From an uncultured Actinomycetota bacterium (GTDB lineage Bacteria; Actinomycetota; Acidimicrobiia; Spongiisociales; UBA5794), in the NCBI GenBank assembly GCA_963785245.1, contig CAWAUO010000004.1:314-64313 (forward strand): a stretch of DNA of 64,000 nucleotides. Reading direction: 5' to 3'. Below are positions 1-64,000 of the stretch, piece by piece. The number at the start of each line of letters is the position of its first letter. Within the stretch, counting starts at the first letter, position 1. Below the pieces are notes generated by a model. The model ran no database searches, was not told the origin of the DNA, and worked only from the letters and a program-made list of their open reading frames with translations. The translations under genes and the position numbers were made by a program.

Positions 1-168
1 GCGGTCGAACTCGAGGAGCTTCCCGGTGTGGGATCGGTCCTGGCGGGTCGGATCGTGGCCTACCGGGATCTGAATGGCCCGTTCGGCGCCGTGGAGGATC
101 TGCTCGATGTCGGAGGGATCGGCGAGGCGAAGCTTGCCGCCATGCGCGACGCGATCGCTGCGCCGTAG
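1..168 (+). CDS. comEA: ComEA DNA-binding protein, C-terminal helix-hairpin-helix part (5' truncated by window)
   Basis: Frame 1 reads ...ELEELPGVGSVLAGRIVAYRDLNGPFGAVEDLLDVGGIGEAKLAAMR..*, two HhH motifs, directly before comEC. Confidence 0.9.
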   Translation, partial: AVELEELPGVGSVLAGRIVAYRDLNGPFGAVEDLLDVGGIGEAKLAAMRDAIAAP

Positions 169-2291
169 ATGCGGTCGCCTTCGCTCGCGGGACGGTGGAC
201 GATCGCCGGAGCGGCCGCCGTCTGGATCGGTGCGCTGCTCGGTCTCCGAGTCGGGATCGGCCTGGTCTTCATTGCCTTCGCCGTAGCGGTTCTGGTGGTG
301 CTCCGATCGATGCCCGCCGCGGTGCTCGTGGCACTGATCGCCGCCGGGGCGATGTCGGGTGCGTTCGCTGCAGATCGCATTGCTGCGACGTTGACCGCGG
401 AGGTACCGGTTGGGCCCATCGAATTCGTTGGCGTGGTGGCGGAAGACGACGGTCCGCAGCGACCGGCCGTCGTGAAGCCGGAGGCGCTCCACGAACCCGA
501 CGGGTGGCGACCGTGGAGCGGACCGCCCCTCGGTGTCGGCCCCGAACCAGGCGAGCCACTCGTGGCGGGCCAGAGGATCCGAGTGGTCGGCACCGCGAGG
601 AGCGTTCCCGGCCGTATCCGGGGTGATCCGATCGCGGGAAGGGTCACGGTCAGTAAGGTGGAGGTGCTCGGAACGTCGGGCGGGCCGCTCTTCGTCGTCG
701 GGAATGCCGTCCGCGACCGGGTTCGATCCGTGCTCGACATCACCAACCGCAGCGAAGCCCTCGTCGCCGGGTTCCTCATCGGCGACACGACCGGCCTCAG
801 CCCTCGCGACCTCGACGCGCTCCGACGGTCGGGACTCACTCACTTCGTCGCCGTATCGGGTTCCAACGTCGCGCTCTTCTTGGCGGCCTGGTGGGTGATC
901 ACGGCATTCGTTGGCATCGGGCCGAGACGCCGCTTCGCCGTGGGCGTGCTCGGCCTGGCGATCTTCGTCGTGGTGACTCGGTGGGAGGCGTCAGTGCTCC
1001 GGGCCGCCTTCATGGCTGCGACGGTCCTGGGCGCCGCCGCATCCGGCATCGTGGTCGATACGTGGGTCGCCATCGGAGTGGCCGTCGGCGCCCTGCTGCT
1101 CTTGAGCGGGCAACTGGCGGCCGACGTGGGGTTCCAACTCTCCGTTGCCGCAACGGTCGGCATCCTCATCGGGTCCGGGATGTTCTCCGGTCGCCGGCCT
1201 CGACCTCTGTGGGCGACGCTCGGCGCGGCCACGGCGGCACAGATCTCGGTGGTGCCGATCCTCCTCCTCCACTTCGGGGCCGTGCCCCTGATGTCGCCGA
1301 TCGCGAACCTCTTCTCCGCTCCGCTCGTCACGGGTGCCACGATCACCGGGTCGCTCGCCGTCGTCGTGGGATGGAGTCCGGCCGTTGCCGTCTCTTCGGC
1401 GCTCGCTGGAGCCGTGCTCGCGATCGCAGACATCGCAGAACAGTGGCCGCAACTCGGTCCGGTCGGAGTCGGGACGTCGGCGGTCATCGTGATCCTCGTG
1501 CGAGCGAGACGCACGCGGCCGGTCGCCGTGGTCGTGCTCGCTCTGGTGATCGGTGCCACGACGCTCGTTCCCCGCGGACCGCCCGACCGCCCGCTGGTGA
1601 CGTTCCTCGACGTCGGGCAGGGTGACGCCGTCCTGCTGCGCGACCCCTCCGGTCGGGTGGCGCTCATCGACGGCGGCCGCGACCCGTCTGGTGCTGATCG
1701 AAGCGCTCCGACGCCATCACATCGGGAGGATCGACCTGCTCGTCGCCACGCACGGCGATGCCGACCACGTGGGCGGATTCGACGGCATTCTCGGCGACCG
1801 TTCGGTCGGCAGGCTCTGGGTGCCCGATCATCCCGACCCCGGACCGGAGATGGAGGCGTTGATCGCCGCCGCTACGGCGGCCGGTGTTCCGATCGACCAG
1901 GTCGGCCCCGGCATCTCGTACGCCCTTGGCGACATCGTCCTCGAGGCGCTGGGACCGAGAAGACGCTACGCAGAACGCAACGACGGTTCGATCGTGCTGT
2001 GGGCACTGGCCGGCAAGACCCTCCTGCTGCCGGGAGACATCGGAGCGGTGGCACAGCGGGAACTGCCGCCCCTGCAACCGGACATCTTGCTGGTCCCGCA
2101 CCATGGATCCTCGACAACCGATCTTGCATGGCTCGCCGCAACCGTTGGCGACGCTCGCCGTCATCAGCGTCGGTCCGAACACCTACGGGCATCCGGCGCC
2201 CGAGATCCAGGCTGTGCTCGCCGAGACTGGAGCCGACGTTCGGGTGACACGCGACGTCGGAGATGTGTCGATCGACCTCGGCGGCCCATGA
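169..2291 (+). CDS. comEC: ComEC/Rec2 competence protein, split by two frameshifts (~1685, ~2150)
   Basis: SGLTHFVAVSGSNV, GFQLS and FLDVGQGDA in ORF 169; THGDADHVGG and VPHHGS in the frame of ORF 1622; ISVGPNTYGHP in the frame of ORF 1884. Confidence 0.9.
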
Positions 2292-2361
2292 CGGCAGCCA
2301 TCTCGCCTTCGTATCGGCGCGGTGTGAGGCGTATGGTGCTGGCACAACGAAGGAGCGCGAA

Positions 2362-3347
2362 ATGACCAAAGTTCGATGGGGCATTCTGAGCACGGCGGAT
2401 ATCGGGATGGAGAAGGTCACACCGGCCATCCAGGCTGCCGAGAACTGCGACGTGGTTGCGATCGCCTCGCGGCAGTCAGGAGAGCGCGGCCGCTGCCGCC
2501 GCCCGCCTCGGGATACCGACGGCCTATGGCTCCTACGAGGAATTGCTTGCCGACGAGAATGTCGACGCGGTGTACATCCCACTCCCGAACGACATGCACG
2601 CCGAGTGGACGATGAAGGCTGCGGCCGCGGGCAAGCACATTCTCTGCGAGAAGCCGCTGGCGATGAACGCCGCGCAGGCCGAGGAGATGGCGGCTGCCTG
2701 CGAAGACGCCGGGGTGAAGCTGCCGAAGCATTCATGTACCGGCTCCACCCGATCTGGCTCGAGGCCGTTCGCCTCGTGCGCAGCGGGGTGATCGGCGACG
2801 TGCAGGCTGTCCAGAGTTGGTTCAGCTTCCACAACGATGATCCACTGAACATCCGGAACCGGGTCGAGAACGGCGGCGGCGCGATCATGGACATCGGCTG
2901 CTACAACATCAACGCCTCCCGGATGCTGTTCGATGCCGAACCGGAGCGCATCCAAGCGACCGTGCGTCGGGATCCCACGATGGGAATCGATACGTTGACC
3001 TCGGCGATTCTCGAGTTCCCAGGCGGGCAGACAGGCATCGTTCACCTGCACCACACGGGGCGAGGACTACCAGAGCGTCAACATCATCGGCACAACCGGT
3101 CGGATCGACATGGACATCCCCTTCAACATCCCGGTCGACCGCGAGACGAAGATCCGCGTGGTGTCCGGCGGTACACCGCCGGAGGACCCGGCGGTCGAGA
3201 CCCTGATCTTCCCGGTCGCTGAACCAGTACACGATCCAGGCAGAAGTGTTCGCCCAGGCGGTGCTTGATGACACCCCCGTTGTGGTCCCGGTTTCGGACG
3301 CGATCAACAACATGAAGGTGATCGACGAGATCCTGGCGACGCCCTAG
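2362..3347 (+). CDS. Gfo/Idh/MocA oxidoreductase (aldose dehydrogenase-like), about four frameshifts (~2480, ~2722, ~3028, ~3220)
   Basis: AAGGAG RBS then [15 protein letters not shown]; [35 protein letters not shown] and [10 protein letters not shown] recovered across frames. Confidence 0.85.
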
Positions 3348-3429
3348 GACTGAGAGGGTCGAGCGCTCGGAAGTATCCTTGAGGACGGTTCAGACGAAGA
3401 CAACCCAGACAAGCGAGAGGGATGATCCT

Positions 3430-4149
3430 GTGAGAGACATCAGCGGATTGACGATTGCGATTACCGGAGCGAGTGCAGGGATTGGTGAGGCAACGGCTCG
3501 TGCGGTCGTTGCAGCGGGCGCGTCGGTCGTGCTCGGAGCGCGACGGGTCGACCGTCTTGCGGAATTGGCCGCCGAGTTGGGAGAGCAGGCCGCCATCGTC
3601 GAGATGGACGTGCGCGAACCGGCCGATTCGCAACGCCTGGTCGCTGAGGCCAAGGCCCGATTCGGTGGCCTGGATGCCCTTGTCGCGAACGCCGGGATCG
3701 GCGCCTACGGCGGGATCATGGATCTGACCGACGAGAAGCTCAAGACGATGATGGACACGAACGTGGCAGGAACCGTGTGGCCAATTCGCGCCGCCGTCCC
3801 AGGTTTCGTCGAACAGGGCAGCGGGGATATCGTCATCGTTGCATCCGTCGCTGGAATCCGCGGAGCCGGCGACGAGGCCGTCTACGCCGCGACGAAGTTC
3901 GCTCAGGTGGGCCTCGCAGGCGGACTCGATCGCGAGCTTCGCGAATCGGGCGTTCGCGTGAGCACGATCGCCCCGGGTGGTACTGCCACCGAATTCGCCA
4001 TGGGGGCGGGCCGCACACCGGGTATGCCGGGTCTCGACGACATGATGACCGCCGATAACGTGGCACAGGCCGTGGTTACCGTTCTTCAGCAGCCGCTTTC
4101 GATGCGCACGCTCATGTGGTCGATGCGGAGCATCAAGGAATCCGACTAG
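3430..4149 (+). CDS. SDR family oxidoreductase
   Basis: [13 protein letters not shown] and YAATK catalytic motif. Confidence 0.93.
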
Positions 4150-4185
4150 TCGGGAGGGCCCATCGGCGGTTCGGCGAGACGGCGT

Positions 4186-4980
4186 TCAACCGTGGAGTTG
4201 CTCGCGTTCCGTCTCGGTGACATCGCTCGGGAGCTTCCCGATGATGATCATGCCGAGTACGTCGTCCATCGTGACGTCGTCCTTGTTGACGGTGCCGACG
4301 AGCTTGCCTTGGAGAACCACACAGATGCGATCGGCGAGGTCGAACACGTCGTGGATATCGTGGCTGATGAGGAAGATGCCGATCCCTTCGGCCTTCAACT
4401 GCTTGATCAGTTCGCCGACCTGGGCGGTCTCGGCCGGTCCGAGAGCGGCGGTGGGCTCATCCATGATGATGATGCGGGCGTTGTAGTAGACCGACTTCGC
4501 GATAGCGATCGATTGACGCTGACCACCCGAGAGTGAGCTCACCGGAACCTTGAAGTTCTGGAAATTCGGGTTCAGGCGGGTCATCACCTTGCGCGTTTCG
4601 GACTCCATCGCTGCATCGTCGAGGGTTCCCCACCGGGACCGGAGTTCACGGCCGAGAAACATGTTCCCGGCCGCGTCGATGTTCTCCGCGAGAGCGAGCG
4701 TCTGGTAGATGGTCTCGATTCCGAGCGCCTTGGCATCGCGCGGATTGTCGATCGTGACATCCTGGCCGTCGATCGTGATCTGGCCGGAGTCCGCTTTGTG
4801 GGCGCCCGACAACGTCTTGATGAGCGTCGTCTTTCCGGCGCCATTGCCGCCGACGAGGGCAACCACCTCTCCGGGGAAGAGATCTACGGATACGTCATCG
4901 ACCGCGTGCACACCGCCGAACGCGACCCGAATGTTGTTCATCTCAACGAGGGGTGTCTGTTGAACGGTTTCCTGTGTCAC
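4186..4980 (-). CDS. Sugar ABC transporter ATP-binding protein (XylG-like, single domain)
   Basis: GGNGAGKT Walker A, LSGGQRQ signature, IMDEPT. Confidence 0.93.
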
Positions 4981-4984
4981 GTCG

Positions 4985-6325
4985 CTACACCGCCTTCCGC
5001 TGATAGAAGCTATCGAGGGCGACGGCGGCGATCAGCACGATGCCGACAACGACGTCCTGGAGCGGCGCCTCGACTCCCATGAGGACCATGCCGGAGACAA
5101 GCGACTGCATGACGAGGGCACCGAGCACGGCGCCGGGGATCGTACCGACACCGCCGGCCAGGGAAGTACCTCCGATGACGGCGGCGGCGATGACGTAGAG
5201 CTCCGCCAGTTGACCCATGCCGCTCGTCGCGGCGTTGAGGCGAGCGATCTGGACCGCAGAGGCGATCGAGATGAGTACTCCCAGCAACATGAACGTCTTC
5301 ACGATCGTCCACCGGGACTTGATACCGGCGAGGTTGGCAGCTTCGGGGTTGCCGCCGATCGCGTAGACGTAGCGGCCGTAGCGGGTTCGGGTGGCGACGA
5401 ACTGCATGACGATCGTCACAACGATGGCGACCAACACCGGAGCGGCGAGACCGAGCGGGATGCTGAGCCCGCCTTCGGGCCACGCAATGCCGTTCTCCTC
5501 CGCGTACTGCATCGCGAGGCGTTCCGGCATCGGGTAGCTGTTGATGACGGCAACGGCACCGATCACGACGCCGCAGGCGACCACCCCGAGGGCGATCTCC
5601 GCCCACACCGGCCGAGGCTGGAATCCGAACTTGATCCGTTGACGGCGACGTGTGACGAGCAATACAACGATGCCGATACACGCAGCGATGCCGATGATCC
5701 AGGTCCATGTACCGCCGATGGTCCCTCGTGATCCGCCACCGAAGATCTGGAAGGTCGCATCCATCGGAGCAATCGTGCGGCCGCTTGCCATCCACCACGC
5801 CACGCCGCGCCAGACAAGGAGTCCGCCGAGGGTGACGATGAACGACGGCACACCCACATACGCAATGATCACGCCCTGGAGGCCGCCAATCGCGGCTCCC
5901 ATCGCGATGCCGGCAGCGAGCGAGACGATCCAGACCATCGGATGACCGATGCCGAAAATGTCGGGCAGGATCTCGGCCTGGAGCAACGCCATGGCCATGC
6001 CGACCGCGGCAAGCACGGAGCCGACGGAGAGGTCGATATTTCTGGTCACGATGACCAGCACCATCCCCGTCGCCATGATTGCGACGACCGACGTCTGGAC
6101 GGTGAGGTTCCAAAGGTTCCGGGCGGTGAGGAACGTGCCGCCCGACATGATGTTGAAGGCGATCCAGATGACGATCAGGGCGCCGATCATGCCGAGGAGT
6201 CGCGTATCGATCTCGGCGGACCGGAAGAGGCTCCCGAACGAGCGCGGACCCTTCTCCGTCCGGGAGGGCGGGGCGGTGGCCTCCGCTGCCGCGTCGGCGG
6301 CGCTGGTGTCGGGTTGATCGGTCAA
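4985..6325 (-). CDS. xylH: Sugar ABC transporter permease (XylH-like)
   Basis: [45 protein letters not shown]. Confidence 0.88.
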
Positions 6326-6371
6326 AGCGGACCGTACCTTAGACGGAGTTGTGGCTGTGTGTTGCAGACGC

Positions 6372-6405
6372 GAGAAGGGCGCCCGCCGGAGCGAGCGCCC
6401 TTCTC
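6372..6405 (-). terminator. Stem-loop between xylF and xylH (terminator or mRNA stabiliser)
   Basis: GAGAAGGGCGC-N12-GCGCCCTTCTC perfect 11-bp inverted repeat downstream of the binding-protein gene. Confidence 0.7.
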
Positions 6406-6435
6406 TTCGATTGACAGATTGTCAGTCGGTGCTGC

Positions 6436-7545
6436 CTAGGGGCAGACCGCCACGCTGCCAGCTTCGACGTCCTTGCACAGGTCGTCGACGCTGATCCAGC
6501 CAGCGGTGACGACGAGATCGAGGTTGTCCTGGGTGATCGGCTGCGGCGACAGGAGGATCGAGAACATCTCGTTCCCTTCCGGCGTCGTGAACTTGACCAT
6601 CGACGGAACATCTTCCATCGCGGTGCCGGCTGCGAGCAGTGCTGCAACTTCACCAGCGGTCTTGCCGAGGATCCGGGCGTCCTTCCACACCGACACGGTC
6701 TGCGAGCCGAGTGCGACGCGGTTCAGAGCGGCGCCGTCGCCGTCCTGACCCGAGACGGGAACAACACCGTCGAGGCCCTGTGCCGCCAGTGCGGCAACAA
6801 CGCCGCCAGCCGTGCCGTCGTTCGAGGCGACGACAGCCTGGACATCGTTGTCGAGTTCGGTCAGGAACTGCTCCATGTTGGTCTGTGCAACCTCAGGGGC
6901 CCAGTTGTCCGTGTAGGACTCGCCGACGATGACAACGTCACCGGCGTCGATGGCGTCCTGCAGGACCTCTTGCTGACCACCACGCAGGAAGTCTGCATTG
7001 GCGTCGGCAGCGTTGCCCTTGATCATGACGTAGTTCCCAGCCGGAACGGCTTCAAGGATCGCACGAGCCTGCATGCGGCCAACCTCAACGTTGTCGAACG
7101 TGATGTAGAACGCGTTCGGGTCTTCGATGAGACGGTCGTATGCGATGACCGGTATGCCCTGGTCAATCGCACTCTGTACGGCGGGCTTGATGGCCGTGCC
7201 GTCCTGAGCGAGGATGATCAGTGCCTGAGCGCCCTGAGAAATCAGGTTCTCAACGTCCGTGATCTGCTGCTCGACCGAGGAGCCGGCATCGGCGGAGATG
7301 TACGTGGCACCGGCGGCTTCAAGAGCTGCCTTGATGTCCGGCTCATCCCACTTCGCCCAACGCTCTTCGTTGTAGTTGTTCCACGACACGCCGACGATGA
7401 GCTCATCGCTCATGGCCTCGGTCGTCGTTGTCTCGTCCCCGCCGGCTGCGGCGGTCGTCGTCGTGTCATCGCTATCGCTGCTGCAGGCAGCAACGATCAT
7501 TGCGAACACGGCGAGCAAGACGAGAAGCTTGATGCTTCGCTTCAT
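6436..7545 (-). CDS. xylF: D-xylose-type ABC substrate-binding lipoprotein
   Basis: Lipobox IVAAC; SWNNYNEERW..D, AYDRLI, FDNVEVG, SGQDGD, QTVSVWKD are XylF-family motifs. Confidence 0.88.
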   Translation of the reverse strand: MKRSIKLLVLLAVFAMIVAACSSDSDDTTTTAAAGGDETTTTEAMSDELIVGVSWNNYNEERWAKWDEPDIKAALEAAGATYISADAGSSVEQQITDVENLISQGAQALIILAQDGTAIKPAVQSAIDQGIPVIAYDRLIEDPNAFYITFDNVEVGRMQARAILEAVPAGNYVMIKGNAADANADFLRGGQQEVLQDAIDAGDVVIVGESYTDNWAPEVAQTNMEQFLTELDNDVQAVVASNDGTAGGVVAALAAQGLDGVVPVSGQDGDGAALNRVALGSQTVSVWKDARILGKTAGEVAALLAAGTAMEDVPSMVKFTTPEGNEMFSILLSPQPITQDNLDLVVTAGWISVDDLCKDVEAGSVAVCP

Positions 7546-7794
7546 TTGTCCTCCATGTAATGGTTGCGACCGCAGCTGCGGCCACTTACTACAAACTATA
7601 TACCCGCATCACCGCGAACTACTGGCGTTGGAGACTATTCCGAAGGGAGCGCCGATCGGGTTCCGGCGGGCCGATGCGGGCCCCTGGTGCCGGGTGCCGT
7701 ATCGAGGGTCGAGCGCGTTCGCGAGGTGGCACCGGGGGCTACCCTTCGCGCAGATCTGCGGACCGTTGCGGCGAACTCAGGAGGCGGGCAATCG

Positions 7795-9663
7795 ATGTCG
7801 GACAGCCGACCGAACCGTCTGGTGCAATTGATCGCGGTGGCGATGGCGGTGAGCCTCATCGTCGGCGCCTGTTCTATCGGTGGTTCCGGTGAGCCCGACT
7901 GCCCTCCGATTGCCGAACACCCCGATTGGTCCGTGGCGCGACGGTGGAACGAGGTGCTCCTCGATGCGATCAGACGCGATCTTCCGGCGCCCACCGTCCA
8001 CGCCAGGAACCTCTACCACACCTCGGCCGCGATGTGGGATGCCTGGGCGGCGTACGACCCGGCCGCCAACGGCGTCTTCGTCGACGAGGACCGGAGCGCG
8101 GCGGACGTCGACGCCGCTCGTGAAGAGGCGATCAGCTACGCCGCGTTCCGCGTGCTCGAAGCCCGGTATCTCGACTCGATCGGCGCCACCGAGACGATCC
8201 CCGAGTTCGACCGACTGATGGGCAACCTGTGCTATTCGATCGACGTCACCACGACCGAGGGTGACACGCCGGCAGCGCTCGGCAACCGGATCGCCGATGT
8301 GATCCTTGAAGCCGGGATGGTCGACGGCTCGAACGAAGCCGAGGGGTATGCCTCTCCGGGATTCGATCCGGTGAATCCGCCGCTGACCGTCAACGCCTCG
8401 GGGACGACGCTGATCGACCCCAACCGGTGGCAGCCGCTCCAGATCGAGCGCATGATCTCGCAGAACGGGATCGAACTCGAGAACGGTGTCCAGGAGTCGA
8501 TCGATCCGCACTGGGGCCACGTCGTGGGGTTCGCGCTCCCGCCCGTGGGCGAGTCCGGCGTTCCGATCGATCCCGGTGACCCGCCCTACGTTCACGACCC
8601 GGAGACCGATCAGGAGTACAAGGACGCGGCCGTCGAGGTCGTCGCCTACAGCAGCGTGCTCGACCCCACGTTTGGTGTCGAGGTCGATGTGTCACCTGCG
8701 ACGCTCGGCGCGAACCCCCTCGGTACGAACGACGGCAACGGGTACAGCCTCAACCCCGTGACGGGGGGCCCCTACGAGCCGAACGTCGTCAACCAGGGCG
8801 ACTTCGGTCGAACGGTCGCCGAGTTCTGGGCCGACGGACCGGACTCGGAGACGCCACCCGGCCACTGGAACACGATGGCAAACGCCGTCACGGAGGAACT
8901 CGGTGACGATTTGCGCATTGGCGGCATCGGCGATCCGGTCGATGCCCTCGAGTGGGACGTGAAGCTGTACCTGGCGCTGAATGGCGCGAACCACGATGCG
9001 GCGATCGCTGCGTGGGGGACGAAGGGCCACTTCGACTACATCCGCCCGATCTCGATGATCCGATGGATGGGTGGCAACGGCCAGTCGAGCGATCCGGACG
9101 GACCGTCATATCACGCGGACGGTCTGCCACTCGTTGACGGCCTCGTTGAGGTGATCACCGCAGAGACGGCTGAGGCCGGTGAGCGCCACTCGGGTCTCGT
9201 GGGCCACGAAGGCGAGATCGCGGCGTTGTCCTATGCAGGGAATCCGCCGGACCTGGAGACTGAGATTGGCGGGGTCGAGTGGATTCTCGCGATCGACTGG
9301 GTTCCTTACCAGGCACCGACGTTCGTCACGCCGTCGTTCTCCGGCTACGTCTCGGGACACAGCACGTTCAGCCGGGCGTCGGCGGAGGTCCTGACCGGCA
9401 TCACGGGGACCGAGTTCTTCCCCGGCGGACTCGGCGAGTGGGCGATTGCGGCAGACGCGCTCGAGTTCGAGGCTGGCACCGACAACGGCATCACCCTCCA
9501 GTGGGCCACCTACCAGGACGCATCCGATCAGGCTGGCGTGTCGCGCCTGTACGGCGGGATCCACGTTCGTGCCGACGACTTCGCCGGCCGCATCATCGGC
9601 GCCGAGGTCGGAACGGCCGCTTGGAAACTCGCCCAGACGTACTACGGGGGAGCGAGCGGATGA
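7795..9663 (+). CDS. Vanadium-dependent haloperoxidase / PAP2-superfamily lipoprotein
   Basis: Lipobox LIVGAC; K-x6-RP (KGHFDYIRP), YVSGHS and SRLYGGIH vanadate/phosphate-binding motifs; PPGHW and EFWADGP. Confidence 0.85.
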   Translation: MSDSRPNRLVQLIAVAMAVSLIVGACSIGGSGEPDCPPIAEHPDWSVARRWNEVLLDAIRRDLPAPTVHARNLYHTSAAMWDAWAAYDPAANGVFVDEDRSAADVDAAREEAISYAAFRVLEARYLDSIGATETIPEFDRLMGNLCYSIDVTTTEGDTPAALGNRIADVILEAGMVDGSNEAEGYASPGFDPVNPPLTVNASGTTLIDPNRWQPLQIERMISQNGIELENGVQESIDPHWGHVVGFALPPVGESGVPIDPGDPPYVHDPETDQEYKDAAVEVVAYSSVLDPTFGVEVDVSPATLGANPLGTNDGNGYSLNPVTGGPYEPNVVNQGDFGRTVAEFWADGPDSETPPGHWNTMANAVTEELGDDLRIGGIGDPVDALEWDVKLYLALNGANHDAAIAAWGTKGHFDYIRPISMIRWMGGNGQSSDPDGPSYHADGLPLVDGLVEVITAETAEAGERHSGLVGHEGEIAALSYAGNPPDLETEIGGVEWILAIDWVPYQAPTFVTPSFSGYVSGHSTFSRASAEVLTGITGTEFFPGGLGEWAIAADALEFEAGTDNGITLQWATYQDASDQAGVSRLYGGIHVRADDFAGRIIGAEVGTAAWKLAQTYYGGASG

Positions 9664-11312
9664 ACAGGACGGCATGGATTGGAGTCATCGTTGCCATCGT
9701 CCTTGTGGCGGTCGGTGTCGGTGCGTTCGTGGTGTTGACCTCGGGTGGACCGACCACACCGAACGAGGCCATGGGGGCGCCGCGCTACGTCGAAGAGGCT
9801 GAGGCCGCCGGAGTCGACCATGCATACGACGGCGACTGGACGTTCTTTGTCGGTGGCGGTGTGGCCGCCTTCGACTGCGATGACGACCGCAAGCCGGACC
9901 TCTATTTCGCCGGTGGGGTGAACCCGGCCGGTCTCTACCGCAACGAAAGCCCGATCGCCGGTTCGCTGCAGTTCAGCGAGGTGCTCGACTCCGGGATCGA
10001 CCTCGATGGTGTCACCGGTGCCTACCCCGTCGACATCGACTCCGATGGCCACACCGATCTCGCTGTCCTCAGATTCGGAGAGAACGTACTGTTCCGGGGG
10101 CTTGGCGAGTGTCGGTTCGAGCGAGCGAACGAGGCTCTGGATTTCGACGGCGGAGACGAGTGGACCGCCGGCTTCAGCGCCACCTGGGAGGGAGAGAACG
10201 CACTCCCGACCCTGGCGATCGGCATGTACGTCGAACTGGATGAGGACGGCCGACAGAACGGCGACTGCTCCGACAACCGGCTGTTCCGACCGACCGGTTT
10301 GACCTACGGCGAACCGATCCTCCTCAGTCCAGGCTGGTGCACGCTCTCGCTCCTCTTCAGCGACTGGGACCGTTCCGGCCGGCGGGATCTCCGCGTCGCC
10401 AACGACAAGCACTACTACAGCGACGGGGAAGAACAGTTGTGGCGCATGGAGGAGGGCCAGCCTCCGCGTCTGTATACGAGGGAGGACGGCTGGAAGAAGC
10501 TCCAGATCTGGGGGATGGGGATTGCCAGCCACGACGTGACCGGCGACGGCTACCCCGAGGTGTACTTGACCAGCCAGGGTGACAACAAGTTCCAGGAACT
10601 CAGCGAAGGGCCGGAGCAGCCGATCTACAGCGACATCGCGATTCGGAGGGGCCTGACCGCCCACCGGCCGTACACCGGCGGCGATGTGCTGCCCTCGACC
10701 GGTTGGCATCCCGAGTTCCAGGACGTCAACAACGACGGCTTCACGGACCTCTTCGTCTCCAAGGGCAATGTCGACGCGATGCCCGAGTATGCAGCGCAGG
10801 ATCCCAACAACCTGCTCCTCGGCCAACCGGACGGGACGTTCGTCGAGGGGGCGGTCGACGCCGGCATCGTTCACTTCAACCGCAGCCGCGGTGCAGCGCT
10901 CGTCGACCTCAACCTCGATGGTCTCCTGGATCTGATCGAGGTCAACCGGGTCGCCAATGTGAACCTCCTCCGCAACGTCGGATCGGGTGACGCAGCGAGC
11001 GCGGTCCCGATGGGGAACTGGATTGCGATCCAACTCGAGCAGCCGGGGGTGAACCCCGATGCCATCGGATCATGGGTCGAGGTGAAGGTCGGCGATCTCA
11101 CTGTTCAGACCGAGGCCACGATCGGGGGAGGCCACGCCGGTGACCAGACCGGCTGGGTCCATTTCGGCCTCGGGCCGTCCGAAGAGGCGGAGGTGCGCGT
11201 CCAGTGGCCGGACGGAACCGTCGGACCCTGGATGAAGGTCGACGCCAACCAGTTCGTGGACATCGAACGTAACGTGGAGGAACCAACCGTCTGGGTGCCC
11301 TTCGAGGGTTGA
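9660..11312 (+). CDS. CRTAC1 / ASPIC-UnbV family protein (FG-GAP-like Ca-binding repeats)
   Basis: N-terminal TM; repeated DxDxDGxxDL motifs; C-terminal DAIGSWV...VHFGLG...VQWPDG; ATGA overlap with upstream gene. Confidence 0.88.
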   Translation: MNRTAWIGVIVAIVLVAVGVGAFVVLTSGGPTTPNEAMGAPRYVEEAEAAGVDHAYDGDWTFFVGGGVAAFDCDDDRKPDLYFAGGVNPAGLYRNESPIAGSLQFSEVLDSGIDLDGVTGAYPVDIDSDGHTDLAVLRFGENVLFRGLGECRFERANEALDFDGGDEWTAGFSATWEGENALPTLAIGMYVELDEDGRQNGDCSDNRLFRPTGLTYGEPILLSPGWCTLSLLFSDWDRSGRRDLRVANDKHYYSDGEEQLWRMEEGQPPRLYTREDGWKKLQIWGMGIASHDVTGDGYPEVYLTSQGDNKFQELSEGPEQPIYSDIAIRRGLTAHRPYTGGDVLPSTGWHPEFQDVNNDGFTDLFVSKGNVDAMPEYAAQDPNNLLLGQPDGTFVEGAVDAGIVHFNRSRGAALVDLNLDGLLDLIEVNRVANVNLLRNVGSGDAASAVPMGNWIAIQLEQPGVNPDAIGSWVEVKVGDLTVQTEATIGGGHAGDQTGWVHFGLGPSEEAEVRVQWPDGTVGPWMKVDANQFVDIERNVEEPTVWVPFEG

Positions 11313-11358
11313 CGGCAGCCGACTTGCGCAGCGGCGTCGGAGCGCGGAGACTCGCGCC

Positions 11359-12336
11359 ATGGGTTTCACCGTCATCAGTGGTCCGCGCGACTCCGGGCCG
11401 GGCGAACGCGAAGTCATATTCGAGAAAGCGAACCGCGTCTTCGACCGGGCAGGCATCGTGGATCACCAGCGCATCGACGTTCCGGATCGAGGGGCGGGCG
11501 AATCCTCTGAGGGACAACTCCGCGAGTCGGTTCAGGCGATCGTCCCCGCCCTTCAGAGCGGGTCGTTGTTCGGCGACGCGGACGGCGTCTTCGTCGTCGA
11601 CGCTCAGAACCTGCTGAAGGCCGAGGCGACGGTGATCGCCGAACTCGTCGACGCCGCCGATCCGAACGCAGTCACGGCCGTGTTCGCCGCCGCAGGAGCC
11701 ATCCCGGCTCCGCTCGCGGCGACGCTCCGCAAGAAGGGCGAGACCGAGAGCGTCAAGAAGTTCCGGGAGCGGGATGCTTCGCGCTGGCTCTCGGAAGCCG
11801 CATCGGCCCGCAAGCTGAAGGTCGAACCAGCCGCCGCCGCGGTGCTGCTCCGTCGCTTCGGCTCGGATATCGCTGCGCTCGGTCAGGCGCTCGACCAACT
11901 CGGCGCCGACGGCTCGACGATCACCGAAGCCGATGTCCTGGGGCGCTATTCGAACCGACCGGACGAACCGATGTGGCTTCTGTCAGACGCCATCACCTCG
12001 GGGAACGAGGGTGAGGCGCTGCGCCGTCTGGCCGATTTCCTTGAGCATGGTCACCCGCTCGTGGTCCTGTCGTATCTCGAGGGAGAGGTGAGGCGCCGAT
12101 CCCTCGCAGCGATCGCTCCCGACCGCGAGACCTACGCAGGGTGGGTCGGGTCTGCGCCGAACTCATTCCCGGTCAAGAAGGTGTGGGATCGGCGATCGTC
12201 CACGCGGGCCGAGTCGTTGCGGCGGTCGCTCGACGCACTGGCGAGAGCCGATATTCAGATCAAGAGCGCACCCGAGCCCACGCATCGAGTCACCTTGGAG
12301 CGGTTGACGGTCGCGATGTGCCGGTGGTTGGGCTGA
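11359..12336 (+). CDS. holA: DNA polymerase III delta subunit
   Basis: SLFGD motif, ~325 aa, LERL near C-terminus; usual comEC-holA/rpsT neighbourhood. Confidence 0.8.
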   Translation: MGFTVISGPRDSGPGEREVIFEKANRVFDRAGIVDHQRIDVPDRGAGESSEGQLRESVQAIVPALQSGSLFGDADGVFVVDAQNLLKAEATVIAELVDAADPNAVTAVFAAAGAIPAPLAATLRKKGETESVKKFRERDASRWLSEAASARKLKVEPAAAAVLLRRFGSDIAALGQALDQLGADGSTITEADVLGRYSNRPDEPMWLLSDAITSGNEGEALRRLADFLEHGHPLVVLSYLEGEVRRRSLAAIAPDRETYAGWVGSAPNSFPVKKVWDRRSSTRAESLRRSLDALARADIQIKSAPEPTHRVTLERLTVAMCRWLG

Positions 12337-12375
12337 CGGAGTCGCAGGTCGCCAGTCGGGACCAGGCGGAGGGGG

Positions 12376-12852
12376 TCAGCCTTCGTAGATCCGCACGGCG
12401 GCGATGCGGTAGGTGAACGTTCCGCCAGGGGCCTCATAGCTGACCTCATCTCCCGGGGCTGAGCCGAGGAGGGCGTCGCCGAGTGGACTCTGGGGCGAGG
12501 CGAGCAGAATGCCGGCGACCTTGTTCTCGGACGGTGCGACGAAGAACTCGTACTCATCCCCGTCATCGTCGATGACGGTCACGATGGTCCCGATCTCGAC
12601 CAAACCCGAGTTCTCGACCTCGCGGACCTCTGAGGTCTCGAGGAGTTGGGTGAGCTTGCGAATGCGGGCTTCCATCATGCCCTGCTCGTTCTTCGCCGCG
12701 TCGTACTCGGCGTTCTCTTTGAGGTCACCGTGCTCGCGTGCTTCCGCGATGCGCGCGGTGATCTCGATGCGTCCAACGGTGGAGAGCTCTTCGAGCTCAG
12801 CCTGGAGCTTCTCGTATGCGGCCGGCGTGAGCCAGGTCGACGGTTCGGTCAC
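12376..12852 (-). CDS. greA: Transcription elongation factor GreA
   Basis: [32 protein letters not shown]. Confidence 0.95.
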
Positions 12853-12856
12853 GGGT

Positions 12857-13123
12857 TCAGGCGACGGTCGAGCGAACCCGCCGCGTGAGGCGCGACTTGC
12901 GACGCGCCGCCGTGTTCGCGTGGAGGACACCCTTGGACGCCGCCATGTCGATGCGCTGCTGCGCCTCGCGCAGCATCTCTTCTGCCTTGGCCGAGTCGCC
13001 GGCTTCAACGGCATCGAGGACGGCTTTTTCGCGCGTCTTCAACTCGGAGCGCAAGGCCTTGTTGTGTGCGTACCGCGTGATGGTTTGGCGGTTGCGCTTC
13101 TTCTGGGACTTGATGTTGGCCAT
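12857..13123 (-). CDS. rpsT: 30S ribosomal protein S20
   Basis: [13 protein letters not shown]...[16 protein letters not shown]. Confidence 0.98.
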
Positions 13124-13220
13124 GCTGGACGAACCTCGTGAGGTGGTGGGAACGAAACGTAACGATAACAGGAGAGCGGCTCAACGGTACACTGAGATAC
13201 CCCGCTCCCGGATCGATCAT

Positions 13221-15023
13221 ATGACCGCGCTCTCGCGCATCCGCAACTTCTCCATTATTGCCCACATCGACCATGGCAAATCGACGTTGGCCGATCGCCT
13301 GCTCGAACGCACCGGGGCGATCTCCGAACGCGACATGCGCGAGCAGGTTCTCGACGACATGGACCTTGAACGAGAACGCGGTATCACGATCAAGGCCAAC
13401 GCGGTGCGGATCGACTACACGGCCGTATCCGGCGTGGCGTACAAGCTGAACATCATCGATACGCCCGGCCACGTCGACTTCTCCTACGAAGTCTCCCGCA
13501 GCCTCGAGGCATGCGAAGGCGCCCTCCTGGTCGTCGACGCATCGCAAGGGGTGGAGGCGCAGACCCTGGCGAACGCCTATCTCGCGATCGAGGAGGGGCT
13601 CGAGATCATCCCGGTAGTCAACAAGATCGATCTCCCGGCGGCCGATCCGGACCGTGCGGCCGAAGAACTCGCAGCGGTCCTTGGAGGCACGCCCGAAGAG
13701 GTCATCCGGGTCTCGGCAAAGACCGGGTTGGGTATCGACGAACTCCTTGAAGCGGTCGTGGATCGACTCCCTCCGCCGGATGGCGTTGAGGACGCGCCGC
13801 TCCGCGCGCTGGTCTTCGACTCGTTCTACGACAGCTACCGCGGCGTCGTCAGCTCCGTCCGTATCGTCGACGGAAGCATCTCGAAGCGGGACGCCGTCCA
13901 GTTCATGGCGACGGGACTCGACGTCGAAGCTGACGAACTCGGGATTCGCCGGCCGGCTCTCGAGGTCGTCGATCATCTCGCCACGGGCGAGGTCGGCTAC
14001 CTCATCACCGGCGTCAAGGAGATCGATCTGATCCGCGTCGGTGACACCGTCACGCACACGGCGAGACCAACGGAACAGGCCCTCCCCGGCTATCAAGAGC
14101 CGAAGCCGATGGTGTTCTCGGGACTCTTCCCAACCGACGGAGACGAGTTCGAGCGTCTCCGCGAGGCACTCGACAAGCTCCGACTGAACGACTCATCGCT
14201 CGTCTACCAGGCGGAGACGAGCCGGGCGCTCGGGTTCGGGTTCCGCGTCGGTTTCCTCGGGCTGCTGCACATGGAGATCGTGCGAGAGCGCCTCGAACGC
14301 GAATACGACCTCGACCTCGTCGCCACCGCGCCATCGGTCGCCTACCGGGCAAACCTCACGTCAGGTGAGCAAGTCTGGATCCGAAGTCCGCAGGATCTCC
14401 CGGACGTCAGCAAGCTCGACTCGATCGAGGAGCCGTTCGTCAAAGTGATGATCATCACACCATCCGAATACATCGGCACCGTGATGGATCTTGTCCAACA
14501 GCGTCGCGGCCTGATGGGAGAGATGACCTACCTGTCTCCGGAGCGAGCGGAGCTTCACTACCGAATCCCGCTTGCTGAGATCGTCTTCGACTTCTTCGAT
14601 CAGCTCAAGACACGGACGAGGGGATACGCCTCGCTCGACTACGAACCGGACGACTACCAGGCCTCCGACCTCGTGCGGGTCAACATCCTGCTCAATGGGA
14701 TCCCGGTTGACGCCTTCTCCACCATCGTGCATCGCGACAAGGCGTATCCGTATGGGAAGGCGATGGTCGGGAGGCTTCGCGAATTGATCCCGCGGCAACT
14801 CTTCGATGTCCCGATCCAGGCAGCGATCGGCACCCGCATCATCTCGCGTGAGACCATCAAGGCCCAGCGCAAGGACGTCACCGCGAAGTGCTACGGCGGC
14901 GACATCACCCGGAAGCGGAAACTCCTCGAACGTCAGAAAGAGGGGAAGCGCCGCATGAAGATGGTGGGTCAGGTCGAGGTGCCGCAAGAAGCGTTTGTCG
15001 CGGCGTTGAAGCTGGAAACCTGA
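13221..15023 (+). CDS. lepA: Elongation factor 4 (LepA)
   Basis: [42 protein letters not shown]. Confidence 0.98.
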
Positions 15024-16255
15024 TGGAGTCGCCGGTCGCCGGTCGCCAGTCGCCAGACGACGGGCTGAGCTACCGGTCACCAGCTGCCAGGTACCAGCCC
15101 GATTCGGCAGAGGTTGCACAGGCGGCTTCCGCTTGGCGATCGGGGTATGTGCATGTTCCGTTCTGCGCACGGCGGTGCCCGTACTGCGACTTTGCCGTGG
15201 TGGCCGCGGATGAAGCCGGCGGGGGCGAGACCGACCGGTACGTGGACGCACTCGTCGCCGAGATCGGGATGGAGACCACTCCGTTCCGGCTCGGTGCCAT
15301 CAACGTCGGGGGAGGGACGCCGACCCGGCTCCTGCCGGCGCAACTCGATCGGGTGCTCGAGTCGCTTGAGGCGCGGTTCGGGATCGAAGACGGCGCCGAG
15401 ATCAGCATCGAGGCGAACCCGGAGGACTGGACCGACGACGTCGCCCGAACGCTGCGTTCGATCGGGTTCAACCGGGTGTCGTTCGGCATCCAGTCGCTCG
15501 ATCCGGCGGTGCTCGCGGCGCTCGGCAGGACACACTCACCCAAGCAGGCGCGAGATGCGGTCCGTGCCGCTCGAGCGGCAGGGTTTGCGACGACCAACGT
15601 CGATCTCATTTACGGCACGCCGGAGGAGACCGATGCCTCGTGGGGTCGGTCGATCGACGGTGTGCTGGACCTCGAACCGGAACACCTCTCGGCCTATGCC
15701 TTGACCGTGGAAGGCGGCACGGGACTCAGCCGTGCCGTCCTCGCCGGAGCCCCGGCGCCTGATCCCGACCAGCAGGCAGATCGGTTCGAGTACGCGGCGG
15801 AAGCGGCCGACGCCGCCGGTCTGGTCCGCTACGAGGTCTCGAACTGGGCCAGCGCCGACCACGTCTGCCGCTACAACCTCTCGACGTGGATGATGGGCGA
15901 GTATGTCGCCTTCGGCACCGGGGCGCACGACCACCGCAACGGCACCCGGGGGCGCAACATCCGTCGCCTCGACGCCTACCTGGCGCACGTTGAAGGAGGC
16001 GACCGGCCACGATCAGGGAGTGAGCGACTCGATGCGTTCGAGACGGAGCGGGAGCGGTTCATGGTCGGGCTGCGACTCGCGGCGGGGGTCGAATCGGGGG
16101 CGATTGGTGGACCGTTCCTCGCTTCCGCCGGCGGCAAGCGCCTGGCCGACGCCGGCGTGATCGGAACGAGCGGAGCACGCGTCCTGGTGCTTGAGCCGCT
16201 CCTCACCGATCTCGTGGCGCGGTCCGTGCTGTCAGTCTCGGCAGACGACTGCTAG
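15023..16255 (+). CDS. hemW: Radical SAM heme chaperone HemW
   Basis: YVHVPFCARRCPYCDF, GGGTP, EANP, YEVSNW; lies between lepA and hrcA; exact start uncertain. Confidence 0.92.
   Translation: MESPVAGRQSPDDGLSYRSPAARYQPDSAEVAQAASAWRSGYVHVPFCARRCPYCDFAVVAADEAGGGETDRYVDALVAEIGMETTPFRLGAINVGGGTPTRLLPAQLDRVLESLEARFGIEDGAEISIEANPEDWTDDVARTLRSIGFNRVSFGIQSLDPAVLAALGRTHSPKQARDAVRAARAAGFATTNVDLIYGTPEETDASWGRSIDGVLDLEPEHLSAYALTVEGGTGLSRAVLAGAPAPDPDQQADRFEYAAEAADAAGLVRYEVSNWASADHVCRYNLSTWMMGEYVAFGTGAHDHRNGTRGRNIRRLDAYLAHVEGGDRPRSGSERLDAFETERERFMVGLRLAAGVESGAIGGPFLASAGGKRLADAGVIGTSGARVLVLEPLLTDLVARSVLSVSADDC
15028..15096. repeat. Tandem degenerate heptamer repeat (GTCGCCR family)
   Basis: GTCGCCG GTCGCCG GTCGCCA GTCGCCA ... 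GCTACCG GTCACCA GCTGCCA GGTACCA. Confidence 0.85.
16229..16255. promoter_or_regulatory. CIRCE-like HrcA operator
   Basis: CTGTCAGTC-N9-GACTGCTAG vs TTAGCACTC-N9-GAGTGCTAA, ending 9 bp before the hrcA start. Confidence 0.65.
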
Positions 16256-16264
16256 CTTTCGACG

Positions 16265-17260
16265 ATGATCGACGACCGCAAAGCTCTTGTTCTCCAGGCA
16301 CTCGTCGAGGAGTACATCCGCACCGGCGAGCCTGTGAGCTCGCATGCGATCCTCGAACGGAGCGCCCTCGACGTATCATCTGCAACGATCCGCAATGAGT
16401 TGGCCAGACTCGAGTCCTACGGGTTCGTGGCGCAGCCCCATACCTCAGCCGGGCGAATCCCAACGCACCAGGGCTACCGCTACTACGTCGACCACTGCTC
16501 GCCGGCCCGGCTGCGCTCGGCGACCCACGACCGGATCCGGTCGTTCTTCGCCGACGTGCACCGTGAGGTCTCGAAGCTGCTCAAGGAGACGTCCGGTCTG
16601 GTCTCCGACATCACCCAACTTCCGGCCGTTGTCATCGGCCCGCAAGCCGATTCCGGACGGCTCCATGCCGTCCACCTCGTCCGTCTCGGTTCCGCCACGG
16701 TTCTCGTTGTGACGATCGCGGAGACCGGCCGGGTGAGTCAGCACACCGTCACCCTTGGATTCGAGCCGACCGACGAGCAACTCGACGCCGCAGAGCGCGT
16801 CATCGAAGGCGTCTACGCCGGTCGCGGTCGCAATGAGGTCAGCGAGGACCAACGCCTCGTCAGCAGCGACTTGCCCGAACTCGTGCGACGGATCATCGAC
16901 CCGGTCCATCAGGAGATCCAGGATTCCGAGGCCGCGTCTCCGCAACTCTTCGTGGGCGGAACGAGCCAGTTGGCCGGACTCTGGGCAGACCTCGCAATCG
17001 TGCACAGCATGCTCGACCTCCTCGAACGGGACAGTGACGTCCAGGCGATTCTTGGCGACCCTGCCGACGGCACGACGGTGCGGATCGGCGCTGAGATCGA
17101 CGACAGCCTCGACCTGGCGGTGGTCAGCACGCCGTTCGGACCGCGCGGCACCGGGCGCGTCGGTGTGCTCGGACCGATGCGGATGGACTACCGGCGCTCG
17201 ATTCGCGTGGTCGAGGAGATCGGCGAGAACCTCGAGGAACGGCTTGGCGCCGAATCATGA
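16265..17260 (+). CDS. hrcA: Heat-inducible transcription repressor HrcA
   Basis: SSATIRNEL, QPHTSAGRIPT..GYRYYVD, GVLGPMRMDY. Confidence 0.97.
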   Translation: MIDDRKALVLQALVEEYIRTGEPVSSHAILERSALDVSSATIRNELARLESYGFVAQPHTSAGRIPTHQGYRYYVDHCSPARLRSATHDRIRSFFADVHREVSKLLKETSGLVSDITQLPAVVIGPQADSGRLHAVHLVRLGSATVLVVTIAETGRVSQHTVTLGFEPTDEQLDAAERVIEGVYAGRGRNEVSEDQRLVSSDLPELVRRIIDPVHQEIQDSEAASPQLFVGGTSQLAGLWADLAIVHSMLDLLERDSDVQAILGDPADGTTVRIGAEIDDSLDLAVVSTPFGPRGTGRVGVLGPMRMDYRRSIRVVEEIGENLEERLGAES

Positions 17261-18330
17261 AGGACTACTACGAGGCTCTCGGGGTCGGTCGCGATGCCAC
17301 CCCGGACGAGATCAAGAACGCATTCCGCCGTCTCGCCCGTGAGACCCATCCGGATGCGAACCCGGACGACCCTGCGGCGGAGGAGCGCTTTCGCGAGGTA
17401 GCCGAGGCGTATGAGGTCCTCTCCGATCAGCAGCGGAAGGCTCGCTATGACCACGGCGAGACGGTCGGCGGCGGAGACCTGTTCTCGCAATTCGGCGGTC
17501 TCGACGACATCCTCCAGCAGTTCTTCGGCGGTGGTTTCGGAGGCCAGCGATCCGGCCCGCGCCGTGGCCCTGATGTCGCGGCCGCGGTCTCGCTGACGCT
17601 CGCGGAGGCCGCGGTCCCCGCCAGCCGAGAGATCGAGTTTCGTGCGCCGGGAATCTGCGAACGGTGCAACGGAACCGGTTCCGAGCCTGGCCATGACCCG
17701 GTCACGTGTCCAACCTGTCGTGGCGCCGGAAACGTTCAGGTGGCCAGAGAGTCCTTCCTCGGCCGCATCATGACCGTTGCCCCATGTGCCCAGTGCCGGG
17801 GCAAGGGCCAACTCATCGAGCATCGTTGCACCGAGTGCGAAGGCGATGGCCTTGTGACGGTGGACCGCACGGTCCCGGTCGAGATTCCTCCAGGTGTCGA
17901 GGACGGGACCCGTCTTCGACTCTCTGGTCGGGGCGGATCGGGTGAGCGAGGCGCGCCGGCGGGCGACCTCTATGTCGAGATTCACGTCGAGGCGGATGAA
18001 CGATTCGAGCGCGTTGGCGACGACCTCCACCACCGCATCGAGATCGGTATCAGCGAGGCGGTATTCGGGACCGAGGTCGAGGTTCCCTTGGTCGACGGTG
18101 GCTCCGAATCCATTGATGTCCCGGCCGGCACCCAACCCGAGACGGTGTATCGATTGGCGAAGAAGGGGATGCCCCGCCTGCGGCGTCGCGGACGTGGCGA
18201 CCTGCTTGTTCACATCGGCGTCGCGATCCCGACCGACCTCCCGGAGGACCAGGCCGATGCGTTGCGCACCTACGGCGAATTGCGCGAGGAGAAGCCCGCG
18301 GAACGCAAGCGTGGCTTGTTCCGCCGCTAG
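17257..18330 (+). CDS. dnaJ: Chaperone DnaJ
   Basis: J domain with HPD, four CxxCxGxG repeats. Confidence 0.97.
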   Translation: MKDYYEALGVGRDATPDEIKNAFRRLARETHPDANPDDPAAEERFREVAEAYEVLSDQQRKARYDHGETVGGGDLFSQFGGLDDILQQFFGGGFGGQRSGPRRGPDVAAAVSLTLAEAAVPASREIEFRAPGICERCNGTGSEPGHDPVTCPTCRGAGNVQVARESFLGRIMTVAPCAQCRGKGQLIEHRCTECEGDGLVTVDRTVPVEIPPGVEDGTRLRLSGRGGSGERGAPAGDLYVEIHVEADERFERVGDDLHHRIEIGISEAVFGTEVEVPLVDGGSESIDVPAGTQPETVYRLAKKGMPRLRRRGRGDLLVHIGVAIPTDLPEDQADALRTYGELREEKPAERKRGLFRR

Positions 18331-18533
18331 GCGGCTCAACGGCAGCCCCGTGCCCGGTCGACTCGCCCGCACGCCCTGATATGCGACGGCAGAGCGCCGG
18401 ACGGTCTCCGACGCGCTGTACTGCGAGCCGGCGGCGCCACGATTGCACCTTGCGGGGTGTGCGCCTCGAGGCGTAGACTGCCTACACAGAGCGTTTGGGG
18501 CGTCGCTCTGGGTATTCGCGGGAGGGTTCAATC

Positions 18534-18998
18534 GTGTCATACAACGAAGAGGTGGGAGAGCGCCTCCGGTCGATCCGTCGCCAGCGAGGGTTCTCGCTGC
18601 AGGACGTGCAACGCATCTCCGAAGGCGAATTCAAGGCCGCTGTGCTCGGCGCCTACGAGCGGGGCGAGCGCAGCCTCTCGGTTCCTCGCCTTCACCGCCT
18701 CGCCGGCTACTACGGCGTACCCGTCGTCCAGCTCCTCCCACCAGACTCGGCCGCCATGGTGATCGATCCGGATCGCGAGACGGTCACGATCGATCTCGAG
18801 CGCCTTGGCACCCTTGACGGTCCCGAGGGAGACATGATCGAGCGGTTCCTGTCGTCGATCCAGATGGAGCGTCAGGACTTCAACGGCAAGGTCCTCACGG
18901 TCCGTCGCGACGATCTTCGATTGCTCTCTCGGCTCATCGGCGAGAGTGACGAGTTCGCCGATCGCATCGATGAGGTTCGGATCTCGCTTCGTCCCTGA
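18534..18998 (+). CDS. bldD: BldD-like XRE-family transcriptional regulator
   Basis: GERLRSIRRQRGFSL...KAAVLGAYERGER N-terminal domain and C-terminal RQDFNGKVLTVRRDD matching the BldD RxD-x8-RxxD motif. Confidence 0.85.
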   Translation: MSYNEEVGERLRSIRRQRGFSLQDVQRISEGEFKAAVLGAYERGERSLSVPRLHRLAGYYGVPVVQLLPPDSAAMVIDPDRETVTIDLERLGTLDGPEGDMIERFLSSIQMERQDFNGKVLTVRRDDLRLLSRLIGESDEFADRIDEVRISLRP

Positions 18999-19130
18999 TC
19001 CCGACCTGCTCCGGGACGGCGAACTGACGGTTCGAACTCGGTGGCTTGACGGATACCGCCGATATACTCACGATTGCCCGATGGGTCCCGCTTTCCAGCA
19101 TACGATTTCCGTCTTCTAGGGTTCTCTTCT

Positions 19131-20096
19131 GTGACTACCACCACCGACGTCCGCGTCCGCGTTCCGAGCAACCACCTCATGGTCGAGTTGCTCGGCGAAC
19201 GAGACGCGCACTTGAGGCAGGTCGAGCAGGCATTCCCGCTCGCTCGAATCGTTGCCCGAGGGAATGAAGTCAACATCACCGGCCCGAAGAACGAGGCTGA
19301 AGCCGCTGAGACGGTGCTCGGCGAGTTGCTGATCGTTGTTCAGGAAGGCCAACAACTCGACGACGACCGCGTCTCGCGGGTCATCGACCTGGTCAAGCGG
19401 GATGTTCCCAGTCCCTCCGGCGTCTTCACCGAGTCCATCGCGGTCGGTCGGGGACGCCACGTACGGCCCAAGACCTTCGGGCAGAAGCGCTATGTGGACG
19501 CGATCAGGGACAACACCCTCGTGTTCGGGATCGGCCCAGCCGGTACCGGCAAGACCTACCTCGCCATGGCCTGTGCGATCGAGTCGCTTGTTTCGGGCGC
19601 CGTCAAGAGGATCATCCTGAGTCGACCGGCCGTCGAAGCGGGGGAGCGCCTTGGATTCCTTCCTGGTGATCTCACCGCCAAGGTCGATCCCTACCTTCGA
19701 CCGCTCTACGACGCGCTCTACGAAATGCTCGGGCCGGAAGAGACCGCCCGGTTGATGGAGCGAGGGACGATCGAGATCGCACCGCTCGCCTACATGCGGG
19801 GCCGCACGCTGAACGATGCGTTCGTCGTACTCGATGAAGCGCAGAACACGACACCTGAGCAAATGAAGATGTTTCTGACGCGACTCGGCTTCAATTCGAA
19901 GATGGTCGTGACGGGAGACATCACCCAGGTCGATCTCTCGGACGGACGGGGATCCGGGCTGAAGGTTGTTGCCGGCGTCCTTGCCGGGATCGAGGGCATT
20001 GCCTTCGAAGAGTTGACCGCGGAGGATGTCGTTCGTCACCGCATCGTCGCGGCGATCGTTGAGGCCTACCGGCGGTTCGAGGAGAACGGATCGTGA
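19131..20096 (+). CDS. phoH: PhoH family ATPase
   Basis: GPAGTGKT, RPAVEAGERLGFLPG, LAYMRGRTL, DEAQN. Confidence 0.96.
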   Translation: MTTTTDVRVRVPSNHLMVELLGERDAHLRQVEQAFPLARIVARGNEVNITGPKNEAEAAETVLGELLIVVQEGQQLDDDRVSRVIDLVKRDVPSPSGVFTESIAVGRGRHVRPKTFGQKRYVDAIRDNTLVFGIGPAGTGKTYLAMACAIESLVSGAVKRIILSRPAVEAGERLGFLPGDLTAKVDPYLRPLYDALYEMLGPEETARLMERGTIEIAPLAYMRGRTLNDAFVVLDEAQNTTPEQMKMFLTRLGFNSKMVVTGDITQVDLSDGRGSGLKVVAGVLAGIEGIAFEELTAEDVVRHRIVAAIVEAYRRFEENGS

Positions 20097-22465
20097 AGGT
20101 CAACCGCTCTGCGCTGATCAACACCGGCATCCTGTTCATCACCGTGATGCTCGTGTCGGTCATCCTTGCCGCCGGGAGGGACACCGGGGGAACCGTGCCG
20201 GTGGAGCTCGCGATCGGCGAGCCGGCACCGGAGACGTTCATTGCCAACCGATCGACGGATCCGATCGAGGATCCAGAAGCGACTGAGGCCCAGCGTGAGA
20301 TCGCACGGCGATCCGTCGAGACCGTCTATACGAAGGACAACGACGCGACCCTCACTGTGATCCGCGAAGTCAACTCGTTCTTCGTCGATCTCAAGGACGT
20401 CGCGATCGACGAGTCGCTGATCCCCCCTGAGGAATCGTCGACGACCAGCACCACAGTGGAGCAGACGACGAGCTCAACCGAGCCGGGAGAGACGACGAGT
20501 TCGACCACGACCACGACCACCGAACCTCCAACGACCACAACGACGACGCTGCCACGGCGCTCGATCGATGATCAGGTCGAGTTGCTGAGCCTCGCCCACC
20601 CGACCCTGACCCGGGCGATTCCGTCGTTCGTCGAGCTCTACAACAACGATCTCGATCGCGTAGCGGCCGGCGAGGATTCCGACTTCCCTGCCATTGAGGA
20701 GAAGAGCCTCGAGACTGTCAACGACGAACTACAGGCCGGTATCAAGCCGACGGACCTGACCGAACGCAAAGACCTCTATTTGAACCCGGTGACCCGCCCG
20801 CCGCTCATCGTGTTCGGTCTGCCGATCGAGGACCAGTCCACCGCTCGCGAAGGCATCGCACAACTCGTCGGGAACAGCCTCCAGGCGAACCTCCGCGTCG
20901 ATGACGCTGCGACCGACGCGGCCAAGAACGAAGCAGCGGCCGCGGTCCAACCGGTGACGATCACCTATCGGAACGGCGACACAATCGTGAAGCAGGGTGA
21001 GCTGATCACGAGTATCGAGTTCCAGGCCATCCAGGAACTCGGGCTCTACCAGCCCGAGGTGACCGGCGGAACGTCACGGGTCGCTATCTCGTTGCTCGGT
21101 GTGCTCGCCGTCCTGCTCGCTGCGTTCTTCTTGTGGCGGATCGCCCCTGCACAGTGGACGCAACCGCGCCACATGGCCGTCCTTGCAATCCTGCTGGTCA
21201 TGTCGGCCCTCATGTCTCGCCTTCCGGAACTGATCGCGACCGACAGTCGGGCGCTCGGGTATCTCCTCCCCGCGGTCGCGATCGGCTTCCTTGCGGCCAT
21301 CCTCTTCGATCCGCGTACCGCAGTGGTGCTGGCCATCCCAATGGCCGGGTTCACCGCGGCATCGACCGGAGATCTCGCCTACACCGTCTACGCGGGGATC
21401 GCCACGGTGGTGCCGGTGGCGTTCGTTTCCCGGGTCTCGTCCCGTCGCCAACTCCGCGTGGCCGTGCTGCTCTCAGCCCTTACGGTCGCCCCGGTTGCTG
21501 CGACCGTGGAGTGGGTCTTCGGAGACGGCAGCATCGCCATGTCCGCTGTGTGGGCGTTCGTCGGAGCCCTCATCGCCGGGCTGATCTCGCTCGGTCTGGT
21601 CTCGTTCTTCGAGACGGCGTTCGGAATTACGACCTCGCTCGGGTTGCTCGATCTGCTCGACCGCAACCATCCGGCGCTGCGCCTCATCGAGGAACAGGCT
21701 CCCGGCACGTTCAACCACTCGATGCTCGTGGGCGCCCTCGCAGGCCGCGCCGCCCGTGCGATCGACGCTGATCCGCTGCTGGCCCAGGCCGCTGCGTGGT
21801 ATCACGACCTCGGCAAGGTGACGCTTCCGCAGTACTTCGTCGAGAACCAGTTCGGCGTGTCGAATCCGCACAACAACCTCCCGCCGGAGGAGTCGGCGCA
21901 GATCATTCGTTCACACGTCACCGAGGGGCTCAAGCTGGCGAAGCGGTATCGACTCCCCGGTGACGTGACCGACGGGATCCGCATGCACCACGGCACGAGC
22001 CTCATGCGCTACTTCTACCACCAGGCGCTCGAAGCCGATCCGGACGTCGACCCCGATCTCTTCCGCCACCACGGCGTGAAGCCGGTGCAGAAGGAAGTCG
22101 CGATTGTGATGATCTCCGATGCGACTGAGGCTGCAGCCAGGGCCTACGCCCGCACGGAGGACCCGACTGCGGACGGTCTCAAGAACGTCGTCGAGTCAGT
22201 CGTCTCAGAGAAGGTCGACGACGGCCAACTCGACCACTCGCAACTGACGTTCGGGGATCTCACCAAGATCAAGGGCGAGCTCGTGCTTGCACTGATGGGC
22301 TACTACCACGCCCGTGTGCCGTATCCCGGCTTTCCGGGCCCGAAGGTCGCCGAGGGCGGATCCACGGCCGCACTCCCGACATCGGCACGGAGCTTCGCCG
22401 CCGTTGAACCGGCCGCCGATGCGTCCGGACCTTCCGTCGAGCCATCCGACGAGGAGGATGGGTGA
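20093..22465 (+). CDS. 7TM-HD (HDIG) membrane phosphohydrolase, PgpH-like
   Basis: Extracellular domain, ~7 TM helices, APGTFNHS, YHDLGK, YFVENQ, HHGTS; phoH-ybeY context. Confidence 0.9.
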   Translation: MKVNRSALINTGILFITVMLVSVILAAGRDTGGTVPVELAIGEPAPETFIANRSTDPIEDPEATEAQREIARRSVETVYTKDNDATLTVIREVNSFFVDLKDVAIDESLIPPEESSTTSTTVEQTTSSTEPGETTSSTTTTTTEPPTTTTTTLPRRSIDDQVELLSLAHPTLTRAIPSFVELYNNDLDRVAAGEDSDFPAIEEKSLETVNDELQAGIKPTDLTERKDLYLNPVTRPPLIVFGLPIEDQSTAREGIAQLVGNSLQANLRVDDAATDAAKNEAAAAVQPVTITYRNGDTIVKQGELITSIEFQAIQELGLYQPEVTGGTSRVAISLLGVLAVLLAAFFLWRIAPAQWTQPRHMAVLAILLVMSALMSRLPELIATDSRALGYLLPAVAIGFLAAILFDPRTAVVLAIPMAGFTAASTGDLAYTVYAGIATVVPVAFVSRVSSRRQLRVAVLLSALTVAPVAATVEWVFGDGSIAMSAVWAFVGALIAGLISLGLVSFFETAFGITTSLGLLDLLDRNHPALRLIEEQAPGTFNHSMLVGALAGRAARAIDADPLLAQAAAWYHDLGKVTLPQYFVENQFGVSNPHNNLPPEESAQIIRSHVTEGLKLAKRYRLPGDVTDGIRMHHGTSLMRYFYHQALEADPDVDPDLFRHHGVKPVQKEVAIVMISDATEAAARAYARTEDPTADGLKNVVESVVSEKVDDGQLDHSQLTFGDLTKIKGELVLALMGYYHARVPYPGFPGPKVAEGGSTAALPTSARSFAAVEPAADASGPSVEPSDEEDG

Positions 22466-22926
22466 ACGTCCTCTTCGCCGATGAGCAGGACGAACCGATC
22501 GTCTCCAACGAACTCTTGAGGTTCGCTGAGCTTGTGCTCGCTGACGAAGGTCTTGACGATGAGACCGGTGTTGCACTCGTGCTGATCGACGAACAGCAGA
22601 TGGCCGAACTCAACGAAGCGCACATGGGCAGAGAAGGCCCCACAGACGTGCTTTCGTTTCCCATCGAGTCGGCAACCCCGGGATCGCCGCCGCAGCGGGC
22701 CATCGGCGGACCGCCGATCGAACTCGGTGATATCTTCATCGCCCCATCCGTCGTCCGGAGGAACGCGGAACGCCAGGGTGTGGAATTCGCGGACGAACTC
22801 GCGCTGATGGTCGTCCACGGACTGCTTCATCTTCTGGGATGGGATCATGAGGTTGAGGACGAAGCCGTCCGGATGGAGCGTCGCGAAAGCGATCTCCTCG
22901 CACGGATCGGTAGAGTGCGGCCGTGA
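22462..22926 (+). CDS. ybeY: rRNA maturation RNase YbeY
   Basis: TDVLSFP, HGLLHLLGWDH. Confidence 0.96.
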   Translation: MNVLFADEQDEPIVSNELLRFAELVLADEGLDDETGVALVLIDEQQMAELNEAHMGREGPTDVLSFPIESATPGSPPQRAIGGPPIELGDIFIAPSVVRRNAERQGVEFADELALMVVHGLLHLLGWDHEVEDEAVRMERRESDLLARIGRVRP

Positions 22927-24086
22927 CCGCCGTAGCGTTCGCCTTTTCGGCAATCGTCCTCTTCCTGACCGCGCTGGTGCGTGCGTCGGGTGCCACGTTG
23001 GTGAGAACCCCACGAGCCGACGCTCTCCGCGACGCGGGGGAAGGCAACGCCAGAGCCGCCGTCGTCGCCGATCTGCTCGAGGATCGCCTCCGCATTCAGC
23101 CTGCCCTCGGGACCGTCGTCACCACGCTTCTGATTCTCGCCGTCATCCCGGCTTCCTGGGCTCTCTCGCGTCTGCTCTCGGGATGGCAGCTTGCCATTGC
23201 GTATGCGGCCATGACGGTGCTCATCGTTCTGCTGTCAGACCTCATCCCACGGACCATCGGACGATCTCGATCCCGCTCGTTTGCCTACCGGTTTTCGCGG
23301 CTCCTCGCGATCGCCGTCCGGGTTGGAGATGCCGCGAACGACCTCGTGTCTGACGAAGACGACGACGAGGACGAGCAGGAGGACGCGGAGGACCGGGAGG
23401 AGCGCCAACTCATCTCGTCGATCATCGAATTCGGTGACACGATCGTCCGCGAGGTGATGGTTCCCCGCACCGACATGGTGACGCTGCCCGCTCTCGCATC
23501 GACCGACGACGCGGTCGATCTCGTCCTCGAGGCTGGGCGATCGAGGATCCCATTGACGGGTGAGAACGTTGACGACATCGTCGGCCTGCTCTACGCCAGA
23601 GATCTCCTGACGCTCTACGATCAGGCGTCGCCTCCGCGCCCGGCGAGAGAGCTTGCGCATGAGGCGTATTTCGTCCCGGAGACGAAAGCGATCTCTGAAC
23701 TGCTGCGAGAAATGCAGGCCAAGCAGAAGCACCTCGCCATCGTGGTGGACGAGTTCGGCGGCACGGCCGGAGTCGTGACGATCGAAGACCTGATCGAAGA
23801 GATCGTGGGGGAGATCGTCGACGAGTACGACGATGAAGAACCCATGGTCGTGCCCCTTGAATCGGGTGGATTCCTCGTCGATGCGCGGCTTGATGTCGAT
23901 GACCTCGGCAACACACTCGACATCGAGTTCCCCGAGGAGGAGTGGGACACGGTCGGCGGCCTCGTCCTCGGCCTCGCGGGACGAGTGCCGGACATCGGGG
24001 AATCCTTCGACTACCACGACGTCACGCTGGTCGCGGAGGAAGTCCATGGACGTCGGGTCGCCCGAGTCCGCGTGGCCCGCCGATGA
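22923..24086 (+). CDS. CNNM/CBS/CorC-HlyC (hemolysin family) protein
   Basis: VREVMVPR, SRIP, VVDEFGGTAG..TIEDLIEEIVGEI.DEYD. Confidence 0.93.
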   Translation: MTAVAFAFSAIVLFLTALVRASGATLVRTPRADALRDAGEGNARAAVVADLLEDRLRIQPALGTVVTTLLILAVIPASWALSRLLSGWQLAIAYAAMTVLIVLLSDLIPRTIGRSRSRSFAYRFSRLLAIAVRVGDAANDLVSDEDDDEDEQEDAEDREERQLISSIIEFGDTIVREVMVPRTDMVTLPALASTDDAVDLVLEAGRSRIPLTGENVDDIVGLLYARDLLTLYDQASPPRPARELAHEAYFVPETKAISELLREMQAKQKHLAIVVDEFGGTAGVVTIEDLIEEIVGEIVDEYDDEEPMVVPLESGGFLVDARLDVDDLGNTLDIEFPEEEWDTVGGLVLGLAGRVPDIGESFDYHDVTLVAEEVHGRRVARVRVARR

Positions 24087-24958
24087 CCAACGCAGGCTTC
24101 GTCTCGGTCGTCGGCCGTCCGAATGTGGGCAAATCGACGCTGGTGAACTCGCTGGTCGGGGAGAAGGTGGCGATTACCTCCCCGAGGCCGCAGACGACCA
24201 GGAACGCAATCCGCGGTGTCGCGACACTCGGGGAGACCCAGTTGGTGCTGGTCGACACTCCTGGGCTGCACAAGCCCAAGAACGTCCTCGGTGAACGGCT
24301 CAACGCGCTCGTCTACGGATCCATCGCTGATGCCGACGCTGCTCTCTTCGTGATCGATGCTGAACAGCCCATCGGGCCGGGCGACCGTCTGATCGCCGAA
24401 CGCCTCGCGTCGTCGGGGGCGCCGGTTGTCGTCGCGGTGAACAAGGTCGACCGGGCGTCGCAGCCGGAGATCCTCACGCAACTCACGAAGGCAGCGGAGT
24501 GGGACTTCAACGCCTTCGTTCCCATCTCCGCTCTCAAGGGTGACGGTATCGAGGCGCTTCGCGGCGAACTCGAACCGCTGATGCCCGAGAGTCCGTTCTT
24601 CTTCCCCCCCGATATGCACAGCGATCAGCCGGACCAACTCCTCGCTGCCGAACTCGTGCGGGAGAAGTACCTCGCTCGCCTGCGTGAGGAGTTGCCGCAC
24701 TCGCTTGCCGTCGTCGTCGGCGACATGGAGGAGCGTGACAACGGGGTGCTCTATGTCCCCGCATCGGTCTATGTCGAGCGTCAGTCCCAGAAGGGCATGG
24801 TGATCGGCAAGGGCGGCGAACTCATCAAGACCGTCGGCGCCGAGACCCGCAAGGAACTGGAGAAGATCTTCGGCGTGCCGGTGTTCCTCGAACTCCGCGT
24901 CAAGGTCGAGAAGGACTGGCAGCGCAGGGAGTCCACCCTCGACCGGATGGGGTTCTAG
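24083..24958 (+). CDS. era: GTPase Era
   Basis: GRPNVGKST, PQTTR, DTPG, NKVD, KH domain VIGKGG. Confidence 0.97.
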   Translation: MTNAGFVSVVGRPNVGKSTLVNSLVGEKVAITSPRPQTTRNAIRGVATLGETQLVLVDTPGLHKPKNVLGERLNALVYGSIADADAALFVIDAEQPIGPGDRLIAERLASSGAPVVVAVNKVDRASQPEILTQLTKAAEWDFNAFVPISALKGDGIEALRGELEPLMPESPFFFPPDMHSDQPDQLLAAELVREKYLARLREELPHSLAVVVGDMEERDNGVLYVPASVYVERQSQKGMVIGKGGELIKTVGAETRKELEKIFGVPVFLELRVKVEKDWQRRESTLDRMGF

Positions 24959-25221
24959 GAGATATCCTCCGGTTCCTCTTCGGCGTGGGGGAGGGCGCGG
25001 ATCCGGCAGTGGATGCGCGTGCCGTCGACATGGAGGTGCATGGTGCTCGCTCGGAGTGGCTCGTGGGTTCGGCGGTCTCGTGCACCGACTGCGACGAACA
25101 CCACTCCGATGATCCCAACGACCATGAATGGCGTCGTATCGATGGAGCTCCACAGTATCCCGGCAGCGGCGCCCACTGCCATGGCGAGGCCGACGCCGAA
25201 CATGATTGTGCTTCGCGACAT
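24955..25221 (-). CDS. Small hypothetical membrane protein (2 TM)
   Basis: Two hydrophobic segments; fills the gap after era. Confidence 0.5.
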   Translation of the reverse strand: MSRSTIMFGVGLAMAVGAAAGILWSSIDTTPFMVVGIIGVVFVAVGARDRRTHEPLRASTMHLHVDGTRIHCRIRALPHAEEEPEDIS

Positions 25222-25256
25222 GAAGCCGATCTCTGTCCAGGACGTGACCGGTCGCA

Positions 25257-26312
25257 GTGCCGGATGTCACAGGAATTCGTCGTCTGCAACGGCGTACGGC
25301 GCGTGTGTGGTCGCGCTCGGGGGAATGGAGCGAAGCGGTTCGGAGGTACGCTGCCCGCGTGCAGGTGGAGTTTCCTGAGTGGATGGCCGACGAGGCGGCG
25401 TATCGGGCGGCCACCCGCGTCGAAGCGCGTTGTCGCCACGATGAATCTCCAGCGTGGCAGGACATGGCCGCCACGGATCGTGTGCTGCATGCCGGTGGAT
25501 GGATGGCGGAGCATCGACTGGCCACCGTCGACGGCAAGCCAATCGGCCACGCTTCGTTCAGGCACCTACCGACGGCCGTCGACCGGGACGTGGTCATAGT
25601 CCGGATCAGCGTGCTCCCGGATTGCCGTCGGTTCGGTGTTGGCCGGTCCCTCCATAGATTGATCGAGGATGCGGCGGACGTTCATGGCGGTCGACGACTC
25701 CTCGCGTTCGTCCGAGGAGGCGAACCGTCGGGTGTCGGCTTCGCTCACGCGCTTGGCTATCGCGAGATTGGGCGCTCGATCGAGTTGGACGTCGATCCTC
25801 GTCGGGTGGTATCCAGCACTGGCTCGAACGTGCCCGGCATCGCCGTGGTTTGCCTGGAGGAACTCCGAACTGCACGAGCGGACTGGCTTGAGCGGCTCTA
25901 CCGACTGTTCATCGCGGTTGAGGCTGACACGCCCTTCCCGATTGCCGAGGTGCCGACGCCGCGTGATGTCTTTCGGGCACGTTCGGTCGACGCTGCTACC
26001 GCCATGCCGGAGGCGTTCCTCGTGGCAATTGACGGGGACGAGTGGGTTGGGTTCACGGAGGTGCGCCGGGTCACCGGCAAACCCACCAGATGGTCTCAGG
26101 AACTGACCGGCGTTCTTCGGTCCCATCGAGGTCGCGGCATTGCGCGAGCGCTGAAGGAGGCGAGCCTTCGGAACGCCAGAGCCTCCGGCATCGCCACGAT
26201 CCGCACCTGGAACGATTCCACCAACACGGCGATCCGTGAGATCAACAACCAGCTGGGGTTTACCCAGCATCAGACGATTCACCAGATGCTCAAGACCTTG
26301 GCCGACGCGTAG
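25257..26312 (+). CDS. Tandem GNAT N-acetyltransferase
   Basis: VLPDCRRFGVGRSL, TGVLRSHRGRGIARALK, TWNDSTNTAIREINNQLGF; start uncertain. Confidence 0.8.
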   Translation: MPDVTGIRRLQRRTARVWSRSGEWSEAVRRYAARVQVEFPEWMADEAAYRAATRVEARCRHDESPAWQDMAATDRVLHAGGWMAEHRLATVDGKPIGHASFRHLPTAVDRDVVIVRISVLPDCRRFGVGRSLHRLIEDAADVHGGRRLLAFVRGGEPSGVGFAHALGYREIGRSIELDVDPRRVVSSTGSNVPGIAVVCLEELRTARADWLERLYRLFIAVEADTPFPIAEVPTPRDVFRARSVDAATAMPEAFLVAIDGDEWVGFTEVRRVTGKPTRWSQELTGVLRSHRGRGIARALKEASLRNARASGIATIRTWNDSTNTAIREINNQLGFTQHQTIHQMLKTLADA

Positions 26313-26544
26313 ACCGCAAGGGCAGCGTCGGCGTGTTCCGTGTCTGGGGGCAGGCGGAGCGGGATCCGGACATCCACGCGTTCGTCCCATACCCGGTCAT
26401 CTGGGTTGCCGGCACGAAGTGGAATGATCGCCGCCATGGTGCTGCTGCCTGTGAGTACCCGTGTGACCACGGGGACCGGCTGATCGGGTTTGGGGCACGC
26501 GACGGTGCCCGGCTACACCGACCTCCACCGGTACCCTCAATCGC

Positions 26545-27264
26545 ATGGCGCTCTACAACGACACGGGGATCGTGCTCCGGTCGTATTCGTTCGGTGAAGC
26601 CGACAAGGTTGTCGTCCTGATCAGTCCCAATCGCGGAAAGCTTCGGGCCGTCGCAAAGGGTGTCCGCAAGACGAAGAGCCGTTTCGGGGGTCGCCTCGAG
26701 AGCTGCGTTCACGTCGACCTCGTGCTCTACGAGGGCAAGAACCTCGACATGATCACCCAGGTCTCGATCATCGAGGCTTTTCCGACGCTCCGCCAGCATC
26801 TCGACCGGGTCGTCACCGCGGGAACAATGATCGAGGTTGCCGATGTGGTGGCCCAGGAGGACGAGCCGTCGCAGCGTCTGTTCCTTCTTCTTCAGCGCGG
26901 CCTCCGCGCACTCGACGGCGACACGCCGCACCCCGATCTCCTGACATCCTATCTCCTGAAGGCGGCTGCGATCGTCGGCGTTGCCCCCGCCCTGAAACAC
27001 TGCGCCGGGTGCGGTGCCAGGGAGGGGCTCACGCGCTTCAGCTTCGCAGCGGGAGGCGCCCTGTGCGACCGTTGCCGAACGCCCGGGGCGTACGCGCTGC
27101 GAGCCGGGGTGACCGACTATCTCGCCGACGCTGCGGCGGCCGACCTGGCCGCGATGCCGGATGCCGACCCGTCAATGTCGGGAGAGGCACGTGGTATCAC
27201 GCGACGGTTCCTCGAGTATCACCTCGAACGCCGGCTCGACTCCATGGAGCTGCTCGATGTCTGA
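26545..27264 (+). CDS. recO: DNA repair protein RecO
   Basis: GIVLRSYSFGEADK, AVAKGVRKTKSRFGGRLE, CxxC...CxxC. Confidence 0.96.
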   Translation: MALYNDTGIVLRSYSFGEADKVVVLISPNRGKLRAVAKGVRKTKSRFGGRLESCVHVDLVLYEGKNLDMITQVSIIEAFPTLRQHLDRVVTAGTMIEVADVVAQEDEPSQRLFLLLQRGLRALDGDTPHPDLLTSYLLKAAAIVGVAPALKHCAGCGAREGLTRFSFAAGGALCDRCRTPGAYALRAGVTDYLADAAAADLAAMPDADPSMSGEARGITRRFLEYHLERRLDSMELLDV

Positions 27265-28033
27265 GACTGAGCTGCAGGTCGATCGGAGCCGGATCCCACG
27301 ACACGTTGCCATCATCCTCGATGGCAACGGCCGGTGGGCGAACGCACGCGGTCTTCCGCGAACTGCCGGCCACGCGCAGGGCGAACCGGCTCTCTTCGAC
27401 GTCGTCCACGGTGCCCTCGACCTCGGCATCGAGTGGCTCACGGTCTACACGTTCTCGACCGAGAACTGGAACCGCGACGCCAACGAAGTGGCGTTTCTCA
27501 TGGAATTCAACGTCGATCTGCTCGAGCGGAGACGTGACGAACTCGACGAACTCGGAGTTCGGGTCATCTTCATCGGCGACCACGACGACCCGCGCATCCC
27601 CCCGCCGGTCCTCGACCGGATGCGGATCGCCCAAGAGCAGACGAAGCACAACACGAAGCTCAACATGGTCTACGCCTTCAACTACGGCGGCCGGACGGAG
27701 ATTGCGTACGCTGCTCGCCAGATCGCCGAGGCGGTCGCAGCCGGCACCCTCGACCCCGCCGACGTCGACGAAGCTGCGATCGCCGCACGGCTCTATCGGC
27801 CGGATATGCCCGATCCGGATCTGCTGATCCGGACGTCGGGGGAGCAGCGAATTTCGAACTACCTCCTGTGGGAGGCGGCCTACGCCGAGTTCGTGTTCAC
27901 GCCCGTCCTCTGGCCCGACTTCGACCAAGGAGAACTGGCGCGTTGCATCGCCGAGTACCAACACCGCGACCGCAGGTTCGGCACGGCAATCGACGCCGCA
28001 TCCGGGGATGATGGCCCGAGGCCCAGCTCGTAG
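27257..28033 (+). CDS. uppS: Polyprenyl diphosphate synthase (UppS)
   Basis: HVAIILDGNGRWA, FSTENW, NYGGR, IRTSGEQRISNYLLW. Confidence 0.96.
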   Translation: MSETELQVDRSRIPRHVAIILDGNGRWANARGLPRTAGHAQGEPALFDVVHGALDLGIEWLTVYTFSTENWNRDANEVAFLMEFNVDLLERRRDELDELGVRVIFIGDHDDPRIPPPVLDRMRIAQEQTKHNTKLNMVYAFNYGGRTEIAYAARQIAEAVAAGTLDPADVDEAAIAARLYRPDMPDPDLLIRTSGEQRISNYLLWEAAYAEFVFTPVLWPDFDQGELARCIAEYQHRDRRFGTAIDAASGDDGPRPSS

Positions 28034-28087
28034 CTCGATCTCCAACCCCATTACCATCCATCTGCACCCCCTCAATGAGAGTGACTT

Positions 28088-29395
28088 ATGCCCGCCGACT
28101 TCGACACCATCGTCAACCTCGCCAAAAAGCGAGGTTTCGTTTTCCAATCCTCCGAGATCTACGGAGGCATCCGATCGGCCTACGACTACGGGCCGCTCGG
28201 CGCCCAACTGCTGCGCAACGTGAAGGATCAGTGGTGGCGGTCGATGGTGCAGATGCGAGACGACATCGTGGGCATCGACAGCGCCGTGATCCAGTCGCCG
28301 AAGGTGTGGGTCGCCTCAGGACACCTGGCTTCGTTCTCAGATCCGCTCGTCGAGTGCCGCGAGTGCCACAACCGCTTCCGTCTCGACAAGCTCGAGGATC
28401 CGGACCAGTGCCCGTCGTGCGGCACCAAGGACTCGTTCACGGAACCCCGCGAGTTCAACCTCATGTTCCGGACCCACATGGGTCCGATCGAGAGCGACGA
28501 CAATTCGGTCTATCTGCGACCAGAGACCGCCCAGGGCATTTTCATCAACTTCGAGAACGTCCGGCGCACGGCTCGCAAGCGGCTGCCGTTCGGCATCGCT
28601 CAGGTCGGCAAGTCGTTCCGAAACGAGATCACCCCGGGGCAGTTCGTCTTCCGCACGCGCGAGTTCGAACAGATGGAGATGGAGTTCTTCTGTCATCCGG
28701 ACGAGGCCGACGAGTGGTTCCGCTACTGGGTCGACGAGCGCCGCAACTGGTACATCGATCTGGGGATGACCGAGGCGAACCTCCAGTTCCGCGAGCACGA
28801 GCAGGACGAACTCTCGCACTACTCCTCCGGGACCTACGACGTCGACTACCTCTTCCCGTGGGGATGGGATGAACTCGAAGGGATCGCCAACCGGACCGAT
28901 TTCGACCTGAAGGCGCACGCCGAGTACTCGGGCGAAGACCTGACCTACTTCGACCCCGCCACGAACGAGCGCTTCACGCCGTATGTCATCGAGCCGGCCG
29001 CCGGTGCAACGCGCACGACGTTCGCCTTCCTCATCGACGCCTACGAGGAAGAAGAGGTGCGCGGCGAGCAGCGCACGGTCCTCAAGCTGGATCCTCGGCT
29101 GTCGCCCGTGAAGGTCGCGGTGCTGCCCCTCTCGAAGAAGGAGGATCTCATCTCGGCGACGGATCGGGTTGCCGATCTCCTTCGGAGCCGTTGGATGATC
29201 GAGGTCGACATCACACAGTCCATCGGACGCCGGTATCGCCGCCAGGATGAGATCGGCACGCCGTATGCCGTCACCGTCGATTTCGACACGCTCGACGACG
29301 ACCAGGTGACGATCCGCGATCGCGACACCATGCAGCAAGATCGGATCCCGATCGAGAATCTGGTGGCGTACCTCTCGGATCGGCTGCCGGAGTAG
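28088..29395 (+). CDS. glyQS: Glycine--tRNA ligase (homodimeric type)
   Basis: [46 protein letters not shown]. Confidence 0.97.
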
Positions 29396-29416
29396 CGATC
29401 AGTCGCCAGTCGCCGG

Positions 29417-30757
29417 TCAGGCGAAGCGGCCGTTCGCCACGTAGAGGGTTCGGACGAGGGCGTCGATACCGGCCAGCCGGCCGGAAAACTCTATCTCGCG
29501 GCCCTCGCTGAGTCGCACGTCGCCGGATTGGGGGAACGCAACCACCGCGCTCACCACGGTGCTGCCGAACAGATCGTTCTCGAGTGAGGCGACGTCGACC
29601 ACGGCCTTGGTGAACGGGCCGTCGCCGAGGATGCGATCGCGTTCGACGACCTCGACGTTCCGGATCTTGCCCGTCCAGTGGATGTCGCGTTCCGCGTAGC
29701 GGTCGGAATACCGTTGTGCCGTCTCGAAGCTGAGGCGGCTCTCTCCGAAGAGATCGGTCGCGACCGCTATGGCGTCGCTACCACCCGCCTGATCAGCAGG
29801 GGAGAGCGACTCCGGTTCCGGTGCCGCTCGTGCGACGGGCTTTGTCGCAGCCAACTCGGTCGGCTCAATCGGCTTGGGGGTAGCCGGTGAACCAAGATCG
29901 GGGGGTGCTGCGTCCGTCAACGGCTCGGCCGCGCTCGGGATCTGCTTCGACCATCCGGCGATCTCGGCGTCCGCGGGGAGTTCGACTCCGAGGGCCCTGA
30001 AGATGCGCCCGGCGATGTCGAGCGTTCCCGATGCCACCAGCGTCTCGCCGACGGTGAGGCGCTCATCAATGGACTGTTCTCGCTCCAGACCGGGCTCGTA
30101 GTCGCTCGGAAGGGTCCCGCCCAGCCGTTGCTCAACGAGTCTCGTGAGCGCTTCGGACTGCCCGGCGTCCGCGAGAACACCCGCAGCCGAGGCGAGTCTC
30201 CGGAGCGTCGACACGAGCGTGTCGGCATCCCGCACCGTCGCCCGGCGGTCAAGGACGATCCGGTCGTCGGACACGATGATCTCTGGGTGGAGGGCGATCA
30301 GGCGGTTCAGGACCATGGTGATCCCCGTTCCCAGGACGGCCCGGGCGGCTTGGGGATCTGCGGCCTGGACGATGAAGGCCTCATCGAAGATCGGTTCGCC
30401 GATGATGATGTCCTGCGTTCCGAGTACTTTGAGGAACATGCCCATTCCGGACTGGCGCTGGAGGCGCAGGCCGACTCCGATCGACGGGAATGTGACGGTG
30501 TAGCGGGTGTAGCGGGTCGAGCTCTTCCCACTGCTCTTCGTATAGCTCTTGATCTCGGCGGGAGCACCGTCGAGCAGGCCGGTCATGGTGGGGCCTCCGC
30601 GCCACGTGCCGGGTGCGAACGAGAATCGGAGCGTCTCGGCGGCGACCTGCCATGCCTGGTTCATCGATGCCATCTGCCGCTTCGCGCCGATCGTGGCGCC
30701 AGCTGCGATCAGCAGTCCGAACGCACCGAAAAAGATCCAGAAGGGGAAGTCTTCCAC
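29417..30757 (-). CDS. Hypothetical membrane-anchored protein with Pro-rich linker and possible C-terminal OB-fold
   Basis: 446-aa ORF with N-terminal TM; follows the Lrp gene on the same strand. Confidence 0.7.
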   Translation of the reverse strand: MEDFPFWIFFGAFGLLIAAGATIGAKRQMASMNQAWQVAAETLRFSFAPGTWRGGPTMTGLLDGAPAEIKSYTKSSGKSSTRYTRYTVTFPSIGVGLRLQRQSGMGMFLKVLGTQDIIIGEPIFDEAFIVQAADPQAARAVLGTGITMVLNRLIALHPEIIVSDDRIVLDRRATVRDADTLVSTLRRLASAAGVLADAGQSEALTRLVEQRLGGTLPSDYEPGLEREQSIDERLTVGETLVASGTLDIAGRIFRALGVELPADAEIAGWSKQIPSAAEPLTDAAPPDLGSPATPKPIEPTELAATKPVARAAPEPESLSPADQAGGSDAIAVATDLFGESRLSFETAQRYSDRYAERDIHWTGKIRNVEVVERDRILGDGPFTKAVVDVASLENDLFGSTVVSAVVAFPQSGDVRLSEGREIEFSGRLAGIDALVRTLYVANGRFA

Positions 30758-30778
30758 GATTCGAGTCTACCGGCGGCG

Positions 30779-31240
30779 TCAGGGCCGATCGGGCAGATCA
30801 GGCGTGCGGCCCTCGAAGTAGGTGGCAAGGACCACCACCGTGCGGCTGCGACCAGGGGCGAACCGGCGAATGCTCTCGAGGACCTCGCCGAGATGGTCCG
30901 ACGAGCGGGCTCGGATCGTGAGGAGGAGATCGAACTCGCCGGTGACGGCGTAGCAGTCCTGCACGAAGGGGAGGGTCTCGACTGATTTCGCGACCTCGGC
31001 GAGAGGGAGACCGCCCGGCGCTTCGACGCTGACCATCGCGGTGACCGGAAGGCCGATGGCCTCCCAATCGATTGTGATCCGCGTGCCGGCAATCACGCCC
31101 TGTTCGGTGAGGCGGCGGACCCGCTGATGAACGGTGGTGGTCGCGACCCCCGTCAGTTCACCGATGCGGCGGTACGGAAGGCGGCCGTCCTCCGCGAGAA
31201 GGGCGATGATCTTCCGGTCAAGTTCATCCATGACGGACAT
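30779..31240 (-). CDS. Lrp/AsnC family transcriptional regulator
   Basis: MDELDRKIIALLAEDGR..., TVHQRVRRL, CYAVTGEFD; start may be 31231. Confidence 0.95.
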   Translation of the reverse strand: MSVMDELDRKIIALLAEDGRLPYRRIGELTGVATTTVHQRVRRLTEQGVIAGTRITIDWEAIGLPVTAMVSVEAPGGLPLAEVAKSVETLPFVQDCYAVTGEFDLLLTIRARSSDHLGEVLESIRRFAPGRSRTVVVLATYFEGRTPDLPDRP

Positions 31241-31315
31241 TCTTACACATAGAGAGAAGACATGGTGTATTATTTACGTTGTTGGGGAAGAACTACCACG
31301 AAAGGGGCGTGCATC

Positions 31316-31399
31316 ATGCATCCCGATGTCGCATTGCAGATGAACCGTTCCCGCCAGATCGTCGCCGCGGCCTTCCACGCCAAGCGCGCAAAGCGGTAG
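31316..31399 (+). CDS. Unannotated 27-aa small protein MHPDVALQMNRSRQIVAAAFHAKRAKR
   Basis: GAAAGGGG RBS upstream, TATTAT -10 candidate at 31268-31273, terminator directly downstream. Confidence 0.55.
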   Translation: MHPDVALQMNRSRQIVAAAFHAKRAKR

Positions 31400-31414
31400 A
31401 ATCAGATCGAAGAT

Positions 31415-31448
31415 GAGGACACCGGAACCCGGTGTCCTCTTTCGTTGT
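31415..31448 (+). terminator. Intrinsic terminator
   Basis: GAGGACACCGG-AAC-CCGGTGTCCTC followed by TTTCGTTGT; may also serve the convergent ygfK operon. Confidence 0.85.
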
Positions 31449-31457
31449 GCCATCCCG

Positions 31458-34400
31458 CTATCCGGCGTAGGCCGGCTGTCCGATCCGGGTGCCGGCGCCG
31501 TCCACGATCGGCAGGTAGGGCATCGACTCATCGAGTCCCTTCCAGACCGCAAACATGGTGGCTGCCGCGGCAAGCGTTACCGCGTCTCCATCCGACGCCG
31601 AGGCTCCCGGCGTTGCCGCCGTGAGTTCGAACGACTCGTCGAAGGATGCCGAGACCTCAGGCGACGAGTACTCGACAGTCCCGTTGATTGAGAGTCGATG
31701 GGTCTCGCCGTCGAACCGTGACAGCACCGTGACGACCTCGCCCTCCCGCTTCACCATGAAGGCGTTCGACGACTCCGCATCGAACTCCACGCGATCGAGG
31801 TACAGGCGGGGCTTGTCCTGGTACGGCTTGCCGGACGTCGGACACGCCGTCACGCAGTTTCCGCACTCGTTGCAGAAGTCCGAGAGCACTGCGATCTGAT
31901 GCGGCTGGTCGACCCGGAACCGGGTGCTGCCGTGCTCGACGAGTGTGCCGCCTTCCACCAGGAAAGACGGGAGATCGGCGACGAACGCCTTCGTCTGGTA
32001 CGTCATCAGCGCCATATTCGGGCACACCCCGACGCACAGACTGCAGATCGTGTCGCAGTCAACGCACCGACTCGCCTCGGCCTGCGCCTGCTCCGTCGTG
32101 TATGTCAGCATCGTCTCGTTGAAGTTGTCGCGTTCATTGAGTGGGGTGTGCACCGTCGGCACGCGATACTCGCGATGGGCGCGGCGCATCACCAGGCTCG
32201 GGAGGTCGCGCGTCGTCGGGATCGGCAGCGGCGTCGTGTCAACGACCGCGCCCGACACCGCGGCGACAATCGCTGCGGCTGCGGCCTGACCATCGGCGGC
32301 CGCCTTGACGATCGAGGACGGCCCGTCCGCCGCGACATCGCCACCGGCGTAGACGCCGGGGATCGACGACTCGAACGTTGTCGAATCGACCTCGATGTAG
32401 CCACGCGACGTCAGCACGGGCACGACGTCGCCGAAGAACTCGAGCATCGAATGCTGGCTGATCGCCAGGATGAGCGTGTCGAGCGGGATCTCGAACTCGG
32501 AGTCCTCGATGTCGTACGGGATCTTCCTGCCGGACGAGTCGCGATCGCCCCGGTACTCGGTCCGGGTTGCGATGAGTCCGACAAGTTTGCCGTCCTCGAC
32601 ATGCAGAGCGCTCGGGCTCGCCAGTTCCTCAATGGTGATGCCCTCTTCAAGGCACGCATGCACCTCTTCGCGATCAGCCGGCATCTGGTCGATGGTGCGG
32701 CGATAGATGATCGCCACATCGGTCGCGCCAACCCGCCATGCGGAACGCGCACAGTCCATGGCGGTGTCGCCTGCGCCGATCACGCCGACCCTGGGGCCGA
32801 CCGGGATCGGATCCTCCTCACGCACACTGCGCAGGAACCGTAGGGCATCGATGACGCCGTCGCTGTCCTCGCCCTCGACCCCGAGGAATTTCGGGAGCTG
32901 CGCGCCCACGGCGACGAACACTCGGTCGAAGCCGTCGGCCCGCAGGTCCTCGAGGGTGAAGTCCCGACCCGCTGTCTGGTTGTAGTGGATCTCGACACCG
33001 AGGTCCACGAGGATCGCCATGTCCTGGTCGATCTGCTCCTGCGGCAACCGGTAGGCGGGAATCGCTCCGCCGACCATGCCGCCCGGGTAGCTGTGGGCCT
33101 CGAAGATCGTCACCGTGGCGCCGGCGAGCGCCAGGTCTTGCGCCGCTGCGATGCCGGCAGGTCCAGCGCCGATCACCGCGACCTTGGCGTCGATCGCGGC
33201 CGTCCGCTCCGGTACCAGTGGTGAGGTCTCGTGCGACATGATGAACCGTTTCATATCCCTGATCGCCAGCGGCTGATCGAGGTGGGTACGGATGCACGTC
33301 GTCTCACAGAGGTGGTCGCACACCCGTCCGAGGATCGACGGAACCGGATTGTCGGCCCGCGTCAGGTTCACCGCATCGTCGAATCGACCTTCGCGAACGG
33401 CCCGCATGTAGGCGGGCACGTCCTGTGACACCGGGCATTCGTCGACGCAGGGGGCTTCGATGCAGTCGAACAGCCCCAGCTTCCGGCTGGTCTTCGATCG
33501 GTCGGTTCTGAATGATTCCTTGCGGTAGCGCCAGTCCTCCTGCACCTCTTGGGCATAGGAGCGCAGGTTTACCCTGGCAAGCGTTCGTAGCGCGAGCGAG
33601 GTCAGCGTCGCCGCCTGCTCCTCCGTGTAGTCGCGCTCCACCGCCCAGCGCTCGACGCTCTCCGACACGGGTCCGTGCCACTCGCCGCCGAGATAGGTAG
33701 CGAGTTCGTGCGCGTCCCTCAGCGTGAACGCCAGACCGCTGTCGCCGAGTGCCGCACCGGCCAGCATCTCGCTGAAGGCGGAGAAGTGGTGCTCGGCGAG
33801 CGCCGTGCATGCGGCAAAGTCCTTGAGATCGCACGCCTCGGTCTTGTCGAGCGCGTTGGCGAGTTCCTCGAGGTACTGCGGCATGCGCAGATAGCCGCCG
33901 GTCTTCAGGAGATCCGAACAGACCGTGATCGTGGTCATCCCCGACCGCAGGAGGCTGGTGACGTTGAACGCATCCGCACCACCGGCGAACGAGAGCAGGA
34001 GATCGCCGCGGAACTCCTCCGACAGGCGCAATGCGAGGTTGGTGGTCACGGCGTGGAGAGCCCGGCCCGACATGTACATCATGTCGTCGTCCGGGAACTC
34101 CATCCGATGGTTCTCGACCTCGAGGGTGTTCGAGAGCTTCAGCCCGAATGTCAGACCTTTGCTCCGCGCGATCCGCTTCAGGTTGTGGAACATCGGGACA
34201 GCATCCACGTACTTGAGGTCGTGGCCGAAGGCCTCGTCTGGGATCACGATGTCGCCGAATCCGAGTTCATCGTTGATGATCCCTCGGACGCGCTCGGCGC
34301 CGAGCAGGGTCGGGTTGCACTTGACGGACGTGTGCAGGCCGCGTTCCTGGAGAAGGTATGTGGTGATCTGCTCGATCTCTTCCGGCGGGCATCCGTGCAT

Positions 34401-35030
34401 GGTCGACAATGTCATGGTGCTGGAGATCCGGGCAGGGATCTCGACGTCCCGAACCTCGGGGTAGCGCTCGGCGACGATGTCGACGTACGGGCCGAGGTAC
34501 TCGGATGCGTCGTCCATCGTGTCGAGGTACCACTGGACGTTCGGCTCCAGGATCCCCTCCAGGTTGTAGCCAACGCTCATGTTGAAGATCATGCCCGGGG
34601 CGTCACCGGGGAATCCGAGCTTCTTGTGGAGCGCATGGATGAGCACCCAGGCGCGCAGGTACTCGTCGAACGACTGGTAGACCTTGAGCTCCTGCGACCA
34701 CTCGACGTTGTATCCCTCGTCTTCGAGGTCGATGCAGGGCTTGTTGACATCGAGTTCGTCGAGCGTCTGGACGGTCTTCAGCTCGATGAAGCGGGCACCG
34801 ACGAGCCACGCGACGATGATGTTCTGAGCCATCTGGGTGTGCGGGCCCGCGGCGACGCCAAACGGCGTATCGAGCGTGGTGCCGTAGTTCGGCTGGCGGA
34901 ATCGGTCGGCCTCGCTCGGCGTGAAGAACGCCCCTCGGGGGATTCCGAAGATCGAGTTGTTGGTCTCGAGTTCGTCGAACACCCAATCGGTGAGTTGCTC
35001 CATCGTGATGGGCTGGAAGCGGTCTGACAT
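31458..35030 (-). CDS. ygfK: YgfK-type Fe-S/flavin oxidoreductase (annotated putative selenate reductase subunit; purine catabolism)
   Basis: GVAAGPHTQMAQNI, ELKTVQ..D, KPCID..DEGYNVEWS, TLSTMHGCPPEEIE, GltD-like GAGPAG, CNECGNC. Confidence 0.92.
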   Translation of the reverse strand: MSDRFQPITMEQLTDWVFDELETNNSIFGIPRGAFFTPSEADRFRQPNYGTTLDTPFGVAAGPHTQMAQNIIVAWLVGARFIELKTVQTLDELDVNKPCIDLEDEGYNVEWSQELKVYQSFDEYLRAWVLIHALHKKLGFPGDAPGMIFNMSVGYNLEGILEPNVQWYLDTMDDASEYLGPYVDIVAERYPEVRDVEIPARISSTMTLSTMHGCPPEEIEQITTYLLQERGLHTSVKCNPTLLGAERVRGIINDELGFGDIVIPDEAFGHDLKYVDAVPMFHNLKRIARSKGLTFGLKLSNTLEVENHRMEFPDDDMMYMSGRALHAVTTNLALRLSEEFRGDLLLSFAGGADAFNVTSLLRSGMTTITVCSDLLKTGGYLRMPQYLEELANALDKTEACDLKDFAACTALAEHHFSAFSEMLAGAALGDSGLAFTLRDAHELATYLGGEWHGPVSESVERWAVERDYTEEQAATLTSLALRTLARVNLRSYAQEVQEDWRYRKESFRTDRSKTSRKLGLFDCIEAPCVDECPVSQDVPAYMRAVREGRFDDAVNLTRADNPVPSILGRVCDHLCETTCIRTHLDQPLAIRDMKRFIMSHETSPLVPERTAAIDAKVAVIGAGPAGIAAAQDLALAGATVTIFEAHSYPGGMVGGAIPAYRLPQEQIDQDMAILVDLGVEIHYNQTAGRDFTLEDLRADGFDRVFVAVGAQLPKFLGVEGEDSDGVIDALRFLRSVREEDPIPVGPRVGVIGAGDTAMDCARSAWRVGATDVAIIYRRTIDQMPADREEVHACLEEGITIEELASPSALHVEDGKLVGLIATRTEYRGDRDSSGRKIPYDIEDSEFEIPLDTLILAISQHSMLEFFGDVVPVLTSRGYIEVDSTTFESSIPGVYAGGDVAADGPSSIVKAAADGQAAAAAIVAAVSGAVVDTTPLPIPTTRDLPSLVMRRAHREYRVPTVHTPLNERDNFNETMLTYTTEQAQAEASRCVDCDTICSLCVGVCPNMALMTYQTKAFVADLPSFLVEGGTLVEHGSTRFRVDQPHQIAVLSDFCNECGNCVTACPTSGKPYQDKPRLYLDRVEFDAESSNAFMVKREGEVVTVLSRFDGETHRLSINGTVEYSSPEVSASFDESFELTAATPGASASDGDAVTLAAAATMFAVWKGLDESMPYLPIVDGAGTRIGQPAYAG

Positions 35031-35047
35031 CGGTCGGCTCCTCTCCG

Positions 35048-36070
35048 CTACAGGCGGGCGTGCAGACGGGCGGCCTGCTCTCGGGCTTTGGCTCTGATCT
35101 CCTCCGCGTCGACGCGCGTTGTGGTTCCGTTGGCGAATACGGCTTCTCCGTCGACCTTGACCTCCAATGGCCGGATGCCCGGGGTGAACGCGATGTGCCA
35201 CGGGTCCATCGGTTCATACGACCAGGTGACTTCATCGTTCAGCGCTCCAGGGACGAGCGTCCACCCGTTCTCGAGCCACGACCACGCCGGGTCGGGCCCG
35301 ACGGTCACGTCGACCGAGCGTTGCATGACGTACGCGAGGCGGAACGACTCGATCATGTTGGCGCCGATGCCGTCGGTGCCGAGCGCGACCGGGTTCCCGA
35401 AGCGTGCGGGATCGGCGTAACCGACCCCGTTGTTCAGGTTCGACCGCGGGTTGTGGAGGATCGTCCCCTTGAGCGTGTGATCGGTGGGGAGGAAGACGCA
35501 GTGGCTGATGAGCCACTTGTCGTTGGTGAGGCCTTCGAGTCGCTGCGGCGCACCGGCATCGCCTGGGCCTTCACAAACGTGAATGTGGACGCCGACATCG
35601 AACTCGTCGGCGAGGGCCGCGGCCGCCTCAAGCGACTCGTCGGTGCAAGTGAAGGCGGCGTGGACGCCAACCATGCCACTTCCGCCGGCGGCGAGGAACC
35701 GTCGGTTCTCTTCGAGGCCGCGAATCACACCGTCGTGACCGTGTCGGTCGCTGACGCCGTATGCGGTCACCACGCGGACGCCGACCTCATTGCAGGCGTC
35801 TTCAATGACGGAGAGCGACCCCTCGATGGCGTTTGGGGTCTCGTTGTGGTCGATGATCGCGGTCGTGCCGGATTCGAGCGCTTCGAGCGCACCGAGCTTC
35901 GCCGACCAGTAGAGCATGTCGAGGTCGAGTGCAGCGTCGAGCCGCCACCAGACCTGGTCGAGGATCCCCTGGAAGTCGGTGGCGACCTCCGGCGGTGCCG
36001 GCATGCCTCGTGCGAGTTCGGAGTAGAGGTGGTGGTGGGCGCAGACCAATCCCGGCGTGACGTTGCTCAT
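35048..36070 (-). CDS. ssnA: SsnA-like amidohydrolase
   Basis: CAHHHLYS.LARGM, WWRLD, GTTAIIDH, HIHVCE, HNPRSN.NN, LGTDG. Confidence 0.85.
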   Translation of the reverse strand: MSNVTPGLVCAHHHLYSELARGMPAPPEVATDFQGILDQVWWRLDAALDLDMLYWSAKLGALEALESGTTAIIDHNETPNAIEGSLSVIEDACNEVGVRVVTAYGVSDRHGHDGVIRGLEENRRFLAAGGSGMVGVHAAFTCTDESLEAAAALADEFDVGVHIHVCEGPGDAGAPQRLEGLTNDKWLISHCVFLPTDHTLKGTILHNPRSNLNNGVGYADPARFGNPVALGTDGIGANMIESFRLAYVMQRSVDVTVGPDPAWSWLENGWTLVPGALNDEVTWSYEPMDPWHIAFTPGIRPLEVKVDGEAVFANGTTTRVDAEEIRAKAREQAARLHARL

Positions 36071-38646
36071 GCGGTGCTCCTCTCGCGAAGCGGTTCGTGG
36101 ACGTTCATGGGCGTTCTCGTTCTGCGGATGCCGTCGACCTCGTAGAAGGCCGCGGCGATTGCTCCAGCGGTTGGCACGAGGCCGATCTCTCCGACGCCTT
36201 TGACCCCGAAGGGGGAGCGAGGCTGGGGGACCTCGACGATGATCGTCTCGACGTCCGGCATGTCCTTCGCCCGAATGATGCCGAGGCTGCGCAGCGTGTG
36301 CTTGGTCGGGCGAGCGAGGTCGTCGGTTGGGAACTCCTCGGTTAGCGCATAGCCGACACCCATGTGCACGGCTCCTTCGATCTGGCCCTCGACGAGACTC
36401 GGGTTGACCGCCCGCCCGACGTCGTGAGCGGCAACCATCTTCTCGATTGTGCCGGTCTCGGGATCGACGATCGCCACCTGCGCGGCATACCCGAACGCCG
36501 AGTGGATCGTTGGATTTTCAACGTCGTCCTCGAGCGAGTCGGTCCAGTCGACGACATACTCGCCGTAGTAGTCGATGCCGGGTGCGAAGCCGGCTTCCTT
36601 GGCGACGCGACAGGCATCAGCGACGCCGCCGGCGGCCATCACGGTGCCGCGGGAGCCGGTGGTCTGACCTGCGCCGAGCTCTCTTGTCGTGTCGACGATG
36701 ACGGTGATCCGGTTCGGGTCGACGTCAAGTTCCTCAGCCGCAACCTGAAGCGCGACATTGTGGACACCCTGGCCCATCTCCGTCCAGCAGTGACGCACTT
36801 CGATCGAACCGTCATCTTCGAGGCGGACGACGGCCTTGGAGACTTCGACGAAACCATTTCCGAGGCCCGAGTTCTTCAGGGCCACACCGAGACCGACGGC
36901 CTTGCCGTCCGCCCTGGCTTGGTCGTAGGCGGGCTTGATGGCGTCAAGGCATTCGCGGATACCACGGGAGCCGTCGTCCATGATCTGACCGGGGCCCCAC
37001 ACCACGCCGGGTTCGATGATGTTGCGGGATCGCATCTCCCAACCGTCGATCCCGACGGATTCGGCGAGTCGATCGACGATGCCCTCCATCGCGAACTGGG
37101 CCTGATTGGCACCGAAGCCGCGGAAGGCTCCGCAAACGGGATTGTTCGTGCGCACGGCGATCGCTTCCACGTCGATCGTGTCGACCACGTATGGACCGCT
37201 CATGTGACCAGCGGCCCGTTCGAGCACCTTCATCCCAACCGAGGCGTATGGACCGGAGTCGCCGATCATCCGGGACCGCAGCGCGGTGAGCTTGCCGTCG
37301 GCATCGCATCCGGCCCACACCTCGATCTCGATCGGATGGCGCTTGGCGTGGATGCGGAACGACTGCTCCCTGGTCAGCGTGCAAGAGACCGAACGCTCCA
37401 GCAGGTACGCGGCGAGCGCGGTCTGGCCCTGGTTCGACATGTCTTCCTTGCCGCCGAACGCTCCGCCGTTCGAGACAAGTTCGACGACGATGGTCGATGG
37501 GTCGACATCGAGCAGTGATGCAATCTGGTTTCGATCGTCCCAGATCCCCTGCCCTCCGGAGTACACGTGAAGGCCACCATCTCCGATCGGCACTGCAAGG
37601 GTGGACTCCGGTTCGAGGAATGCGTGCTCGACCCGCTGCGTCCGGAAGATCTCGTGCACCGTGTGTGCCGAAGCAGCGAGGGCAGCGTCTACGTCGCCGC
37701 GACGGTACGCCGAGCGAGAGAGGACGTTGCCTTCGAGACCCCAAACAGCATCCTCGCTCGAGGCGAGGGCGGTATGCGGGTCGGCGAACGGTTCGAGGAC
37801 GTTGTACTCGACCTCGACCAGTTCGGTGGCGGCGCGGGCGGTGCGCTTCGATTCGGCCACGACGATGGCGATCACATCGCCGTAGTACGAGGTCCGACCA
37901 CCCTCGGGGATGAAGACCGGCCAGTCCTCGTAGATGATGCCGACATGGAGTTTCCCCGGTACGTCGGCGCCGGTGAAGACGGCGACGACGCCTTCAAGCG
38001 CTTCCGCAGCGCTGGTGTCGATCCGCACCACGTCGGCCCTGGCGTGGTCGGTGAGGCGGAGCGCTCCGTGCAAGAGGCCCTCCGGGCGGATGTCATCGAC
38101 ATAGCCACGCTCGCCGAGTGCAAGTTCGACGCCTTCGTACTTCGCTCCGGTCACGCCGACACCGTCAGGGATCGACGGCGGGACGACGTCGCCGGACGCG
38201 AGGAGTTCGATCGCCTCGAAGATCTTGGTGTAGCCGGTGCAACGGCAGAGGTGCCCGCCGAGCCGACCCGCGGTGGTCTTGTGATCGAGGTCGGCGCCCT
38301 TCTGGTCGATGAGAGCCTTGGTGCGAACGAGGATCCCGGGCGTACAGAACCCGCACTGCAGCGCGCCGGTGGATGCGAAGGCGTCGGCCAGGCGTTGCCG
38401 CTCTGCCTCCTCGAACCCCTCCAGGGTTGAGACCGACTTGCCTTCCACCTTCTCCATCGAGACGAGACAACTCTGGATCGCCTTGCCTTCAACGAGGACG
38501 GTGCACGCTCCGCATTGGCCCGACGGTGAACAGCCGTCCTTCGGAGAGGTGATGCCGAGCTCTTCGCGCAAGGCGGAGAGGAGGTGTGGATGATCGGATG
38601 AGACCTCGACCGGGAGTCCATTGACGTTGAACGAAGTGGATTCCAT
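36067..38646 (-). CDS. Xanthine dehydrogenase-family molybdenum hydroxylase, fused 2Fe-2S + Mo domains (selenium-dependent Xdh type)
   Basis: KDGCSPSGQCGACT, QCGFCTPG, LCRCTGY, GGAFGGK, AFRGFG, KGVGE. Confidence 0.9.
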   Translation of the reverse strand: MESTSFNVNGLPVEVSSDHPHLLSALREELGITSPKDGCSPSGQCGACTVLVEGKAIQSCLVSMEKVEGKSVSTLEGFEEAERQRLADAFASTGALQCGFCTPGILVRTKALIDQKGADLDHKTTAGRLGGHLCRCTGYTKIFEAIELLASGDVVPPSIPDGVGVTGAKYEGVELALGERGYVDDIRPEGLLHGALRLTDHARADVVRIDTSAAEALEGVVAVFTGADVPGKLHVGIIYEDWPVFIPEGGRTSYYGDVIAIVVAESKRTARAATELVEVEYNVLEPFADPHTALASSEDAVWGLEGNVLSRSAYRRGDVDAALAASAHTVHEIFRTQRVEHAFLEPESTLAVPIGDGGLHVYSGGQGIWDDRNQIASLLDVDPSTIVVELVSNGGAFGGKEDMSNQGQTALAAYLLERSVSCTLTREQSFRIHAKRHPIEIEVWAGCDADGKLTALRSRMIGDSGPYASVGMKVLERAAGHMSGPYVVDTIDVEAIAVRTNNPVCGAFRGFGANQAQFAMEGIVDRLAESVGIDGWEMRSRNIIEPGVVWGPGQIMDDGSRGIRECLDAIKPAYDQARADGKAVGLGVALKNSGLGNGFVEVSKAVVRLEDDGSIEVRHCWTEMGQGVHNVALQVAAEELDVDPNRITVIVDTTRELGAGQTTGSRGTVMAAGGVADACRVAKEAGFAPGIDYYGEYVVDWTDSLEDDVENPTIHSAFGYAAQVAIVDPETGTIEKMVAAHDVGRAVNPSLVEGQIEGAVHMGVGYALTEEFPTDDLARPTKHTLRSLGIIRAKDMPDVETIIVEVPQPRSPFGVKGVGEIGLVPTAGAIAAAFYEVDGIRRTRTPMNVHEPLRERSTA

Positions 38647-38689
38647 GGTTGAGCCTCCTCTGATTCACCAACCGTATCATCCCCGTTCG

Positions 38690-38706
38690 GTTGACATTTT
38701 GTCAAC
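38690..38706. promoter_or_regulatory. Palindromic operator / -35 upstream of the xdh operon
   Basis: GTTGACATTTTGTCAAC: perfect 7-bp arms with 3-bp spacer. Confidence 0.75.
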
Positions 38707-38771
38707 TCGCGGGACCGGCGGTCCTGCAGGCGCCACGCGCTACAGTCAGCCCGAGCTAGACCGGAGGGTCG

Positions 38772-39017
38772 ATGCCCGGATATCGCGCGGAGTTCATGGT
38801 CGAACCCTTTGTTGAGGGCTCCCTTGGTCCGCCCGTGGTGGCGGCGGTCGATGCAGTGGCGGCACACGGATTCGAGCCGAACGTTGATGCGTTTGGCACC
38901 TCGATTGCAGGAGACGCCGAATCGGTGGTGGCAGCGCTCGCCGACATGCTGCACGCGGCGATGGGGGCCGGTGCGACGAGAGTCACCGTCCAGGTCGAGT
39001 GCCGCAGCGAATCGTGA
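38772..39017 (+). CDS. Small thiamine-binding/YkoF (DUF77)-like protein
   Basis: 81 aa; EFMVEPF...VDAFGTSIAG...GATRVTVQV suggests a ferredoxin-like fold; overlaps the next gene (GTGA). Confidence 0.65.
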   Translation: MPGYRAEFMVEPFVEGSLGPPVVAAVDAVAAHGFEPNVDAFGTSIAGDAESVVAALADMLHAAMGAGATRVTVQVECRSES

Positions 39018-39376
39018 ACCCGAACGGCCACCCCGTCATTGTGGCGACCCGCCCGGCCATCGAGGCGACCGGTGCCACCGTCGTGGCACCATCCGAAGCC
39101 GGGGCCCTCGACGTGCCGGTCGAATGGGAGGGCGAGGTCGTCGCCTATGTGCGGGTCGGTTCGCTCGCCGACGCGCTGGGCAATCTGGTGACACGGATCG
39201 AAGAGGAGCTCGGTGCTCCACTCCCGGAACTCGACCGCACGGGCAAACAGGTTGCAGTTCGGTTGCTCGACGAGCGCGGGGCCTTCCTCCTGCGGAGGTC
39301 GATCGAGGACATCGCCGACCTGATGGGTGTGAGCCGAATCACGATCTACAACTATCTGAATGCGATCCGAATATGA
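39014..39376 (+). CDS. HTH protein (YheO/DauR C-terminal HTH_22-like)
   Basis: KQVAVRLLDERGAFLLRRSIEDIADLMGVSRITIYNYLN. Confidence 0.85.
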   Translation: MNPNGHPVIVATRPAIEATGATVVAPSEAGALDVPVEWEGEVVAYVRVGSLADALGNLVTRIEEELGAPLPELDRTGKQVAVRLLDERGAFLLRRSIEDIADLMGVSRITIYNYLNAIRI

Positions 39377-39402
39377 GGGCTCGAGTGTTCGGGGCGTACG
39401 AT

Positions 39403-39431
39403 TTGACATTTCGTCAACGGAGGAGAATGCT
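39403..39431 (+). promoter_or_regulatory. Second operator copy overlapping a sigma70-type promoter of the ABC operon
   Basis: TTGACATTTCGTCAA; TTGACA-N17-AATGCT. Confidence 0.7.
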
Positions 39432-39482
39432 ACCGATCGCGGCTCCGTTGGAAGGTCGAGGTAAGCACCCGGTGGAACTGAG

Positions 39483-40694
39483 ATGAGTGTCAACCTCAGT
39501 CACCAGCAGCGGCGGATCCTGGCGTACAGCATCCCCGTCCTCGCGGTCTTCGCTGCACTCCTCTTCGGCGCGATCATGCTGGTTCTGCTCGGCGCCAACC
39601 CGATCGAGGGCTACTCCGAGATGTTCGTCGGGGCCTTCGGATCCGGCAACGCGCTGATCGCGACGATCCTCAAGGCGACTCCGCTCCTGTTCGTCGGTAC
39701 CGGCATCGTGATCGCGTTCCGTGCGAACGTCATCAACATCGGCGCCGAGGGCCAGATGGTGCTCGGCGGCCTCTTCGCCACCATGGCGGCTCTCTACCTC
39801 CCGGACCTCCCTGCGATCATCATGGTTCCGGTGATTCTGCTGGCGGGCCTCGCCGGCGGCGCCCTCTGGGGTTGGATCCCCGGCATGCTCAAGGCGTACT
39901 ACCGGGTCAACGAGATCCTCAGCACGATCATGCTGAACATCGTCGCCGTGCAGTTGATGAGCTATCTGCTACGTGGTCCGCTCATCGACCCCGCCGAGAT
40001 CGAGAAGGGCACCCGGATCCCGCAGACCGAGCGCCTCATGGAGTCCGCCGACCTGCCCATCATCTTCGGCGACCGATTCCACATCGGGCCGATCCTTGCC
40101 GTCCTCTGCGCCATCGCTACCTACTACCTGCTGTGGCGGACACCCCTCGGCTACCGCCTCCGAGCCGTCGGTCTCAGCGAGCACGCCGCCCGCTACGCCG
40201 GCATCCCGGTGCGCAGGACGATCGCTCTCGCCCTAACGATGTCGGGCGCACTCGCCGGTCTTGCCGGCGCGGTCCTGGTGTTCGGCAGCGAGAGCCACCG
40301 CATGGTGACCGACGGTTCCACGATGGGGTTCACGGGGAGCGCCGGCTTCAACGGCATCGTCGCCGCTCTGCTTGGTGGCCTCCATCCCCTCTGGACGATT
40401 CCGGCGTCGTTCCTCTTCGGTGGTCTCATCGTCGGTGGCCAGGCACTGCAGCGTGCCGTGCAGGTTCCTTCAGCGCTCATCGTTGCGCTGAACGGTCTGG
40501 TCGTCATCTTCGTCGTCGCGGCTGATCGCTACCGGGTGAAACTCCTCACGACCGACGGTCGCGATGAGGAGATTGCTGACGACGGCAGCATGCCCCTCGA
40601 TGACGACGATTCGGCGCTCGGTTCGGTGTATGACGCCGCGCCCAGAGGGACTGAATCATATGGTCAGGACGAGTTCGGGGAGGATCCCCGATGA
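39483..40694 (+). CDS. Nucleoside/purine ABC transporter permease
   Basis: NIGAEGQ, NEILSTIMLN, GFNGIVAALLG. Confidence 0.92.
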   Translation: MSVNLSHQQRRILAYSIPVLAVFAALLFGAIMLVLLGANPIEGYSEMFVGAFGSGNALIATILKATPLLFVGTGIVIAFRANVINIGAEGQMVLGGLFATMAALYLPDLPAIIMVPVILLAGLAGGALWGWIPGMLKAYYRVNEILSTIMLNIVAVQLMSYLLRGPLIDPAEIEKGTRIPQTERLMESADLPIIFGDRFHIGPILAVLCAIATYYLLWRTPLGYRLRAVGLSEHAARYAGIPVRRTIALALTMSGALAGLAGAVLVFGSESHRMVTDGSTMGFTGSAGFNGIVAALLGGLHPLWTIPASFLFGGLIVGGQALQRAVQVPSALIVALNGLVVIFVVAADRYRVKLLTTDGRDEEIADDGSMPLDDDDSALGSVYDAAPRGTESYGQDEFGEDPR

Positions 40695-41623
40695 GTGAGG
40701 TATTCACCACCGCCGTGATGGTCGCCGTACTCGCTTCCGCCATCCGCCTCGCGGTTCCGCTTCTGCTGGCCGCGCTTGGTGAGACCTTCGGACAGCGAAG
40801 CGGTGTCCTCAACCTCGGCGTCGACGGCATCATGCTTCTCGGCGCCTTCACCGGCTACTACGCCGTGCTCAAGACCGACAACGTCTGGCTCGGACTGCTC
40901 GCCGGAGCGATCGTTGGTCTGATCCTCGGCCTCGCCTCGGCGGTGATTGCGGTGACGCTCAAGGCCGAGCAAGGGATCAGCGGCATCGGCGTCTTCCTGT
41001 TCGGCCTCGGGATGAGCGACCTGCTGTTCCAGAAGCTCGTCGGCACACCGATCCCGATCAGTCAGTTCCCGCAACTGGACATCCCGCTACTCTCAGATAT
41101 CCCGTACATCGGGGAGATCTTCTTCCAGCACAGCCTCGTCATCTATCTCGCGTTCCTGTCGATCCCGGTCGCGACATTCGTCATCAACCGCACGACATTC
41201 GGCATGAAGATCCGGGCTGTCGGCGAATACCCGGACGCCGCCGACACACTCGGTGTGAGCGTCGCCGGCGTGCGCTATGCAACCGAGATCATCGGCGGCA
41301 CTCTGGCCGGTATCGCCGGCGCCGTGCTGGCCATCACGCTGGGAATCTTCCAGCAGAACCTCACAAACGGCGCCGGATTCATCGCCATTGCACTCGTCTA
41401 CTTCGGTGCATGGCGCCCGACGGGCATCATGCTCGGCGCACTTCTTTTTGGTTTCGTCAACGCGCTGGTGCTGGAGCTGAAGACACAGGAGATCATTCCG
41501 AGAGATCTTTCCAACATCGCGTCGATGGCACCTGCAATCATCACCATCTTGGCTCTGGTTCTTGTGGCCCGTCGCTTCCGTGCGCCGTCCGCTCTGACCA
41601 AGCCATTCACAAGAGGGAAGTAA
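40691..41623 (+). CDS. Nucleoside/purine ABC transporter permease
   Basis: RSGVLNLGVDG, RAVGEYPDAADTLG, GFIAIALVYFGAW. Confidence 0.92.
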   Translation: MSEVFTTAVMVAVLASAIRLAVPLLLAALGETFGQRSGVLNLGVDGIMLLGAFTGYYAVLKTDNVWLGLLAGAIVGLILGLASAVIAVTLKAEQGISGIGVFLFGLGMSDLLFQKLVGTPIPISQFPQLDIPLLSDIPYIGEIFFQHSLVIYLAFLSIPVATFVINRTTFGMKIRAVGEYPDAADTLGVSVAGVRYATEIIGGTLAGIAGAVLAITLGIFQQNLTNGAGFIAIALVYFGAWRPTGIMLGALLFGFVNALVLELKTQEIIPRDLSNIASMAPAIITILALVLVARRFRAPSALTKPFTRGK

Positions 41624-41661
41624 GTGGCCGTCTACAGCGGCCAACAGTCAAGGAGGAAGCA

Positions 41662-42627
41662 GTGAAGAGAAGAAGTATCACGCTGATCGTGCTGATTGCA
41701 GCGTTGGCGCTGGTTGGCGCCGCTTGCAGCAGCGACGACGTCGGCGGGGACGATTTCAAGGTTGCGGTCATCGCGCCGTCCGCATCGAACGACCTGGCAT
41801 TCACCCAGTCGATGGTTGATGCCGCGAACAAGCTGGTGGAAGACGGAGTCATCGGCGAGGTCGCCGTCACCGACGGTACGTTCGTGGTCGAAGACGCCGC
41901 GGTCGCCATCCGCGACTACGCCGCGGAGGGCTACAACCTGGTGATCGCACACGGTTCCCAGTACGGAGGTTCACTCCAGGAGATCGCACCGGACTTCCCG
42001 GAAGTCTCCTTCGCCTGGGGCACGGCCGCCGACACCTTCGGCCTCCCGAACGTCTTCTCGTATGAAGCCGCGTCGGATCAGGGTGGACGAGTCATGGGAA
42101 TCATGGCTGCGGCCCTTTCGCAGTCGGACAACGTCGGCATCGTGGGACCGATCGAGGTCGGCGACGCGAAGCTCTACGTCGACGGATTCGAAGCCGGCGT
42201 GCTCATCCAGAAGCCGGGTGCCACGGTCAACATCAACTACATCGACTCGTTCAGCGACGTTGCGCTGGCTTCCGAGGCAGCGCAGTCGCTCATCAGCGCC
42301 GGTGCGGACGTGCTGTCCGGCACCGCCCAGATGACGGTCGGCGCGGTCGGCGTTGCCAAGACCGAAGGCGTGGCGTGGTTCGGCACCCAGTCGAATCAGA
42401 CGAGCCTTGCCCCGGAGATCGTGGTTGCATCCCAGGTCTATCACTGGGAGCACATGCTCGAAGAGATGATCGGCAAGATCGGTGACGGCACGCTCGGTGG
42501 TGAGCTCTACAAGATCACCTTCGCGAACGAAGGACTGGTCATCGAGTTCAACGACGACTACCCGCTGCCGGACGATGTGAAGCAGCTCGGCGAGGACGCC
42601 ATCAAGGTCTTCGAAGACGAGGGCTGA
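41662..42627 (+). CDS. BMP family ABC substrate-binding lipoprotein
   Basis: AAGGAGG RBS, lipobox LVGAAC, NDLAFTQS, YAAEGYNLVIAHG. Confidence 0.92.
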   Translation: MKRRSITLIVLIAALALVGAACSSDDVGGDDFKVAVIAPSASNDLAFTQSMVDAANKLVEDGVIGEVAVTDGTFVVEDAAVAIRDYAAEGYNLVIAHGSQYGGSLQEIAPDFPEVSFAWGTAADTFGLPNVFSYEAASDQGGRVMGIMAAALSQSDNVGIVGPIEVGDAKLYVDGFEAGVLIQKPGATVNINYIDSFSDVALASEAAQSLISAGADVLSGTAQMTVGAVGVAKTEGVAWFGTQSNQTSLAPEIVVASQVYHWEHMLEEMIGKIGDGTLGGELYKITFANEGLVIEFNDDYPLPDDVKQLGEDAIKVFEDEG

Positions 42628-42637
42628 GTAGGAACAA

Positions 42638-42673
42638 GGCCGGTCGGGGGATCGATGGATCCCCCGACCGGCC
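42638..42673 (+). terminator. Long stem-loop after the BMP gene
   Basis: GGCCGGTCGGGGGATC-GATG-GATCCCCCGACCGGCC 16-bp perfect stem; no U tract, so probably an mRNA stabiliser. Confidence 0.75.
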
Positions 42674-42688
42674 GAACAGGAGTGATGC

Positions 42689-44266
42689 GTGACGGTTAGC
42701 CCGATGCTCGAGATGCGGGGAATCACCAAACGGTTCCCGGGTGTGATCGCGAACAGCGACGTCGACTTCGACCTGTACGCGGGTGAGGTCCACGCGCTGC
42801 TCGGAGAGAACGGCGCAGGCAAGAGCACGCTCATGAAGGTCCTCTACGGGTTGTATCCGCCCGACGAGGGGACCATCACGATCGACGGTGAACTGGTGAC
42901 GATCGACAGCCCGAACGCTGCGATCGACCTCGGGGTCGGCATGATCCACCAGCACTTCATGCTGGTCCCCACGCTGACTGTTGCCGAGAACGTGGCACTG
43001 GGCCTGCCGTCGAGCCGCGGCTTCATCACCGACCTCGACGTTGTCTCGAAGCGCATCGTTGAGTTGGCCGGCCAATACGGGCTCGAGGTCGATCCATCGG
43101 CTCTCGTGTGGCAGCTCTCGGTCGGTGAGCGACAGCGGGTCGAGATTATCAAGGCTCTCTATCGCGAGGCCCAACTGCTCATCCTCGACGAGCCGACCGC
43201 GGTGCTGACGCCGCAAGAGGTCGATCAGCTGTTTGTCACGCTCCGTCAGCTCACGGCCGACGGTCGCGGCCTGATCTTCATCTCGCACAAGCTGCACGAG
43301 GTCTTGGCCCTGAGTGATCGTATCACGGTACTGCGCCACGGTGCGGTGACCGGTGAGGTTCCGACCGAAGGCGCCACCCGCGAGAGCCTCGCCAATATGA
43401 TGGTTGGTCGGCAGGTGAAGCTGAGTCCCGACCGATTGCCGGCTGAGCCGGGCGACGTCGCGCTCGAGATTCGGGACTTGACGGTTATGGGTGACCGCGG
43501 TCTCGTCGCCGTTGACGGCCTGAGCCTCGACGTCCGCAAGGGCGAGATCCTCGGAATCGCTGGCGTATCCGGCAACGGTCAGCGCGAGATGGCCGAGACG
43601 ATCGCCGGCCTGCGCGAAGCCAAGGACGGCACCATCAAGATCGAGGGAACGGATGTCACGAACGCGCTGCCGCTGAAGGTCAGGCAGGCCGGACTCGCCT
43701 ACGTTCCGGAGGAGCGTATGCGAGAAGGCGCCATCGCCGACTTCACCGTGTGGGAGAACCTGCTGCTCATCGACTACGCAAGTTCTGACTATCTGAAGGC
43801 CGGCCTGTTCGACTTTGGGAAGATCAAGGATCATTCCAACGAGTTGGTGGAGTCCTTCGACATTCGCACGCCGTCGATCGAGACCTCATGCGGAAGTCTC
43901 TCGGGTGGAAACATCCAGAAAGTCATCATGGCCAGGGAGCTGTCATCTTCTCCGGTTGTGCTGGTGGCATCGCAACCGACCCGCGGCGTCGACATCGGCG
44001 CGGCCGAGTACATCCACCGTCGCCTGATCGACAAGCGCAACAAGCTGACCGACGCTGAGTTCATCCAGCAGAAACTGATCGAGCACCGCACCGCGATGAC
44101 GGCCGTATTGATGATCTCGGAGGATCTTGACGAGATCTTCGGTTTGTCGGATCGGATTGCGGTGATGTACGAAGGCAAGATCATCGGCATCGTCGATCCA
44201 GAGGCGGCGACCCGCGAGGAAGTCGGCCTGATGATGGCGGGCGTCGCCAAGGCCGAGCCGGCCTGA
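42689..44266 (+). CDS. ABC transporter ATP-binding protein (CUT2, two domains)
   Basis: [34 protein letters not shown]. Confidence 0.94.
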
Positions 44267-44323
44267 CCGAACGGTCCTTCGCACCGGCGTGTTCATCGTG
44301 CGGTGCCTCTACGCTGGCTCCTG

Positions 44324-46078
44324 ATGGCCTACTCGCGTGAAGATATCGACCGGGTTCGGGAACGCACCGATCTCGTGGAACTCGCCTCCGAGGTGACCCG
44401 GGTCAAGCGCTCGGGACGCTCGGTGATGGCCGTCTGCCCGTTCCACTCCGAGAAGACCCCATCGCTCTCCATCGATCCGGCCCGGGGACTGTTCCACTGC
44501 TTCGGATGTGGCAAGAGCGGCGACGTGTTCGGCTGGGTCCAGGAGACACAAGGCCTCGGCTTCTCCGATGCACTCGAACTCCTCGCCAGGCGCGTGGGTG
44601 TCGCCCTGACCGTCGATCCGGAGGCGGCGAAGCACCGGGATCGGCGTGAACGGCTGATCGACGCCGTCGAGCGGTCGGTGGCGTTCTACCGCGACCGGCT
44701 CAAGGCCGGCAGCGACGCCGGCCACGCTCGCGGCTATCTGCGGAGTCGTGGCTACGACGCGGACGTCGTCGACCGGTTCCATCTCGGATACTCGCCCGAG
44801 GCCTGGGACACGCTGGTGAACCATCTGCGTGACGCCGGTGTGAAGGACGAGGCGATGACCGCCGCGGGTCTCGCATCCCGATCTCGCCGTGGCGGTCTCG
44901 TCGATCGTTTCCGGAATCGGCTCATGTTCCCGATCTACGACGTACGAGGCGATGCGGTGGGATTCGGCGCCCGCCTCCTCGACGGCGATGGACCCAAGTA
45001 CCTGAACTCCCCTGAGACCCCGATCTATCACAAATCTCGCCTGCTCTACGGGCTGAACTGGGCGAAGTCCCAGATCGTGCGCGCTGATGAGTCGGTCGTG
45101 GTCGAGGGCTATACCGACGTGATCGCATTCCACCTCGCAGACATGCCGGTCGCGGTTGCAACCTGCGGTACGGCCTTGGGGGAAGAGCATCTCGATCTGC
45201 TCCGTCGCTTCTCGAAGAAGGTCGTTCTCGCATTCGATGCCGACGAGGCGGGCGCAGGTGCCGCCGAGCGCGGTTTTGAGCGCTCCGTCCCCGGTGATCT
45301 CGACCTTCGTGTCGCGGTCCTTCCCGAGGGCCGGGACCCCGCCGATCTCGTCGCCGATGGCCAACTCGATGCGCTGAGGGCAGCCATCGACTCATCGGCA
45401 CCCTTGCTGCAGTTCCGGATCGATCGGGAACTGGCCGGGTTCAACCTCGACGAACCTGAGGCCCGGGGACGCGCCGTGCGGGCTGCGGCGGCGCTCATTG
45501 CACTCCATCCCGACCCGGTTGTACGTCACGAATACGCGGTCCTCGTGACGCGTCGGACCGGTGTGGATGTCCCGACGGTCGAGTCTGCCCTCCGCGGTTC
45601 CGGTCGACCGGCCGCCGCCGCGCCGCCCCCGCTCGATGAGACGAGTTTGACCGGTCCGCAACGCACGGAGCGCGAGGTTCTCAGGCTGTTCCTGGCGAAC
45701 GATACGGCGATCCGTTCGCTCGACGTCTCCGCCGATCTGTTTTCCGAACCAGCGTATCGCTCGGCATTCGAGGTGATCTCCGAACTGGTTGAGCCGCTCG
45801 AACCCGGGATCGTTCCCGACCTCGGCGCGACGATCGGCTCCGACGATCTACCGGAGGGCGCCTTGCTCCGATCGCTGGCGCTGCAGCAGCGGCCACTCGC
45901 CGAGGCTTCCGATGTGATGAAACGCCTCAAGCAGGAGGCGGTTGAGCGCCGAATTGAACAAGTGCAGGGCGAACTCGCCGCTGTCGACGCCGACGCCGAC
46001 CCACAGGGGTATTCAGAACAGTTCGAACGCCTGATAGCGTTGCAGAACGAACGCAGGGAATTGCGGAGCAGGGAATGA
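44324..46078 (+). CDS. dnaG: DNA primase
   Basis: [10 protein letters not shown]...HCFGC zinc finger, [21 protein letters not shown]. Confidence 0.97.
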
Positions 46079-47211
46079 ACGAGATTGTCCGAATCGTGCT
46101 CGAGGAGCTGACGGCCAGGGGCCGCCAGCGCGGCTTCCTCGTCATGACCGAGGTCCAGCAGGAACTCGAAGAGGTCGGGGCTCCGGACGAGTCATTCGAC
46201 GCCGTATTCCTGGCACTGCGAGAGGAACGCATTCCGATCCGCGAGGACTCCGCCAACAGCCTCGCTGCCACCAACCTCTCGAACGATGAACTCGTTCATG
46301 TGTCCGACCCGGTCCGCATGTACCTCCAGGAGATCGGCCGTTTCCCGCTGCTCACTCCGCAGCAGGAGGTCGAACTCGCCATGCAGGCCGAGGCTGGCAC
46401 TCGCGCCGAGGAACAAATCGAGGAGGGATCGAAGCTTGCGCCCGCAGACCGGATCATCATCGAACGCACCGTCCGCAACGGGGACAAGGCCCGCAAACGA
46501 CTGGTCGAAGCCAACCTGAGGCTCGTCGTCTCGATCGCCAAGAAATACATCGGGCGCGGCCTCAGCCTGCTCGACCTCATTCAGGAGGGCAACCTCGGAC
46601 TGATCCGGGCCGTCGAGAAGTTCGACTACCGGAAGGGTTTCAAGTTCTCGACCTACGCAACGTGGTGGATCCGCCAGGCGGTGACGCGAGCACTCGCCGA
46701 CCAGGCTCGCACCATCCGGGTGCCCGTCCACATGGTCGAGACGATCAACAAGCTCGCGCGCACGCAACGCACACTCATGCAGGAACTCGGCCGGGATCCG
46801 ACGATCGAGGAGATCGCCGAGGAACTCGAACTCGATCCGGACAAGGTCACCGAACTCCGCCGCATCGCCCAGGACCCGGTGTCGCTGGAGACGCCACTCG
46901 GCGAAGAGGACGATTCGACGCTTGGTGACTTCGTCGAAGACACGGATGCGGAGATCCCGATTGATGTCGCGGCGTTCCATCTACTCCAGAGCTACCTGAG
47001 TCTGGCCCTTGAAGCCCTGAATGACCGCGAACGCGATGTGCTCGTCATGCGCTTCGGTCTCGCCGACGGCAAGGTTCGCACGCTCGAAGAGGTCGGTGAC
47101 CACTTCCACGTCACCAGGGAGCGCATCCGTCAAATCGAGACCAAGGCGCTCGCAAAGCTACGCCAGCCGGCCCGCGCACGGAAGCTCGAGGGCTACCTCG
47201 AAGGCGCTTGA
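46075..47211 (+). CDS. rpoD: Primary RNA polymerase sigma factor
   Basis: [42 protein letters not shown]. Confidence 0.96.
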
Positions 47212-47267
47212 TCGGGGTCCGTCTGGCACACCACGTGGGATGTCATCGTGGTCGTAAACGAGCGTGA

Positions 47268-47687
47268 TGTGGCCGAGGGTCGTATCGCCTGAACACGCCG
47301 GCACATGCCTGCGCAGCAGCCGATGTCGTGATCACGGCGACGGGCAGGGCCGACGCGGTGAGTCTCGATCTGATCTCCCGGATGCCCGATGGCCTCGTCC
47401 TCGCGAATGCCAGGCATGTCGAGACCGAGATCGACACCCATCGACCCGATCACGAAGCGCCGGGTGTCGAGTTGGCTCCCTCGCTGGAGCGTCACGATCT
47501 CCCCAATGGCCGCTCCGTGTTCGTGCTCGCTGATGGACGGATCTTCGATCTCACTGCGGAGGGCGGTATCGGCAAGCCGATCGAAGCCATGGATCGCGGC
47601 CTCACCTTGCAGGCCAGGTCCCTCGCAGCACTCGTCGACCCACGTTCGACCTCCACCCCGGCCCCCAACCCGTGCCTGACGTTGTGA
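47268..47687 (+). pseudogene. Adenosylhomocysteinase (AhcY)-like C-terminal remnant
   Basis: ADVVITATG...MPDGLVLANARHVETEID...LPNGRSVFVLADGR...GKPIEAMD..LTLQA; in-frame TGA at 47265 and no N-terminal domain. Confidence 0.7.
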
Positions 47688-47816
47688 ACACCAGCACCGC
47701 AACGGCCATCCTCGAAGCGATGGGCCAATTCGGTAGCTGAGTAGCGGAGTCGCCGTTCGCCAGATTCTGGTTGCCGAGCAACGGTTTCTGTCACACCCGG
47801 TGGATCGGTTGCGGGT

Positions 47817-48950
47817 ATGGGACACCAGGATTTCGCCACCGACGCGATCGAGCAGAGGCTGCTTGACGACGAGGCCGCGATCGCCCGACATCGGGCCTCA
47901 CAGATGTCGCTGTTGCGTGAACTCGATCGGCGTCAGGTCGCGACGCGTGACGGGCATCGGTCCCTCAAGGAGTGGGCTACCGGCCGGATGGACCTCGCAC
48001 CCGAGATGGCAGCGATGCTCGTCACCACCGCGCGGCGCCTCGAAGACCTCCCCGATGTCGACGCTGCGGTCGCCTCCGGCGAGATCGGCTTCGACCGGGC
48101 CGTTGCGATCAGCAGGCTCGCGGGTCGTGACGATGCGTTGGATCTGCTCGCCGAGGCGGCCGGGTATGACATTGCGGGCGTCCGGGCCTTGGCGGCGAAG
48201 CGGCGTCGTATGAGCCGTCTTGACGAGATCCGAGCCTTCGAGGAACGCTACGTGTCGATCCAACCGAACCTCGACGAATCCTCGTGGCGCCTCACCGGAC
48301 AGGTGCCCGGCTTCGCGGGTTGCACCATCGTCGCAGCCCTCGAGACCCGCGGCGACACCTTCCCCTACGGAGCCGACGTCACACCGGCACGCACCACAAG
48401 GAACGCCGACGCGTTGTGGTCGATCAGCCACGACGCCGTCACCGGAAGCGACGGAGCGTCGATTGATGCGTCGACACCGGTCCTCACCGTGTTCGTCGAC
48501 ACCACCGAAGCCGCAGCCACGAACGGTCAGGCTGGTGTCACCCTCGAAACCGGCCCCCGGGTCGGAGCGAACGCGATCGAAGCGATCCTGTGCACCGGCG
48601 TTGTTGAAGTGACCTCCCGGACCCGGGACGGACAACCCCTCGCGTTGGGCCGCCGGACACGGGTGATCCCACCCCGACTGCGACGATTCATCCTGCATCG
48701 CGACGGCGGCACCTGCACCGTTGCGGGCTGTGTGAGCAGGTACCGCCTGCAGGCGCATCACATGGTTCCGTGGTCCCACAATGGCCGGACCGATCCGGAG
48801 AACCTGACGACGCTGTGCTGGTTCCACCACCAGGTGATGATCCACGGCCACGGACACCGCATCGACCCCGACTCGCCACCCCAACGAAGACGACTCCTCA
48901 ACCCCAGAATCCACGCACCCCCCGCCCGAACCCGATCGAGTACGGCGTAG
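47817..48950 (+). CDS. DUF222 + HNH endonuclease (13E12-repeat-like protein)
   Basis: LGRRTR..P..LRR....RDGGTCTVAGC...AHH..PW...GRTDPENLTTLCWFHH. Confidence 0.9.
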   Translation: MGHQDFATDAIEQRLLDDEAAIARHRASQMSLLRELDRRQVATRDGHRSLKEWATGRMDLAPEMAAMLVTTARRLEDLPDVDAAVASGEIGFDRAVAISRLAGRDDALDLLAEAAGYDIAGVRALAAKRRRMSRLDEIRAFEERYVSIQPNLDESSWRLTGQVPGFAGCTIVAALETRGDTFPYGADVTPARTTRNADALWSISHDAVTGSDGASIDASTPVLTVFVDTTEAAATNGQAGVTLETGPRVGANAIEAILCTGVVEVTSRTRDGQPLALGRRTRVIPPRLRRFILHRDGGTCTVAGCVSRYRLQAHHMVPWSHNGRTDPENLTTLCWFHHQVMIHGHGHRIDPDSPPQRRRLLNPRIHAPPARTRSSTA

Positions 48951-49070
48951 ACAACTCTTCGCCTCTCCCACACAGTGTGAGAGGCGCGAGCACCGGCCGC
49001 CAGGCCGGAGCGCAGCGGAGAGGGCCTCTGGGAGTCCGAACCACCAAGACGAGACCAGCCGAGTATTCCA

Positions 49071-49107
49071 ACCAGCAACCAGCAACCAGCAACCGGCAAC
49101 CGGCGAC
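49071..49107. repeat. Tandem heptamer repeat
   Basis: ACCAGCA x3, ACCGGCA, ACCGGCG; reverse complement GTCGCCG GTTGCCG GTTGCTG... Confidence 0.85.
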
Positions 49108-49128
49108 TCGCTCCAGGCTGCTCGGCCC

Positions 49129-49380
49129 CTATGTCTTCGTCGAGCCGTTCGATTCGGCGCGCTCTTTGATCTTGTCGCTCGCTGTGACCAAACCCTGGCC
49201 GGCGGCACGGCGGACCTTGGCCGTGGAGCGATCTGCGGTCGCGGTGATCTTCCGGACCTTTTCGTTGCTGCGGACGGAGTCGTACGCGCCCTTGAGTTGG
49301 TCGTACCGTTCGCGGCCGGCGCGCGCGCCGAACACGAACCCGATACCAAGACCGACGGCGAGGCCTGTTCTGAACTTCAT
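49129..49380 (-). CDS. Small conserved actinobacterial membrane-anchored protein (YtxH-like)
   Basis: MKFRTGLAVGLGIGFVFGARAGRERYDQL. Confidence 0.75.
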   Translation of the reverse strand: MKFRTGLAVGLGIGFVFGARAGRERYDQLKGAYDSVRSNEKVRKITATADRSTAKVRRAAGQGLVTASDKIKERAESNGSTKT

Positions 49381-49479
49381 GGCAGTGATTGTCCCACATC
49401 GGGTGCGGTGTTGGTCCGCAGGGGAGTTGGTGTTGCCCTCTGGTATTCTTCGCGCCGCCCGCCTCCTCGGCAGGCGCCT

Positions 49480-49555
49480 TCCGGGGTAGCTCAATCGGCA
49501 GAGCAGCGGACTGTTAATCCGTTTGTTGGGAGTTCGAGTCTCCCCCCCGGAGCCA
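49480..49555 (+). tRNA. tRNA-Asn (GTT)
   Basis: TCCGGGG acceptor stem, TAGCTCAATCGGCAGAGC D arm, GCGGA-CTGTTAA-TCCGT anticodon arm, GTTCGAG T loop, encoded CCA. Confidence 0.97.
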
Positions 49556-49688
49556 TCGGATCTGAATTGACTCAACACATCACGAGCGTGGTTCGCCGAG
49601 GGCGCTGCCCGATGAACGCCTACGGATGCGGCCGTTGCGGCGGCACCCCTGCGACAATCATGCTCACCCGCTACGGGAGACTCTCTTG

Positions 49689-50707
49689 ATGTCCGGCAAT
49701 GCTACGTTCGAAATGACCGACACCGCTCTCGTGTCGATTGCCCACGTCGACGCCCCTGAGGTCGTTACCTCCGCCCAGTTTGATGAGATTCTTGCGGACA
49801 CGTTTCGCGCGTGGGTGCTCAGCCGGGTCTGCTCGAGAGTCTGGCCGGCATTCGCGAACGCCGGTGGTGGCCCGAGGGGTACCTGTTCACGGACGGCGCG
49901 GCAGCAGCAGGAGCGAAAGCGATCGCGTCCGCTGGAATCCGTGTCGAAGAGATCGGATTGTTGATCGACACGTCGGTCTGCCGCGACCGACTCGAACCCT
50001 CGTCGGCAGTCACCGTTCACCACACCCTCGACCTCCCAAGCTCGTGCCTCAGCTTCGACCTCTCCAACGCCTGCCTCGGCTTCGTGAACGCTCTGCAAGT
50101 GGCCGGCAACATGATCGACAGCGGTCAGATCAACTATGCGTTGATCGTCGACGGTGAGGGGAGCCGGGTCCTGCAGGAGACAACACTCGCCCGCCTCTCC
50201 GGACCCGACACGACGATGGGCGATATCTTCGCCGAATTCGCCTCGCTCACCCTCGGATCCGGGGCCGCAGCAGCGGTCGTCGGTCGCTTCTCCGACAACC
50301 CCGGGAGCCATCAGGTGATTGGTGGGATGGCTCGCGCCGACACGAGCCACCACAAGCTCTGCGTCGGCAGTCTCGACAAGATGCAGACCGACACGAGGGC
50401 CCTGCTCGAAGCCGGACTGCAGGTGTCCAAGCTGGCATGGGGTGATGCCGAGGAGAACGGCTACCTCGACGCCGACCGCTACATCTTCCACCAGATCTCT
50501 CAGGTGCACACGAATATGCTGTGCGAACGACTCGGGATCGACATCGAGAAGGTCCCTCTCACGTTTCCGTTCCTCGGCAACGTCGGTCCGGCATCGATTC
50601 CGATCACGCTCTCCATGGAGGCCGAGAACCTCAAGGCCGGCGACCAGGTGCTGCTGATGGGGATCGGTTCGGGCATCAACACGTCGGTGATGGAACTGCG
50701 CTGGTGA
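49689..50707 (+). CDS. oleA: OleA acyl-CoA condensing enzyme (thiolase/FabH family), frameshift near 49810
   Basis: MSGNATF... in one frame, then GIRERRWW, LEPS, NACLG, LTLGSG, HQIS, GNVGPAS. Confidence 0.88.
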
Positions 50708-53274
50708 CGGCCGGCTCTGTGGCGTCTGCCACACTGCCACTGCCCGGCCTCCCCGGACTCCAACCGGAATGGTCTCGACTGGTCGAGACTCCGAGACTCG
50801 ACGGCGTCGGGAGAACGTGGCATCTTCTCGACAATCAGATCACCGATCCCGCGGTCACCCTGCTGTGCGTTCACGGGAACCCCACGTGGTCGTATCTTTG
50901 GCGTGACCTGGTATCCCAAGCACCCGATGACGTTCGAGTCGTTGCGGTCGACCAACTCGACATGGGGTATTCGGAGCGGACCGGCACGGTTCGGCGTCTC
51001 CAGCAGCGGATCGATGATCTCTCTGCCCTCACCGACGAACTCCACCTCACGGGTCCGGTTGTGACCGTCGCCCACGACTGGGGCGGGCCGATCGCCCTCG
51101 GTTGGGCAGAGCAGCATCTCGAACAGGTGGCCGGCGTCGTCCTGACGAACACAGCAGTCCACCAACCCGCCGGTTCCCCGGCCCCCGGGCTGATTCGGAT
51201 GGTTCGCGTGCCGGGGATCTTGAACACGGTGTGCGCAACAACCCCGACATTCGTTCGCGGGACGATGGCCCTGTCCCGGCCTCGCCCGGACCGTCCGATT
51301 CGAGAGGCCTACGAAGCCCCGCATCGCACTGCCGACCGTCGGGCCGCCATCGCCACGTTCGTCGAAGACATCCCGTTGAGTCCGGATCATCCGAGTGCGG
51401 AAACGCTGGATCGGGTCGCTGCAGGCCTCGACAACTTGAGCGAGACCCCGGCCCTTTTGCTGTGGGGGCCGTCCGACCCGGTGTTTTCGGACCTGTACCT
51501 CCGCGATTTCATGGCCCGTCTGCCACACGCCGATGTTCACCGATTCGTCGGAGCCAGCCACCTGGTACCTGAAGATGCCGACATCGCCCCCGTGGTGTAC
51601 GAATGGATCGAGCAGATCGGTCGCACGGTGCTGCCTCCAGAGCCGGGGAACGATCGTGCTCCTCTGTGGGGGGCGCTCGCCGACCGCTCGGAAGACGCTG
51701 CGATCGCCATCGTCGAGATGGGATCCGACGGGCCCGAGGCGGTGGTCACCTTCGCCGAACTCGACGCCGATGTGAACCGCGTCGCAGCGGGCCTGGCCGA
51801 CCTTGGCGTCGACAAAGGTGATCGGGTTGCCCTCCTCGTGCCACCCGGCATCGACGTAGCGGTCTGCGTGTACGCCTGTTGGCGGCTTGGGGCCGTTGTG
51901 GTCGTGGCCGATGCCGGTCTTGGAGTACGTGGCATGACACGGGCGTTGACGAGCGCCAACCCTGCATATCTCATCGGCATTCCGCGTGCGCTCGCTGCCG
52001 CCCGCACGCTGCGCTGGCCGGGCGTCCGCATCTCATCGACGCCGATGGCACAGCTACAGCGACGGATGCTGGGAGTCACGACAACGCTCGACGAAATCCG
52101 CGAACGTGGCAACGGGCGACCCTTGCCGCCGCCGCCCGGCCCATCCGACGAGGCCGCGATCGGATTCACCTCGGGCGCCACCGGCCCGGCAAAAGGCGTC
52201 GCCTACCGACACCACCAGATGCAGGCCCAGCGAGATGCTCTCGTCGAACTGTTCGATATCGGTCCAGACGACCGACTCGTCGCCGCGTTCGGTCCGTTCG
52301 CGCTCTACGGCCCGGCAATGGGGATCTCGTCCGTGGTCCCCGACATGGAAGTGACGTCGCCCGGGAGCCTGACGGCGGACGCGCTTGCCGCCGCCGTCCG
52401 ATCTGTTGATGCGACCCTGATCTTCGCCTCGCCGGCGGCGCTGAAGAACGTAGTCGCGACGGCGGATGAGATGACCGAGAACGACGCATCGTCCATGAAA
52501 GACGTCCGATTGCTCATGTCGGCAGGGGCCCCGGTGCCGGCCGCCGTGCTCCAGTCCGTCGGCAAGCTCCTTCCTGCTGCCGAAGCCCACACGCCGTACG
52601 GCATGACCGAAGTGCTCCCAGTAGCGGACATCAGCCTGGCCGGCATCGAAGCCGCAGGGGACGGCGACGGCGTGTGCGTCGGCTACCCGCTTCCGTCCGT
52701 AGAGATCGCGATCGATCCGCTCTCCTCGCCCGAGGCGACGAGCAGTGGGATGACGGTTGCACCCGGTGTCGTGGGGGAGGTGTGCATCCGCGCCCCACAT
52801 ATGCGAGACGGATACGACAAGCTCTGGATGACGGAGCACACAGCGTCGCAGCCCGAGGGGTGGCACCGGAGCGGAGACGTAGGCCACCTCGACGAGCAGG
52901 GCCGATTGTGGATCGCGGGCCGGATGGGCCATATCGTGACGACGTCCGAAGGGCCGGTGACGCCCATCGGCATCGAGCACGCGATCGAGAATGCCCCGGA
53001 GGTGGAGCACGCTGCCGTGGTTGGGGTCGGGCCCGAAGGGATGCAACAGGTCGTCGTGGTCGCCGTACCGGCGGAAGGCAAGGTGCGTCCGGGCCTCGCC
53101 GACGAGACCCTCTCCGACATCGTGCGCGGCCACGCCCCCGAGGTTGACATCGCCGCCGTCCTGGTGACGTCCCGGCTCCCGGTCGACAAACGCCACAACT
53201 CCAAGATCAACCGCACGCGGATCGCCCGGTGGGCGGAGCGGGCACTCGCTGGTGGGAGAGTCGGACGCATATGA
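50704..53274 (+). CDS. oleBC: OleBC fusion (beta-lactone decarboxylase + beta-lactone synthetase)
   Basis: HGNPTWS and VAHDWGG alpha/beta-hydrolase, then AMP-binding FTSGATGPAKG, YGMTE, PVDKRHNSKI. Confidence 0.9.
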   Translation: MTAGSVASATLPLPGLPGLQPEWSRLVETPRLDGVGRTWHLLDNQITDPAVTLLCVHGNPTWSYLWRDLVSQAPDDVRVVAVDQLDMGYSERTGTVRRLQQRIDDLSALTDELHLTGPVVTVAHDWGGPIALGWAEQHLEQVAGVVLTNTAVHQPAGSPAPGLIRMVRVPGILNTVCATTPTFVRGTMALSRPRPDRPIREAYEAPHRTADRRAAIATFVEDIPLSPDHPSAETLDRVAAGLDNLSETPALLLWGPSDPVFSDLYLRDFMARLPHADVHRFVGASHLVPEDADIAPVVYEWIEQIGRTVLPPEPGNDRAPLWGALADRSEDAAIAIVEMGSDGPEAVVTFAELDADVNRVAAGLADLGVDKGDRVALLVPPGIDVAVCVYACWRLGAVVVVADAGLGVRGMTRALTSANPAYLIGIPRALAAARTLRWPGVRISSTPMAQLQRRMLGVTTTLDEIRERGNGRPLPPPPGPSDEAAIGFTSGATGPAKGVAYRHHQMQAQRDALVELFDIGPDDRLVAAFGPFALYGPAMGISSVVPDMEVTSPGSLTADALAAAVRSVDATLIFASPAALKNVVATADEMTENDASSMKDVRLLMSAGAPVPAAVLQSVGKLLPAAEAHTPYGMTEVLPVADISLAGIEAAGDGDGVCVGYPLPSVEIAIDPLSSPEATSSGMTVAPGVVGEVCIRAPHMRDGYDKLWMTEHTASQPEGWHRSGDVGHLDEQGRLWIAGRMGHIVTTSEGPVTPIGIEHAIENAPEVEHAAVVGVGPEGMQQVVVVAVPAEGKVRPGLADETLSDIVRGHAPEVDIAAVLVTSRLPVDKRHNSKINRTRIARWAERALAGGRVGRI

Positions 53275-54263
53275 GGGTGCTCGTCACCGGAGCGACGAGC
53301 TTGCTCGGCGGAGCGGTCGTCGAACGCCTCGTGGCCCGCGGCGATGACGTGTCGGTGTTTCAGCGCCGCTCCGGACCCTCAGGGCTGTCAGAACACCTCG
53401 GCGACGTCGCGGACCGTGATGCCGTCGATCGGGCGGTCCATGGCGCTACCGCCGTCATCCACCTTGCAGCCCGTGTGGGCGTGACCGGGCCATGGTCCGA
53501 ATACGAGGCAGCCAACATCGTGGGAACCCAGAACGTCGTTGGGGCGGCGCAGGCGTCCGGCGTTCGCCGTTTCGTGTATGTCTCGTCTCCGTCGGTCGCC
53601 CACCACGGCGCGTCGCTCGTGGGGGCGCCGGCCGGTCCCGCCGATCCTGACCGTGCCCGTGGCAACTACGCGAGGAGCAAGGCACAGGGCGAACTGATCG
53701 CCCTCGATGCTGACTCGCCGGACCTTGCGGCGGTCGCCATCCGACCCCACCTCGTGTGGGGGCCCGGCGACACTCAACTCATCGGCCGTATCGTCGAGCG
53801 CGCACGAGCAGGCCGGCTGCCGACCGTCGGAACTGGTGCCGCTCTGATCGACACGACCTATGTCGAAAACGCGGCCGACGCGCTCGTGGCCGCGCTCGAC
53901 CGAGCCCCCGAGATCGGTGGACGCGCCCTCGTTGTGACCAATGGGCAACCGCGTCCCGTTCGTGAGATCCTGAACCGCATCGTGCTCGCGGCGGGCCTGG
54001 AGCCGTCCCGCGTGCGAATCCCATATCGCATCGCCTGGGGTGGCGGTTTGATCGCGGAGCGGATCTGGGAGCGGCGGGGGAGCGACAGAGATCCGCCGAT
54101 GACCAGCTTTCTCGCCGAGCAACTGGGCACGGCGCACTGGTTCGATCAGCGCGAGACCCGCGAGGTGCTGCGTTGGAGTCCCGCAGTCACGCTTGCTGAC
54201 GGATTCGATCGCCTCGCCGCGTGGTTCTCGTCCATTCCGCCGACGGCCGGCGACATCACCTGA
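53271..54263 (+). CDS. oleD: OleD 2-alkyl-3-oxoalkanoate reductase (extended SDR)
   Basis: VSSPSV, YARSK, IRPHLVWGPGD, DTTYVEN, AHWFD; coupled to oleBC. Confidence 0.88.
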   Translation: MRVLVTGATSLLGGAVVERLVARGDDVSVFQRRSGPSGLSEHLGDVADRDAVDRAVHGATAVIHLAARVGVTGPWSEYEAANIVGTQNVVGAAQASGVRRFVYVSSPSVAHHGASLVGAPAGPADPDRARGNYARSKAQGELIALDADSPDLAAVAIRPHLVWGPGDTQLIGRIVERARAGRLPTVGTGAALIDTTYVENAADALVAALDRAPEIGGRALVVTNGQPRPVREILNRIVLAAGLEPSRVRIPYRIAWGGGLIAERIWERRGSDRDPPMTSFLAEQLGTAHWFDQRETREVLRWSPAVTLADGFDRLAAWFSSIPPTAGDIT

Positions 54264-54561
54264 CCCTTGGTTCGTCGACCGAAGCGATCAAGGGTGGTCT
54301 TGCAGGTCCGGCCTGCACGCTTCAGAGACTCAGCTCAACTCCCAAGATTGTGACTGCCGACACAAACGGATGGAACCACGTGCGCTGCGCCGCTCAAGGC
54401 TGCCGCGCGGGTTGGAAGCTTCGGGCCATAGGGAATGGAGCGACAGCCAACGAACGGACCGAGGGGGGTCAAAGGATGTGATCACGAAAGCACGGCAGCT
54501 GGGGCATGGGGCCGAGCATCCTCCCGGTCGGCATCGCTCCGGCAGCGGCTGCTTGCCGGGC

Positions 54562-54590
54562 CTCAGGTTCCGGCGCCGAAACGCCGATAG
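54562..54590 (+). promoter_or_regulatory. FliA/WhiG (sigma28)-type promoter candidate
   Basis: CTCA-N17-GCCGATAG about 50 bp upstream of the sensor kinase. Confidence 0.45.
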
Positions 54591-54641
54591 AAACCTACCT
54601 ATGAGGGGACCACGCCCGCACCCGGCGGGCAGGAACGCGCG

Positions 54642-56534
54642 ATGATCGACAGTGACGGCATAGCCGCCTTGGTAGATGACCATGGCCCCTCGAGCCCGGA
54701 GCACGGGCTCTTGCGAATCGGCGGTATGTGGCGGATCTGGCAGGTCTTCCGCATCGTGGTGTGCCTCGTGCTCATCATCTGCGGACTGGGCCTGGCGGCT
54801 GTGTGGGGATGGAACGGTGGATTCGTCGTGGCAGCTCTGGCGGCCATTGCGCTCATTGGCGCAGTCCTACGCTACGTGTCGCCGGCCAGGTCCCCGCTCC
54901 CCTCATTCCTCTTGGACTTCACCCTCATCGGCGTGGCACTCGTTGTTGTGGACGTTGCACCGGCGGGAATCGGTGCTGCCCTCCTCTACATGATGGCGAT
55001 TCCTTTGGTGTTCCTACCGTGGCGCCGCGCGTTGCCGGTGGTGGCCTACGGCCTCGCTTGGTCGCTGATCGGTCTGCGCGCCGGGTCGATCTGGGGCCCA
55101 TCGACCAGCGTTCCTGAGATCGTGGTGACCAGCATTGCCGTCGTCGCCTTCGGCGGACTCACGTTGGCACTTCTCGGGGTCATGTCGTTTCGACTCGAGA
55201 GTGCCCACAGGGACGGTGAACGCCGCGCTCGAATGGAGGAGGTCCTCGCTCGATGTGGGAGGGTTCTCCTCGCCAACCCGGAGGAGCGAGCCATCGATGC
55301 GGCGCTGGCAGCTCTGCTTGATGTGGCGCCGGTTCAGAGCATCTTCGTTGACGTGAACTACGAGGAGCCGGCGGTCGGGCTATGCGCGCGGGTTTCCCAC
55401 GAAGCCACGCGAACCGGTATCGAGGCGTTCGCAGGCCAGGAGATCTGGTTCGACGAAGTTGACCCTGACCGGATGATCTATGCGGAGTTCGCCTACAACG
55501 ATCTCCCGGATCTTCGGGATTCGCTGGCGAAGGGCGAAGCAGCGACGGTGCACACGGTGGATCTCGTGGGTCGCGCCCGCGAAATCTATGAGCAAGACGG
55601 CCGTAAATCCGAGCTGAACATCCCCATCACGATCAATGGCGAGTGGGTCGGTTCGCTTGGGCTCGCAGACTATGTCGTCGATCGGCATTGGGGCCCGGAC
55701 GATCTCGGTGTGCTCCAGACTGCGGCGGCGATGATCGGATCGTTCTGGGAGCGCGGCCGGGCGATCCGCGACCTCGAAGAAATCGTCAAGTCCAAGGACC
55801 AGTTCCTCGCCTCGATCAGTCATGAGATTCGGACGCCTCTGACCGCCGTGCTCGGATTCTCGGAGGTACTTCGAGATGAGGCCGTTGGCCTAGGGCCGGG
55901 GGGCGCAGAAATGGTGGGCTTCGTTGTTCAGCAGGCTCGCGAGATGGCTGACATCGTCGAGGATCTGTTGGTCGCAGCCCGTGCAGATATCGACGCGCTG
56001 TCGGTCGTTCGGGTTGCTGTGCCGTTGGAGCGAGAGGTGCGGGCTGTGATCGCAGCTCGAGGGCGGAGTAAGGCGCCGGATGTCGTTGTTGAAGATGCGG
56101 ATGTCATCGCCACCGGTGATCCGATACGGATCCGCCAGATCATTAGGTGCCTCGTCAGCAACGCCTCCCGATACGGCGGTGAGGAGCTTCGAGTGCGCGT
56201 TCGGCGAACGGATGAGAGGGCCATTCTGACGGTCTCGGACAATGGATCGGGTGTCCCACCTGGGCATGAGCAAGACATCTTCGAGGCGTTTCACCGTGCG
56301 AAGACCGACGACGGTACGACTCAGGCAATTGGCCTCGGGCTGTTTGTCTCGCACCATCTCGCCGGACTGATGGACGGATCTCTCTCCTACTACCGGGAAA
56401 GCGATTGGACGACATTCGAGCTGGATCTCCCTGCGGCGAGCCGACCGCGCCCCACGGTCCGGACTGCGATCCCGACGGGTGCGACCGAGCGGTCGGTTCT
56501 CGCGACCGGTTCCTGGTTGGTTCCGTTGCAGTAG
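54642..56534 (+). CDS. Membrane sensor histidine kinase with GAF domain (orphan)
   Basis: Several TMs, GAF-like segment, SISHEIRTPL H-box, NASRY, DNGSG, GLGL. Confidence 0.92.
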   Translation: MIDSDGIAALVDDHGPSSPEHGLLRIGGMWRIWQVFRIVVCLVLIICGLGLAAVWGWNGGFVVAALAAIALIGAVLRYVSPARSPLPSFLLDFTLIGVALVVVDVAPAGIGAALLYMMAIPLVFLPWRRALPVVAYGLAWSLIGLRAGSIWGPSTSVPEIVVTSIAVVAFGGLTLALLGVMSFRLESAHRDGERRARMEEVLARCGRVLLANPEERAIDAALAALLDVAPVQSIFVDVNYEEPAVGLCARVSHEATRTGIEAFAGQEIWFDEVDPDRMIYAEFAYNDLPDLRDSLAKGEAATVHTVDLVGRAREIYEQDGRKSELNIPITINGEWVGSLGLADYVVDRHWGPDDLGVLQTAAAMIGSFWERGRAIRDLEEIVKSKDQFLASISHEIRTPLTAVLGFSEVLRDEAVGLGPGGAEMVGFVVQQAREMADIVEDLLVAARADIDALSVVRVAVPLEREVRAVIAARGRSKAPDVVVEDADVIATGDPIRIRQIIRCLVSNASRYGGEELRVRVRRTDERAILTVSDNGSGVPPGHEQDIFEAFHRAKTDDGTTQAIGLGLFVSHHLAGLMDGSLSYYRESDWTTFELDLPAASRPRPTVRTAIPTGATERSVLATGSWLVPLQ

Positions 56535-56564
56535 ACCTTGTGTGTGATGGCCTGCCGGGCGAGG

Positions 56565-56972
56565 CTAGGAGCGCTCCAGGATCACAACCGGGATGATCTC
56601 CCGGGCCGTCTGTCGCTCGTACTCTGCGAATTGCGGCCAGTCCTGTTTCTGGCGATTCCAGATGTCGTGGTGTTCCTCACCGTCGGCGATGCGGGCGGTC
56701 ACGCGAACCGACTCGGATCCGATCTCGACCTTGGTCTCGGCGTTCGCTGCCACGTTGTAGAACCAGTCCGGGTTCGAGTTCGCTCCCGCTTTGGAGGCAA
56801 ACACGGCATAGCCGTTCGGGATGGTCTGATACATCAGGGGCGTCACTCGCTGGGTCCCGGTGCGGGCCCCGGCGTGGTGGAGGAGCAGGAGTGGTGCGCC
56901 TTCGAACATGCCGCCGACTTTGCCGTTGTTGGCCCTGAATTCGTCGGTGATTTGCTGGTTCCAATCGCTCAC
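56565..56972 (-). CDS. F420H2-dependent (Ddn/nitroreductase family) oxidoreductase
   Basis: WNQQITDEFRANNGKVGG, FASKAG...PDWFYN, YERQTAREIIPVVIL. Confidence 0.92.
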   Translation of the reverse strand: MSDWNQQITDEFRANNGKVGGMFEGAPLLLLHHAGARTGTQRVTPLMYQTIPNGYAVFASKAGANSNPDWFYNVAANAETKVEIGSESVRVTARIADGEEHHDIWNRQKQDWPQFAEYERQTAREIIPVVILERS

Positions 56973-57144
56973 GGCGTTGCGCTCCTCGCGTTGACGGCTC
57001 TCGTGAGGTGATCAACCGCCGGATCGGGTGTTCTGTTCCGGGGCGCCTCAGCCCTCGCCTGCCGAGGCGCGCATCCGATGACGGACAAACGGGTAGTCTC
57101 AGCCGAACTGTGCCGAGACGAGCGCCCGTCGAGAGTGGTGGCGA

Positions 57145-58887
57145 GTGAACATCCGATCTCTGTTCCGAAGAGAGACGCTGAAGAGCGATGCGGTCGCGGG
57201 CGTCGTGCTCGGCGTCGAGAGTGTCCCGGATGGACTCGCGGGCGGCCTCCTCGCCGGGGTCAATCCCGTCTACGGCCTCTACGGGTACATGGTCGGCACC
57301 GTTACCGGTGCGCTGTTCACGAGTTCGTCGTTCATGGCGGTGCAGGCGACCGGGGCGATGGCGATTGTCGTCGCCGATGTGTCCGTCATCCACACGGCAG
57401 AGGATCCGGGTCGGGCCCTCTTCACCTTGTCGATCCTCACTGGGATCGTGATGCTCATCGCCGGCTTGCTGAAGCTTGGCTCGATCCTGCGTTTCGTGTC
57501 GAACGCGGTGATGGTCGGCTTCATCAACGCCGTTGGCGTGAATATCGTCCTCGGACAACTCGATGACTTCACCGGGTATGAGGCGGAAGGCGGGAATCGC
57601 GTCGTGCGGGCCTTCGACCTCTTGTTCAACTTCGGCAAGGTGCACTGGCCGACGCTGGCCATTGGCGTCGCCACGATCGCGCTGATCCTGCTCCTCGAAC
57701 GCACGAAGCTCGGACCGCTCGGCCTGGTGGTGGCGATCATCCTCACCTCTGCGGTGACGTGGGCGATCACCGCCAATTCCGACGTTGTGATCGCGACGCT
57801 CAACGACATTGCCGATATCCCGAGTTCGCTCCCGCTCCCGATGCTGCCCGACCTGAGCCTCGTGTTTGTCCTGATTGTTCCCGCGCTCTCGCTTGCGTTC
57901 GTTGGCCTCGTCCAGGGCGCCGGGATCTCCGCGAATTTTCCGAACCCCGATGGAACATACCCGAAAGCATCCCGAGACTTCATCGGTCAGGGCGCGGCGA
58001 ACGTGGCCTCTGGCTTCTTGCAGGGGATGCCGGTCGGCGGATCGATGTCAGCGAGTTCGCTGGTCAAGACGGCGGGAGCCAGATCGCGCCTCGCACTGAT
58101 GATCGCGAGCGTTGTGATGGCGATCGTGATTCTCGTGTTCGGCGATCTCGTCGGGTACATCGCGATGCCGGCGCTCGCCGGACTGCTGATGACCGTCGGC
58201 TACCGAACGGTGAAACCGGCCGACATCAAGGCGATCTGGAAGACCGGCGCCATGCAAGCGACCGTGATGGTGGTCACGTTCGTGCTGACCATGATCATCC
58301 CGCTGCAATACGCGGTGCTCGTTGGTGTCGGCATCTCGATGATCCTGTTCATCATCAACCAGTCGAACCAGGTGGTCATCAAGCAGTGGGTCATGGAAGA
58401 CGGTCGCCTCCGCGAGACCGACCGGCCCGAAGAGGTTCCTCCCGGAGAAGTCATCATCTTGCAGCCCTATGGGAGCCTGTTCTTCGCTTCGGCACCGGTG
58501 TTTGAGGACAAGCTCCCCGATGTGACTCCCGAAACACGGGGTTCCGTCGTGATCCTGCGGCTCCGCGGCCGGAGCGACCTGGGGTCGACCTTCATGGACG
58601 TCCTGGATAAGTACGGACGAGCTCTGAAGGACCAGGGGAACGAGTTGATGCTCGTCTCGGCAGACGAGAACATGCACGAACAATTGCAGGTCGCCGGTGT
58701 TGCTGATCTCGTGGGGGAGCAGAACGTGTTCACCTCGGACGAGTGGGTCGGGCAGACCCTGCGGACGGCATACGACCAGGCGGTCGGCTGGGTCGATGAA
58801 CACCCGAACGACGAGGCTGCTCCAGCGGATCCCACCCCGTCCGACTTCCTACCCTCCGATCCCGAGGACGAAGCGCCGCCGAGTTAG
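57145..58887 (+). CDS. SulP/SLC26 anion transporter with STAS domain
   Basis: DAVAG...VPDGLA...PVYGLY, GQGAAN, GSMSAS, GSLFFAS. Confidence 0.93.
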   Translation: MNIRSLFRRETLKSDAVAGVVLGVESVPDGLAGGLLAGVNPVYGLYGYMVGTVTGALFTSSSFMAVQATGAMAIVVADVSVIHTAEDPGRALFTLSILTGIVMLIAGLLKLGSILRFVSNAVMVGFINAVGVNIVLGQLDDFTGYEAEGGNRVVRAFDLLFNFGKVHWPTLAIGVATIALILLLERTKLGPLGLVVAIILTSAVTWAITANSDVVIATLNDIADIPSSLPLPMLPDLSLVFVLIVPALSLAFVGLVQGAGISANFPNPDGTYPKASRDFIGQGAANVASGFLQGMPVGGSMSASSLVKTAGARSRLALMIASVVMAIVILVFGDLVGYIAMPALAGLLMTVGYRTVKPADIKAIWKTGAMQATVMVVTFVLTMIIPLQYAVLVGVGISMILFIINQSNQVVIKQWVMEDGRLRETDRPEEVPPGEVIILQPYGSLFFASAPVFEDKLPDVTPETRGSVVILRLRGRSDLGSTFMDVLDKYGRALKDQGNELMLVSADENMHEQLQVAGVADLVGEQNVFTSDEWVGQTLRTAYDQAVGWVDEHPNDEAAPADPTPSDFLPSDPEDEAPPS

Positions 58888-58938
58888 GCCACGCTCCGCC
58901 GGGCTAATCTGAGTGGTCGGCAAGCGAGGAGGAATGCG

Positions 58939-59619
58939 ATGCACATACCCGATGGTGTGATCGGCCCCGGCGTGAGCGCGGCCGCAGGTGTCGTTGCCGC
59001 CGGTGGGTTCGGTGTCGCTGTCTCTCGTGCCCGGAGATACCTGACCGACCGACTCGTGCCGCTGGCAGCGCTCGTGACCGCGTTCGTGTTTGCCGGCCAG
59101 ATGATCAACTTTCCCGTGCTGCCCGGAATGTCGGGTCATCTGATCGGCGGTGTGCTCGCCGCCGTGCTGGTCGGCCCGTGGGCCGGCTTCCTCGTGATCG
59201 CAATCGTGCTCATGATCCAGGCGTTCCTGTTCGCCGACGGAGGGCTCACGGCGCTCGGACTCAACATCGTCAACATGGCGTTGATCGGTGGAGTCGTTGG
59301 CTACGGCGTGTATCGCGTGGTGTTCCGCTTTGCGGGTTCCCGGCCTGACCGGGTCGCGTTGTCTGCCGGGATTGCCGCATTCGTGTCGGTTCCGCTCGCG
59401 GGAATGGGGTTCGTTTTTGAGTTCGCGCTTGGTGGCACGGCTGAGAGTCTCTCGATCGCGGCGATCCTCGCCGCGATGCTCGGGACACACCTCCTGATCG
59501 GGATCGGTGAGGGCTTCATCACGTTCTTCGTCGTCGGTGCGGTGATGAAAGCCCGGCCGGACCTGGTCTACGGTTCTCCGACCTTCTCCGGCCGCAGAAC
59601 CGAGGAGTTGATGTCATGA
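58939..59619 (+). CDS. ECF Ni/Co transporter S component (NikM/CbiM)
   Basis: N-terminal MHIPDG, FAGQMINFP, SGHLIGG, FADGGLTALG. Confidence 0.92.
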   Translation: MHIPDGVIGPGVSAAAGVVAAGGFGVAVSRARRYLTDRLVPLAALVTAFVFAGQMINFPVLPGMSGHLIGGVLAAVLVGPWAGFLVIAIVLMIQAFLFADGGLTALGLNIVNMALIGGVVGYGVYRVVFRFAGSRPDRVALSAGIAAFVSVPLAGMGFVFEFALGGTAESLSIAAILAAMLGTHLLIGIGEGFITFFVVGAVMKARPDLVYGSPTFSGRRTEELMS

Positions 59620-59936
59620 GCCGTCGTGCCCTCGGCTTGTTCGCTCTCGGTCTGCTGATCACGGTGTTTGTTGCTGTCGTTCTCTCGCAGTTTGCGTCCT
59701 CCGAACCGGACGGTCTCGAGTACGTGGCCGAGGACCAGGGCTTCGCGAACACGGCAGAAGATCACGATCTCGCAGACGCACCGCTTGCCGACTACGGCGA
59801 GAATCTGGAGTCCAGTGGTGCGATCTCGACCGGCGTCGCCGGGTTCATCGGAGTGATCGCGGCCCTGGGAGTCGGGTTCGGCTTGTTCTGGCTGATTCGG
59901 GCCCCGAATACCGACTCGCCGCGCCGGACGTCGTGA
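59616..59936 (+). CDS. PDGLE-domain protein (NikN-like)
   Basis: ASSEPDGLEYVA between two TM helices. Confidence 0.9.
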   Translation: MSRRALGLFALGLLITVFVAVVLSQFASSEPDGLEYVAEDQGFANTAEDHDLADAPLADYGENLESSGAISTGVAGFIGVIAALGVGFGLFWLIRAPNTDSPRRTS

Positions 59937-60697
59937 GCGGGAGCCACGTCCACGCGCTCTATCGCCATGGGGACTCGCCGTTGCACCGCGCCGCTCCTCA
60001 AGTGAAGATCGTCGCCGCATTCGGGCTCGTGTTCGTGATCGCCCTCACGCCACGGACTGCGATCTGGGCTTTCGCAGTGTATGGGGTGATCGTCGCAGGG
60101 TTGATTGCGGTCGCGAACCTGTCCATCGCGTTCATCGCACGGCGCGCGATCGTTCTGATTCCGTTCCTGGTCGTCGCCTTGCTCTTTCCGATCATCGGAT
60201 CGGGCGAGCGCGTCGAGGTATTCGGCATCCCACTGTCGGAGCAGGGGTTGTGGGACATGTGGAACGTGTTTGCCAAGGCGGGCCTGGGGTTCCTCGTCGC
60301 GGTCGTCCTGGCGGCGACCACCGCGATTGCCGACCTCCTTCGCGGCCTCGATGCGCTCCACATGCCGCGGATCGTCACGTCGATCATCGGATTCGCGGTG
60401 CGATACATCGATATCGTCGGAGCGGATTTCGGTCGGATGCGGGTCGCCCTCGCATCTCGGGGCTACCAGGGGCGATCGATCGCTACGTGGCGTGTCTACG
60501 CAAGGACCGTCGGGTCGGTGTTCGTGCGCACCTATGAGCGAGGGGAGCGCGTCTATCTTGCGATGCTGTCGCGCGTCTACAACGGGACCATGCCGTCTGC
60601 AGGGGCCGTTGCCGTTCCCGGCGTCCAGTGGGCGGCCGCTGCGGCGCTCGTCGGCTCGGCGGCGATCGTCATGGTCGCATCCAGGGGTTTGGCGTGA
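59933..60697 (+). CDS. ECF T component (NikQ/CbiQ)
   Basis: SPLHR.....K, RYI, RTYERGERVYLAMLSR. Confidence 0.92.
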   Translation: MSGSHVHALYRHGDSPLHRAAPQVKIVAAFGLVFVIALTPRTAIWAFAVYGVIVAGLIAVANLSIAFIARRAIVLIPFLVVALLFPIIGSGERVEVFGIPLSEQGLWDMWNVFAKAGLGFLVAVVLAATTAIADLLRGLDALHMPRIVTSIIGFAVRYIDIVGADFGRMRVALASRGYQGRSIATWRVYARTVGSVFVRTYERGERVYLAMLSRVYNGTMPSAGAVAVPGVQWAAAAALVGSAAIVMVASRGLA

Positions 60698-61443
60698 GTA
60701 CGCCCGTGATCGAGATTGGGGGGCTCAGCTATCACTACCCGGACGGCACCGTTGCCCTTGAAGATGTGGACCTCCACATCCACCAGGGTGAGCGGGTTGC
60801 CCTGCTCGGGCCAAACGGTGCCGGCAAGACGACGCTGATCCTCCACATGAACGGCATCTACCTGCCGCAGACGGGGACGGTTGCCGTCTCCGGGTATCCG
60901 GTGACCGACGACAACCTGGTCGACATCCGCAGGAGGGTCGGGATCGTCTTCCAGGATCCAGACGACCAACTGTTCATGCCGACGGTGCGTGAAGATGTCG
61001 GCTTCGGTCCGGCCAACCTCGGCCTCACCGGAACCGACCTCGATGACCGGGTCAACCAGGCGCTTGCTGCCGTGGAGGTGAGTGATCTGGCCGATCGCCC
61101 GCCCAACCATCTGTCGTATGGCCAGAAGCGCAGGGTGGCGATCGCCGGGGTTATGGCGATGCAGCCCGAGATACTCGTGCTCGACGAGCCGACGTCGAAC
61201 CTTGATCCGGCGAGCCGCAAGGATCTGACGGTGATCCTCGACAGCCTCGAGGTGACGCAACTGATCGTGACCCACGACCTGCTGTACGCGCTCGAGGTCT
61301 GCGAACGATCCGTGATCATCGACGCAGGACGGATTGTGGCCGACGGAACCACCCTCGACGTGCTTGGCGATCCGGAATTGCTCGCCGAACATCGGCTTGG
61401 CCTGCCTGCCGGCCTCCGCATTGACGACGTGGCGACACCGTGA
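60694..61443 (+). CDS. ECF ATPase (NikO/CbiO)
   Basis: GPNGAGKT, VFQDPDDQLF, LSYGQKRR, LDEPT. Confidence 0.94.
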   Translation: MSTPVIEIGGLSYHYPDGTVALEDVDLHIHQGERVALLGPNGAGKTTLILHMNGIYLPQTGTVAVSGYPVTDDNLVDIRRRVGIVFQDPDDQLFMPTVREDVGFGPANLGLTGTDLDDRVNQALAAVEVSDLADRPPNHLSYGQKRRVAIAGVMAMQPEILVLDEPTSNLDPASRKDLTVILDSLEVTQLIVTHDLLYALEVCERSVIIDAGRIVADGTTLDVLGDPELLAEHRLGLPAGLRIDDVATP

Positions 61444-62495
61444 CCGGGCAGCCCCTGGAGCGAGGCGAAGGAGCCGAGGCGCTCACCGGCCGGATGTGGG
61501 AGGTCGCCATACCGCTGCACTCGCCGTTCACGAACGCTTCCGGCACGGTCGTGAACCGTCGTGTGGTCATCGTGTCGATCAGCGACGGAGCCTTGACCGG
61601 GTGGGGCGAGGCGGCACCCTATCCGGGGATCACTCCCGACACGGTCGATGACGCCTGGGACACGCTCGGGCGTGGGGCTGTGCTCGCTCCTTCAGCGGCT
61701 GCCGCCGTCGACGAAGCGCTGACCGATCTCGAAGCTCGGCGTGCCGCACGGTCCCTGTGGAAGAGCATCGGTGGGTCTCGGCGGTTCGTTCCAACATCGA
61801 TTGCGGTTGGCCTGGACGAGGATCCGGTAGCACGGGTGGAGGTGACGGGCGCCGCCGGCGTGAAGCTCAAGATTCGGCCGGGCGACGACGCGAGCCGCGT
61901 GGCGGTGGTGCGAGAGGCGTTGCCGGACCTGTCGATCGGGGTCGATGCCAACGGCTCCTACCAGTGGGACGACCGGGCAGCGCTCCTTCGACTCGACGAG
62001 TACGGGATCGACTACATCGAGCAGCCGTTCCCGACAGATGACCTTGCGTCACATACCCGGCTCCGGGATGAGATCGTCGCCGCGGTGGCCCTGGACGAGT
62101 CGATCGCCTCGATCTCGTCTGCGATCGGTGCGATCGAGGCCGGCGCCGCAGATCTGCTGGTGGTGAAACCGGCCCGACTGGGCATGACCGCGGCGCGGGT
62201 CATCCACGACATCGCCCTCGCTGCCGGCCTCCGTATCAAGGCCTCCGGGCTGGTCGAGACCGCCATCGGGAGGGCTCACACGCTGGCGATTGCGACGCTG
62301 CCGGCGGCTGTCTACTCAGATGTCGCTGCACCGGCGTGGTACCTGGATGGCGGTATCGATGCTGACGAGCCGGCCGTCGTGGGAGACCGCGTGGAGCTCT
62401 CGGATCGGCCAGGGATGGGGTTCGACCCGGACCCCAACGCGTTCGAGCGCTACGTCGTCCGCGAGGCAGTCCTCGACTCGAGGATCTGGGATTGA
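61440..62495 (+). CDS. menC: o-Succinylbenzoate synthase / N-acylamino acid racemase family enolase (MenC-like)
   Basis: GWGE, KLKI, VDANG, IEQP, LDES, VKP. Confidence 0.7.
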   Translation: MTGQPLERGEGAEALTGRMWEVAIPLHSPFTNASGTVVNRRVVIVSISDGALTGWGEAAPYPGITPDTVDDAWDTLGRGAVLAPSAAAAVDEALTDLEARRAARSLWKSIGGSRRFVPTSIAVGLDEDPVARVEVTGAAGVKLKIRPGDDASRVAVVREALPDLSIGVDANGSYQWDDRAALLRLDEYGIDYIEQPFPTDDLASHTRLRDEIVAAVALDESIASISSAIGAIEAGAADLLVVKPARLGMTAARVIHDIALAAGLRIKASGLVETAIGRAHTLAIATLPAAVYSDVAAPAWYLDGGIDADEPAVVGDRVELSDRPGMGFDPDPNAFERYVVREAVLDSRIWD

Positions 62496-63266
62496 ACGAC
62501 CCTGCCAACCGGGCCGTCGGCGTCGAACAGTTCGGAGTCTGCGGAGCCGATCCCTGTTGCGTGCTGGCGAGCGCGGCGAACGCATCCCGAGCCACGCCCC
62601 GGTCGGAAGGCGGTGCAGCGTCAGGCTGACATCCGGGTTTCTGTAGAACCAGTCGCGGCCGTCGAGCGCCATTGCGTTGCCGTTCCCGACATCGGAGAGC
62701 GTCGCCGTCTGAACAAGTGGTGTCGTTGGCTCGTGCTCGACGACCGGCACGACCAGCCGGACCCATGACAGTCCCTCGCCGAGCGTGAAGAACGAGTCGT
62801 TGACCGTTCGAGCCTCGATGGCATGGCTGTGGAACCGTTCCTGATCGGTGACGTCAAACCCGAAGCGGCCCCACGAGATCGCCTCGGCCTCATCGAGTCC
62901 GGGAGGAGGGGCCCAGGAGTCGACCGGATCCGGGATTGGCACGTCGCTCGTCCGAATCTTCAGACCCGAGGCCCGGGCCACGGGTTGACCGGCTGCAACG
63001 AGCACGGCGTCGACGACCTGGATTCGGCGCCCATCCCGGGTCACCGTCGTGTCGACGAGCAGCGGTAGGTCGACTGGGACACCGCGGAAGAGGTCTACGG
63101 TCAGCCGCACGACCTGCATCGGAACGGCGCTCGGCGTTCGCTCGACCGCCCAGGCGAGCAATCCGACCGGCGGTCCACCGTGCTGTACGTCACCCGACCA
63201 GATACTCCGAGTGAGTCCGGTGGGGTGGAACAGTTCGCCGTCCGGGACATAGAGCGCGGTGGACAT
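62450..63266 (-). CDS. Acyl-CoA thioesterase-like (hot-dog) protein, frameshift near 62575
   Basis: QHGGPP, LSDVGNG, NPDVSLTLHRLP; the expected C-terminus GIGSADSELFDADGPVGRVVQSQIL lies in another frame and stops at 62450. Confidence 0.82.
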
Positions 63267-63368
63267 GCCAGAGACGCTAGTAGCGGAGGAGCAGAGGAAG
63301 GCGGTGACGATGCGGGCTCCGGTGCGTCGCCGTACTCAGCCAATCAGCTACGGTCACGAACTGGCCCC

Positions 63369-64000
63369 TTACTCCACCGGCAAGCCCAACCCCCGCGCGA
63401 TGATCAGGCGTTGCATCTCGCTGGTGCCTTCGCCGATCTCGAGGACCTTCGCATCGCGATAGTGGCGGGCGACGAGGGTGTCATCGAGGAAGCCGGTGCC
63501 GCCAAAGACCTGCGTGGCGTTCCTGGTGGCCGTAACGGCTGACTCGGTGGCGTACAGCTTCGCTCGAGCCGCGGCGTGCTTGTAGGGCTGACCGGTGTCC
63601 TTGAGCCACGCTGCCTTGTAGGTGAGGAGGCGCGCTGCTTCGGCCATGACCTCGATATCGGCGATCTTGAACGCGATGCCCTGATACGAGCCGATCGGGC
63701 TGCCGAACGATGTCCGATCCCGGGCGTAGGCAACCGTCTCGTCGAGGCAGGCCTGGAGCACACCAACGGCGAGGGCGGCAATGGCGATCCTGCCGTCGTC
63801 GAGGGTGGAGAGGAACTGTCGGAACCCGTCGCCCCGTATGCCGAGAAGGTGGTCCTCAGGAACGCGGCAGTCGGCGAAGCTCAGGCCGTGGGTGTCGGAT
63901 GCGTGCCAGCCCATCTTCTCGTACGACGGCTCGACCACGAACCCGGGGGTACCGGTAGGAACAATGATGGCGGAAACCTCGTCGGGACCGGTCCGGGCGG
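63369..64000 (-). CDS. Acyl-CoA dehydrogenase (C-terminal part; runs off the window)
   Basis: KMGWHASDT, LDDGRIAIAA, QVFGG.G, YRDAKVLEIGEGTSE. Confidence 0.95.
   Translation of the reverse strand, partial: ARTGPDEVSAIIVPTGTPGFVVEPSYEKMGWHASDTHGLSFADCRVPEDHLLGIRGDGFRQFLSTLDDGRIAIAALAVGVLQACLDETVAYARDRTSFGSPIGSYQGIAFKIADIEVMAEAARLLTYKAAWLKDTGQPYKHAAARAKLYATESAVTATRNATQVFGGTGFLDDTLVARHYRDAKVLEIGEGTSEMQRLIIARGLGLPVE

Follow-up and report, generated by a model that had tools for sequence, protein, structure and literature searches.

A candidate split DUF77-HTH_22 regulator and its putative palindromic operator at purine-degradation loci of Acidimicrobiia

Two small, translationally coupled genes of an uncultured member of the Acidimicrobiia, located within the 64,000-nucleotide stretch of DNA analyzed here (hereinafter the window), appear, judging from sequence comparison, to encode the two halves of one transcription regulator, namely an 81-aa protein of the DUF77/MTH1187 family (Thiamine_BP in Pfam) and a 120-aa protein with an HTH_22 domain. 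The reading that we favor, with a probability of roughly 0.7, is that the two proteins are subunits of a single factor that binds a palindrome present on both sides of the gene pair and likely represses the xdhD and Bmp operons until a metabolite of the purine pathway is bound. Such a factor would be a naturally split one-component regulator in which the sensor module is of a new type. This architecture is apparently undescribed; a literature search, conducted for the most part among sources other than subscription journals, retrieved no DUF77/Thiamine_BP-HTH_22 regulator, operator or regulon.

The gene for the DUF77 protein occupies positions 38772-39017 and that for the HTH_22 protein positions 39014-39376, both on the forward strand, and the GTG start codon of the latter (39014) overlaps the TGA stop codon of the former (39015-39017) in the tetranucleotide GTGA. 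The 81-aa protein exceeds the Pfam gathering score for Thiamine_BP (PF01910; E = 2.9e-9, 37.2 bits against a cutoff of 24.9). The HTH_22 domain, which constitutes the C-terminal half of the 120-aa protein, likewise scores above the gathering threshold (PF13309; E = 1.7e-17, 63.6 bits against a cutoff of 29.6) and is matched by all 34 of the 34 aligned homologues. The PAS_6 domain (PF08348) is found neither among all 17 families that the window HTH_22 protein matches at E ≤ 10 nor among the 25 most common families over the 34 aligned members at the same threshold. NCBIfam contains no family for the DUF77 protein, the HTH_22 protein or two fused homologues (see below), and the labels that such proteins carry in their sources are limited to “helix-turn-helix domain-containing”, “YqgV” or “thiamine-binding”. 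The organism names given with close homologues also point to the Acidimicrobiia.

Divergent from the gene pair, on the reverse strand, lies the proposed target operon, in which the first gene (36067-38646) encodes an XdhD-like molybdopterin/2Fe-2S oxidoreductase (TIGR03311, 807 bits, just below the cutoff of 830) and is followed by the genes for an SsnA-like amidohydrolase (35048-36070) and a YgfK-like Fe-S flavoenzyme (31458-35054; TIGR03315, 911 bits against a cutoff of 835). The ygfK reading frame remains open up to position 35201, and the start abutting ssnA was chosen. An AsnC/Lrp-family gene (30779-31240) adjoins ygfK. On the forward strand, the pair is followed by a Bmp/PnrA-type ABC importer operon (39483-44266) that consists of two permease genes of the BPD_transp_2 family (39483-40694 and 40691-41623), a gene for the Bmp binding protein that ends at 42627, and an ATPase gene (42689-44266). 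According to the paper on the reductive degradation of uric acid, the opening steps of this pathway are the reduction of urate to isoxanthine, catalyzed by XdhD, and the dearomatization and opening of the ring, for which YgfK and SsnA together are responsible (10.1101/2025.05.19.654654). The preliminary description of this DNA had proposed two coupled genes for 81-aa and 120-aa proteins between palindromes, an HTH_22 protein without a complete PAS sensor domain of the YheO kind, and an xdh-ssnA-ygfK operon and a BMP-type ABC importer as the neighbors; the GTGA overlap, the Pfam matches and lack of PAS_6, and the Pfam- and TIGRFAM-type profile matches of the neighboring genes uphold each of these assignments.

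The case for a single functional unit is built on gene order, on phyletic co-occurrence and on natural fusions. A DUF77 match is encoded directly upstream of the HTH_22 gene in 27 of 30 loci of the class and, when the loci are drawn from different species, in 71 of 80; among 98 gene pairs the overlap is 4 nt in 61 and 1 nt in 7. An exhaustive profile-free search yielded 507 relatives at E ≤ 0.001, and 22 of the longer ones (180-270 aa) were scanned for domains: 16 combine Thiamine_BP and HTH_22 in a single polypeptide at E ≤ 0.001, with Thiamine_BP above the Pfam cutoff in 10 of the 22. Over their full length, these long homologues are collinear with the two window proteins, the DUF77 part being N-terminal, so that single-polypeptide counterparts of the kind that define a split form do exist. 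The fused proteins come from metagenomes, and a search of 201 genomes of the class with one of them (P0137) detected no true fusion; in two genomes of one family (f17), both genes are in the same frame with a single stop codon between them. In a protein-atlas cluster of 71 members, HTH_22 is present in 100% and Thiamine_BP in 63%. Furthermore, the DUF77 profile detects exactly one copy, beside the HTH_22 gene, in each of five genomes that possess this gene, and zero copies in each of five genomes that encode XdhD and lack the HTH_22 gene. The co-occurrence of the two genes that the preliminary description suggested should be examined is accordingly almost obligatory, and is accompanied by natural fusions.

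An alignment profile of the 81-aa protein family retrieves the solved DUF77 structures 1yqh (1.9e-7), 1vk8, 1lxn and 2eky, with E-values between 2e-7 and 1e-4, and YkoF matches the DUF77 profile weakly (E = 0.33). The fold was assessed on the fused homologue P0129, which stands in for the window protein and for which the model has a pLDDT of 89.7 and a pTM of 0.55, a value such that the arrangement of the domains is not fixed by the model. The first domain of P0129 consists of the elements E12-20, H29-40, E45-48, E51-57, H58-74 and E79-85, that is, the beta-alpha-beta-beta-alpha-beta order of a ferredoxin-like fold, and is recognizable as DUF77 by Foldseek (2eky, 1yqh, 1lxn and 1vk8 at E-values of 2e-5 to 7e-4) and by VIA comparison with the solved DUF77 chains (Z of 8.6-10.5). 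In a wide search, the solved DUF77 chains reach into the middle domain of P0129 (from residues 11-124 up to 9-142, at an rmsd of 4.5-5.8 Å), which gives a hint, at the level of the models, that the DUF77 domain and the middle domain might complement each other in one fold. A likeness to the tandem ACT domains of aspartokinase regulatory subunits (E-values of 3e-3 to 1.5e-2, TM of about 0.25) was considered too weak to be relied upon.

The AlphaFold2 model of the HTH_22 protein (pLDDT 93.9, pTM 0.76) consists of a helix (7-18), three strands (22-24, 34-38 and 41-47) and a second helix (51-66), followed by the three helices of the HTH. The N-terminal domain is thus an alpha-beta3-alpha unit, and the first 66 residues are confidently predicted to fold on their own. 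No solved relative was identified by sequence or, at E ≤ 0.001, by a Foldseek search of the PDB, and in the wide VIA search the best hits (Z up to 5.7, a middling value) were generic HTH domains aligned over residues 50-120, with the N-terminal domain barely covered.

The predicted autonomous folding of this domain, together with the near invariance of G20 and D33 within it, is relevant to an alternative under which both tasks, binding of the palindrome and sensing of the ligand, fall to the HTH_22 protein, the ligand being sensed by its alpha-beta3-alpha domain, with DUF77 being an obligatory structural or oligomerization subunit or else a metabolite-carrying accessory. The same alternative could account for a second HTH_22 paralogue in genome G110, which is associated with tandem sites and is not adjacent to a DUF77 gene, and for two loci (L048 and L049) in which the DUF77 gene is separated from the HTH_22 gene by 1.5-8.6 kb. 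However, the DUF77 subfamily has an invariant motif of its own (E7, F8, E11, P12, F13, G42 and R70) and is kept wherever the HTH_22 gene is kept and not found where the latter is missing. The DUF77-family fold, moreover, is known as a small-molecule binder in YkoF, the protein that is only a weak match here. We therefore regard sensing by the HTH_22 protein itself as unlikely and retain the reading in which the sensor is the DUF77 subunit.

The putative operator was first recognized in the window as two 15-mers, and both are present at the positions originally given for them. Site 1, TTGACATTTTGTCAA (38691-38705), is a perfect palindrome in the intergenic region between the divergent xdhD and regulator genes; site 2, TTGACATTTCGTCAA (39403-39417), is located 66 bp upstream of the start codon of the first ABC permease gene. 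The two candidate operators are 712 bp apart and enclose the two small genes. They are the only exact matches to TTGACANNNNGTCAA in the window and the only exact occurrences of TTGACA-N4-GTCAA in the entire assembly of 2,657,913 bases, in which 14 strand-matches with one mismatch are found compared to 5 for a reversed control. When two or fewer mismatches are allowed, the window contains 8 strand-matches against 8.38 expected (the mean of shuffled sequences), and the exact form is therefore the only informative one in the window. A third site (6411-6425), with one mismatch, lies inside a sugar-type ABC operon and was attributed to chance because the reversed control yields two such sites genome-wide. 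The second purine cluster of the same genome, on contig C6, which encodes a classical xanthine dehydrogenase (XDH) along with PALP, carbamate kinase and OTC-like genes, contains no site even at two mismatches.

Site 1 overlaps a predicted promoter. A scan of this region identified one sigma-70-like xdhD promoter on the reverse strand (38676-38705; 10 of 12 consensus matches; shuffle mean 0.2), with the -35 element TTGACA at 38705-38700, an 18-nt spacer and the -10 element GATGAT at 38681-38676, so that the predicted -35 element is the reverse-strand TTGACA half of the palindrome. The same scan at site 2 found neither a promoter nor a -10 element for the ABC operon. Two islands of conservation are seen in five of five close loci, namely site 1 and the block CGTATCAT, which corresponds to the -10 region of the predicted promoter of xdhD; site 2 is retained in four of four close loci in the imperfect form TTTGACAwTTCGTCAA.

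Conservation of the motif was then assessed across the class, in wide regions around the HTH_22 gene from 20 genomes outside the family denoted f14 (393,572 nt in total). The pattern TTKACA-N3-TGTMAA has 15 exact occurrences in these loci, a number that rises to 28 when one mismatch is tolerated; in the same sequence, the reversed pattern is found 0 and 0 times, and 20 Markov simulations gave means of 0 and 0.45, respectively. Of the 20 loci, 17 contain at least one site (with no more than one mismatch). The 28 sites are for the most part intergenic and precede operons. Among the three loci without a site at this threshold (L048, L049 and L060), the first two contain a shifted variant, TTCAACA-N3-TGTTGAA or similar, and in three others (L051, L054 and L059) sites occur in tandem with a spacing of 22 bp. 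A logo of 61 distinct sites reads TT[G/T]ACA-www-TGT[C/A]AA, with AAA or TTT as the spacer in 59% and flanks that are not conserved. The genes that recur in the 20 loci, as identified with Pfam, encode XdhD-like and SsnA-like proteins, CN-hydrolases, an M20 peptidase (YgeY-like), two PALP proteins (YgeX-like), an OTC-like protein (YgeW-like), carbamate kinase, classical xanthine dehydrogenase, adenosine or cytidine-type deaminases, and Bmp transporters. Both the conservation of the motif at homologous loci and the link of the two genes to purine catabolism, which had been put forward for checking on the basis of the window, are thus borne out across the class.

The names attached to the homologues identify the family f14 as Ilumatobacteraceae. 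In this family, the gene pair is embedded in a different gene neighborhood, itself conserved, in which no site is found. In five f14 genomes, all eight of the eight exact sites detected genome-wide are located 27-57 bp upstream of urate-pathway operons, namely xdhD, M20-CN-hydrolase-xdhD-ssnA, or PALP1-PALP2. Genome-wide scans of 13 genomes that possess the HTH_22 gene placed 21 of 27 exact sites at loci of the urate or purine pathways. The six exceptions belong to two genomes: in G023, all three exact sites are found in divergons with TetR genes and the purine locus has only a site with one mismatch, and in G079, three of the six exact sites are elsewhere, before serA, before purL and in an unannotated place. 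The palindromic pattern is therefore not exclusive to the pair.

The positions of the sites bear on the sign of the regulation. Because the sites overlap start codons or are located within about 30-65 bp of them, and site 1 covers the predicted -35 element of xdhD, repression is the most likely mode of action. Activation, in which the palindrome would supply or extend the -35 element and the bound factor would recruit RNA polymerase in the presence of purines, is compatible with the identity of each half-site to the consensus -35 hexamer, with the location of site 1, which is followed at about 36-50 bp by a TACAGT -10-like hexamer in front of the regulator genes, and with the 22-bp spacing of the tandem sites. 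We nevertheless consider it quite improbable: the distances of 27-57 bp to the start codon in all eight f14 cases and the coverage of the xdhD -35 element are typical of steric repression, and operons for the breakdown of scarce substrates are as a rule derepressed when the substrate is present.

The phyletic patterns of the motif, the regulator and XdhD further connect the palindrome to the pair. Among 201 genomes sampled evenly over the class, the HTH_22 gene is present in 42 and an XdhD orthologue in 54; all 42 genomes with the former possess the latter, and the HTH_22 gene is found in 0 of 147 genomes that lack xdhD. Statistics drawn from such two-by-two counts overstate the case because related genomes are not independent. 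An exact site is found in the genome of the window and in 13 of 13 other tested genomes with the HTH_22 gene, compared with 0 of 12 genomes with xdhD and without the HTH_22 gene in genome-wide scans; the 12 xdhD loci of the latter genomes, four of which belong to the window's own family, contain no site at one mismatch or fewer. In two loci (L083 and L086), xdhD and the Bmp operon are divergent as in the window, with no regulator between them and no site. A conserved promoter palindrome thus tracks the factor across genomes, the pattern by which a one-component factor is recognized. An assignment of the palindrome to another regulator, either of the TetR type as in the G023 divergons or the product of the AsnC-family gene next to ygfK, with the pair controlling something else as the site-free context of the f14 pairs might suggest, is very hard to sustain given that no other regulator gene is recurrent across the 20 annotated loci and that the motif disappears genome-wide from all 12 xdhD-positive genomes without the pair, including the four from the window's own family.

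Beyond the class, a match was detected in 44 of 401 genomes sampled across the phylum, a tally in which the unpublished genome G449 is counted. Genomes of 7-10 Mb that belong to a single genus of a different family carry both genes, as full-length homologues, directly upstream of a uricase cluster that encodes OHCU decarboxylase, HIU hydrolase, uricase, an amidohydrolase and a xanthine/uracil permease, and the pair together with this cluster is divergent from hyi-glxR-gcl-type genes. These large genomes bear out the pairing with uricase genes that the preliminary description mentioned for Streptomyces. In four other families, the HTH_22 gene is found beside genes for classical XDH or beside PALP, OTC-like and carbamate kinase genes. 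Upstream of the pair in six uricase-type loci, no TTGACA-type palindrome was found and a block resembling TTCCG-N-A-N-TGCGGAA is conserved instead; the operator assignment is therefore limited to the Acidimicrobiia.

The mechanism that we infer for the two-subunit factor involves DNA binding by the HTH_22 protein, contact between the subunits, negative control and urate or another purine as the ligand. The window proteins would correspond to the two pieces, here encoded by separate genes, of a regulator found elsewhere as one DUF77-linker-HTH_22 polypeptide, and translational coupling would provide the two subunits in equal (1:1) amounts. A dimer, or a dimer of dimers, would occupy the 15-bp palindrome TT(G/T)ACA-N3-TGT(C/A)AA, with the HTH_22 parts, as a dimer, reading two 6-bp half-sites 9 bp apart. 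The DUF77 part would be responsible for ligand sensing and, probably, for oligomerization, and the repressor would be released once a metabolite of the purine pathway binds to the ferredoxin-like sensor part. Urate is the most economical guess for this ligand, being the metabolite on which XdhD acts and the one that the uricase context has in common with the reductive loci. A bolder version of this scheme, which we advance tentatively as a possibility, is that DUF77, a family known from structural genomics to which no role has been assigned in most organisms, is here a small-molecule sensor acting in trans to complete the truncated sensor domain of the HTH_22 protein, with a beta-sheet extended across the interface, and that the result is a urate-responsive repressor common to two chemically distinct routes, the reductive XdhD-YgfK-SsnA pathway of the Acidimicrobiia and the oxidative uricase pathway of Streptomyces-like actinomycetes.

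If the two-subunit reading is correct, it would give the short HTH_22 proteins, and a subfamily within DUF77/MTH1187, a concrete and testable role. The reductive uric-acid pathway, described only recently, would gain a first candidate regulator, operator sequence and predicted regulon included, in Acidimicrobiia that are abundant in aquatic environments, and the uricase loci of actinomycetes with large genomes would offer a culturable test bed. A module in which the sensor and the DNA-binding part occur in both split and fused forms could be of use for studying the assembly of one-component regulators and possibly as a part of a purine or urate biosensor.

Among the known systems, those with the same job, control of operons for the catabolism of xanthine, urate or allantoin, are HucR, PecS and MftR of the MarR family, PucR, XdhR (TetR family) and AllR (IclR family). 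All these are single polypeptides from protein families unrelated to the pair described here; the HucR-type repressors are released by urate. To our knowledge, none of these regulators has been reported for the XdhD-YgfK-SsnA pathway. The word “regulator” does not occur in the paper on this pathway (10.1101/2025.05.19.654654). The YheO-type regulators, in which PAS_6 (PF08348) is combined with HTH_22 (PF13309), resemble the present system in that HTH_22 is C-terminal and the sensor part is N-terminal to it; in place of PAS_6, the window protein has a short alpha-beta3-alpha domain and a separate or fused DUF77. The literature search identified no operator or purine regulon for the YheO family. 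With the MTH1187/YkoF/YqgV family (DUF77, UPF0045, Thiamine_BP), the 81-aa protein shares the profile and the fold. It differs from this family in its shorter length (81 aa, covering positions 1-73 of the 92 in the Pfam profile), in the subfamily motif EF-VEPF, which is absent from 1yqh in the alignment, and in the constant association of the subfamily with an HTH_22 partner, with no link to thiamine seen in the present analysis. The closest analogy in the mode of working is to the Lrp/AsnC regulators and their stand-alone RAM partners: in both cases, a small beta-alpha-beta-beta-alpha-beta ligand module would be coupled to a helix-turn-helix, and in the Lrp/AsnC family some RAM modules are encoded by small genes of their own. 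However, the sensor is DUF77 instead of RAM, the DNA-binding domain is HTH_22 instead of a winged helix, and the domain order differs, with the sensor N-terminal in the fused proteins; the DUF77-HTH_22 pair is not a member of the Lrp/AsnC family.

A second cluster of purine-catabolic genes is present in the genome that contains the window (G000). It is located on contig C6 at about 24-47 kb, and hence not in the window itself, and includes genes for a PALP1-like protein, a carbamate kinase, an OTC-like protein, classical XDH subunits and an amidohydrolase. The palindrome TTKACA-N3-TGTMAA, the candidate operator of the DUF77/HTH_22 pair, was not found in this cluster even when up to 2 mismatches were allowed, and therefore the downstream half of the pathway seems to be under different control in this genome.

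Apart from the two exact sites that flank the pair, the window contains a third palindrome-like site, TTGACAGATTGTCAG (6411-6425, one mismatch), which adjoins a GC-rich hairpin and lies between two genes of the minus strand, encoding a Peripla_BP_4 binding protein (6436-7545) and a BPD_transp_2 permease (4985-6325), respectively. This site is probably a chance match because the reversed pattern, used as the baseline, yields 2 matches of the one-mismatch kind genome-wide. Palindromes are also found away from purine-catabolic loci in related genomes. One of these, G023, has three divergons (L221-L223), two of which are near-identical copies, where a TetR gene is located opposite a gene for Polyketide_cyc2 or an alpha/beta hydrolase. 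Each of the three carries TTGACA-N3-TGTCAA-like sites in pairs, at a distance of about 34 bp; these sites look like a look-alike operator of a different factor. In another genome (G079), an FGAM synthase gene of the purS-purL type (L226) and serA (L224) are directly preceded by exact palindromes, which could reflect either a regulon that reaches into purine biosynthesis or chance occurrence in a genome of lower GC content.

Other regulators are encoded, or might act, near the pair and its candidate targets. The gene for an AsnC/Lrp-family regulator (30779-31240, minus strand) lies directly downstream of ygfK, and is not recurrent at the annotated related loci. Among large-genome actinomycetes, four loci (L201, L202, L204 and L206) share, in the hyi/DUF77 intergenic region, a conserved TTCCG-N-A-N-TGCGGAA-like inverted repeat along with a conserved TTGTCAAG block; a further regulator, acting on the glyoxylate/allantoin genes, may bind there.

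Directly after the ABC ATPase gene of the importer, the window encodes the primase DnaG and a principal sigma-70-type factor (44303-47211); dnaG occupies the same position in a same-genus genome. The XdhD matches of three genomes (G110, G174 and G075) each contain one in-frame TGA, which could be a sequencing error, the mark of a pseudogene or a recoded codon.

G110 further encodes, on its contig C6 (L059), a second HTH_22 paralogue that lacks an adjoining DUF77 gene and is found next to a pair of CN-hydrolase genes. Palindromes occur there in tandem, at a distance of 22 bp. The two HTH proteins may share a single DUF77 protein as their partner. At two other loci, L213 (G156) and L214 (G072), the DUF77 and HTH_22 genes share one reading frame and are separated by a single stop codon (TGA or TAG), an arrangement that is one substitution short of the fused form known from metagenome proteins.
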